This document shows positions 1 to 64,000 of a stretch of DNA of 64,000 nucleotides, piece after piece. The notes under the pieces are model-generated. The model made no database searches and was not told the DNA's origin. It saw nothing but the letters and a program-made list of their open reading frames with translations. Numbering within the stretch: the stretch's first letter is position 1; each line of letters starts with the position of its first letter. This stretch comes from Ruditapes philippinarum (lineage: Eukaryota), in contig NW_026863466.1 of the NCBI RefSeq assembly GCF_026571515.1, forward strand, positions 186,001-250,000. Direction: 5' to 3'. A program made the translations under genes and the position numbers.

Positions 1-544
1 TAACTCGTTAAGAAATTATTACATTCAATGCAAATGTCATTTATAGATGTATAACTGATATATCATTTTAATAAATATTGTAATGTCTGACCAAGTCACA
101 ATTCTTAAAGATTTGTCCTATTTCGATATTCATAATGACAAAGTAATAAAGGTATATGTTGATTAAAGGATTGTAATGCATTACATTTGTCAAGACAGAA
201 TGTCGCACCGATTTATCTTCTAATACGTTGATTCATCTTGCTCTCATTTTACAAAAGCTAAATGGCTTGAAAAACCTCCTAATAGACAGTGTAATATGCC
301 CGTCTATGAACTACTTTAAGAATATAAACTGTTATGCAAATGAGTTTATATGTGGAATGTAAGCTTTTTTGAAAGAAAACATTGTGAATTTGTCCTAGAA
401 ACTTTCATTATAAATATTTGTTTAGTGGAAAATGTATCTTGTTCCAACTTATCCCATTTACCCAGATTTTTTCATATTTTATCTTAACAATTGTATTTAT
501 TGTGCTTTTTAAATTTTATATTAGAATTCGTACTAGTAATATTA

Positions 545-800
545 TGCACTTGTTTCTGAGGCGTTGCCTTTAAGGGATGAGGCATCATATTGCAGCCACC
601 ATTTTCTCTCCGTGATCGTTGGGATACGGCTTAATGGGTTTGAATTTCTTGAATATATGCATCTTTTAGCTCCAGCAGGTCGGTTTGACCCCTAGTGTTG
701 CTTTGGGTAACATCCGAAGCTATCCATAATCATATTTGCTGTCTCTGCGCCATATGACTTAAATTGTGTAGATGCGCCGTAAAACAAAATTTAACAAATA
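545..800 (+). mobile_element. SINE-like 3' portion (inverted paralog at about 50570-50815)
   Basis: GC-richer island ending CGCCATATGACTTAAATTGTGTAGATGCGCCGTAAAAC plus an A-rich tail, resembling molluscan SINE 3' ends as I recall them. Family not determined. Confidence 0.45.
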
Positions 801-3158
801 CCAGTAATATTATTTGATACTTATCTTTCATAAAGGTTGTTGACTTAAAACTATTTGCTCCTAATCGTTATATGGGTTCAAATTTTGCCAGTGATTCTTT
901 ATTCTTTTGTGACAGGAGTCACAAAGAATTGTGTCTTTAGTCGTCAATAGATCATTTAAAAATTTCCAACAAAATCTATCGGTATCTATTCTGTGATATC
1001 ACGTATTTGATTCCGTAGGCGTTGGTACTCATACCTTAAGTTTTATACACATAGGCTATAGATCAAAATGATTATTTCTGAACCTATATGAGCTACATTT
1101 TAATATGTGCACTACTGACGAATAGCATCGAATTTTATTGACAATTATAACATTTTATATTGTCTTATAGATTCATATAGCATTTTAATTAGTCAAACGA
1201 AAATTTATACTGATTTAGTAGTTAACGAAATGATTTATTATTACAAAGGGACTTTTCATATTGAATTAAATTACGTTTCTCAACACGTGCATATTATCGA
1301 AGTCCAACGATTTTATGATAAATCATAAAACGAAGTGCAATTATTGTGATGGGCAAGGGTCTTAACAAGTTGCAGTCATTAATATTTTTTTCATTTTCTT
1401 AAAAATTACAAAGTGATTTAGCCTAATTCGTAACATTTTCAACAAAAAACAAAAAACAAATAAAAAAAAAAAGTAAAATAATTATTATACTCATTATATG
1501 TGTGCATTTAACACTTGAAGACTAACTTTATTACAAAGTTATGTATTAATCATCATTTATTTTCTTTTAAAGAGGAATTTCCTTTGCAGGAACTAGAGTT
1601 AAAATGTCATAGATTGGAGGATATCATTGTGAAAATCAACTATGTAAATTATTTCATTTAGTTAAAACTCGCAATGGCAACAACAAACGTACGTTTTCGC
1701 AACAGCTTACAATTCAACGTCACTGTTACAAATGTCAACCTTCCTGTAAAATTCAAAATGACAAGTTACATTTTTTTTTTGTACTTTGATCTTCCAAAAC
1801 AATTGTGCAAAAGATTTAAAGAACACAATCTTCATGTGAAGTTAAAAATGTGTATCATTCACATGCTTAATGCTGTTAAAGGTAATAGTCGATGTTTGTG
1901 ATGTTTATGAATGCAAATTGTCAACAATATATAAAGTTTTTTTTCCAGCTGGAGCTCCAGTAGTTGCCGCGTTTGCAACATTCGAAATTAATATGACAGT
2001 GCCTCAAGGTCGACGGTTATTAAATATTATATATATAATATATCAGTTGTTATTATATATCAATTGTACGAGATTTTTTGACATGAGCTAGAGTTCCATA
2101 TGCAAATGAATCTTCTTTTTACAAAAAGAGGAATTGAGATTATCATCAAACACAAAAACACTAAAAAAACAACAACAGAGTATATTATATATGTAAATAA
2201 CTAGAGAAGAAATGCCAATTCCGTTAACATTTAATTTCCGTTCTTAGACAAATTAAATCATCTTTTAAAGTAGATGCTGGCCTGAAACAATTTAATCATA
2301 GCAACATTTTTTTGAACGCGAGTTGCTTCAAGTCGCCAGTCTTTTTTTTTATTAATTTCCGCTTGTAACCTAAATTAAACGCTCACCAGTATCCCAAAAA
2401 GTTCATATACTGGACACTGAAAATGGTAAATAAACCTTTTTTGTTTCTATGCCTGCGTAAAACTGCAATGTCCTTTGGATTAGTTCATCATAACTTAAAA
2501 AAGAAACATCAGGGAAGAGACTTGAATGTACAATTTACGCCGATTTTTCTTTTGACATGACTTACTGGTCCATCAGTATTTGAGCTTTGAACTAATTTGT
2601 TTGTAATGCCCACTGTTAAACTAACCGAAGCAATAATACTTACCTTGTTAAACCTAAAAGAATGTATGCGTGTTTGATTTCTCTACCATCGCCACTTGAA
2701 AAAAATATATAAAAGAGCTTTAGTTAACTATACCTTAACTTTACTATAGCTTTAACTTTAAAAACCTTTATAATTTCTCGTAATTCGACATCGGCAAAGG
2801 GATATGTCCATGACTTTAAACCGAAATGATTTCTTTTTAGTTTGGTAATGATCGATTTTATTAATTAATTTCCCTTTGAGGAAAACTATAAATCATTTTC
2901 TTAAATGACAAATTGTAGACCTAAATTCAGCAATTTCTTGAAAGTTCCTTTCGATGCAAATTCACTTCCGAGAAAAGTCAGAAATTATTTCAAAACAAAA
3001 ACAAAAGCAATGATTATACTTTACGCATTCAGTACAATCTTTAGACGAACATTTGTATCATAATTTAATAAAACTGTAAAAATGAAATTAATTTCCATTG
3101 GAAAGACCGTTTTTCTTGTTACACTAAAACGTGTACTTAACCGTGTCTAGTCAAAATC

Positions 3159-3570
3159 TTTAAAGGCACATTATGCCATAGAAACAATTGAATTTTTATT
3201 TGATTTCTTTAGAAAGGTCAAACATGAATTTTATAGTGTTTGAGAATGTTCGTAATTGTTACCTAAAGAAAGTAGCGACAATTGTGACACATTTTGTCAT
3301 AAAAATAGCAAATTGTAACAATGTAGTATTTTTACTTCCATATAAAATACTGATTCACTTTGAATGTACTTATTGCCAGAAAAGCAACATATGAACAAGA
3401 AAGTTCAGGTAATTGATTAATGAGTAACGTTTGGATACTATAAATGTACAACAAAATCAAAAAGCTTTTGAGAAATAAAAATAATGTAACTACTGAGTCA
3501 AAGTTGGCCTGTAAACCTAAAACGAGATTTTGACTTTGTTGAACTATTTCGTCCAATTAGAATGCCTTAA
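3159..3570. mobile_element. Short TTAA-flanked non-autonomous element (Kolobok-like); paralogs at about 17495-17850 and 47755-48178, relatives in both introns (about 29600-29970 and 58660-59012)
   Basis: Ends TTAAAGGCACATTA...TAGAATGCCTTAA. Internal sequence is shared with the intronic copies. Confidence 0.5.
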
Positions 3571-6500
3571 TATGTATTTTTGACAGTCTATGTCGCATAA
3601 ACAGTCATCTATAGAGTTTATTTAACCATTCAAATAAATGTTGCTTCTACGAAATGTAGATCTATGTTAGTAAGACCCTGAAAACGAAAAGATAAATGTC
3701 TAAAACAGGTCTTTCGTTTCTCCTTGTTGAGCTGTTTAAATTGTTTTTCTTATAAACCTCTAACTATAATGAAATTAAAATTCAAAATATACTCTTGAAT
3801 AGTTTGTAGAGAAATACAAGTTAATTTAAACTTTTATTAGATCAACACATATTGATTACTTCTTCAACAAATATAAATTAACAATATTTGGATATACATT
3901 AAGAAAACCCCGATAATCTAATTAGTTGCTACTGTGCGTAGATATTCAACATGGTACTATTCAAGTAACAAATCTTGTGAAGAAGTGTATAATTTTATAC
4001 TTAAACATGGAGGAAATATATTTTAAGATTGGATGGGAAACCGCACAGGGTGAATCCAATCTGAAGACACGAAAGCTTCAGTTCTACAATTTGATTTGTA
4101 TATTTAATAGTTTAATATGCAAGATTAATGCATAATAAGTGTTTTTTTATATAGTTATAATATTTACTGCATATGAAGGGGGTGATAAATCAAAAGTCAT
4201 TTAAAACAAAAGTGCACTTTATCGTCAAAAATAGTTGACTTAAATGCCATTTGTATTTTTTAAGCAAATAAGACACATGGAATGTTACAGTAGACACCTT
4301 GGTATGTGTTAAAAATTATAAGTAAACTTTTATTATGAACGTCTCATTAAAGAAATGTAAAGCAGTTATTTAGGAAAATATATATACGATATATACGATA
4401 CATATAATCTTACTTTTATTTTTTTACATTGAGTAGTACCTCACAGTGACTTGCAGGCGTAATAAACCGAAGTGGTAAACTGCGTTTAAAAAACCGCGAC
4501 GGTGTGGTTTTATGTTTTTGGCCGAGTTATTACCATAAATATTGTTATTATGCATATTTGTTATTCAGAATACTAAAAGTACCCAAGACACAATGAAACG
4601 TTGATCTATTTCTGATTGGTATAGGATTAGATTAAATCAAGATGTAATTGAATGGTCTGAAGACTTATAGCTGATTATGCTGCCAGTTTAGTTTAACAAA
4701 GGTTAAGTAAGGTTAACAAACGGCCGAAGATGGTCAACCTTACGTTGTTATTTATTTGTATTTATTACTAACATAAATCATCAGATGGATATAGAATAAA
4801 TGACACATATGAGTTCTAAGCGGGCATGTGTAATTAGAAATAGCGATGGACTAATGCAAATCCCTCTAATTAACTAAAATCAGATGCATTTCTGCAAAAT
4901 ATTGCGTTTTGAATTAATTATATTAAACCTGCACAATAATCATAAAGGTTTGAAAAGATATACTTATTATTCACACCTTTTAATACCCAATATTTGAATA
5001 ATGTTATTCGATTTGAGATTTGAAGTGCCTTATGAGTGTGCGCCATTTGTAACAAAACGTTTTCAAGAGAATCCAAATCAATTTATCTCCCCTGGAATGT
5101 TGAAAAATGATCAAATACTTAAATTGTTAATTGATAAATTCTCGTTATCATAGTCATTTAAGCAGTGAATGCCATATATTCTGCAACTGTCGTTATTGCA
5201 TTTATTATACACATGAGACTTGAGAAGAGACTTTAAACAAGGAGCCTCAAACATTTTTAAGAACGAATGCATGTTTTATCACGCCGGAAAATCATTTTGA
5301 AATTCAAACTTATCATAATGATCATGTTACGTGGCTTCAATGTTTGAAAACAAATTTGGCAATAATTAAATACTCTACAGACAATTATTTTCACATTAAG
5401 TATTATCGTTGATTGTCGTCTTGATTGAGTTTATGCAATGATTTATTAACATCAAACATACGAGTTTATTACACGCGGAGACTGTAAAACACTTTCTTAT
5501 GTATCAATTGTAGTTTATCGTGCAATATTTTTTTTTACATTTATATTTACAAAATAAAGGATGAACGTTTCCTTTATATATTGTTTTTGTCATCAGTATG
5601 TATCTCTTTAGCTACAAAACATAATAAGTCTTCTGAGAGAAATGAAAAGGTATAATTATGTCAAAACTTCGTACTGATTCAGCATTTTATTCATAATAAT
5701 GAATAGGCTATATACAACCGAAACAACATGCTATATATACACATTGAATAAAGTGAAAAATAATACATTTGCTTAAACAAGTAAATTATATATATAATAT
5801 ATATCTTTTTTCAAAATTTGTTAGACAACGCTCGGAAATGAAAGAAAGTTTTCCGTAGCTGCCAACGTTCTATGCCATTCAAATATATATTTTATCTAAC
5901 AAAGCCACTGTGCTACTTTACAAATTATTGCTAATAACTAATTTGCATACAATAATGTCATCATAACTTTTAAGAGTTGTGAATTGTGTACCGCTCAAGC
6001 CGGTGCTAGTGGACCTGAGGGATGTTGCATTTATTCATTATCCCTCATGTACAGACTCAATAAAATCGAATCTGCAATTCTCATGTCATTTTGTTGTGAT
6101 AAATGCTTCTTAGAGATCACTTTGTTTCCAGATTTTTATCAGTCGTATGTATTCATGTCACAATACCAAATTTGATTTTTTCTTGATTACATAGTAATTC
6201 AAGTAATAATTGAATCTCTTGAGACCAATTGCTGATTATTTTGGCCTAATTGAAATTGTTCACAAATAATCCCAAATGGTCAAGTACAAACAAGAGCAGT
6301 CCTACAAGAATAAGGGTTGAAAATGTAATATCTTTAAATCTTTATTCCACTGACATATAGTGTAATAATCTTAATCGTAAGCGTAAGAAATTTATTATGA
6401 TCACTATGCATGTATTTCATCGCTTAGAGACAAGCTTACGAAATAAAAGTTTGCTACATTAAACGCTTTAGTATATCAAGTGTGCGCTCGTTTGCGTTAT

Positions 6501-9500
6501 GTGTATTTGCTTCATTTCGCTTTCCGCATAATGCAATCGTGAAATTTGATTGTAATATGTCATTTATAAAATATTTTAAAATCGTTATTACTGATTAATT
6601 TAATTGTCTTGATAATCAGCACTTATTATTGCTATGTTAAAGTGTGATTACCAGTACAATTACCAATTTACTATGTTTGTTACTAAAATAGCAACATGTT
6701 GAATTTCTACGTTCAGTAGAAGTTCTTAAATTTATCTAATTAGATTATGTTAGCTTTTTAAGGAGTAATTGTATACCCAAAGGCTAATTGTTTCTTTTTT
6801 TGTTGAAGAAGACGTAGCCAATATGTGTTGATCTAATAAGAGTCTTAATTATCTTGTTGCAGCAACACATTGAATTTAGAGCATCATTTTGATAAAACAA
6901 AAGCTTACAAGTACATGGAATCTTCAACAACTTATTTTCAAATTTTTCAAAAGTTTAGTTCTTTGTTTGTTTTTATTTTTAGACATAAAATAATCATCGG
7001 ACCATTAGAAAAATTTGAATTTTGTTTTAGTGATCCCTTCCGAATTTTAAATAAATGTTCGTGTGTTTTGTACGTTTAATGAAAGCGCACTTTATCAATA
7101 TCGCTTCTGTATACTCTGTTAATCCTTTTTTAAATCAGAATACTTGTTTTTGTGAGCAGAGCAATAGAAAAAATTAATATGCTTGTTCAGAGATAAAATA
7201 TATTACTTATGTCACGTTCTAGATTGATTTTGATAAGGGTATAGATGAGACTCTGATAGTCCACTCGCAGACGTTTGCCAATTTTGTACATTATAACAAC
7301 GAAATCAAGAATATTCAAGTTGAATAACATGGTGTGCACGAGTGAAATATCATTTGATTTTACGTACAAAACAAACACATTTTATATTTGCTTAATATGC
7401 TTTCATAGGGGTTCTAAGTTAGTTCTACTGTTGTTTTCGCGTAACGACTTGCTTTCTCATTCATTACGTTATCAAGTCAAGAAGTCAATTTTTTCATGAA
7501 AGCATATGTTCCTTTGTTTCTCGTAACAATACTCTAAACGGCGTATATTTCCATTTAATATTTAAGATATATTATTTTCACCCTCATTTCGATTTAGTCC
7601 GGTTTCTGTGAAAATTATATTTATAATTTCACTATAAAATTATCAAGATAAAATTTCACTGTCTACTGAAAAGCATGTTATATAAAGACTTACTCGTATT
7701 AGAATAAAAAGGTTACTCATTACTAAATATCTATTTGCAATGTTCATCTAGTAGTAGACAAACGGAAATTTATATTCATCTCGAGTTAATGATTCATCAT
7801 AATCGCAAAATATTTGATGACCGTTGTATTTGCTGCAAAATGCCGCTAAAATCACTTATAAACATCTGTTGTAATAATATATCATTTTATCACACTAATA
7901 GATCAGTCTGTATTGCTACCTTAGACAAATCAAAATGTTATAAGAAACGTTTAAGACATATAAAAACTTGCTCATTGACACACAATGTAATGCTAGTCGT
8001 TAAACATTGTCAAAAACTATAGCACGTGTTATTTTCAGACATATTATCATTTAATCAATAATATACTTGCATTCAGTCAGCTTTAAATACTCTTTTTGTT
8101 CCTTGTCACCTGCAGCGAGAAACGACTACTATGTTTACAATAAAAAAGGAAAAATATACGAGTATATTGAATTTCGTAGTTTTTTAAAAGATAGGTTTTG
8201 CTAAGCAACGAAAAAAAATTAGTTTCAATAAATTTAATATCCCTTTTATTGTTTTAAAATCAAATAGATTGTTTGAAGAGATATTATATTAATTCAATGA
8301 AAGGAAAATTTGTAAGTTCATTTTCAAAGCTTTCATGAATTGTGGTTATATTTGCGAAAGTTTAATTTGCCGTTAGTTTCAAATAATTACTCTAAATGAA
8401 ATGAAACTTAGTTTGATCAAAATAATGTAAATTTGATATATCTAGCTTTTAATAAACCGGTTAACTTGAAGCACACATGTAAAAATCTGCGTGTTCTAGC
8501 AACATCTAACAAAGTTATCGTATTGACTTGTCAATGTAGAAATGTGCGTGACCGAGTAATGTCTAACAAAGTTATGGTTTTGTAATACTAATGTTATACA
8601 TTGCCATTGTATTTTCGACTCACTTAATAACATGCTATTTTAAAGCAAAGAAAAATACCTAAAAGGTTGTGTTAGGAGGATTGCTTTGAATTATAAACAT
8701 TTGTATTTAACGTATATATTTTATGATTTAAGGGTTTGTTTGCCAAATACACAAGGTTGTCTTAAAACAAGTAAGTTTGCATGTTGCAACTCTGGGACGC
8801 ATCATTAACAGTACAATTCATATCCTGAAAGAAGTCCGTAGACGGTTATAGTATAGGAGAATTCCTAAGCCAATCAAATTTTGTAAAATGATGGCAAAAT
8901 GTTAAGATTAATTGGCGAAACATTCAGGCTTGGCATGATTATCATTTATTAATCAACAAATACCATTGAGCTTTTGTTATCATAATATCGAAAGTGTACA
9001 GGCTTGAAAACTGTCTTTTTTACGAATAAACAAAATTAATGTTACTTTGGTTTTGTTTCTTTTAATATGATTTTGGCCTATTCCGGGTGTTACAAACTTA
9101 CGGCAACAACATAGGTCAAAACGTCTGCTTGAGCTAACAGATGCATAGACTCCAGTTATTTGAACCCATTTAGTAACCTCTTACAAACACGCAGCGATAG
9201 AAGTATTTAGTTATGTAAATAACTGATTTAGTTTGTGAAGCATTCCTATCAAGATACTTAATTAAAAGCCTAAAACTTACTTGTCATTGTAACATATCGA
9301 CAACAAGGATATTTTTATTGAATCATGTATGTTTGGAGTGCTGGTTGTCATAATATCAAGTTCAAAGAACGCACTAAATTCAAACTCTTTAAGTCGCATA
9401 ATCTAATCAGAAATAGTTTCCTTGTTACTGTAATAAATCTCAAGTGATGAAATTGAAAATAATCATTCGGTTTTCTTTAAAAGGAAACATAAAATTGTTT

Positions 9501-12500
9501 TGATTCGTTTATGTCATCATCATAGGATATCATTCTGCATTAATTTGTAACATAAAATGCAAGCTATCTGAAACATATTAGTAATTTATTGAATCAAATA
9601 TGTATAACATTTTCTATATGAAAATAAAACTGTTGTTACAATCGAAATTTGCTTTTAAATTAGTATTTTGGGCTTTTGCAGTTATTTGGTGCAGTTATTT
9701 GTTGTAGTTGTTTACTACAGAACTGAAATTATGTCATTAATATTAATATAAAAAAGAGCATGAAAACGCTAAAGAAAGCATCAAACAACTATTTGGTAAT
9801 TCAGATAAAAGAATACTTTGTCAAAAAGTTCACCTCGCCTGAAGTGGGTGTAAAAAGTTATTATTTCTAATTCAAACATTCCCTTGTTTTGTCTTTTCAT
9901 ATCGTGCATAAGTTTGTCCCGAAGTTTTAATCTCAATTGTCTAACAAGATCAACAATATCAAAACAAACAAAATCAGAAATGAACCGTATAACACAATCA
10001 AACAAACAGAACATTAGTTGTTTTACAATAAGTATAATATTTTTACTTATTTATTGAAAATCTTGCAATATGTCACAATTACAATGATCATATATTAAAT
10101 TCTACATTGTTTCCCAGCAGCAAAAATTGAAGGATTCGTTGAATAACAAAAAGTAAAAATTTTCTTTTTTTGTTTGTTTTTGTTTTACTATGTAAAATCA
10201 CTATCATCCATACTTTCTTTGCATTGTTTGGATCTTGTAGCTGATTGTCCTTCCCTTGAGACATTTGATCTAATGATGCTCATAATTATGGTATTAGTGT
10301 TTTATCATTACAGGAATTGATTTTGCAACTGATGTCTTTTGCAGCAACATTATAATACAAATCTGCAACTAATGAACGACCAATATATATTTTATTAAGG
10401 TTAATATTAAAAAAGAATTGAAAGACTCACGGAAGATTACCCACAGCTAAACACAATTGTAACGAAGCAGTTAGCCAAATCAACAGGCAAAATCAGAAGG
10501 TTTATCTTAGAACAAAATGAAAAAATAGAAGCTTTGATGTAGAGTTTACGTCAGCAAACAGTTTGTTTCACTGAATTTGATTAGTCCATGATGGATTCAT
10601 TTTTAGATATACTTGAAATGTCTGTAGACTTATTGTTAATTTTGCTACACTTTGTATAAAGCCAACATAGAAACTGTTAAAATTTACATGATAGTTCTCC
10701 TTTCAGTTACTTCAAACTAATTGATAAAATAGAGAAAAAATGAATCCCTAAAGAAAGCCCCAAAACGACAAAATTGAAACTATTGCAGGCTCGGTTTAAT
10801 TGAGTCTGTTCATGAACACGTCACTTATAACCATTGACCGATGTCATGGAAACATTCAACTCTCTGATAAATTGATGTGTCTCTTTATATTTTTAGAATA
10901 TAGACAATGTTGCAAAATTCCGTTTTTTGTTTGTTTGAGGTCTCATTCATTTTCAAGATAAAAATGCATACATAATTACTATATCATATCCGTAGACACA
11001 AGAATCATGTAAAACATAAACATTTCTTATTTGAAAGGTATATTGATTATGTTTTCAAACACAATATTAGCAATTAGTACTAATTTTAACAATCTACAAA
11101 ATTAAAAAATATATTGAGTAGTATAAGAGCTCCTCTAAGAAATAGCGACACTCTAAAAAGTCTGTAATATTATACTTATGACAAATATTTTCTCATTGAT
11201 TATTGTTTAGAAACAACTGCTCCATTCAGCTAACTGCACAAGCTAAATGATTTTTAAATAATCAAAAATGTTTGAAATATGTATGAAAATGTTACCATTT
11301 TTATCACTAGTTTGATTAAAGTACTTTAATATACCGCTATAATCTACATGGTAAACGGTTGTTATCAAAGTTTACCAAAATGTTTTAGAAGAAAAATAAC
11401 AATAAAAGTACTTTAAAATGTATCGTACTGTTTTAGATTTAAATTTTTGTATATAAAATAATAAATGGGAATCGATGTCGCCAAAATAGTTTTTTTGAAT
11501 AGATTTTGTTCAAACACACACATTATTCTAAGTATATTGTTTATTTTAACACGGTTTACATCATTGTTTTTGTTAGTTTAAAATGACATTATGCCCATCC
11601 AAGTGTATATAATGAGTGAAGGTGAATATCAAAAAAAGTTTTCATTTTACCAAAATTCCTTTTTATTTAATAATTAAGTTCGCTTAAACAATAAATAACG
11701 CAGAGATCCCAACGAAATTTCTGTAAATATTCATTAGAATTTACCTGTAACGCTAAGTTTATAAAAAGAGTGGGACAGTCTTATTAGATTTTAGGCAGAT
11801 TTATAATTTTATTAAAAACAATTCAATATCAACTGTTGGTCAAACACCATTTTGACAGGTAATCTTTTGAAATATAAAGTCAGCTCAATTTGACTATGAA
11901 AATATGAGCATAATGTCACTTACAATAGGGATTACATTGAATGGGTAGTTCTAAATTTAAAACACCCGTGGTCCACTTTATGATTTTTTATGTCTATTCA
12001 AGATGATAAGTATAATCGAGTGTAAGAGATGTAAATTGTACATTTAATTATCACGTCCTAATTTGTAATTCAATATGTTATGAAGATCCTATACAAAAGA
12101 CATCAACGGTTACAAGGGACGCTGGTAACAAAAATATTTCATAATGTTATCATGAACATATTTGCTGTAATACTTGTTTGTGATATTTAGGTCAACATCT
12201 TGTGGTGAGCTAATCCAATAGCTTGTGGTGAGTTAAGTTTAAGGATTTAACTTGTTAAGGGGGGCTTAGAGTAAAATTATGAATATTGTTATCATGAGCA
12301 TATTTGTTGGACTACTTGTATGTGATTAATTTAGGTCAATAGCGGGAATCAATAGATGACTGACAGATTAACGTATATGAAATTAAATGCTTAGTCAAGT
12401 ATTGGTTATATATTATGATGATATATTAGTATCAGAATGTTTTTTTTTTTTCGTAAAAACACACACAAAATACACAAAAAAAAAACAACAAACAAACAAA

Positions 12501-15500
12501 AAATAAATAAAAAATGACCGTAAAACATAAATTGTATTTGCTTTTATGCTATCGCATCTTAATTTATTATTTCTCATGACAATAAAGGAAATAGTTAGTG
12601 TCTTTTTAAGTCATTCATATCTTAGAAAAGTGGTTTAAGGATGTTTGTAAGAAGGCTGAAATAGTCAATATGCAAACGTTATATAAAACGATATTACTAG
12701 AGGTCTATTGCACTTTGCTATCCTCACCAGGAGGAAATATAAAGACAATGTGAAGAAAATGTTTGATTACATCTTAATCAAATTGCCCGATAATAATTAC
12801 TTTAACGGTTTGAATACTTAAAGGCATGGGTCTTTTAGAGATAATTGAAAATTAAATGTGTACTATGCTGCAATTTATGAAAACAAAAGAAAACAATTTA
12901 AGGATATACCATCAATTGATTCTGATAAGAAAGGATAAACTGTTGAATTACAAATACCTACTAGTATTACAAAGGTCATTTCTAAGCATTTATTTGCAGC
13001 TTTCATTTAGACTAAAAAATAAATACATCGCGAGTCGATGATTCATTGTAATCGTAGGATATTTATTTGATAATCGGTGATTTCTAAGAAATGTGTATGA
13101 TATTGCTTATGAATATCTGTTGTAATAATTTTACTAGATTGAATGATTAGTCTTCGAATAACAAAATGTTATATGATACGAGACATAAATATAAAAACGT
13201 CATTATTGGGACAAAATGTCATGCTTTTCGTCAAAAATTGCAGCACGTGTTATTTTCAGATTTAATATCATTTTATCAATATTATACTTGCATAAGTGTT
13301 TAATTGTTTCTATGTTCCCCATCTCCTACGCAGCAAAACAATTGACATTTTGATGCTAATAGGTTTACAAAAACAAATAATGTACTTTGGTGAGAGTTTG
13401 ATTTTTGCTACGCAGTGCTTTTATCAACATCAGAAAAATGTCATTTTAAAGAGTCTCACAAAAAGCAGATCGTCTGAAGATAAATAATGTTCATAGAAAG
13501 GACACTGTGTGAGTTAATTCAAAGAACTGTTGAGAATTAATCACATATCTTGTGATATACACAGATTTGTTTATAGAAGGCATAGTATACTGTATCAGTT
13601 GTTGAATTTGACAGTATTCCGTAAACGGTTATATCTATTATTTGGAGCCATTTCACCAGATTTTGTTGGCAATATGTTATCAGCATAATAGAACATAAAT
13701 CGGTGTGACACTCTATCTTAACAAATATTATGTATTATCAACTAATCTGCAAGTTCTATTCCTTCCCTGTAACCATCAATTCTGAATCAATGACTCGCTC
13801 AGTTTTAGTTACAATAAGAACAAAAGATTACAAGCAAATGTAATATCAATCCGAAAATGTCATTTCATTTGCATGTACTAATCATTTAATTTTTTATAAA
13901 ATATATAATAAATTTGATTATGTATTGCCTAATCAGAGTTTGAAAATTAAATTTAAAAAATCAATATTATCTTTGTTTACATGTGTGAAACTGTTAAATT
14001 ATTTTTTTTATAATTGCTACGAGTACATCAACTAATGCAAATACCTTGATGCACTTATTATTCTGTTCCTTTGACACCGGTTGACAGATTTTTGAAATAT
14101 CCGTTTTAATAAGATACCAATAATGTATAAAATTTGGTGTTGGTATTTTTGAATTTTTATTTAGTTAACTGTGCTTGTTTTTTGCCAGCTTTAATTAATT
14201 ATTTTGTAATTTAACAGTCAGGTATTACAGTTTAAACACTTTCTTTATTCCATGATAACAAATCATGCAACTAAAGACATTTTATTAAACATGAATAAAA
14301 TTTCAATTACTATAAAAATAACATGTCTGGAATTCTATTTCTGTTTGGCATACATGTATGCTAACACGAAACGATAACAACAATACATTTCGTGAATCAT
14401 TTTCCAGGAGTACTGAAATCATTTCAAGTTTCCAAAACGCATTTTACTTCATGTTCTTTTATATCACGGTAATGATGAAATCAATCTCAAGCAATAGACT
14501 GTGCTTTCTTATAAGGAAACAAAAAACTGTTTTTATTTCTTCAAATGATTTGTTTTATGTCATCAAATTGTATCATTCTGTATTATTTGTAAACAAATGC
14601 ACGCTATCTGAAACAAATATGCAATTCATTGAATTAAATATCTTAAATATTTCTTTACATAAAACATTGTTTCTGCTGTATCTATAGGATATTTGCCAAG
14701 ATCATAGATGGAGCTTTTGCGGTTATGTTGGTGCGTAATTTCTAAAGAACGAAAATTATTACGACTGAAACCGAAAACGCCAAAGAAAAATTCCAATAAC
14801 TAATTGAAAAAAAAATCAGATTAAATATATTGCAACAGGATATCGGATTAGCTTCAAATAATTCATTGCCCTCGGTGTCAACGTACCAATTATAACAGTG
14901 CTGAACATTCAAGGAGACGATGTGCACATGTTGTTTAGATTACAGCGTAATTTCAAGTTTTGGTTATATGTTATAAAATGGCCAACGTTAGAGTTTTTAC
15001 GGTTAATTGTTCTTTGGATGATTTTTGAATATTTTCTTTGGTGTCCTACGGCATGATTTTATTATTCCGTATCCAACAAGTTAAGACACTTACATTGTAT
15101 TTATAGGCATTAGACTAAGTGTTTTATTAACAGAGCGAAATTTATCAAAGTACTTTCACTCATTCATGTACTAGATACATGATATTATGCTACATATATT
15201 ATTGCTGAAATTATTTTTGTAACTTTTTTATCTGTTTCTGTTTATTGTAATACAATTTAAAATTCTTACAGCGGTAGTTGATTTTATTATTTTAGAATTG
15301 AAAATGAGATTCCCAGATTTCAGTATGTAATTTCAAAACGACCAATGAAAAGTATGGCTTTTACAGAAAAACAAACCGATATGGTGACCGTAAATCATTA
15401 AAATGTGTATCTTGTTATAAGCATACAGATATCAAACATTCGCAGTTGTTATTTGGAAAACACTTATGACACAGATTTCGTCTTGATTGGACTAGAATTA

Positions 15501-17262
15501 GAATAAATGAAGATATAAATATAATTGAATCGCCTGTAGACTTACAGTTGATTTAACTGCCGGTATAACAAAAGTTAACAGATAAGCTTAAAAGCGGCAT
15601 GCCTCCAGATTCGTGCTAATTTTCATGAATATTTAAAAATGTATTTAAAAGTAAAATATTGTGAAGTGAACAACAACAACAAAATTGACACATTGCAAGC
15701 AGCACTTGCAACCCACGTAAAATACCTAAATAGGTAAAAAAATCCCGTAACACGATAGAAATATGATGATAAATACTGCAAAATCAGTCCTTAATCCGCA
15801 AAATTTGTTAATAATTACCTGAATCTTAAATACATTTTACTTTCCTTAAATCTGAGTACATGTACATTTTTTCTCAAGTTTAATTTTAGCTAATCTGGAG
15901 GTATGTAGGATTCGCATATTTCGTATATTAATTACTATTATAAAACATCATATGAAAGTAGAAGGCAATTACAAATATGACTACTTAAAGGGCAAATATA
16001 ACTAGAAATAGCGATGTAATCGTACAAATCTTTCATATCACTTCAAGTGGGTTTTAATCAAATTTTCAATTTACCCTTACTTGATACAGTGGAGAGATCG
16101 AGCACTTTACTGAAAAATATAACATTATGTTACAAAATCATTATGTTTTGAGCTTCAATATAATAATACAGATTTGAATAGATAAACTTATACTTTTGAC
16201 TTGTTTTATCTTTAAATATCGTGTACAAGTCCGTCGAAAAGTCTGAATTTTATTTGTCTGTATTTTGAAATAAGTATAATATTCATTATCTAACTTGCAA
16301 CAAAACTGCATTTTTGACACTTCTTTATTTGTTTGAAATAAGACTTGTTGATACTAATTTGATCAATATTTAGAGAATTGTTAGACACCTTCACCTCGGA
16401 TAAACTACGTCCAAAACACAGCTGTGACAAAAACAATTACCCATAGCAATAGAAATAAAAACATCATTTGTTACAAAAACAAATTCAAATTAAAGAACTA
16501 TAGTTTTCATGTCGTATCTACATCAACAAAGAAATTGTTTTAGTTAACTTTAGAAACTTTAAATTAGTCCGTGATGAATATGTTATAAGATATAATTGAA
16601 ATGCCCGAAGGACCTTTTGTTGATTTTTCTACTATTGTTAAAAAAGGCTAGCAAGATCATTGCAAATTAATAACCAATTTAAAAATACTTTAAAATTTAA
16701 TAATTGAGCATTTTCATACTGTTAAAAGAGACAAGAACAGTAAAGTCACATACATCGTGATATCATAAATGCATTCATTATTCACTTATATTGAAACTTA
16801 GTGTATTGTTAAAACTTACAGTGGTGTGCATCTAGTAGAAAATGATTCAAAACATACGTTAAACTGACACGTTTATTTACATGACACTTTGGATTGGATT
16901 CACCCTATGCGATTTCCCATTCAATCTCAAAATCTATTTTCTCCATGTTAAAGTATAACAATATACACCACTTCACAAGATTTGTTACAAAAATAGTAAC
17001 ATGTTGAATATCTAATTTCAGTAGCATCTCTTATAGATAAACTGATTAGATGATTTTGGGGTTATCAAGGAGTAATTGTATATCCAAAGGCTAATTGAAT
17101 ATATTGTTACTTCATTTTTGTTGAAGTAGACGTAATCAATATGTGTTGATCAAATAAAAGTTTAAATTAACTTGTATTTATCTACAAATTATTCAAGAGT
17201 ATGTTTTGAATTTTATTTAATTATAGTTTCAGGTTTATAAACAAACCAATTTAAACAGCCCA

Positions 17263-17380
17263 AAACGGAGAAACGAAAGACCTGTTTTAGACATTTATAT
17301 TTTCATTTTTAGCGTGTAACCTAAACGGAGAAACGAAAGACCTGTTTTAGACATTTATATTTTCATTTTTAGCGTGTAAC
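17263..17380 (+). repeat. 60-bp tandem duplication
   Basis: AAACGGAGAAACGAAAGACCTGTTTTAGAC...GCGTGTAAC occurs twice with period 60. Single in the paralogs. Confidence 0.9.
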
Positions 17381-18883
17381 TAACTTAGACATTGACATAC
17401 ATTCCTTAGACGCGACCTTTAAATGCATGGTTAAATAAACACTATTGGTGACTAGTTATGCGACATAGACTGCCAAAAAAAAAAAAAAAAAAATTAAGGC
17501 ACGACAAAGTCCAAATCTCGTGTTAAGTTTACAGGCCAACTATGTTTATTTTTATTTCTCAAAAGTTTTTTGATTTTGTTGTACCTTTTAAAACGTTACT
17601 CATTAGTCAATTACCTGAACTATCTTGTTCATATGTTGCGGTTTCGGCAATAAGTACATTTAAAGTAAATCAGTATTTTATATGGAAGTTAAAATACTAC
17701 ATTGTTTACATTTTGCTATTTTTATGACCAGTATTTTTACAATTATCGCTACTTTATTTAGGTAACAAGTATTTAACATCCTATGTAACTATAAAATTCA
17801 TGTTTGACATTTCTCAAGAAATCAAAATTTATTTGTTTCTATGGCATTATGATTTAGACTATAAACGGTTACGCAGGTAAAACACGTACAAGTAAAATGA
17901 ATGATTATCTTAGAATGCGTCACGATTTAGTGTTAAGTCAGTAGAAAACAGACTTTCCGATGGAAACTAATTTGTTTTTTACAGTTATATTAAATTGTGA
18001 TAAAAATGTTCGTTTCAAGATTTTACCGAAGGTGTAAAGTACAATCATTGCTTTTGTTTTTGTTTTGAAATAATTTCTGACTTTTCTCGGAGGTGAATTG
18101 GCATCAAAAGGAACTTCCAAGAAATTTCGTTATTTATTAAACAAATTGCTGAATTTAGGTTTAGAGTCATTGACATATCCCTTTGCCGATGGCGAATTAG
18201 GAGAAATTAGAAGTTTTAACGTTAAGCTATAGTAAAGGTAAGCTCTATTAAAGTAAAGCTCATTTGTATAGTTAATTTTCAAGTGGTGATGGTAAATAAA
18301 CCAAACACAAAATTATAAATAATTCTATATAAAGACTTTTAGGTGGTATTATTGCTTCGGTTAGTTAAATGGTAGGCATTGCAAACAAATGAGCTCTAAG
18401 CTGAAATACTCATGGACCAGTGCCAATCATATTTTATCACAAAAGAAAAATCGACGTAAATTGTACATTCAAGCCTCTTCTTAAATGATTCTGTAATGAG
18501 TTATGATAAACTAATCCAAAGGACATTGGAGTATTACGATGGAATAAAAACGAAAAAGCTTTTCACAATTTTCAGTCTCATGTATACAGTACATGTATAC
18601 TGTTTTGTGTTTCATTCATGTCACGAGCGGAAATTAATCAAGACTAGTAACTTAAAGCAAATGGTGTTCAAGAAAAATGTCATGTACAGTCATTGGCTAT
18701 GATTAAATTGTTTAGGCCAGCAACTACTTTAAAAGATGATTTAATTTGTCAAACAACGGAGAAGAAATGTTAACGGAAATGGCATTGAATTTCCTTTTTT
18801 AGATATTTATATACAAGTACCATATACTGTTGATATTTTGTGTTTTTACTTTTGTGTTAGATGATAATTATAAAAAGGAGATT

Positions 18884-19082
18884 TATTTGCATTTGGAACT
18901 CATGCCCATGTCATAAAATCTCGAACAATTGAAACGCATTTTTAAGGTACTGACATTTTCATTTAGAATGTTTCGAACGCGGTATTTGCATTTGGAACTC
19001 ATGCCCATGTCATAAAATCTCGAACAATTGAAACGCATTTTTAAGGTACTGACATTTTCATTTAGAATGTTTCGAACGCGGT
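18884..19082 (+). repeat. Perfect 99-bp tandem duplication
   Basis: TATTTGCATTTGGAACTCATGCCC... at 18884 and 18983. Single copy in both paralogous regions. Confidence 0.9.
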
Positions 19083-20717
19083 GACAACTGAAGCTCCTGC
19101 TGGAAAAAGAAAACTCGCCTTATCGGAATTTATATATTATTTTAGCGATTAAACCCATTAATAAACACCGACTTCTATTAAATTATGAACAGCATTTAGC
19201 TTGTGTTTAACTTGACATGAAGATTATGTTCGTTAAATATTGTTCACAATTGTTTAAGAAGATCCAGGTCACTTGTGATCATGAATTGTACAGGAATGTT
19301 GACATTTGTAATGCGGCAGCTATTTCAGTTGAATTGTAGCCTGATGCGGAAACCTTTGTTTGTCACTTTCAATGCGAGTTTTTAATTAAACCGTGGCTAT
19401 TTGAATATAAATAAGTCTATTCTTTGACTCTTCAACTCTGGCTCGTCATTCCTGCGTGAGTAATTAGTTAAATAAGCAAGCCAACCTATGTTAAAAACAC
19501 ACATTAAATTTGATGAGTAAAAATAATGTTACTTATTGTTATAATTTAAGAATTTCAAAGTTACGGTCTGTTACAAATTAGGCTAATCACTTCTAATTTA
19601 AGAAGCACTTGTTAAAAGACGCAGATATTCGCATCCCGTATTAATGATTCATCTTAATCGTTTGACATTCGATGATAGGTGCATGTGTTGAGAAACGTAA
19701 TTTAAATCACTTATGAAAAGTCCATAGTAATAATAAATCATTGTGTTAGACTAATAAATCAGTATAAAATGTTTCGTTTGACTAATTAAAATGCTATATG
19801 ATATCTATAAGACATATAAATTGTTATAATTGTCATAAAATGTCATGATATTCGTCAATAGTGCACATTTTAAAATGTAGCTCATGTAGGTCCAGAAATA
19901 ATCATTTTGTTCTATAGCATATGCTTTTGCAATTGCTTTAAGCGTATCAACGCCTACGGAATCAAAGGCTCATAAATTAAATATTTCTTTGATTATTCAT
20001 ACTTAATAAGCAAGTTTCAAAGGTTAATCAAAACCAACCTTCCTTTTTCTCACGATTGTTATCAAAAATTGATATATGGTTTTATTTAGTTGTTGATTTA
20101 TCGTCGAATATTATTCTTTATTACACACGCCCGTTGATGAAGTAATTGTATAATTTTATTGAGATCCTTCACTGATAAAAGAACATTGTATTTGACAAAT
20201 TTTCTTTATAAAACTTACATATTAATTATTTAGTAATAGCAATGTTAGTAATGATATGAAACTCGATTGGAATTAAAAATACGAGTGATTATTCAAAATA
20301 TCGTAGATTTTTGTTGTTACAGTAGTTTTTATATGTATCTTTTTTCAACAAGCATCAACATAAACAGGAATACGGCCAGCACATTCTTTCAAAAAGTTAC
20401 AAAAAAAATCTTTTGAAAAACAAAACAAGAAAAGGAAATGCACACATAACGATTTAAAAATCGCCTGACTTTTCTTATTACGCATGTCATTTACATTTTC
20501 AACTAACATGAACTTCATTTTCTTATCTGTGTAGCTAAAAGCGGAATGAAAACTTTTTGGTTGCATATGCCATTACTTAATCTATCGTGTGACATTTTGA
20601 GTCGGACAATGACCGGCAAATAACACGCAAACAAAAGTTTTCACAAAAAAAGCTGACATTATCTTATTACGGAAACCAGACAATACGGAAAACGGAATTC
20701 CTAAAGAACGCTCAATA

Positions 20718-21232
20718 CAAACTCCTCACAGCGGTTACGTCACGCTTTGCTACTTTAACCACTGCCACCACTGAAATCACGTGACGATAGTTGTATCATG
20801 TGACAAAAACATGGCGGCCAGTTTCAGAACGCCAAGGACCCCATATCAAACTGGCAGATTTATAATTACATTCTTACCAGACAAAATATGTTCAAAACAC
20901 ACAATTTGTTTAAACTTTAAAACAAGTGCCGGGTCAAATCTTTTGCGCTATCGTTCAATAAATGTCTAAATTTTGCCATTGTTTACTATACATGCGGTGT
21001 CACAGTGAAAATATATTTCGTTATGTTTACAAAATAATTTTTATGCATATATTTTTTTACATTCTTGTACATTAAGCATAACTATTTAACGAAAGAAAAC
21101 TAAAATGATATAAAGTATTCTATTTTAAAATTAAAAGTGAAAAAAATATATCCGGCTATATTCGACCGAATTTACTTGTGGTGGCAGTGGTTACTGTACT
21201 GATCAGGGGAAGTAACCGCTGCGAGGAGTTTG
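20718..21232. mobile_element. 515-bp non-autonomous DNA transposon (MITE) with bipartite TIRs and 9-bp TSD
   Basis: TSD CGCTCAATA at 20709-20717 and 21233-21241. Outer TIR CAAACTCCTCACAGCGGTTAC / GTAACCGCTGCGAGGAGTTTG (20/21 match). Inner perfect 16-bp IR TAACCACTGCCACCAC at 20756-20771 and 21178-21193. Absent at the paralogous site near 53195. Confidence 0.9.
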
Positions 21233-21951
21233 CGCTCAATAGGCAAACTGGAAAAAATGCTACAGACTCAGTTCGATTCATGGACGATATTGGAACGTGC
21301 AAGCTACCGCCCACGTCCCCTAACATCAAGTGAAGTTAATTTTTAATATTTCAAAATGAAAATGGTGAAAACACAAATTAATTATTATAATATGATGTAG
21401 CATTTGATTATAATGCCTCAGTACCTTGTTTCCTGGAAATAAAAAAAAACAACATAAGTTTGTCAATGTTTGTGTTATGCATTTTAATCGGTATCGTTTG
21501 AAAACGTAAGCCACAAATTTGTTTTGAAATGTTAGCAGAATGGTGGTGTACGTAAGCATTAATGAAGTTTCCAGGCCGTGAATACCTATATATTTCAATC
21601 AGTGTAAAATATATTTGATCTCGATACAAATCATCGTCAGATAAAATTAATTTGCATAAACAGACTTAAACAGAATAAACTAATATGCAAACTTGAGCTC
21701 GAAAATTTAACACATGATGAAATATTTAAAAAAAACATTTTATCCCGGAGTTTCGTCAAACCAGTCAGTAAGTAATGTTCATAAAGATTACTTTCCGGTG
21801 ATGGAACAAGCGACCTCTGGATTAAGAATCCGAAGCTCTTTTCATTTGCACTGTGTGGTCAGGTATTGCATCCATTCAAATGGTATACCATCAACATTTA
21901 GATTATACGAATATATTTTAGTTCGAGTGTCTTGGAAGCTATAAGCTTATT

Positions 21952-22110
21952 AGAACACTCTTGAATCCATTCCCGGAACCAACCAGTACTAAGCATTGAG
22001 TGTAAAAGTTCTTGCTCACAGAAACAACGTCTTGTCCCTGGCGGGATTTGAACACACGCGGCAAGCAATCCTTAGAAAACTAGTCCGACGCGTTAACCAC
22101 TCGGTCATGT
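21952..22110 (-). mobile_element. tRNA-derived SINE (CORE-SINE-like)
   Basis: Minus strand: A-box-like TGACCGAGTGG, B-box-like GTTCAAATCC, then TGAGCAAGAACTTTTACACTCAATGCTTAGTACTGGTTGGTTCC, which resembles the CORE domain and body of molluscan SINEs. Confidence 0.75.
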
Positions 22111-23057
22111 CATCTGGCGTCAACATTTATTTCATTCTAATCAAAATAAATAATAAAAACAAAAACACGATAACACGATTGTGTTAATTAAATATGTATT
22201 GAGGCAGAAAAGAAACTGACAAAAGAATATTTATGTATAAACATCACGGATATTGTTTTTGTGTGTTTGGGTCATACAAGATAAAAATCATAAAAATTGC
22301 CCGGGTTTTTATTAAAATGAAAGGCAGGAAATTTGATTACCACTATATACGTTGATCTTTAATTAACCTCACAAAAATAAATCACTTTTTAACCAGTGAA
22401 CATTTCAAAACAAAAACATGTTCCTCCAAGTAATGTGCCGTTATTGACCATTCTAGTTAGAAGGCTATATTGAAATGATTCATAATCAATAGTATTTACG
22501 ATGAAAGTAATAATGAAGAGGAAGAATAAAACCAAACTTACGTAACAAACAGCATAAGAACATTTTAAACGAGGCTTGTTTTCATGTGACTGTTTTCGGA
22601 ATACATCGCCTAAAAATAAAAGTGATAAATACTTATGAAAGTTTGTTAGAGGTGGTTGATCACGTGCCATGTTTTACAGTGACATTGGGTCATTTTGCTA
22701 TTGTTTTGTCATATATTTTAATATTTGAATTATAAACATATGCATATACCATGTTCCAGGCAAGTTTTTTTTTTGATTCCAATTATTCATACTTGTATAA
22801 AAAAAAACTCTATATACAAAATACTTGATGAAATTGTGACAAAATATTACCGCATATTATCATTAAAATATTTCCGTATAGAATTTCTGCAATCTAAACG
22901 GGAAAAGTAACAGAGCTACAATGTAAAATCATGGACCATTGGAATAGGCAAGTATTTACTGGAAACATGGTTTATTACTCAAATATTGAAAGGTATACTG
23001 AAAAATGAGCAAGAACTGTATGCGGACCGTAAACAAATGTCACGTGATCACACACAC

Positions 23058-23232
23058 TATGTATACCAAAGGGTGTTAACCAATACAACATCCCTCAACA
23101 TTTATCATCCATTCAGTATCCCAAAGTGTGTTAACTTATACCTCTCAAGAATAAACCATCTATTCAGTATCCTAAAGGGTGTTGACCAATATAACAACCC
23201 TCAAGATTTACAAAACTCTATTTCTTCCTAAA
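23058..23232 (+). repeat. Degenerate tandem repeat, about 3 x 53 bp, specific to unit 1
   Basis: GTAT(A/C)C(C/T)AAAG(G/T)GTGTT...CCTCAA recurs at about 23061, 23116 and 23167. Confidence 0.7.
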
Positions 23233-24565
23233 GGTTTTCTTCAACTTAAATTATGAACTCATGATTTTTTTTGATACACTATATAGCTAATTTTGTAACT
23301 GCCTTTTGTTAACCTTTCTTTTATTAGTATATTCTTTTAATCTCTTATTAGTAAGTTTAAATGAAATAAATCAATTTAAATGTAGCATTTAAGCCTTTGA
23401 AAGAACGTGTTAAAAAGATGTTACACCAATACAAAAAAAATATTTATAAAACAATCTTTTTTTAATTCTTGACAGTCAAAAACATTACCATGGACAATAT
23501 GCTCATTGACATACAGAAAAAAAGATGCATGTATTAATGCACACATATGCAACATAGGTAATATAATCATTTTCATTTTGATATTTTTCTCGTGTTGATC
23601 ATATGAAATCGACACTGTCGCTTTAAAAAGCCAGTGACTTCATATAACCGCACGAGTATTTTGTAAAAAGGCAACCAATGCACTCTGTTATGAAAAAAGG
23701 TTATCAAAATTAGAGTAGAATATTGTAGAACAAGATTAAGTCACTGCGTCAAGCATGGTCATTAAAAGCTTAGGCGGTCAATACGTTGCCGAAAGTGTTG
23801 TGATAAATTCTACGGTTATGTAAATAAATATTTGACGACGACAAAATGTTATTAACATTTAAAGAACTACAATGGATCAATAATAATAATTATTTTAAAA
23901 ATAATAATAATACAATGTACAATGCATTGCTACGTATTCAAAACCATAGTTATTTCTAACTCATTTATATACATGGCAGTTAAACGTTATAAAGGCCACA
24001 CGTAGTAGATTGAGATAAACAAGCGCGTTTGAATTTTTATGTAAAATTAAGATCGGATTTCTTTGATTACTTCAGACTATAGTAAGTTATAAAATGACAA
24101 AGTATTGATGACGTTGCGTTATATATATAACATTAAGTGTCAAATTTTAACTCGTTTTTTCATTGACAATGATTTTGGATTTGTCATGCTTGGCTTTTTT
24201 CCGCTGATTCTTGTATGGGGATCCATTCATTGATCTTGCTTTTCATATTACTATTTGCCGAGTTAAATTGGAATAACCAAAAAAAGGATAACACAAGTTA
24301 CAGTGGTTCCAGGTAACCCTGATCCCGCCCCCTTAAAATATGTAAAAGTTTAATTATCAAACAAAAAAGTAAACACACACTCCGCTTCGATAAATAAAAT
24401 GTTTCCACTATGAAATAGAAAAATTGACGATGTCAAATTAACAATATCAAACTGTAATAAATAGAACAAGTGATTTATCAGGGATGTAGTTGTTCCTCTT
24501 CTTCGTAAATGTTGCTTGTTCATTGTACATATAAAAACCCGTTAGATAAATAATTCAGACATTAA

Positions 24566-26016
24566 ACCCCCAACATCCGATCAGACTATCGGATGCAAAT
24601 AAACACTCTTTCTACATTGTTTTATCAGTGATAGACGTCCAGCAAAAGCTGACTAAGTGTACTGTTTCTAAAAATAGCTAAAGCAGACGATGAGTTTTTA
24701 CACAAAAAACCTACCTTTCTTTAAGAGACAAGAAAAGTTAGCCTAATTTTTGATCACCAGTTGCAGGACTGTCAAGTTTATCCCTTGATGCCAAACGGTC
24801 AGATATATCTATTCTTGAAATATTTCCTGTTGTGACCATAATCAACTACTATTTTGACCCATAATCAACTACTATATGGTATGATTTCTGGTACCTCAGG
24901 TATATTTTAATTAGGAAGTGTATTGCTATGCTGCTATCAGCAGAGATAAAACAAATTATCACATTTCTATGTTTAATTGGCATATAACACTACAGTACAA
25001 AAGGGGTCACAAGGCCTGTAAGGTCTTAATTTATATAGCTAACTATAGTATTATTTATTATCAGACAAAGAGCAGATGAAACTAATGATTTTGATTCTGA
25101 TTTTACTTTTTCATGTGTATAATGTTTTTGCTCATCATGTGTAAATGTGAAAGAAAAGTCCTGAATGGAAAAAAAGGTCAAGGCAAAAAAGCTAAATAAA
25201 TTTAATAAAAATCCGATACAAAATCTTTTGTTCAATTATGTAAAGACCCAATGCTTGGTGTAAAAGGAAGTTACTAAGAACCAATGTATTACTCCATTGA
25301 AGAAATGATAACTTCTTAGCACTTTTTTTGTCCAACTAGAGAACATATAATTAAAAATTTTGTGTTAAATAAACTAAGGAAACTGTATCCTAATCGACTA
25401 GAACAATCCTACACTGGACACTATTTCTATCCTTAGTTGATGAAATACAAAGTTACTACCAATATTTATAACTTCAGTATAATGTGTCTGTAAAATTGAT
25501 ATACGTACAATAGTGAGAAATACAAGTCAAGAGTTTTATCATTTCTGTATATTTTCATTGTGAAATGCCCTGGATTTATGCACTTTTATCAATATTAACT
25601 ACAATTCATTTGATGCAAATTGGATTATTCTGACAAACCTTACAAAAAACCATTAAATCAAGTAAGTAATAATTTGATGTATTTCTTGCATGTGTATGGA
25701 TTCCCATGTGATCACATTGCTATGTTTACAAACAATGTGGTCACATGGTTATTTACATAATAAACTCCTCCCCTTAGTTCAAATTTGAATTTCTGTTATC
25801 ATTTGACATAAATTTATATGAACCTATTTCTTCATACATTTTCAAATTTCTTATCTAGACTCATAGGTTAATCATTTGGCTTCATTTAGGATTTTTTTCA
25901 TTGGTAAAAAACAGTTTTTACATAAAATATATTTGAAAATCTCTCCCTGAGCTGAATACAGTTAAAAAAAATTCAAGGGAAACCACCCACCAGCCATTCC
26001 TAGGTTTGGTCTTTAA
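24566..26016. mobile_element. About 1.45-kb insertion with duplicated TTAA upstream of GT92 copy 1
   Basis: Unit 2 reads CATTAAGGAGTG (about 55897-55908). Unit 1 reads CATTAA|ACCCCC...GGTCT|TTAAGGAGTG. The termini are not inverted repeats of each other. Confidence 0.6.
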
Positions 26017-26233
26017 GGAGTGAATGACTAGTGCAATGTACGTAGAACGTGTTTAAATCTTTTCACAATGCTACTAAAACTGTGTCTTTTATTCGACACT
26101 TCTGTATTATAAGAAACAAACATGCATTTCAGTCTGAAAATGGATAATTGTAAACTGTTCATTCTTTAAAATGATAACCTAAAGAAAATTTAATGAATTT
26201 GCTTAAGCCAAGATAAATAGTTGGCTTTATCAC

Positions 26234-26240
26234 TATATAA
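26234..26240 (+). promoter_or_regulatory. Candidate TATA box of GT92 copy 1 (paralog at 56128-56134)
   Basis: TATATAAGGAC about 140 bp upstream of the ATG in both copies. Weak evidence in AT-rich DNA, and a non-coding 5' exon cannot be excluded. Confidence 0.3.
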
Positions 26241-26378
26241 GGACAAATTAAACAAACTTGGACACGAGAAGCTTTATCTTGGAGTGGTTTGTAATATGCA
26301 TGTGGTTTAAACTTTGAAAATGTGTGTGACTGTTATGAATGATTTAAACGTGCAGAAAAGACAGGCATAGTACACAAA

Positions 26379-26896
26379 ATGGTTTTCAAAAAATACCGGT
26401 CTATGAAAACTAAGAAAGTGTGGATATTATTTGTTGTGGTTTTAATAATATTAGTATTAGTTGCAACTAACTTAAAAGCTCACAATGTTATTCTAAATTC
26501 TGTATTGGATATACCGTTTAAGAGTTTGGTTAGAAAAGCCTCAAGTGATGCTTTGTTCGATAATACAGCAGTTCCCGGAGACAAAGTTGAACATCTTCGT
26601 GAGAGGCCTGTAATGGATAATTCTTTAGTTAACGGAGTTTGTCGAGGAAAACTAGATAAAACACAGATCGGCCAAGATGGGTCTTGGCAACCGGTAGACA
26701 AATCTTTGACAATGTTTGTTATTTCAGCATATTATATTAATACTGAGAAAAAGATATTTATCATTGGTGCAAAACCAATGTATAAAGTCACTGTAATTTG
26801 CCAACTGTGGACACTACGGGACATAACTGGTGAAATAGAAATGCGGGAAACTGATGCTAATGTCGGGACACCTAACGACCCTGCCGGACCATTACC
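26379..26896 (+). CDS. GT92-family glycosyltransferase (GALT-1-like putative beta-1,4-galactosyltransferase), copy 1, coding exon 1 of 2
   Basis: ATG at 26379. Basic cytoplasmic tail (MVFKKYRSMKTKK), hydrophobic anchor (VWILFVVVLIILVLVA) and stem give type II Golgi topology. The ORF-track stop is intronic: donor ATTACC|GTAAAT at 26896/26897, phase 2. Conserved in copy 2. Confidence 0.9.
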
Positions 26897-27936
26897 GTAA
26901 ATACTTTATACCATTTCATTTGAATTATATTAATTATATAATAAAATATTTACATTAAAGACTCATAATTGCTTATAAACGAATATTATCAGAACGGGCA
27001 AACATAAGTTTTATAACGTTTAGATGATCGTTTCAGAGTAGTAAGTAGCTCTGATTCTTTTATTATAAAGATAGAAAAAATGTTAACAAAGTAGAATTTT
27101 TACATCCATATAAATAACTATTTCATTTTTAAGCTGCATGCCTCCAGATGAGCCAAACCTATATCGAGGAAATCAACCTTAAGCAAAATGTACTAAGATT
27201 TTAAGAAAGAAAACAATCACAAGTCAAGAAAATTTACATGTTCTAAGCAATTGTTCAGTATCTGTCACCAACTACTTTTCCGTGACTAACGCTGTAAGAT
27301 TTTAATTTTGCATATTTTGATTTAGTTTTGGTAATTTTCGTAATTTTAAGGTGCCGTTTACAATATATTAATTACACTCTTTGTTCACTTAATAATATTT
27401 TACTTTTAAATACACATTTTTTCATGAAAATAAGCATGAATCTGGTTTACAAAAGCTTGCCAATGAGACATTTTTTGAAAAATATCATAGGACATCAAAA
27501 ACTAAAATCTTTTCAGGGATATAAATAAAAAGTACTTGGACATAATGGGTCTTAAACCTTTAGTCTGCTAACGGCAACTAATTTTACTCATGCAACCAAC
27601 GCAAACCAATATCAGCTGGAGCGTCCGTACCATTTCAACACGAACAGTACCTTTTATTTTATTCAGATAGTATAATGATTCAGTAAGTAGTAAATTTCCG
27701 TAAAATGTTGGATGGCTTTGTCCATATTGAAAAGGCCACCCAGGAAAATAAGCGTAGCATACCAGCACAAGCTGTATTATAGTAAATTACGCTTATTTGA
27801 ATTGTTACTATCTAAGTTTAAGTTGTCAAAGAAAACGTTAATGCAATCATATTGAATTCTACGAACATAATGCATAAATATTATATTTTGTACTATATTC
27901 CATCGTTTGACATTTAGAGTTATGAGGATTACAACT

Positions 27937-28410
27937 CAAGCGATACAACCGATCAGATTAATACGCACATATAATACAATCTTACAAATTAACACAAGCG
28001 ATACAACCGATCAGAATATTACACTCAATTAAGTATATTTTACAAATCAACACAAGCGATACAACCGATCAGAATTTTATACTCATATAAGTATATTTTA
28101 CAAATCAACACAAGTGACACAACCGATGAGAATAATACAACCATATAAAATCATCTTAAAAATTAAATAAAACGAATCAGAAAATTACACTTTACAAATA
28201 AACACAAGTGACACAACCTATGATAATAATACACTCATATAATTGTATCTTACAAATTAACACAAGCGATACAACCGATAACTCATAAATATATTATCTT
28301 AGAAAATCAACACAAGTGATACAACGAATTAGCATTAAATACACATGTTGTATTTGTTTACAAAATCAACACAACCTATCAAAATAATACACTCATGAAC
28401 TATCATCTTG
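27937..28410 (+). repeat. Intronic minisatellite, about 58-bp unit, about 8 degenerate copies
   Basis: CAAGCGATACAACCGATCAGA or close variants recur at 27937, 27995, 28053 and 28111, then decay. Confidence 0.85.
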
Positions 28411-29134
28411 TATTATAATGTTACAAAATACCGAAAGCAATAAAATCGACCGGAACATACACCCATGCTTTAGTATCTGGTTGATATTAGTAGTTTGATT
28501 ATACATTATTGAGTACAATACTGAATTCTATTGGAAGAAACTTGGCTGTCAAAACTTTGTTGAACAAGGTGCCAGCCGAGTTCAATATTTTTTCAGGTGT
28601 GCACGAGAATGATAAATAACACTAATTGTTTTTAACAAAAAATAAACATAAATTAAAATATCATAAGTTATTTTGAATAAAGATATATAATCTACGTTGT
28701 GTGGATCTATTTGCTGTAAATAAAAAGAAAGTTGTATTTACTTAAGGGAAGAATATCATAACTGTATCAAATGATCTTCATTGTATCCCTCGCTTCGAAA
28801 CGATTTATGATTATCATAAAGATAAGATTTCAAATCAATGTTTAAATATATTGACTTAGTCGGCAAACTGTCTTTTTTTTAAATAGAGAATAGAGAAATA
28901 TCCAGGCAGAATCTTTTAGTCGAAGTTGCAAAAATTAATCATCTTTCTATACATTTCTGATAGGAAAATGGTTATCGAATGTGCATTTTTTTACAAATAT
29001 GTGAACAAACGTGTGCACCGAGTAATAGACTTAATAAATCTTGATCAGATCTCCTCTTTTCCAGGTTTAAAATTATTTACGTACATGTACAAGAAGGCTC
29101 GGTTGCAAAATTATGTTATACGTAAATAACATGC

Positions 29135-29396
29135 ATAGACTGATAATCTCGACGATGTGAGTTCATTTCCCGGGCTGACAAACTGATTACTTATCAGTCT
29201 TTCGGAAGAGATTTTAAATCAAAGTCCCGTGTATGAGTGCTTATGCACTGGGCGCGCTAAAGAACCAGGAAAAGCGTCTTAAATTGGGCCATCTTTCTGT
29301 ATCTTGACCAAAATCTAAATTCACAAATACTCATTTTGAGGACTCGCCCATTTGGTCAACCGGTGGCGAGTATACCTGAACTTAAAACACACACAA
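29135..29396 (+). mobile_element. Deu/Nin-domain SINE-like element in the copy 1 intron
   Basis: Degenerate B-box (GAGTTCATTTCCC), then GTCTTTCGGAAGAGATTTTAAATCAAAGTCCCGTGT...GCGCGCTAAAGAACCAGG, resembling the Nin/Deu central domain. (CA)n tail. Confidence 0.65.
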
Positions 29397-30269
29397 GTTT
29401 TTCAACCAACCGCAACGCTACGAAAAATACTAAGCGTAAAGGTGTTCCGATTGCCTTTAAGCCAAGCCGAAAATTTCATCCAATTAATCATTAAAAAAAA
29501 GTGTATCCCTTTCCACAAAATATATGCCATTGGAAGAAATATACGTAACGTTATTGATAATATTAAACATTCCGACATATCATTATTCATCGTATTAATC
29601 TCGAGGGCCCCATGAATATTTTTATTTTTTACTTCTCAAAAGCTTCAAAATATCGCTCTTATTTTAAGTGTCCTGTTTTAGTTTCAAAGTTACTCATTGG
29701 CCAGTTACTCGAACCGTCGTTTCTTTTGCTACTAGTTGTTAGTTAGAACGGTTGTAGTGATTCTGTATTTTGTATGAAAGTTGAAATACTACTTCATATT
29801 TATATTTTATTTTCTATGACAAATAAGTTCACATTCAGCGATACTTTCTTCAGGTGATAAGCATCTGACATGATATTCTCTAAAACCGTTATTTAAACGT
29901 TATTTTAATCATGTTCGCCCTTTCTTTAGGAGGAATAATATATTCGCTTCTGACGCATAACGTGGCTTTACGTATAAAAGAAGTGCAAAATATTGACCAT
30001 TGTATATTCTATATATTTTTTTCTAACAATTGAAAATAAAAATGACATCAAAAGAAATAAAAACTCGAAAACTAATTACTCCCAGTAGTGGCCTTTTCCG
30101 AAATTGAATAAGCAATAAGTTAACGTTGTCCTTGAGCTATTTAAATTTACTTATTACGTAACCTTTTAGTTAATTCTGGAATTGTATCCGCTTTGAGGTG
30201 TTTGTCTCATGCATATCACATTTTACCACGTTGTGTATAAATATCCAGTAATTTATTATTTTCTTACAG

Positions 30270-31179
30270 GTATACTGCAGTGACGTTTGAATGTAAATTG
30301 AATGGTAATGATACGCCATCATTTGTTTCACTGGTAACACATCCGTGTCAAAACGCTTTGAATCTCCTGAGTATAAAAAATGCCTCAAAAGTCGACACTT
30401 ACCAACGGCACTTTACGGTTTGTTTGGCGCCAATATTCAGCTACAGAAGTGCTCATGAATTCATCGAATGGGTAGAACTCAATCGAATTCTTGGTGTCGA
30501 CAAAGTTATCGGTTATGATTATTCAATATCGGAAGATGTGAAAAATATATTGAAATTCTATTCGGAACGCAATTTCACAGAAATTATTCCATGGAGACTT
30601 CCGTTTCCAGTTCAACATCACATTCATTACTTTGGTCAAACTGTTGCACTGAATGACTGCCTTTTCAGGACTAAGCAAATCTCAGAATTTATGTCAAATA
30701 TCGACTTGGATGAATACATTATTCCTCATTCGGGGAATGCTTTCAACTGGACTCAAATGATGAAAGATCTTGACCAATCGGCGGATGGATTCATTTTCAA
30801 AAATACCTTTTTCAGAAAAGAATGGACAAATGATGAGGTAGAATTCAAAGGAAAAGCAAAGGCCAAACAACTTAAGTTAATAACATTGAAACATTTTGAT
30901 CACGAGACAAAGATATATCACCACATGGCCCGTTCAAAGTATTTTGTTAGGCCATCACGTGTCAATTATATTCTTATACACGAAATCCCCAATGCACGCG
31001 TTGTTAAAGTTACTTCACAAATAGGTTTGCTCCATCACTATAGAAACTGGGAGAATTACGAGGATAAACAGCAAAGGGTTAAAGATACTACGGTCCTCGA
31101 CAAATTTGAAAAGGCGCTCATCAGCAACGTTGAAAGCGTATGGAAAGAATTAAAGTTGGAGAATCTAATGTTAGAATAA
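30270..31179 (+). CDS. GT92-family glycosyltransferase, copy 1, coding exon 2 of 2 (catalytic domain); spliced protein 475 aa
   Basis: Acceptor TTTTCTTACAG|G at 30269/30270. CC+G TAT ACT GCA GTG joins in frame with the 299-aa ORF. GT92-type motifs: FTVCLAPIF, EWVELNRILGVDK, YFGQTVALNDCLFR, DxD (IDLDEYIIP), RSKYFVRP, LLHHYR. TAA ends at 31179. Confidence 0.92.
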
Positions 31180-32306
31180 AACACTTACTGCAGGAAACTA
31201 AATTTTGCTTCAAAGATTAGAGGTATTTTGATGAATGTACTTTCGAAACACAGAACAGATAATAAAGGACATAATTATAATCCTCTGTTGGAGATTAATG
31301 TTGACTTTCAACTGTAAACACTGGAGGTGTGTTGAAATATCTAAATTATTATTATGTCATTTATAATTAATTATTTTAATCGATAGTTTTTGTATAAACT
31401 CCTTTAGTGTTTGTTCACCATTCAATTTTCAAACTGATTTGTTTGTTTAGGATTCTACTGTTATTTTCTAGTTATGTTTTAGTTATAATTAGTTTTCAAA
31501 GGTTACATGACCCAGTTCAAACGGCAATAAGCTAATACAACCTGATCCGCTCCTAGGGTTGTATGAAAAAGGATCATTAATACACGATCATATGAAATTT
31601 CTAAAGCTCAAACGTTTACAAGAAAATCATTTTTTTGTAAAATGTACTAAAAAAAAAAATGAAAATAAAAAAATTTTTTTTTTTTAAATTTAAAGATTCA
31701 AGTGAAAATTTTACATTTTTAGATTTTGTTATATTTAAAAACACTTAAAAAGTAGATTTTCCCTTTTTTATTAAACTAATCTTTGAAATTTTTAAAAATA
31801 TTAGAAGTAAACAGGAATTCATTAGTATTGCGGTGCATGTTTCCGTTTTCTATTTTACAAATTTATAAGACTTAGTATTCCTGGATTAAAGTAATATAAA
31901 TACAGATTTGGTCTGCATTTTGAAATATGTTAACACTATAACAAACACATTATATTGCTTGAAATGAAAATGTTCTAGGAATCTATGTAATGCTTGAAAT
32001 GAACGATATAGCAACCTGTCTATACGTAAAGTAATAATTAAATGCAAGTAAGGCAAAGGAAAAAAGGAACGAAAAGAAATCAAATTCAGTAAATGTCATT
32101 TCAGACGTTTTACATACTCACTAGAAACGTCTTTTTTTTGGCCGATGGATGCAGTAACTAGGCATTTTTTTATTCTGAAAAGGAATACCAGACATATTCT
32201 ATAAAGTAATTGTCATAATAATTAACGATACAAGACGTTTTCCATTACAACATACTTGTCAGACAAATAAGTCATCTGTAATAAGCAAAGTGAACGAGAA
32301 ACACTG

Positions 32307-32416
32307 ATGTGGCATATTAATCACTTCAATTTCGTTGACATACATTTATTTTTCGTTTCTAATGTGGCATATTAATCACTTTAATTTCGTTGACATATAT
32401 TTATTTTTCGTTTCTA
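32307..32416 (+). repeat. 55-bp tandem duplication
   Basis: ATGTGGCATATTAATCACTT...TTTCGTTTCTA at 32307 and 32362. Single at about 61677. Confidence 0.88.
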
Positions 32417-34050
32417 AAATGTATAAGCATTTTTTTAAAACGGATAATCGTTAAATGTTCTTAAACGGAATGATATTTTCTTAAAGCGGAAATCTACTTA
32501 TATGCGACCATTAATATGTTGATTGTCTCTTTAAGGTGTTTTGACATGACAGGACTGGAAATATATATTGTTTTCGAGATTAAAGTCCTATGCGATGTAA
32601 CTGTCTACAGTTTTAAAAATATCATTCGCTATCTGCGTGTTTTTAATGAGTATGCTAATTGTGAAAATGGCCTAATTTATTGCACCATTTTTCATTTTAA
32701 ATGAGCTAACAATAGCACACAATACGATTTTCAATTTATACCTTTTATTATATTTCTTTTATATATTTTGCATATAATTATGTCTGTTGTTTTAAGTGCC
32801 CCAGTTGTGTTGTAAGAAATTTAAATTTAATGATTTTAGATTTTTGTACCTTAGTGGAGTTCCTTTTAAGTGAAATGGCCTATAATGAAACGTTTAATGT
32901 AATAAAATAAATAATTATGTTGATAGTATATTTAGATACAGATATAACAGCAAACCACGAAAGATGTTGTTGGCAAGTGTGCATTACATGATCCGATATT
33001 ACATACATTTATAAAGCAGATAATTAAATGTTCTAGAACAAAATATTTGACTTCAATACAAAAAACTAAATACTAAATCACTTTAACTGTACCAGTTGCT
33101 AAAACGCATAGCTCAGATATATGTCCAACGTGTAAACTTTAGGAAACTATAGGAGGACCCCACAGTTTAAATGCTTTTGAGAAATAAGAATAACACTATT
33201 TTAGGCTTAATGTGCCTTTAAGGTATTTTATCTATTTTATCTATTTGTACTTCTTATCTTATGAGATTAATAATGCACGCTTGCAATGTGAATCTTAAGT
33301 GCGTTTCACGACATTTATCTGATTTTTAAGATAATGATTTACCAAGTTGTATTTAGATTAAAGGCTATTTGTAAAAAGTACTTGATCAACAATGAAAATG
33401 ATAGCAATCAACTAGATAACTTGTTAAACGTCTTGATAAGACTGTTTGTATTATTGATCTGTGGCAAACAGCAAAGGGTAAAAAAATAATTTATAAATGT
33501 TTTTCTCAAGAAAACAAAAACAAATAAGTCAATCTGTATACGAAATAATAGTTTAAAGACAGTTAACCTATAGAATTAAAACAAGTTAATAAATGCTAAT
33601 AAAGACAGATAAACCGTTTTACTGACTTAAACAATTGGCTGCTCGTTGGCTGTTATAATAATATGCTTTACCTGTCGCAGATGCCTACATATCATTTCAA
33701 TATAATAATTTACAGGACAGATGGCCTAATCACTTTTAATGTTGAAGCTTTTTTATTTTACAACACAGGTTTCCCATTTAATTAAAGAAGCGAAATCATT
33801 ATTTTGAAGAAAAAAAAACAAAACAAAACACACACATTATTTTTAGACTTGCACGCTGTCAACACAACATATTGATTAAAATTATAAATGACAAAATAAA
33901 TATTCAAGGTGTCAATCATTTACGATGCATGCTTAAAATATGACACAAATCTATCTAATAGTCCCAATTATCTGCCAGAAACTGTTTGAGAAACAAGGTG
34001 ACTGAACATTGTCAGTTTGGTTCCAAAATGAATATGAAGCATATTTATGA

Positions 34051-34175
34051 AATAGAGAAAAACAGAATCCCTAAAGAAAGTCCAACACAACAAAATTGAA
34101 AATGTTGCAGGCTCGGTTTGATTGAGCCTGTTCATGGACGGTACTGGAAAGTGCAAATTACCGTCCACGCCCCCT
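34051..34175 (+). repeat. Dispersed double-hairpin element, subfamily 1 (other copies about 10727-10816, 20681-21327 interrupted, 38685-38801, 53167-53306)
   Basis: CAGGCTC-ggtttgatt-GAGCCTG (34108-34130) followed by TGGACGGTA-15 nt-TACCGTCCA (34135-34167). Confidence 0.8.
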
Positions 34176-34614
34176 ATTTTTTAGGCCGATTTGTCATATT
34201 ATGGGCCGTTTTAACTTGAGGCCGATTTCACTTAAGACCAAATTAACTGTCATACCAAATGACACGTTCTAAAACCAGCTATTCATGTCAATAGCATTAA
34301 CATCAGTGTCATTAAAGATAGAAACACTTGTTCCTTGGAAAAATATTATGATATTTATTACCTGTAAAAAAAAACAAATAAAGCTTGGATGTTTTACGAT
34401 CATTGATCTCTTTCTTATAATTATTACGGTATCTGGATATCACTCAACTGCACAGTTTATGTGCTTCATCTTCATAGAAGATTCAATTTTAATATCTGGA
34501 AAAAAGTGATCAGTTACATTACTTGAAAATTGCAGACTCATTTTTATTGAGTCTGCGCATGAGGGATAATTATAACGTGTTAAACTTTTCATGTTAACAG
34601 AGGATACTAGGTTT

Positions 34615-34778
34615 AAAAATCTGGAAACAAAGTGATCCCTCGGAAGCATTAATCACAACAAAATTACAAGAGAACTGCAGACTCGGTTTGATTGAGTCTG
34701 TACATGAGGGATAATGAATACGTGCAACATCCCTCACGCCCCCTAGCATCGGCTTGAGCGGTACTCAATTCTCAACAC
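34615..34778 (+). repeat. Dispersed double-hairpin element, subfamily 2 (partial copy about 34493-34580; minus-strand copies about 5976-6139 and 41165-41321)
   Basis: CAGACTC-ggtttgatt-GAGTCTG (34678-34700) followed by TGAGGGAT-16 nt-ATCCCTCA (34705-34736). Confidence 0.8.
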
Positions 34779-35513
34779 ATAATAGTGTCTGTATCAATGA
34801 TCCCGAAGGACCAGAAAAATATAACAACACTGAAGTGAAACCTATAATAGATTTAAACAAATACATTTGTAATCATATTGAAATTATAAGTCTAGAAAAT
34901 TGTATTCCACGTACAAAAGTAACATACTACATTACAAGAATCTCCCTTTTCCAAAACCCTTATTTTTATATTTGCTATAAAAATTTTAATAAAAAAAAAA
35001 AGTTTTTTTGCTTTGGGAAAAGCATGCCCCAAAGTCAAAGGGATTTTCATTTTTATTTCAAATAAGGCAAGTTAAACCAAATAACTCACCAGTTGAATGA
35101 TTATACATTTGCATCTGCTAAAAATTTTCACCAATTCTGTTTGGTTTGTAATTTCCCCAGATATTGGAAATGATAGCTTTGTCTGAAAACTGCTGAAATC
35201 AAGTGTTATGTAAATAGTTTGTTTCAGCGTAATATATTTGAAGCATAAAGGACTTATTTAGATGCCTTGTATCATCTCTCGGAGCTGGAAATTACAAAAT
35301 AATTGTCTTTAGAGAGAAAACATTTTCAGCAATCTATTTTCACATATTTTTGAATCTGGTTCAAGACCAAAGGTATACGAGTTGTATTTCAACCACTGAT
35401 AACTAGTTATTATGATTGAATTCTTAGTTGTGATGAGGCAATCTTACTTTTCTTTCATGTACAAATGTTTATCAAATCGGCTGTTTGTTAATAAAATATA
35501 ATAATGACACTTA

Positions 35514-36030
35514 TACGAGGGGTGTTCAAATATTGATGCAACTGGGTCAATTTTCAGACGTGCTTAACAAACAGTGCCAAAATAATAAAAATAATGAATA
35601 AATCGTTCAAAATACTCACCACCATGTGATATACAAAGTTTTAGTCTTTTAATCCAGTTTTTAAATGCGTGTTCATAATCTTTTCGTGGTATACTCTCCA
35701 GACACTGAAAAATAGCCGAACCGAGATTTTTTCGCGTTTGTTTTCTTCCAGCAAGACGTTTTTTGAGCTTCGGAATTAGGAAAATGACACAAGGGGCAAG
35801 ATCTAGCGAATAATGACGGAAAGGAAGCTCGACCATCTTTTCCTGATTCAGATATCATCGTACAATGGAAGCTTTGTGTGACGAAGCAATGTCATGCAAC
35901 CACCTGGTACCACGGAGACCAGTTGCTTGTCGACGGATTTTCAAACATTCTTAAATTTATGAACGACATTGCCTTTGTAAAACTTGGCATTTACAGATCT
36001 ACCCTTTGGTACGGCAATTTGAATAGCAAA
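35514..36030 (-). mobile_element. Tc1/mariner (mariner-type) transposon remnant: 3' part of a transposase pseudogene plus one TIR
   Basis: Minus-strand translation across stops and frameshifts gives PKGRSVNAKFY...WLHDIASSH...YSLDLAPCVIFLIPKLK...WIKRLKLCISHGGEYFE. These are degenerate HDNARPH and YSPDLAPxD motifs plus the W-R-C-G.YFE C-terminus. Terminus TA+TACGAGGGGTGTTCAAAT at 35512-35531. Confidence 0.88.
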
Positions 36031-37710
36031 ACATTGATTGGTCAAGAAAATTACAAACATGACAATTTTTTACGCTCATGGTGCGGTTTGCTATTAAGGA
36101 AGCTCTTTTTAGGTGTCTAAATTTATAACTTTAAAATTGTAAATATATCATCGGTATGTAAAAGATAGTACAGCAGTATATTCAGAATTAAATTGAAGAC
36201 CAATATTTTTGTGCAATTCATGTTCAGACATCAGCTTCCTAGGAAATAATCAAGTCTTTAAAAGGTCTGCTTCCCTGGAAGAAGCATGACTTAGGAGAGA
36301 AATCTGCTTTGAAGTAGTGCAGACAGGCTAAGATGTACAACAGGTCCAATACTGGGCAGCAAGTCTTATAAAATTTAAAATAAGGTACGTTTTTTGGCCG
36401 CAACCTCAAAGGGAAAAAGCACGTACAAAGGGAGTGGGGAGGAAGTTCCCCTAAAATTTCCCGGGGAGTTTCAAAGGGAAATTAGATAAATTTTAAAAGA
36501 GAAAGAATAGGCACAAGTCGAGTACTTCAACAAATCCAGGTAGTTCAGCACCAAAAGTTGTTCAGGAAGTAAAGGTATTGCAACACTTGAATAATTGAGC
36601 AAACTAGATACTGCAGCAATCTCAGATTGCGCAGCATGTAGGTAGTAGTCAAGCAGCAAGCAAATATTTTCGTAGCAAATCAGAATATCACAGCAAATTA
36701 ATGATATTTTCAAGAGCGTTACTTTACCAAATGCTCAGAATATTATTAAAATCTCTAAAGTGGAACCAAAACTTGACACTCCACATATATTCTTATGGAT
36801 CTGACAATACCGGTACATGCTTATAGAAACGGTTCATATATATGAACAGTATTTGATCAAGATTGGAAAAATACACGACATTAGTATGAACCATTTATTT
36901 TCTTGTGCTCCTAATTGATTTATATTAACAGCTTCTGTTTGAATATCACTTCAGTGCTGTTTGTTTTGGACCGCGCTGTGTGTTCCTTAAGACCATTTGC
37001 ATAAATAATTAAGACGATTGGAAACTAATTGCAGCGGGATTCGTGAGAAAATGTCAATAATTGGCTCGAGCAATTATCTTTGATAATATAAGAAGTTATA
37101 TAGAAAGTTAAATCATGCGATTTCAAATTTATTTAACACTGTCATCTATTATGGGTTATAATTCGGTTTTGACTTAATGTGGACTACCACAAATGGTGAT
37201 AATTACTTCCTAGGAAGAATAATCAATGGGATGCTTGTTGCCTAACAACTTGACTCACAATCTTTCATTATATAAAGTTTAAACAAAGTACGTAGACAAT
37301 GTAAAAGTTTAATAAATTGTTCCTATCTTGTACTAGCTAAATTTGGAGGCATTCATTTTAGCGTTGCATAATATTGTAACTTTGCAATTTTATAACAAAC
37401 TATGTTTTGAGTTTTATCAGTTTTAACCAAAGATGTTAAACTTTCATTGTTGCATGTCTTGCATTCATAGAAAACATGAAACATTTAAATCCTTGAAGCA
37501 TTAAACACCTTAATTAATGAAAATGCCAGTAATTAGAAACTATTCATTTATTTCGTCACAGATTTAGGTTTTATTGAAAATTAAACTAGACTTTCTTTTA
37601 ACTAAATGCTTTATTGTTAGAAATCACCATTAAGGAAAATACCAGATGGAAAGACGATATAATTATTTAGAGAACATAACTGAATGAAGTTAAACAGGGC
37701 TGGGAATCAA

Positions 37711-37959
37711 AACTGCGTCGTATCCTGCAAAATGTAAACAAACGCCGCCATCTTGGAACGAAAAACGTATGTTTTTGTTTATAACTCTTTTTGTTGGAAA
37801 TGACAGAAAACCAGATATATGTATTAACACGCTGCGCTATTTTCCGCTTCGTTCGTTAAATGTTGCTTGCACAACTATTTTGTAAAACAAAAGTTATAGC
37901 GAACTTGCAACTCGAAGCGGGGCAGAATTTTTATGAAAAAGTGTGGATACGACGCAGTT
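37711..37959. mobile_element. Probable MITE remnant bounded by a perfect 15-bp inverted repeat
   Basis: AACTGCGTCGTATCC (37711-37725) / GGATACGACGCAGTT (37945-37959). CpG-rich interior containing CGCCGCCATCTTG. Confidence 0.6.
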
Positions 37960-40796
37960 AATATTGCTTTATCTATCGTTTTTTCCTTCAAATGTAACTG
38001 TTTAGGAATTTATATCTTCATATATACATGTAGCGGAATCTCAAAGTAATAGCTTTCTTCTACAAGATAAAAATAATTACCACATCACATGGTTTTCTTT
38101 AGCCTTCTGGTGGCAACAGATTTGACAACCGTGCCTAAAATTGATTTAGTCCACACTGAAAGTTGGACAAGCACATTCAAGCTATAAATGTGACCATAAT
38201 GCTAGTTATCGAGAAATAACAGTAAAGAAGAAATGTTAATGTTTACATATCATGTAATAAGGGCGGAAGAGTGCCCGTTACCGCCTTTTACATTCAGTGC
38301 TCTAGGAACAGAATATACTTTGTTTACAATAACTGCATGCCAAACGTGGCCACGAATTGTTCAAAGTATGCTTATTATAAAGTTATGGTTTTCCTATTAG
38401 CAAAAGCCGTACTTTGCAAAAGTGTTCAGTTATTATCTCTTGTTTGTTAAAGATTAGCATTGAAACATGTCTAAATGTTCTTGTTCTTGTAAAAAACAAC
38501 TCCACAGTTATTCATCATGAAATTACTGTATAGCTTTGATAATGTTAAAATAAAATGAAATAAAAAAAAAACACACACAATCTCTTCTTATTCCAAACAT
38601 CTATTTATATTAGTAACTTACGTTTTGAATCGAGCTAATGTAAAGAAATATAAGTCCGAGATTTACAACATAGACTGCATCCTGAAATAGAGAAACAGAA
38701 TTACTTAAGAACGTTTAAATAGGAAAATGAAAATGTTGCAGGCCCGCATTAATTTAGCCTGTTTCTAGACGACAGTAGTAATAAGCAACCACAGTTCACG
38801 CCATCAAAGCCAAATCCGTGACTTGAAACATAATTTCATATAAATACTTTCTGGAATCTTTGATTTATAACATTTTCAATGTTTTTGCAATCGCCACTTA
38901 CGTTAAACTAATTTTTGAGAAATCGCATGAACAAGTTTTACTTGACAGCAGGAGAAATCAATTCTCCTACACGTGTAAAGTACACAAAAAGAAAACATGA
39001 CAGAAAAGGAATAAGTGATTTATTTGGGACACTGGCGAAAATTGATAGACGGCTGACGCATTGATGCTGACAATGTTAAATGGCAAGTCAAGTATTGATT
39101 ATAATTAGGGTGATGAAGGTCCCAATTTATTTTTTTCCAGAGACACTCTATTAAACTTTCGAAGACTAATGAGCTACATCAAATATTTATTACGACCAGC
39201 AAATGATGTATATTCGAGTAAACATATCTTATCGTATTTTTTATCAGGATGCATATTGACTTATGTGATGCTTAGTTATCAGTACTGTATTAAATTGCTT
39301 AGTTGTAACGTGTTAGTTGTAACGTGTAATAGATTGTATTTAGTCGTACCAGGTAAAGCACTGTTAAAATTAATTTTGTATTGTATCTTTATCCAGAGAT
39401 CATTGATAAACGAATATTAAAAAGAATAAGAGTGCAAACTATATTAAAATTTCTTTTCGATCTTTATAGCAAGTTATTCTTATAGCATTTAACTATAAAC
39501 AATAACTAGTCAAGCTTAGTACACAAATATATATCATACACTTTGTTTCATTCATTCTTGAGAGAAAGTATGTAATATCAATCTGCTTATGCAAGATTAA
39601 TGCATAATAAGTGAGTTTTTGTATACATAGTTGTAATATTTATTGCACATAAAGGGTGTCATAAATCAAAAGTCATTGAAAATAAAAGAGTACTTGATCG
39701 TAATAAATAGTTGCCTTAAGTTACATATGGATTTTTGTATAAATATTAAAATACCGCATACCATTTCATTGAGAAACAAAACATTATCTTCAAAAAAACG
39801 TAACATTCAGTACAAAAAAATGATGAGGGGTCTCTTGTAAGCAAATAAAACAAATAAAACGTTACATTTTTCGTAAAATAATTTATGTTAAAAAATTAAA
39901 GTAAACTTTAATTATAAACGTCTCATTAAAATTAATAAATGTAAAGCTAAAATAAAAAAACAGTAACCTAAAAAAAAATAAACACATAAATCTTATGTTT
40001 TCCTTCAGTTTTCATAGTGTGCAGTACCCCAAAGTGACTGAGCTTAACAAAATGGTAAGCTGCGTGTTTTTTCCAAAAACTCGACAGTATGGATTTTTGT
40101 TTTTGGCTTTGTTATTACCAAAATATTTTTATAAATAAATGTGGTATTTGTTATTTGGAATAATCAGGGCACAATGAAATGTTGATCTTTTCCTGATTGG
40201 TCTAGGATTAGATTAAATCAAGATGGAATTGAATCGTCCGAAGACTTATAGCTGATTATGCTGCCGGTATAACAAAGGTTAACAAACGGCCAAAGATGGT
40301 CAACCCTACGTCGCTTTTCATTTGTATCTATTACTAAAATAAAGCATCAGATGAATAAAGAATACGTATCAAGCGGGCATATATAACTACAAAAAGCGTT
40401 GGACTAGAAAAAAAATTCCTCATATATTGATAATTGTGTATTCAAAAAAAAAGCATAGCTGAAATTGTATAAAAACTGAAATCAGATGCATTTCGGCAAA
40501 ATATTGTGTTCTAAATTAATTACATTAAAATGCACAATAATTATACAGGTTTGAAAGGATATACTTATACACACTTTTTAACTGACAATGAATAAATAAC
40601 GTGATTCAATCAGAAATTAAAGTGTCTTATAATTGTGCGTTATTTGTAACAAAACGTCTTATAGATGATCCCAATCAAATTATCTCCCCTAGAATGTTAA
40701 AAAAATTAGATACTTAAATGGTTTATTGATAAATATTCTTTAGCAGTAAAAGTCACATATGCTGTAACTGTCGTTATTGCATTTATTATACACTGG

Positions 40797-41110
40797 TACG
40801 AGGGGTGATCAAGAATTATGTAGACTGGTTCAATATCTTTGAAACGGACCCATATAACATGCATAAAATATTTTTATTTACATCACTGTCATGACCTATC
40901 TCTTTGCCATTTACAAGGAGCTGTAAATCATTCATGCATTACTCAGAGCAGAATAACTAGCATAATTGTAACTATAGTAACGCGTTACCGGCCCAGGTGC
41001 TATTTTTATATATAATTGCTTTCTTCAATGCATCATAATTTCGACACTGTTATCAAAATAACAGAACAATGTGGGAATATGTTTTCGGGCGTTTGTATGA
41101 CGTCGAATAA
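40797..41110. mobile_element. Mariner-like terminal fragment, specific to unit 2
   Basis: Begins TACGAGGGGTGATCAAGAATTATGTAGACTGG, similar to the TIR at 35514. Occupies the place of about 5213-5928 of unit 1. Confidence 0.6.
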
Positions 41111-44100
41111 AAATATGCTAATAACTAATTCGCATAAAATACATGTCATCATAACTTTTAAGAGTTGTGAAATGTGTACCGCTCAAGCCGGTGCTAGGGG
41201 ACGTGAGGAATGTTGCATTTATTCATTATCCTTAATGTACAGACTCAATAAAATCGAATCGGCAATTCTCATGTCGTTTTGTTGTGATAAATGCTTCTTA
41301 GAGATCACTTCCAGATTTTTATCAATCGTATGTATTTATGTCACAAAATGAAATTTGATCTTTTCTTGATTACACAGTAATTCAAGTTATAATTGAATCT
41401 CTTGAGACCAATTGCTGATAAGTTTGGCCTAATTGAAATTGTTCACAAATAATCCCAAATGGTGAAGTACAAACAAGAGCAGTCATACAAGAATAAGGGT
41501 TGAAAATTTTATATCTTTAATTCTACTGACATATAGTGTAATAATCTTAATCGTAAGCGTAAGAAATTTGTTATGATCACTATGCATGCATTATATCGCT
41601 TAGGGACAAGCTTCCGATATAAAAGTTTGCTACATTAAACGCTTTAATATATCAAGTGTGCGCTCGTTTGCGTTATGCGTATTTGCTTAATTTCGCTTTC
41701 CGCATAATGCAATCGTGAAATTTGATGGCAATATGTTATTTTTAAATGTATTTTAAAATCGTTATTACTGATTAATTTTATTGTCTTTTAATGTTGATTG
41801 ATAATCAGCACCAATTATTGCCATGCTAAAATGTGATTACAGTACAATCACCATTTTACTATGTTTGTTACTAAAATAGCAACATGTTTCATTTCTACGT
41901 TTAGTAGAAGCTCTTAGATTTATCTAATTAGATTATATTGGCTTTCTTAAGGAGAAATTGTATATCCAAAGGCTAATTGTTTCTTTTTGTTGTTGAAGAA
42001 GACGTAATCAATATGTGTTGATCTAATAAGAGTCTTAATTATCTTGTTGCACCAACACATTGAATTAAGAGCATCATTTTGATAAAACAATAGCGTACAA
42101 GTACATGGAATCTTCAATATTGTTATATTGTCGAAGGATATAATTAACAAGTGATACGGTCAATAGGAAAATGTTTTAAAATGGAATTTAAAACGGAAGC
42201 TGATTACTTTTTTTAAATTCTTAATTTGAGATTGTAATAATATTGTTCGTCTTAGAATGGTACTCAAGCTTTAAAAAAGTTTCTTATTTTCATCTTAACA
42301 TAACATAAATAACACATATTGATTTCAATTAATTCCTTCAAAGGTCTTTAGCATTTAACTAAAAAAACACACACACAAAAAACTTATTTTCAAATTTTTC
42401 AAAAGTTTAGTTCTTTACTTGTTTTTATTTTAAGACATAAAATAATCATCGGACCATTAGAAAATTTAAATTCTTTATTAGTGATCCCTTTTGAATTTTA
42501 AATAAATTTTCGTGCGTTTGTACATTATTGAAATCACACTTAATCAATATCGCTTCTGTACACTCTGTTAATCCTTTTTTAAATCAATACTTGTTTTTGA
42601 GAGCAGAGCAATAGAAAAAAGTATGCTTGTTCAGAGATAAAAAAAATATTTCTTATGTCACGTTCTAGATTGATTTTGATAAGGGTATAGATTAGACTCT
42701 GATAGTTTTAACTCGCAGACGTTTGCCAAATTTGTACATTATAGCAACGAAATCAAGAATATTCAAGTTGAATGACCTGGAGTGCACGAGTGAAATATCA
42801 TTTGATTTTACGTACAACACAAACACATTTTATATTTTTTTATGCTTTTGTAGGGGTTCTAAGTCAGTTCTAATTTCTTTTTCGCGTAACGACTTGCTCT
42901 CTCATTCATTACGTTATCAAGTCATGACGTCAAATTTGTCATGAAAAAAAAAGATATGTGCATATATTCCTTTGTTTCTCGTATTCCTTTGTTTCTGCAC
43001 AAGATAAATAATTTTTAAATAATCCAAAATGTTTGAAATATGTATGAAAATGTTACCATACGCACCCATTTTTAACACTTGTTGGGTCATTTACCTGCTT
43101 AAAGTTCTTTATTCAATATACCGCTATAATCTACAAGGTAAACGGTTGTTAACAAAGTTTACCAAACATGTTTCAGAAGAACATTAGTTGATTTTGTCAA
43201 AACTAAAGAACTTTAAAATGTATCGTAATGTTTCAGATTTTTATGTATATAAATTAATAAAAGGGGAATCGATATCCCCAAAAAATTATTATTTCGGCGG
43301 CAAGGGTGAATAAATCAAACACAGACATTATTCTAAGTATATTCGTTAGTTTAACACGGTTTCCCCATTGTTTTTGTTAGTTTAATGATAGGGATTACAA
43401 TGAATGAGGAGTTCTGAATTGAAATGCCCGTCTGCCACTTTCTGATTTTTTATGTCTATATGCATGATTTCAAGATAATATTAAGTATAACCGAGCATAA
43501 AAGATGTAAATTGTACATTTAATTATCACGTCCGAATTAGTAATTCAATAAGTTATGAATAGCTTATACAAACGACATCAACGGTTACATGGGAGGCTGG
43601 CAACAAAAATATGTATTAATATTATCATAAGCATATTTGTTGAAATACTTGTATGTGATTTTTAGGTCAATATCTTGTGACGGGCTAATCTTAAGGATAT
43701 TACGGTTACAAGAGAATATCAACCAAAAGGATTTAACTTTACGAGGGGGGCTTGCAGTAAAATATTTATTTATGCTATCATTAGCATATTCGTTGGACCA
43801 CCTGAATGTGATTTATTTAGGTCGATAGCGGGAATCAATAGGTGACTGGCGGATTAAGCATATGAAATTAAATGCAAAGTCAAGTTCTGGTTATATTGTA
43901 GTCCATTATTCACCTTCAAAGATGATTTATTTGTCTAAAAATGGAAAAAATAAACGAACAAAAAGAATATTGTATTTGCTTTCATGTTAATTGCAATCTT
44001 AATTTACTATTTTTATGGCAGTAAAGGAAATAATATGTTGTCTGTTTAATTCATTCATATCTAAAAACAGCGTTTTAAGGATGTCTGTAAGAAGGTTGAA

Positions 44101-47100
44101 AAAGTCAACATGCGAGTGCTATAAAAAGGGTTCAAAACGATATTACTAGAGGTCAGTTTTACTTTGATATCCTTATCAGGAGAAAAAATAACACACTGTG
44201 AAGAAAATGTTAGATAATATCATAATCAAATTGCCCGATACTAATTACTTTAACGGTTTAAATACTTTAAGGCAGATGGATCCTGATTTAAACCTTAGAG
44301 TTAATGAAAAATTAAATGTGTACAACAATGCTGAAACTACTCATGAAACCAAAACGAAGCAATTTAAGGATATACAATGCCTTGTTGCTGTTTGCAATAA
44401 CAAAATATTTGAAATATATTCAGATATCGTAACCCCAATGCATTTAACTTTATTCCGGGAAAGAAGCAAAACTCTAATAATTACAAACATTTTATAAAGA
44501 TATTTATTTTAGTAATTGAAGAAGAACTGAACCTATTATTTCAGCTTTACTTTTTCATAAAAAAATATTGATTCTTAGAAGAAAGATAAATCATAGAATT
44601 AGAAAGGCCTACTATTATTAGAATAAAAAGGTAACTCGTTACTTATCATTTATTTGCATTTTTTTGCAGCTTTCATTAAGACTTAAAAATAAATTCATCG
44701 ACTTCTGACTTTATAATCGTTGGGTATTTGATAATCGGTGTATTTCTTGAAAATGTGTCTGAATCAATTATAAATATGTGTTGTTAAAAATTTATTAGAT
44801 TAATAGATTAGTCTTTATTGTTTTCTTCCAATAACCAAAATTTTAAATGATAGGAGTAATAAATATAAAAAGTCCTGCCTTTCGTCAATAATTGCAGCAC
44901 GTGTTATTTTTATATTTAATATCATTTTATCAATATTATACTTGCATGCCGTAAGCTTTTAATGGTTCCCATGTTCCCCATCGCCTACAAAGTCAAACAA
45001 TTGACATTTGTTATTATAATGTACTTTGACAACTACGCAGTCCTTTTCTTAACGACAGAAAAAATGTCATTTTAAAGAGTTTAACACAAAAGCAGATTGT
45101 CTGAAGAGATATAATATGCATGCAACTTTGTGAGTTGATTCAAAGAACTGTTTGAAAAAATCACATATTTTGTGATTTACACAGATTTTATATTACAAAC
45201 GGCATACTTCATCAGTTGAATTTTTGATAGTATTCTGTAAACGGTTATAATACACCTTTAATTGACAGCCCTTTCATCAGATTTTGTAGGCAAGATGTTA
45301 AATTCAATGCAAATACCTAGATGTAGTCATTATTCTGTTCCTTTACCATTCAATTTCGAAAGATTCGTCTATCAAAAAGTTATAAAATTTTGTGTTAGCA
45401 TGTTAATATGTTATATAGTTCGTTCGCTGTGAATTGAAATGTGTTTTATTATGCCAGCTTAAAATTTATTTGTGTATAACAAATAAAGTTTTATCAGTGT
45501 TTAAACTCCATTGTATTCATTAACAATAAAAATAATCATGAATCTGAAGACGTTTTATTATACATGAATACAATCATACAGCTTAGCGTTAACGTTTTAC
45601 CAAAAAGAAATGCATACGTCATTATTAGAATTAAGCTCTAATTTTGAAATTAACGTCATCCAACCATTTTTTATTGTTCCTAGCATTCTAAAACATTTTC
45701 AATTACTATAACATAACAGTCTTTTGGGATTGCTATTTCTGTTTGGCAAAACATGTTAATGCTTTAACACGAAAAGACAACAATATTACTTTTCTTGAAA
45801 TCATTTTCCAAGGCGTGCAAGAAATCATTTCAAGTTTAAAGAACGCAAATTTTGACTTTAAAAAATTATTTTTTACCTCAACGTAATGATGTAATAAATC
45901 GCAAATAAAAAAAATAATTGAAAATAATCACTGTGCTTTCTTTATAAGGAAACACAAAACATGTTTCTATTTCTTCAAATGATTTGTTTTACGTTATCAT
46001 CAAAATGTATTATTCTGCATTATTTGTAACATAAAATGCACGCTATCGGACTCATTAAATCAAAATTCAAATGATCTATTGTCATCGGTAATGTCAACGT
46101 ACTAACTTCATCAGTGCTGAAGATTAAAGAAGAAGATGTACACGTGTTTTGATTACAGCGTAATTTCGATTTTAGGTTACTTATAAAATGGTCAACATCA
46201 GAGTTGTTTTACAGTTTATTTTTCTTTCGAGGATTCTTGTAGATTTTCTTTGGTGTGTTACAGCATGATTTCATTATACCGCGTCCAAAAAAAGTGAAAA
46301 AAACTTAAATATCTATAAAACTAGAAAACAAAATTTTTTAAAAAAAATTGAGAAACTTATAATATAAATCGCGATAAAGCTTTAATAGGTGGCTATTCGC
46401 GTATTTCGTGTATTTATTATAAAACATAAAGCATCAGATGAAATTAGAAGGCAATTACAAATATGAAAACTTGGCGGGTAAATATACCTAGAAATATCGA
46501 TGGACTAATACAATAGTTCATATCGCCTCTAGTGGGTTCAATAAGTTATCATTTTTATCTTAACCATATTTTCAAAGCAGATCCTGTATTAACCCTTACT
46601 TGATATAGTGGAGAGATCGAACACTTTACTCAAAATATAATATTGTGTTTAACTTAATTACATTTTGATCTACAGTATTATAATACAGATTTGAATAGAT
46701 ATACAAACTTCTAAACTTTTCCTTGTTTTATCTTTTATTATCGTGTACAAGTGTGTCGAACAGTTTGAATTTAATTTGTTTAACAAGATCATCATAACAG
46801 CTGTGCCGAAAGCAATTAACCAAAGCAAGAGAAATGGAAACATGTTTTACTACACAAAGAAAACAAAACAAACTGAAGCTTTCATGTCGTATCTACGTCA
46901 ACAAAGATCGTATCTACGTCAACAAAGATATTGTGTCAGTTAACTTGATTAGCCCATGCTGAATATGTCATAAGATATAACTGAAATGCCGAAAGGACTT
47001 ATTGTCGATTTTGCCACTGTTGTTAAAAAAGGCTATCAAGACTCTTGAAGATTAACAACCAATTTAAAAACACTTTTATAATTGAGCATTTTCATACTAT

Positions 47101-50100
47101 TAAAACAAACGAGGACAGAAAGTATGTTGTTGATCGCATAAATGAATTCATTATTCACTTAAAACTGTGTGTATTGCTAAATCATACAATGTGTAGCTTG
47201 AAGAAAGTGATTTAAAACATACGTGAAAGTGACACGTTTATTTACGTGACACTTTGGATTGGATTCACCCTGTGCGGTTTTCCATCCAATCTTAAAATCT
47301 ATATAAAAATAAACACTACTTCACAATATTTGTTACTAAAATAACATGTTGAATATCTACGCACAGTAGCAGCTTACTAGATTATTGGGTTTTACTTAAG
47401 GATCCAAAGGCTAATTGCAGATATTGCTGCTTTGATGCTTTACTTTTGTTAAAGAAGACGTGATCAATATGTGTTGATCTAATAAAAGTTTAAATTAACT
47501 TGTATTTCTCTACAAACTATTCAAGAGTATATTTTGAATTTTATTATATTATAGTTAGAGGTTTATAAACAAACCAATTTAAACAGCCCAAAAGGGAGAA
47601 ACGAAAGACCTGTTTTAGACATTTATCTTTTCGTTTTTAGCGTCTAACTAACGTAGACATTGACCTACATTTCTTAGACAAGACGTTTAAATGAATGGTT
47701 AAATAAACTTTATTGAGGACTGTTTATTCGAGATAGACTGTCAAAAAATACAAATAAAGGCATCTAATTGGACGACAAAGTAAGACAAAGTACAAATCAC
47801 GTCGACAATTTAAAGGCCAATTATGCCTCAGAAGTTACTTTATTTTTATTTCTTAAAATTTCTTTGATTTTAGTGTACAGTACATTTTTAATATCCAAAA
47901 CGTTACTAATTAGTCAATTACCTTAACAATCTTGTTCATATTTTGCTTTTTTGGCAAAAAGTACATTTAAAGTGAAATAGTAATTTGTATATAGTTAAAA
48001 TAATACATTGTTTACATTTTGCTATTTTGATGACAAAATGTTTCACATTTATCGCTATTTATGCCATGTAACAAGCATCTCACATTCTCTGAAACCAATA
48101 TTTAAACATTATTAAATTCATGTTTAACCTTCCTAAAGAAAACAAAATTTAATTGTTTTAAGACAAAATGTGCCTATAAAAAAATTTGACTAGAAACGGT
48201 CAAGCAGGTCAAAAACGTACAAGTAAACTGAATCTTCGAAATTATCGGACAATCGTAGAATGTGTCACGATTTAGTGTTACAGTCAGTAGTTAACGGTCT
48301 TTCCGATGGGAACTAATTTTTATTTTTACAGTTATATTAAATTGTGATACACATGTTAGTTTAAAGATTGAACTGAAGGCGTGAAGTGTAATTGCTGCTT
48401 TTGTATTGTGTTGAAATAATTTATGACCTTTCTCGGAAATGAATTGGCATTAAAAGGAACTTAAAAGAAATTTTGTAATTTCCAAATTTATTCACCAAAT
48501 TGTGGTATTTACATCTTCAATTTGTCTGTAAGAAAAATGATTTACAGTTGTCTTCCAAGGAAAATTAATGCTAAAAAGCGATCATAACCAAAATAAAAAA
48601 GAAATCATTTCGGTTTAGGTTTACAGTCATTCACATATCCCTTTGCCGATGTCGAATTACGAGAAATAAGAAACAGTTTTTAAAGGTAAGGTATACTACT
48701 TATGCAGTTTATATAATATTTTTCAAGTTACGATGGTTGATACACCAAACACAAATACATAATTCTATATAGACATTTAGGTGGTATTATTGCTTCGGTT
48801 AGTTTAACAGTAGGCATTACAAACAAATGAATTCTAAGCTGTAATACTCATGGGCATGTGGCAATCATATATTATCAGAAAAGAAAAATCGACGTAAATT
48901 GTACATTCAAGTCTCTTCCCCGACTATTCTTTAATAAGTTATGATATATATCCAAAGGACATTGCAGTTTTACGCAGAAATAGAAACAAAAAAATGTTAT
49001 TTATCATTTTCAGTGTCCAGTATATGAACTTTTTGGGATACTGGTGAGCGTTTAATTTAGGTTACAAGCGGAAATTAATAAAGACTGGCGACTTGAAGCA
49101 ACTCGCGTTCAAGAAAAAAGTCAAGTACAATCATTGACTATGATTAAATTGTTTCAGGCCAGCATCTACTTTAAAAAGATGATTTAATTTGTCTAGAAAC
49201 GGAAATTAAATGTTAACAGAATTGGCATTTCTTCTCTAGTTATTTACATATTTATATAATATACTGTTGTTGTTTTTTGTGTGTTTTTGTGTTTGATGAT
49301 AATCTCAATTCCTCTTTTTGTAAAAAGAAGATTTATTTGCATATGGAACTCTAGCTCATGTCATGAAATCTCGTACAATTGAATTATATTTAATAACCTT
49401 CGACTTTGAGGTACTGTCATATTAATTTCGAATGTTGCAAACGCGGTAACTACTGGAGCTCCAGCTGGAAAAAAAACTTTATATATTGTTGACAATTTGC
49501 ATTCATAAACATCACAAACATCGACTTCTATTAACTTTAACAGCATTAAGCTTGTGAATGATACACATTTTTAACTTCACATGAAGATTGTTTTCTTTAA
49601 ATCTTTTGCACAATTGTTTTAGAAGATCAAAGTAACTTGTCATTTTGAATTTTACAGGAAGGTTGACATTTGTAATAGTGACGTTGAATTGTAGGCTGTT
49701 GCGAAAACGTATGTTTGTTGTTGCCATTGCGAGTTTTAACTACATGAAATAATTTACATAGTTGATTTTCACAATGATATCCTCCAATCTATGACCTTTT
49801 AACTCTAGTTCCTGCATAGGAAATTCCTCTTTAAAAGATAATAAATGGTGATTACTACATAACTTTGTAAAGTTAGTCTTCAAATGTTAAATGCACACAT
49901 TAAATATAATGAGTATAATAATAATGTTACTTCTGATTGTTGACAAATGTTACAAATTAGGCTAATCACTTGTAATTTTAGAATGAAAAAATATTAATGA
50001 CGGAGCACATGACTGCAATTCTTGTTAAGACTTAAGCATCACAAATAATTGCACTTTCGTATTTATGATTTATCATAATCGTTGGACATTCGATAATAGG

Positions 50101-53100
50101 TGCACGTGTTGAGAAACGTAACTTAAATCAATTATGAAAAGTCCCTTGTAATAATAAATCATTTCGTTAGACTAATAAATCAGTATAAAATGTTTCGTTT
50201 GACTAATTAAAATGCTATATGATATCTATAAGACATATAAAATGTTATAATTGTCATAAAATGTCATGCTATTCGTCAGTAGTGCACATATTAAAATGTA
50301 GCTCATGTAGGTCCAGAAATAATCATTTTGATCTATAGCCTATGTGTATACCCTAAGCTTTTAAATCCCTTGTAGAGTATCAACGCCTACGGAATCAAAT
50401 ACGTGATATCACAGAATAGATACCGATAGATTTTGTTGGAAATGTTTTTAAATGATCTATTGACGACTAAAGACACAATTCTTTGTGACTCCTGTAAACG
50501 ATTAGGAGCAAATAGTTTTAAGTCAACAACCTTTATGAAAGATAAGTATCAAATAATATTACTGGTATTTGTTAAATTTTGTTTTACGGCGCATCTACAC
50601 AATTTAAGTCATATGGCGCGTAGAGACAGCAAATATGATTATGGATAGCTTCGGATGTTACCCAGGTCAAACAGACCTGCTGACGCTAAGAGATGCATAT
50701 ACTTAAGAAACTCAAACCCATTTAGCCGTATCCCAACGATCACGCAGAGAATATGGTGGCTGCAATTCTGATGCCCCAAACCCTTAAAGGCAACGCCTCA
50801 GACACAAGTGCATAATATTACTGGTACGAATTTTAATATAAATTTAAAAAGCACAACAAATACAATTGTCATGAACGAAACGTATTTACACAGCTGCTTG
50901 TTTGCAATTTTTACTTAAAAATTTAATAAAGGTTGACGTTGACTATAAATGAAACGTTGTAAATAAGACATAATTATGTAGTTTGCTACAAACCGGCTTA
51001 CTTCTTACTTGTAAATGACATATCTGAACAATACCTGACTATGAAATGAGAACAAACAACAGCACGGCAAGGTGACCTTCACATAACTTAATCCAGCCAC
51101 AGCAGCATGGCATCCAGAAGGCACCGAACCAAAAACGGGAAGGGACAAAAAGGCGGTAAAAGATGGGGAGGGACATGTAATAAGTGAAATGATAACAAAT
51201 AAAAGGGGCTGATACGGGAACAAAAGGGGACAAGGGGTGTAACTAAATACTAGTGTTCATTTGTTGCATTGCTTTCGTGTATTTTGTTTGATTAAGTATT
51301 TTCTAAACAAAGATAAAATATGAAAAATCTGGGTTAATGGGATTAGTTGGAACAAGATACATTTTGAACCAAACAAATATTTTTATAATGAAAATCTCTA
51401 GGACAAATTCACAATGTTTTCTTTCAAAAAAGCTTACATTCCACATATAAACTCATTTGCATAATTTGTTTATATTCTGAAAGTAGTTCGTAGACGGGCA
51501 TATTACACTGTCTATTAGGAGACTTTTCAAGCCATTTAGTTTTTGAAAAATGAAAAGAAAAGAAAATCAACGTATTAGAAATAAATGGTGCGACTTTTCT
51601 GTCTTGAAAAATGAAATGCATAAGAATCCTTTAACCTTTTTTTAAACTTTGTCTTTATAAATTTTCAAAATTGAAAATTTAAAAGGATTTGGTCAACATT
51701 AAAATATTTTTTAAAAAATTTAAAATGACATTTTACATTTTTGAATGCAAATTTTTCAATAAAAATGTATTGCAATGACTGAAAAAACTTTGATAAAATT
51801 ATTATAGAAAAGAATTAATTTTTTATTAAAGCTTCATTAAAAGGGTCGGTACAATATTTTATTAAACCTTTTTTAAAAAAAATCTATTAGGTTTCACCTA
51901 AATAGTAGGTATTAAATCAATTGGTGTATTTGACTATATTTTTACTGTTCAATAAACTTCAATTGTTAAGAAGAAAAAAATGAATTATTTGACGTACTGA
52001 TTTAAATAAAAAGAAGACTTTTAGTGTTTATTTGTTAAAAAGCCTATATCGCATTACAGTTTGAAATTACGTCGTCCGGATAATTGCCTCTCATGTAGAT
52101 TCTGTTGAAGTCCCTTCAAAATAATAACCAAAACGTGAAGATTTATTGCCTGTTTGGCAGCTTTTGTACTAAACGACAAGAAGGATATTTTGATTGAATT
52201 ACCCTTTATTGCGTTGTTGTTTCAAACAACCTATTTTTTATTAACCTTTATTTCAGATGTAATAGAATACCATCGATTATTTATGATTACAATCACTGTG
52301 AACTGATAAAGCTGCAAATAATCGAAGCTCTTTCATTAGAAGTAAATGACTACATTCTTTTATTTCCCTCCATGTTTTGTTTTATAAATATGTTAATTAC
52401 CATCAAAGAAGCATGCATTATTTGTAACATAAAATGTGTGTTATCAAATATGTAAAAATATACGTACATTGTTGTATTACTTGAATGATTGATACTTTAT
52501 GAAAAAGCAAGATGAACCAATACCAACCAATACTTTTTAAAATTGAGATATGACTGTAACGTCCGTTGATTTTTCGTCGAATTTTGTTTTTAATCGCACA
52601 CGACCCTTGGTGTAGTAACTGTAAAATTTTGTTACCGTCCTTCACTGATAAAAGGGCATTGCATTTGAACACTAAAAAGGATGATAAATAAAAAAAATAA
52701 AACAATACTGTATAAAACTTACAATATAGGTAATGATATGAAACTCGATTGGAATTCAAAATTACGAAAGATGATTAAAAACCTACATTTTTGTTGTTTC
52801 GGTAGTTCTTATATGATTTAGTCTATTTTCAACAAGATAACATCAACATAAACAGGAATATGTCCAGCATTTTCTTTCTACAAAAAATCGAAAAACAAAT
52901 CGCTGAAAAACTACACAAAACAAAATGCAAACGTGACGGATTGACAATGGTCAGACTTTTCTGATTACGTATACCGAAAACCTGGCATTTACACGTGAAC
53001 TTCGTCTTCTTATCGTTGTAGCTAAAAGCGGAATGAAACGTTTTTGCTGCATATCATATTTTAATCCTTCTGGTGACATTTTGAATCGGACGATGGCCAA

Positions 53101-53994
53101 TAAGTGACACAAAAAGTGTTTTCACTCAATGCTGACAATAACTTAATTTATAACGGAGACCGGTACAATAGAGAAAACAGAATTCCTTCAGAACAGCCAT
53201 CGCATCGCGGCTAAATGGTAAATGTTGTAGGCTCGGTTCGATTGAGCCTGTTTATGGACGGTACTGGAAAGTGCAAGCTACCGTCCACGTCCTCTAACAC
53301 CGGCTGTAGTAAATTTCAACATTTAAAAATGAAAATGATGAAAACACAAAATTTCTTATTATTAAGAAAAAGGTAACATTTTATTACGTTGCATATTTCT
53401 CATTGTCTTGTTTCCTGGAAAAAAATTAAACATTAGTTTGTCAATGTCCGCTTAATCCATTTTAATTAATTACTTTAGCATGTAAAATATCTTTTGAGGA
53501 TTTAGCTTAAATATAAGCTTGGTATGTAAACAAGAAGTGTGTTTAATTTACAATTTACGGTTGGAAAACGTAAGCAAAAAATAAGTTTTGAAATGTTTGT
53601 AGAATGTTTGTGTAGTTCCTGTTGCCATATTTTAAGTGGCAATTCGTTAATATCTATTCAATTCAATTATAGTAAAATATCTTTTGATCTCGATACTAAT
53701 CTCATCAGATAAAATTAATTTGCATTAACAGACTAAAACAGAATAAACCAATATGCAAACTTGAGCCCTAAAGTTTTACACATGATAAAACATTAAAAAA
53801 CAAACATATCAGTAAATAATATTCAAAAAGAGATAACTTTCCGACGATGAAACAAGCGACCTATGGATTAACAATCAGATGCTCTTCCCATTGCGTTAAG
53901 CGGTCAGACTTTTGCATTCATTCAAATGGTATACCATCAACATTTATTTAAATACGAATTTATTTTCGTTCGATTGCGTTGAAAACTATAATCT

Positions 53995-54125
53995 TATTGA
54001 AACACTCTCGAATCAGTTCCCGGAACCAATTAGTACTAAGCATTGAGTGTAAAATTGCTGGCGCACAGAAAGAACGTCTTGTCCCTGACGGAGTTTGAAC
54101 ACACACGGTCAATCGGCCATGTCGC
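53995..54125 (-). mobile_element. Paralogous, internally deleted copy of the SINE at 21952-22110
   Basis: Same body sequence, with the region between the A and B boxes shortened. Confidence 0.7.
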
Positions 54126-56273
54126 CATCCGACATCAACATTTATTTCATTTACTAATCATAACAAATAATAAAAACAAAAACACGATAGCACGATTGTG
54201 TTGATTCAATATGTATTTAGTCAGAAAAGAAAGTGACATTAAATTAAATGGAAAAAATATTTGTGGATGATCCTCATGGATATTGTTTTTGTGTGTATTT
54301 AGGTCATACAAGATAAGAATCGAGATTTGGCCAAATTTTTATTAAATTGAAAGGCAGGAAATTTGATTACCCCTATGTGTGTTGATCTTTAATTGATCTC
54401 ACAGCAATAAATCACTTTTTATCCTGTGAACATTTCCAAAACGAGACAATTTCCACCAAGTTATTAACCGTAATTTACAATTCTAGTTAGAAGACTATAA
54501 TATATATTGAAATGATCAAAATTAACGGTGAAAGTAATAATGAAGAGGACGAAGAAAACCAAGCAAACGCAATAAGCAGCATAACATCATTTGTTACGAA
54601 GTTTGTTGTCATGTGACTTCTTTCGGAATACATCGGCTAATAATAAAGATGATAATTACTTACGAAAATTTGTGGTTATACAATAGGAGAGGTGATTTAT
54701 CACGTGCCATGTTTGACATTGGGCCATCTGTTATTGTTTATATATTTCAATATTTAAATTATAAACATATACCATGCACATATTTTCATATTCCAATGAT
54801 TCATACTTTTCAAAGAAAATCTTGTACTATAAATGTCGGGAAAAGTAACGGTGCTACGATGAAAAATCATGGACCATAGGAATAGATCAATATTCAGAAG
54901 CTCTTTCATTGGTTACTTTTTTCTGGGGTTTCATATTGTGACAACAGGAAACGCGTTTTTATGTTTGACGAAAGAACATCAAAACACTCGACAATCTGAT
55001 TTATACTCGGGGGCTAGGCCACCTCGAACAAATCAGATAGCCTCGTGTTTCGATGATCTTTCTATTACTTACTTCGCTTTGATGTCTTATTTTTCCTGTG
55101 ATTGTTTTTTTATTGATAAAACATAATCATATGTAATATAGATACAATCATTTAAGTAATTTGCATTGAGAATAAATTATTTTAGCCTTTGAAAATAACG
55201 TGAAAAATAGAGCTTACATCAATACAAGAAATGATAATGATGATGATAATAATACAATATACAATGTACTGCTACGAATACAAAACAATCGTTATCTCTA
55301 ACTCATTTTTAAACGATATAGGCCACACGTAGTTGATTGAGATAAACAAGCGCGTTTGAATTTGTATGTAATTTCTTTGTCCGTTGAGATTACTTCAGAC
55401 TACAGTAAGTTAAAAAAATGTAAAAGCAATAAACACGTGACATCAAATATATCATTTATTTCTAAATTTTAACTCGTTTTATTCATATACAACGATTTTG
55501 GATTTGTTCAGCTGGGCCCCATTCCGGTTGTTCTTGTTGGGGGATGCGCTCATTGTTCTTGTTTTTTTTCCATATTATTGTTTTCCGAGTTAAATTGGAA
55601 TAAACCAAAAGAGGATAACGCAAGATACAGTGGTTCCAGGTAACCCTTACCCCGACCCACCAAATATAATCTGTAAAAGACTAATTACAAAACAAAAAAT
55701 TAAACACACTCTCCGCGCCGATGAATTTAAAAGCCTTCTACTATGAAACAGAACAATTGACAATGTCAAATTAACTATGTCAAACTGTAATAAAGTGAAT
55801 ATGTGGTTTATCATGGATGAGGTTGTTCCTTTAAAAGTGTTATCTTCGTAAAGGATTTCCTTGTACACATAAAACCCTTGAGATAAATAATTCAAACATT
55901 AAGGAGTGAATGATAAGTGCAATGTACGTAGAACGTGTTTAATTTATTTTCACTTAAACTAAAACTGTGTATTTATCTGCATAATTGCACGTTTGCATAA
56001 TTAGAAACAAACATTCGAAACATTGTCGGAAAATAGATTATTGTAAACTATTCATTGTTTAATTGATAACCTAAAGTAAATTTAATGAATGTGCTTTAGC
56101 CACGATATATATAGTTGGCTTTATCATTATATAAGGACAAATTAAAGAAACTAGGGCACGAGTATCTTTATCTTGGAGTTGGTTGTAATATGCATGTGGT
56201 TTAAACTTTAAAAATTGTGTATGTTTTGAATGACTGAAACATAAACATTCAGAACAGACAGGCATATCACAAA

Positions 56274-56779
56274 ATGTTTTCTAAAAAATACCGGTTTATG
56301 AAACGTAAGACAGTGTGGATATTAGTTCTCGTGGTTTTAATAATATTCGTATTAGTTGCTAGTAACTTCAAAGTTTACAATGTTATTTTAAATTCTGTAT
56401 TTGATATACCGTTTAAAAGTTTGATTAGAAAAGCCTCAAGTGATGCTTGGTTCGATAATACAGCAGTTCCCGGAGACAAAGTTAAACGGCCTGTATTGGA
56501 TAATTCTTTGGTTAACGGAGTTTGTCGAGGAAAACTAGATAAAACACAGATCGGCCAAGATGGGTCTTGGCAACCGATAGACAAATCTTTGACAATGTTT
56601 GTTATTTCAGCATATTATATTAATACTGAGAAAAAGCTATTTATCATTGGTGCAAAACCAATGCATAAAGTCACTGTTATTTGCCAACTGTGGACAATAC
56701 AGGACGTAACTGGTGAAATAAAAATGCGGGAAACTGATGCTATTGTCGGAACACCAAACGACCCGGCCGGACCATCACC
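56274..56779 (+). CDS. GT92-family glycosyltransferase, copy 2, coding exon 1 of 2
   Basis: Paralog of 26379..26896 with an in-frame 12-nt indel (GDKVEHLRERP versus GDKVKRP). Donor ATCACC|GTAAAT at 56779/56780, phase 2. Confidence 0.9.
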
Positions 56780-57709
56780 GTAAATACTTTATACCATATC
56801 ATTTGAACTATATTAGTTATATAATAAAATATTAACATTAAAGACTTATTATGGCTTATAAACGAATATTATCATTCTTTAGAACGGGCAACATAAGTTT
56901 TATAACGTTTATATAAACGTTTCAGAGTAGAAAGTAGCTCTGATTTTTTTTGTCATAAAGATCGAAAGAAAACAAAGTAGTTAACAAAGTTAACAAAGTA
57001 GTATTTTTATTTCCATAAAATTACTAGTTCATTTTAAAGCTGAATGCCTTCAGATGAGCCAAACCTGTTTCGAGGAAATCAACCGTAAGCAAAATGTACT
57101 AAGATTTTAAGAAAGAAAAAATATTTAAGGTGCCGTTTGCAATGTGTTAATTACACTCTTTGTTCACTTAACACTATTTTACTTTCAAAATAAGCATAAA
57201 TCCGATTTAAGAAACTTGTCAATAAGACACTTTTTGGAAAATATCATAGGACATCAAAAAAAATAAAATCTTTTCAGGAATATAAATAAAAAAGTTACTT
57301 GGACATAATGGGTCTTAAACCTTTAATCTGCTGACGGTAACGTATTCTACTCATGCAACCAACGCAAACCAATATAAGCTCGAACATCCATACCATTTCA
57401 TCACTGACTGCACCTTTTATCTTATTCAGATAGTATATTCATTCAGTAAGTAGTACATTTCCATAAAATGTTGAATGATTTTGTCCATATTTAAAAGCCC
57501 ACCCAAGGAAATAAGCGTAGCATATCAGCACAAGCGTTATTATAGTAAATTACGCTTATTTGAATCGTTACTATCTAAGTTTAAGTTGTCTCAGAAAACA
57601 TTAATGTAATAATATTGAATTTTGCGCACACAATTCATGAATACTTGGACTTAATTTCGTAGAGCTGTGTTCCATCGTTTGACAATTCGAGTTTTTGGGA
57701 TTACAACTC

Positions 57710-58040
57710 ACGCGATACATCCGATCGTGTAATATCATCTTACAAATAAGCCCAAGCTATACCAACCGATAACTCATGTGAAATTATCTTAGAAAATCAA
57801 CCCAAGCGAAACAACCGATCAGATTAATTCGCTCATACAATACTATCTCACAAATTAACGAAAGCGATACAACCGATCAGAATATTACACTCTTATAATA
57901 TTATCTCACAAATCAACACAAGCGATACATCCGATATCTCATGAAAATATATACAACGATTCAGAATAACATACACATGCTGTATTTGTTTACAAAATCA
58001 ACACAACCTATCAAAATAATACACTCATTAAGTATCATCT
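57710..58040 (+). repeat. Paralogous intronic 58-bp minisatellite with fewer units
   Basis: AAGCGATACAACCGAT-type units repeated about 5-6 times. Confidence 0.8.
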
Positions 58041-58184
58041 TGTATTATAATGTTACAAAATACCTAAAGCAATAATACACCCATGTTATAGTATCTTTTG
58101 TATCTTACACGTTTGATATAGTAGTTTCATTATACATTTTTGAGTATTATACTGAATTCTAGTATATTATACATAAATACCATG

Positions 58185-58455
58185 CATAGACTTGTAATCT
58201 CGGCGTTGTGAGTTCAATTCCCGGACTGGCGAACTGATTACTAATCAGTATTTTTGATGAGACTTTAAATTGAGGTCCAGTATTTGAGTGCTTAAACACT
58301 GGACACGCTTATGAACCAGGAGAAGCTTATTGAATTGGGCCTTCTCTCTGTATATGTATCTTGCACTATCCTCCAAAATCTAAAATGACCTATACTCATC
58401 TGAGGGACTCATATGGGCAACCGGTGGCGAGCATAAGTAAACTAAAAACACACAC
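58185..58455 (+). mobile_element. Deu/Nin-domain SINE-like element in the copy 2 intron (paralog of 29135-29396)
   Basis: GAGTTCAATTCCC...GATGAGACTTTAAATTGAGGTCC...ACACGCTTATGAACCAGG, with (CA)n tail. Confidence 0.65.
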
Positions 58456-59336
58456 TTAAGTGTTTTAAGCAACTGCAACACTACGAAAAATATTAATTGT
58501 CTTTTAGACTGCCGAACGTTTCGGTTTCGACAATTAAGTTTGTGAATCATCTAGTAAAGAGTGAACTTCTTTTCTAACAATATATGGAAGAAATAAACGT
58601 AACGTTATTTGTAATATTACACATCCCAACATACCATTATCTATCATATTAAACATGCTTAAAGGCCCATTATGCCCCATGAATACCTTTATTCTTACTT
58701 GTTAAAAGCTTTCTTATTTTAAGTGTCCCGTTTTAGTTTCAAAGTAACTCATCGGCCAGTTACTCGACCCGTCGTTTGCTTTTGTTGCTAGTTGTTAATA
58801 AGAACGGTTGTAGTGATTCTGTATTTTGTATGGAAGTTGAAATACTATTTCATATTTATATTTTATTTTCTATGACAAATAATTTCACATTCAGCGATAC
58901 TTTGATATCTGACATGATATTCTCTAAAACCGTTATTTAAAGGTTATTTTAATCATGTTCGACCTTTTCTTAGGAGGAATGCTATATTCGTTTCTGACGC
59001 ATAACGTGCTTTTACGTATAAAAGGTTTGCAAATTATTGACCATTGTATATTCATATATTTTTTCTAACAGTTGTAAAATAAGAATGACATCAAGCGATG
59101 AAGACGCGACAACTAATTTCTCCCGGTAGTGGCCTTTTCCAAAATGGAATCGCATTAAGTTAATGTTCTCCTTGGGTTTTCTTAAATTTGATTAATCCTT
59201 TTTACATTTACTTATTTCGTAACTTTTTAGTTAAATCTGATATTGTGTCCGCTAGGAAGTGTTTTTTCTTTTCAAATTCATATCACATGTTACCACGTTG
59301 TATATAAATATACAACAATTTATTATTCTCTTACAG

Positions 59337-60246
59337 GTATACTGCAGTGACGTTTGAATGTAAATTAAATGGTAATGATACGCCATCATTTGTTTCACTG
59401 GCAACACATCCGTGTCAAAACGCTTTGAATCTCCTGAGTATAAAAAATGCCTCAAAAGTCGACACTTACCAACGGCACTTTACGGTTTGTTTGGCGCCAA
59501 TATTCAGCTACAGAAGTGCTCATGAATTCATCGAATGGGTAGAACTCAATCGAATTCTTGGTGTCGACAAAATTATCGTTTATGATTATTCAATATCGGA
59601 AGATGTGAAAAATATTTTGAAATTCTATTCGGAACGCAATTTCTCAGAAATTATTCCATGGAGACTTCCGTTTCCGGTTCAACATCACATTCATTACTTT
59701 GGTCAAACTGTTGCACTGAATGACTGTCTTTTCAGGACTAAGCAAATCTCAGAATTTATGTCAAATATCGACTTGGATGAATACATTATTCCTCATTCGG
59801 GGAATGCTTTCAACTGGACTCAAATGCTGAAAGATCTTGACCAATCGGCGGATGGATTCATTTTCAAAAATACCTTTTTCAGAAAAGAATGGACAAATGA
59901 TGAGGTAGAATTCAAAGGAAAGACAAAGGCCAAACAACTAAAGTTAATAACCTTGAAACATTTTGATCACGAGACAAAGATATATCGCCACATGGACCGT
60001 TCAAAGTATTTTGTTCGGCCATCACGTGTCAATTATATCCTTATACATGAAATCCCCAATGCACGTGTTGTTAAAGTTGCTCAACAAATAGGTTTGCTCC
60101 ACCACTATAGAAACTGGGAGAATTACGAGGATAAACAGCAAAGGGTTAAAGATACTACAGTCCTCGACAAATTTGAAGACGTGCTTATCAACAATGTTGA
60201 ACGCGTATGGAAAGAATTAAAGTTGAAGAATCTAATGATAGAATAA
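59337..60246 (+). CDS. GT92-family glycosyltransferase, copy 2, coding exon 2 of 2; spliced protein 471 aa
   Basis: Acceptor TTCTCTTACAG|G at 59336/59337, in frame with ORF 59347..60246. All GT92 motifs intact, including DLDE. About 16 aa differences from copy 1 in this exon. Confidence 0.92.
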
Positions 60247-60844
60247 AACACTTACTACAGGAAACAAAATTTTACGTCACAATTTAGAGGTTATTTGATG
60301 AAAGTACTTTTGAAACAGAAACAACTTATAAAAGACATTATAATCCTCTACTGGACATTGACTTTCAAAAACGTTTGAAGTGTGTGGAAATATCTGAATT
60401 ATTATTTAGTAATTTCTCATTTAATATTGAAATCGATTTTCCTTTTATAAAATCATATAGTGTTTGTTCACCCTTCAATTTCCGAATTGATGTGTTTGTT
60501 TAGGATTATGCTGTTCTTTTCTAGGCTTAACCTTTTCCTAAAATATATATAATAGTTGGTCGTTATTTGTAAAAAATCCAAATAACTATGCTAAAATCAC
60601 TTGTCAAAATATAAGATGATAATCATTTTAGTTAATATGTTTTTAGTTAAAATGAGTTTTGAAAGGTTACATGGCCCAGTTCAAACGTCAATAAGCTAAT
60701 ACAACATGATCCGCTCCTCCAGTTGTATCAAAAAGGATCATTAATACACGGCCATATGAAATTTCGAAGCTGCATACATGTACCTCCAAATGAGCCGAAA
60801 AATATGCAAGAAAATCAATTTTCAGTAAAATGCACGTAAATAAA

Positions 60845-61142
60845 AAGAAAAGTAGATTAGAATATTTACAATTCAAGTAATAATTTACACGTTTCAGTGA
60901 TGTATTTCAAACACTTAATAAAAAAGTAAATTAGAATATTTACAATTTATGTAATAATTTACACGTTTCAGTGATGAATTTCAAACACTTAATAAAAAAG
61001 TAAATTAGAATATTTACAATTCATGTAATAATTTACACGTTTCAGTGATGTATTTCAAACACTTAATAAAAAAGTAAATTAGAATATTTACAATTCATGT
61101 AATAATTTACACGTTTCATTGATGTATTTCAAACACTTAATA
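60845..61142 (+). repeat. Young tandem repeat, 4 x 74 bp
   Basis: AGTAAATTAGAATATTTACAATTCATGTAATAATTTACACGTTTCAGTGATG... starts at 60851, 60925, 60999 and 61073. Units are near-identical. Confidence 0.92.
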
Positions 61143-63469
61143 TAAAGAGTATCTCTATTGATTTATCGTATCAATATTAAAAGTAAACAGGTATTGTGTT
61201 GCATGTTTCCGAAGACTTTTTTTACAAATTTACAAGACTTGGAATTCCTGGAATAAAGTTATATTATAAAGATTTGTTCTGCATTTTGAAATGTGATAAC
61301 ACTATTACAAACAAATTATATATTGATTGAAATGAAACTGTGCTAGGAATCTATTTTGAAATAAGAATAATATAGCAGCCTAACTATTTGTTAGATTATA
61401 TTTAAGCATATGTAAGGCCAAGGAAATAAAGGAAAGGAAAGGAATCAAATTCAGTTAATGTCATTTCAAAAGTTTTTCATAATTTTTTGAAACGTCTCTC
61501 TTCTGTTGGCCGAAGGATGCAGAAACCAGGCAACATTTTTATTTCTAAAAAGGAATACCAGACATATTCTATTACGTATTTGTCATTATAATTAACAATA
61601 CGAGACGTATTCCATTACAACATACTTGTCAGACAAATAAGTCATCTGTAATAAGCACAATGAACGAGAAACACTGATGTGGCATATTTATCACTTACAT
61701 TTCGTTGACACACATTTCTTTTCGTTTTTAAAATGAATAGGCATTTCTTCTAAACGGATCATCGTAAATTGTGCTAAAACAGAATGGTACTTTCTTAAGG
61801 CGAAAATCTATTTATATGCGATCATAAATATGTTGTCACTTTAAAGTGGAATTTTGATATGACGGGACTGGAACTATTTTTCAAGATTTAAGTCCCATTT
61901 AATATAGGTCTAAACCAATAACTTTTTTTGTCCAGAATTATTATGCTAATTGTAGAAAATGACCTTAAATATTGAAGCACTTTTCACTAAAGTTGCATAC
62001 TTCAAGAAAATAAAACCTTGAGAAAACTGTACTAAAATGTTAAGAAAAGTAAAGAGATTGCAGTAATAATTTACAAGTAGTGCGAGTAAAGGTCGATCTT
62101 GCAGTATTAATTACAATTTTTCTGTTGCGCTACTAATGCAATAAGGGCTATTTTTGCATATTGTGACCTCTAATATACGTGAATTGTAAATTTCTTTTGC
62201 AAATTAAATTAATATCTTTGTTCACTTTACTATATTTTACGTATAGATAAATTTCCAATATTTTCATGGAAATAAGCATGCTGCTTTCAATACGGCTAAA
62301 ATAGCACACTCGTTTGTTGCCTGGTCGTGTGGTGTTTGGATTCATTGAACGCTGCCTTTCCTTGTTGATCTTGTTTTTTTTATATTTTTCAATTGATTTC
62401 TTTTATATTTCTTATACATCTTTTGCATATACGTCTGTTGTAAGTGTCCCAGTTGTAAGAAATACATTTTTATGTTTTTAGGCTTTTTGGACACAGTGAG
62501 TCTCTTTAAAGGTAACTGGTCTATAATTGAAGGTTTGTAATACAATAAGTTATTATGTTGAGTTGATGGTATTATATATTGCATATGACACGAAAGAATT
62601 TTATATGGATGTTGTTGGCAAGTGCGAGATAAACGGTCCGATACTACTTACATTAATATAGTCGATAACTAAATGTTCTAGAACAAAATATTTGACTTCA
62701 ATACAAAACACTAAGTACCAAATCACTTTTACTGTTGCTAAAACGCATAGCTCAGATATATGACCATAGAATAAACTTTTGGAAACTATAGGAGGACACC
62801 ACAGTTTAAATATTTTTCATAAATTGGCTTAATTTGCCTTTAAGGTGTTTTATCTGTTTTATCTATTTGTACGTCTTATCTTAAGAGATTAATTATGCAC
62901 GCAGCAAATTTTTGTTTACAATGTGACTAACTGTAGAGTGTGTTTCACGACATTTATCTGATTGTTAAGGTAATGATTTACCAAGTTGTACTAAGAACAA
63001 GGGCTATTTGTATAATATTGGACCAACAATGAAAGTTATGGCAATAAACTAGATAAGCTATTGTTAAACGTCTTGATAAGACTGTTTGTATTCTTGATTT
63101 CTGTCTAATAGCACGAAGTAAAAAAATCAAATTAATAAATGTTTTTCGTACAAACTCATCTAAAGAAAACAAAAGCAAAAAGTTCAATCCGTATACGAAA
63201 TGACATTTTAAAGACAGTTAACCCAAAGGATGAATACATGTTAATAGATGCTTATAAAGACAGATATACCGTTTTATTGACTGATGAGTATCTTTTATTT
63301 TAATTATTTATTCTTAGGTAGTGGTTTGCCTGCTCGTACTCTGCCTTATGCCTTTCCCTGTTTTTGTTTGGGGTCCTCCTGGGCTCCATGCCACCGACTC
63401 TTGTTACTGGGGGCCTGCCTTTCCTTGATGATCTTGTTTATCATATTTTACGTTCCATCAACACAATAT

Positions 63470-63513
63470 AGGGAAGTGATTTGAAGTTAACGACCTTAAC
63501 TACTCGACCGCTT
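63470..63513 (-). mobile_element. tRNA-derived SINE head fragment within a unit 2-specific insertion (about 63284-63510)
   Basis: Minus strand GCGGTCGAGTAGTTAAGGTCGTTAACTTCAAATCACTT (A-box and D/anticodon-arm-like). A related degenerate head lies at about 832-915(+). Confidence 0.45.
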
Positions 63514-64000
63514 GTTGGCTGTTATAAAAATATGCTTAACCTGTCGTCGATGCCTACATATCTTTTCAATATACTTATGTACAGGACAGGTGGTCTTATC
63601 ACTTTTATGTTGAAGATAATTTATTTTACAACAAAACTTTACAATTGAATTAAAGAAGCGTAATCATTATTTTGAAAGAAAAACACATTGTATATAGACC
63701 TGCATTTCGGTTATGTACGCTGTCGAATTAAAAAATTGATTAAGATTATTTATGACAAAGTAAATATTCTATGTGTCAATCATTTACGATGCATACTTAA
63801 AATATGACACATATCTAATCGATCCAATGATCTGCGAGAGACTGTTTGAGAAACGAAGTGACTGAACATTGTCAGTTTGGTTCCAAAATGAATATGAAAC
63901 GTACCTATGAAGCCATCTTTTTTTAGACCGATTTATCATATTTTTGGCCGTTTTAACTTGAGGCCTATTTAACTTTATACCAATTTAACTGTCATTCCCA

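Follow-up and report, generated by a model that had tools for sequence, protein, structure and literature searches.

The biv-TRIM repeat of bivalves is probably not an LTR element: one fixed insertion end and a predicted whole-unit RNA fold

biv-TRIM, one of the few animal TRIMs cited, is probably not an LTR element. We recovered it as a dispersed element in the window (the whole 64-kb stretch of Ruditapes philippinarum DNA analysed here); it has one fixed and one ragged end, is built of units of ~286-290 nt that can be repeated head to tail, and carries helices whose pairs change on both sides between subfamilies. By analogy with known systems we believe, with somewhat better than even confidence, that biv-TRIM would be a non-autonomous non-LTR retroelement, retrozyme- or Penelope-like, copied from the 3' end of a structured RNA. 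What appears to be new here is this re-reading of biv-TRIM and the covarying fold of its whole unit, not the sequence family.

Copies, tandem units and family identity

Profile searching of the window identified nine copies of the element and a detached 5' piece (Table 1). The copies at 53167 and 21245 are paralogues through a segmental duplication, as are those at 6138 and 41321, which leaves seven independent sites; both counts agree with those of an earlier note made from the letters of the window. The two hairpins described in that note also held when their coordinates and letters were checked, as did the count of pairs changed on both sides between subfamilies 1 and 2 (one in stem 1 plus four in stem 2, i.e. 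5 of 15). The element size given there, 120-170 bp, has to be revised, since pieces of that length are fragments of the ~286-290-nt unit. A stem-agnostic scan found the perfect double hairpin at two sites of the window (GC 27-34%) versus 0 in each of 10 shuffles, and the tail motif has four window matches versus 0.03 expected. The longest copy was initially matched by the profile at 34613-34759+; its right extent was taken from mapped reads and contigs, whose depth edges and loose ends put the fixed end at 34614/5 and the ragged end at 34839. The decayed copy at 34494..34591 has a fixed end of its own, and 22 nt separate it from the longest copy.

Table 1. Copies of the element in the window and structural features of the subfamilies
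Feature	Position	Predicted folded strand	Remarks
Longest copy, subfamily 2	34614..34839	-	226 nt of the ~290-nt unit; published biv-TRIM orientation +
Hairpin 1 of the longest copy	34678..34700	-	7 bp, 9-nt loop
Hairpin 2 of the longest copy	34703..34738	-	8 Watson-Crick pairs, extended on the minus strand by outer G-U and C-G; loop of 16 nt
Small hairpin in the conserved tail, longest copy	34747..34763	-	
8-bp helix closing the four-way junction	34670..34773	-	arms 34670-34677 and 34766-34773
13-bp long-range helix	34633..34813	-	arms 34633-34645 and 34801-34813
Copy, subfamily 1	34050..34176	-	profile match 34049-34180+
Copy, subfamily 2, decayed	34494..34591	-	profile match 34524-34591+
Copy, subfamily 1	53167..53325	-	profile match 53167-53309+
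Copy, subfamily 1, paralogue of the 53167 copy	20686..21329	-	profile match 21245-21329+ with piece 20686-20718
Copy, subfamily 1, stops inside hairpin 2	10727..10817	-	profile match +
Copy, subfamily 1, old and decayed	38684..38807	-	profile match +
Copy, subfamily 2, opposite orientation	5966..6138	+	profile match 6138-5993-
Copy, subfamily 2, paralogue of the 5966-6138 copy	41154..41321	+	profile match 41321-41181-
Stem 1, subfamily 1	34108-14 / 34124-30		CAGGCTC / GAGCCTG
Stem 2, subfamily 1	34135-42 / 34160-67		TGGACGGT / ACCGTCCA
Stem 1, subfamily 2	34678-84 / 34694-700		CAGACTC / GAGTCTG
Stem 2, subfamily 2	34705-12 / 34729-36		TGAGGGAT / ATCCCTCA

Within the copy at 20686..21329 sits an unrelated inverted-repeat element of 515 bp (20718-21232). 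Its terminal inverted repeats measure 24 nt (92%), a further inverted pair lies inside them, and a 9-bp target duplication (20709-17 / 21233-41) is perfect; its appearance is that of a Mutator-type MITE that has landed in a biv-TRIM copy. The window further contains two paralogous glycosyltransferase family 92 genes (26343-31179 and 56238-60246; the one exon scanned matches a protein of Ruditapes philippinarum at 100% identity), a duplication of ~30 kb with blocks 70-91% identical and partly inverted, and tandem arrays with 74-, 58- and 99-bp periods (60848-61151, 27932-28163, 57794-57935 and 18884-19082). Other dispersed repeats measure ~200-400 bp (7681-8088, 12949-13293, 19625-19858, 44600-44963 and 50062-50276) or ~200 bp (at 3816, 6662, 16943, 41821 and 47311).

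Sequence comparison assigns the copies, all of them fragments, to the published family biv-TRIM (PMC6934838), and the sequence family is not new. The earlier note could assign the element to no known family, and held that a match to a described transposon family would remove its novelty; biv-TRIM is such a match. The published primer TDR R matches three window copies with 1-2 mismatches (in the longest copy at 34742-34761, with 2) and three locus sites exactly. The conserved inner motif lies at 34798-34811 with 1 mismatch and is exact in the locus L017, and TDR F matches six locus sites with 1-3 mismatches, its match continuing the host copy in the loose ends. The published TDR of 202-218 bp and inner domain of 77-80 bp together correspond to the 288-nt unit derived here. 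As printed, TDR F and TDR R match one and the same element strand; the reverse primer may have been printed as its sense sequence.

According to the original paper, R. philippinarum has 46,567 biv-TRIM hits at 27,489 loci, with a median of 126 bp and 96% of hits below the length of one copy; arrays follow TDRx-I(x-1) and reach TDR58_I57; horizontal transfers were inferred; and a canonical PBS was sought, neither it nor an autonomous partner being found (PMC6934838). Primers, inner motif, purine run, unit length and tandem arrays are common to the published family and the element described here. The published reading is that of an LTR-type TRIM in the plus orientation, with a hairpin noted only in the inner domain, and the main text mentions neither TSDs, strand nor ribozymes and presents no end mapping, whole-unit fold or covariation (PMC6934838). 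Our analysis differs in that the fixed end lies inside the "TDR" and the fold is placed on the opposite strand. In the openly accessible papers searched, biv-TRIM turned up in the original paper and one passing mention, and we found there neither a reclassification of it nor an earlier report of a whole-unit covarying fold; Repbase or Dfam may list the family under another name or class.

Further copies were sought with a pattern in which the two loops and the tail were fixed and the stems left free. A third stem set is present in all seven metagenome contigs of another animal (38-40% GC) that contain the element, and L017, an AT-rich host-like contig from a bacterial genome bin, carries a fourth subfamily. 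The source bin of L017 is Candidatus Thiodiazotropha; with its 35% GC and bivalve repeat, the contig probably came into the bin from the host. Among viral contigs the stem-agnostic pattern had no matches, and nine matches to a 16-nt motif, none of which fits the unit profile, were put down to chance. Head-to-tail arrays of the ~286-290-nt unit are present in five of eight loci (L003, L005, L006, L007 and L017). Tandem form was also seen when the sequence records of four runs were mapped to window positions 33950-34950 at 80% identity. In run X7, 83,309 contigs map to this interval, where depth runs into the millions on the copies and stays at 100-400 on the flanks. The family sequence extends beyond 34839 with the spacer of the other species, and joints return to 34614-16 (~4,090 reads in run X21; four joints, 17 contigs in X7), so that the host carries the ~290-nt unit in tandem.

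RNA fold, covariation and strand

Free folding of the longest copy on the minus strand predicts a rod closed by the 13-bp and 8-bp helices, with a four-way junction on top that carries both hairpins and the small tail hairpin. The z-score of this copy folded as RNA is -5.55 on the minus strand and -3.23 on the plus strand. For L017, in which the long helices are kept and hairpin 2 is deleted, the values are -1.54 and +0.29; for the locus consensus, in which the long helices are recovered, they are -3.4 and 0.0. Free folding recovered the long helices on the minus strand in three subfamilies, and the minus-strand z is the lower in 10 of 14 copies, the remaining four folding better on the plus strand.

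RNAalifold predicted no pairs on the ragged 21-row alignment, and the helices were therefore set by hand on the minus strand and then counted. Over 21 copies, a five-helix model of 43 pairs has pairing in 88.5% of 654 cells, versus 35-43% when it is slid by 1-3 columns; 12 of the 43 pairs are changed on both sides. With a spacer hairpin included, an eight-helix version has pairing in 88.4% of 679 cells and both-sided change in 12 of 55 pairs. Both-sided changes affect 2 of 7 pairs of hairpin 1 and 6 of 10 pairs of hairpin 2 in the alignment of copies, and two columns of the 13-bp helix. The copy at 53167 has an 8-bp helix of quite different sequence, with arms (53219-53227 / 53317-53325) that are complementary at 9/9 positions. 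These figures are to be read beside those of shuffles: there are 15 helices of at least 8 bp on the minus strand versus 11.3 +/- 3.4, 28 of 200 shuffles also contain a 13-bp helix, and the number of double-changed pairs, counted on related alignment rows, is matched by 32-42 of 500.

Further double changes in the third and fourth subfamilies bear out the proposal of the earlier note that it was structure, not sequence, that was maintained in the master elements. In the model, compensatory changes would have preserved an RNA fold of the whole unit in venerid and other bivalve hosts. The same note raised, as a possible sole explanation, that template switching had homogenised the arms; this is rejected, because such switching cannot maintain G-U columns or a helix whose arms lie ~155 nt apart. 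The tail GGUGC and the invariant motif of loop 2 form a 5-bp pseudoknot candidate (89.8% of cells paired, with one-sided G-U changes only); in this arrangement the tail could pair with loop 2 instead of folding into the small tail hairpin.

The minus strand, opposite to the orientation of the original paper, is favoured as the RNA strand, although the case is not airtight. On this strand the majority pair is G-U in ten columns and A-C in none; within the 13-bp helix it is G-U in 4 of 13. Some columns alternate U-G and U-A between subfamilies, which is workable on the minus strand only. G-T wobbles in stem 1 had been taken to hint that the plus strand folds, but over 21 copies this stem has 9 G-U versus 10 A-C cells on the minus strand, which is symmetric decay and gives no such hint, and the G-U pairs of the long helices and the folding z favour the minus strand.

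If the plus strand were the RNA, its 5' end would be fixed and retroposition by internal priming would leave 3'-truncated copies, for which tailless small-RNA retrocopies are a parallel. The pattern of ends would fit equally well, stem 1 reaches 11 bp on the plus strand when G-U is counted, and the loops are T-loop-like (UUCGA, UGAAA, UGCAA), loop 1 resembling a Pol III B-box. We nevertheless consider this very improbable: on the plus strand the 13-bp helix has four A-C mismatches, and a compensatory change of the closing pair removes the last C of the B-box-like loop in three of four subfamilies. By eye the copies share no A-box, and ARAGORN finds no tRNA genes in the window and the eight loci. 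On the same three grounds (tRNA search, B-box-like loop, A-box) a tRNA-derived SINE or Helenus was rejected, and Helenus (PMC10886601) and the bivalve SINEs (PMC11481361) are also set apart by their descriptions.

Insertion ends and target sites

Ends were mapped by aligning each array to five tandem units, so that they could fall anywhere, in a set of 16 loci and window arrays. There are 11 locus arrays, two of them cut at the left by the contig edge. Among the nine with a visible left end, eight start at unit positions 280-2 (seven of eight if L004c is the second unit of L004b), versus a TDR start at 238; the fixed end thus lies ~50 nt inside the published terminal repeat. The exception is L004b, which starts at position 249, near the TDR start, and is a weak extension. 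The ten visible right ends are scattered over unit positions 30, 31, 108, 150, 167, 207, 214, 216, 225 and 234.

The window copies are too divergent for alignment of their left ends, which were accordingly taken from mapped reads and contigs. Host left edges fall at 34050, 34614/5 and 34632-4. They lead into heterogeneous AT-rich letters (agreement 0.39-0.49) in X7 and X21, and at 34615 in run X23, agreement being higher (0.58-0.76) in rows with few records. The edge at 34050 in X21 is an exception, in that the preceding letters partly continue the unit (agreement 0.46), indicating a tandem minority. At the right edge, 34839, the sequence runs on into the unit (agreement 0.53-0.83). Reads on 34628-34810 may belong to a derivative, which starts with an A-run and TGATC (24,030 loose reads before 34634 in X21), ends in a 14-bp palindrome after 34787 (7,870 reads, agreement 0.69) and has opposite-strand joints at 34634/34799; it may be a ~185-bp offshoot bounded by inverted repeats, or an inverted 5' piece of Penelope type.

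An integrase-type LTR element is expected to have two fixed ends and a TSD. If biv-TRIM were a genuine TRIM as published (PMC6934838), arrays and solo repeats would arise by recombination and fragments by decay. In keeping with this assignment, arrays fit TDRx-I(x-1), a purine run, GGGG(A/C)GA, directly precedes the TDR start (GGGGAGA being exact in L017), and one left end and one or two right ends lie near the TDR borders. The predominant left end inside the repeat argues against it, however, as do the failure of the paper to locate a PBS or partner and the absence of TSDs from its main text (PMC6934838). No TG..CA termini are present at the mapped TDR start and end of the unit. If the RNA is the minus strand, the 7-nt purine run that would be the "PPT" on the plus strand is a pyrimidine run within a hairpin arm. 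Around 63911-63919 a paralogous site in a block 84% identical lacks ~117 nt of the 34050 copy and has no target-site duplication; it is likely to be an empty site, though it may reflect a later deletion. Among the locus arrays with both ends visible (n = 8, judged by eye), no consistent TSD was seen, with one degenerate 8-nt repeat in L004a. In Table S3 of PMC6934838, none of the 20 clones that we take to be genomic colony-lift clones is an intact TDR-inner-TDR, and AluI cutting may account for some of the truncations. By its ends, its target sites and its TG..CA positions the element sits poorly in the TRIM class, and we regard the published assignment as highly doubtful.

The same ends might instead be those of a non-autonomous rolling-circle DNA element dependent on a Helitron or Helentron, with the fixed left end as nicking origin, the hairpins as ssDNA signals, ragged right ends from variable termination and arrays as read-through concatemers. 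Several features agree with this: units lie head to tail without TSD, subfamily 2 starts with TC after an A (34619-21), CTAG (34743-46) follows hairpin 2 by 6 nt, the 34050 copy stops at CCCCTA, and the element also folds as ssDNA (z -3.66 on the minus strand and -2.39 on the plus strand). However, just one of 16 mapped right ends falls at the CTAG of hairpin 2, subfamily 1 has no TC start, and by the established strand logic of Helitrons a left-end origin would displace the strand opposite to that of the G-U-rich long helices. We thus think a rolling-circle origin rather unlikely. The Helentron-associated HINE and pearl elements of bivalves, which are mentioned in PMC6934838 and PMC5139131, are a related comparison. 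They are likewise non-autonomous, lack TSDs, and have hairpins and tandem derivatives. HINEs are bounded by two fixed ends, with inverted repeats in subterminal position and microsatellite or core repeats inside, whereas biv-TRIM has one ragged end and the whole unit is repeated. We looked in supplement text for a link to the phBglII400 satellite and found none, the alignments there being figures.

The earlier note was right to suspect a mobile element, but its more speculative suggestion, the guide scaffold of a non-autonomous Fanzor-type element, found no support. Such an element would call for two fixed ends, with the scaffold reaching the right one and a variable guide behind it; here right ends are scattered, the ~290-nt unit runs on into the next unit, and there is no ORF in the window.

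Proposed copying and kinship with known systems

The reading we prefer, a retrozyme- or Penelope-like retroelement, would work as follows. The predicted fold of a minus-strand RNA of ~290 nt is a rod with the four-way junction at its top; the two hairpins would be part of this fold, which a partner enzyme or a processing step would recognise. If the minus strand is the RNA, the fixed end becomes a U-rich 3' end and the ragged end a 5' truncation, which is the pattern of target-primed reverse transcription; we infer that a borrowed reverse transcriptase, by analogy likely that of a Penelope-like element, copies the RNA from its 3' end into AT-rich DNA. A multimeric or circular RNA template would account for head-to-tail arrays, and the published TDR-inner-TDR would be a 1.7-unit slice of such an array.

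Penelope-type insertions are 5'-truncated, partly tandem and often without discernible TSD, and Naiads, which are dominant in bivalve genomes, have no hammerheads (PMC8557442). MRC1 of Chlamydomonas offers a precedent, having first been called a non-autonomous LTR element and later re-read as a non-autonomous Penelope-type element (PMC8557442). biv-TRIM resembles MRC1 and Naiad, as described in PMC8557442, in its fixed 3' end and 5' truncation, in head-to-tail multimers once mistaken for LTRs, in having no canonical hammerhead, in AT-rich targets and in abundance in bivalves. Fixed 3' end, 5' truncation and head-to-tail order, the marks of a Penelope-like element, are thus all seen in biv-TRIM, this polarity depending on the minus-strand call. 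It differs in that exact motifs did not reveal 3' sequence shared with a published autonomous consensus (ten motifs in the Naiad supplement gave one isolated 11-mer match, in an unrelated sequence), and in its conserved four-way-junction fold, which is not among the features described in the relevant parts of that paper (PMC8557442).

Metazoan non-LTR retrozymes (PMC7229834; bioRxiv 10.64898/2026.07.22.740005) likewise have a ~300-nt non-coding monomer with GC under 45%, and occur as monomers to long head-to-tail arrays without LTR hallmarks; a likely dependence on Penelope-like elements, proposed as their partners (PMC7229834), is a further likeness. The biv-TRIM unit has the form by which retrozymes are recognised, a 150-450-nt non-coding tandem unit with low GC. 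The two differ in that retrozymes carry a type I hammerhead and give abundant linear and circular monomer RNAs, whereas biv-TRIM has no hammerhead or other Rfam ribozyme and its RNA is here a prediction.

The hammerhead core CUGANGA..GAA with its stem, one mismatch allowed, was found on neither strand of the unit dimer, and in 18 arrays the descriptor gave one chance-like match, arising from a point change in one copy. Rfam at gathering score reports nothing in the window, and at E up to 10 it gives only weak unrelated matches on the element in L001-L007, L017 and 33950-34950, none of them a ribozyme. Long perfect or near-perfect palindromes, MITE-like hairpins at L001:39-182, L001:1037-1125 and L005:1448-1510, have weak matches to Rfam miRNA families. 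The descriptor test was applied to the hammerhead. Other resemblances, to twister, twister-sister, pistol, hairpin and HDV-like ribozymes and to RNase P, U3, U7, 7SK, an Sm site and a CTCF motif, did not hold across subfamilies or had the wrong topology, and were set aside. A distinctly unlikely variant is that biv-TRIM is a viroid-sized circular RNA retroelement of ~290 nt, self-cut and self-joined by an undescribed ribozyme; the four-way junction, the invariant loops and the possible pseudoknot would be that putative ribozyme, in a hammerhead-free class of retrozymes. If true, this could account for the horizontal transfers inferred by the original paper.

Unit-junction reads are present in the runs, from libraries that are unstranded and were not made for small circles. 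In X21 the element makes up 1.1% of reads, with ~2-fold depth on unique flanks; the element-to-flank ratios, ~16,800 and ~25,600, agree in order of magnitude with the published copy number. X21 is recorded as RNA-Seq, but its depth on unique flanks and its repeat ratio look like genomic DNA, and high expression was therefore rejected. In X23 the element is 0.03% of reads, 37-fold less than in X21, and neither of these unstranded runs shows pile-ups of starts or ends.

Taken by its behaviour, biv-TRIM is most like a retrozyme or a non-autonomous Penelope-type element, and it lacks the hammerhead by which retrozymes are tested. Should the RNA reading fail, it would be an ordinary repeat with a corrected annotation. 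Should it hold, biv-TRIM would have a retrozyme-like life style without a hammerhead, and would offer a small abundant RNA suited both to studying template choice by Penelope-type enzymes and to asking whether another self-cleaving motif exists.
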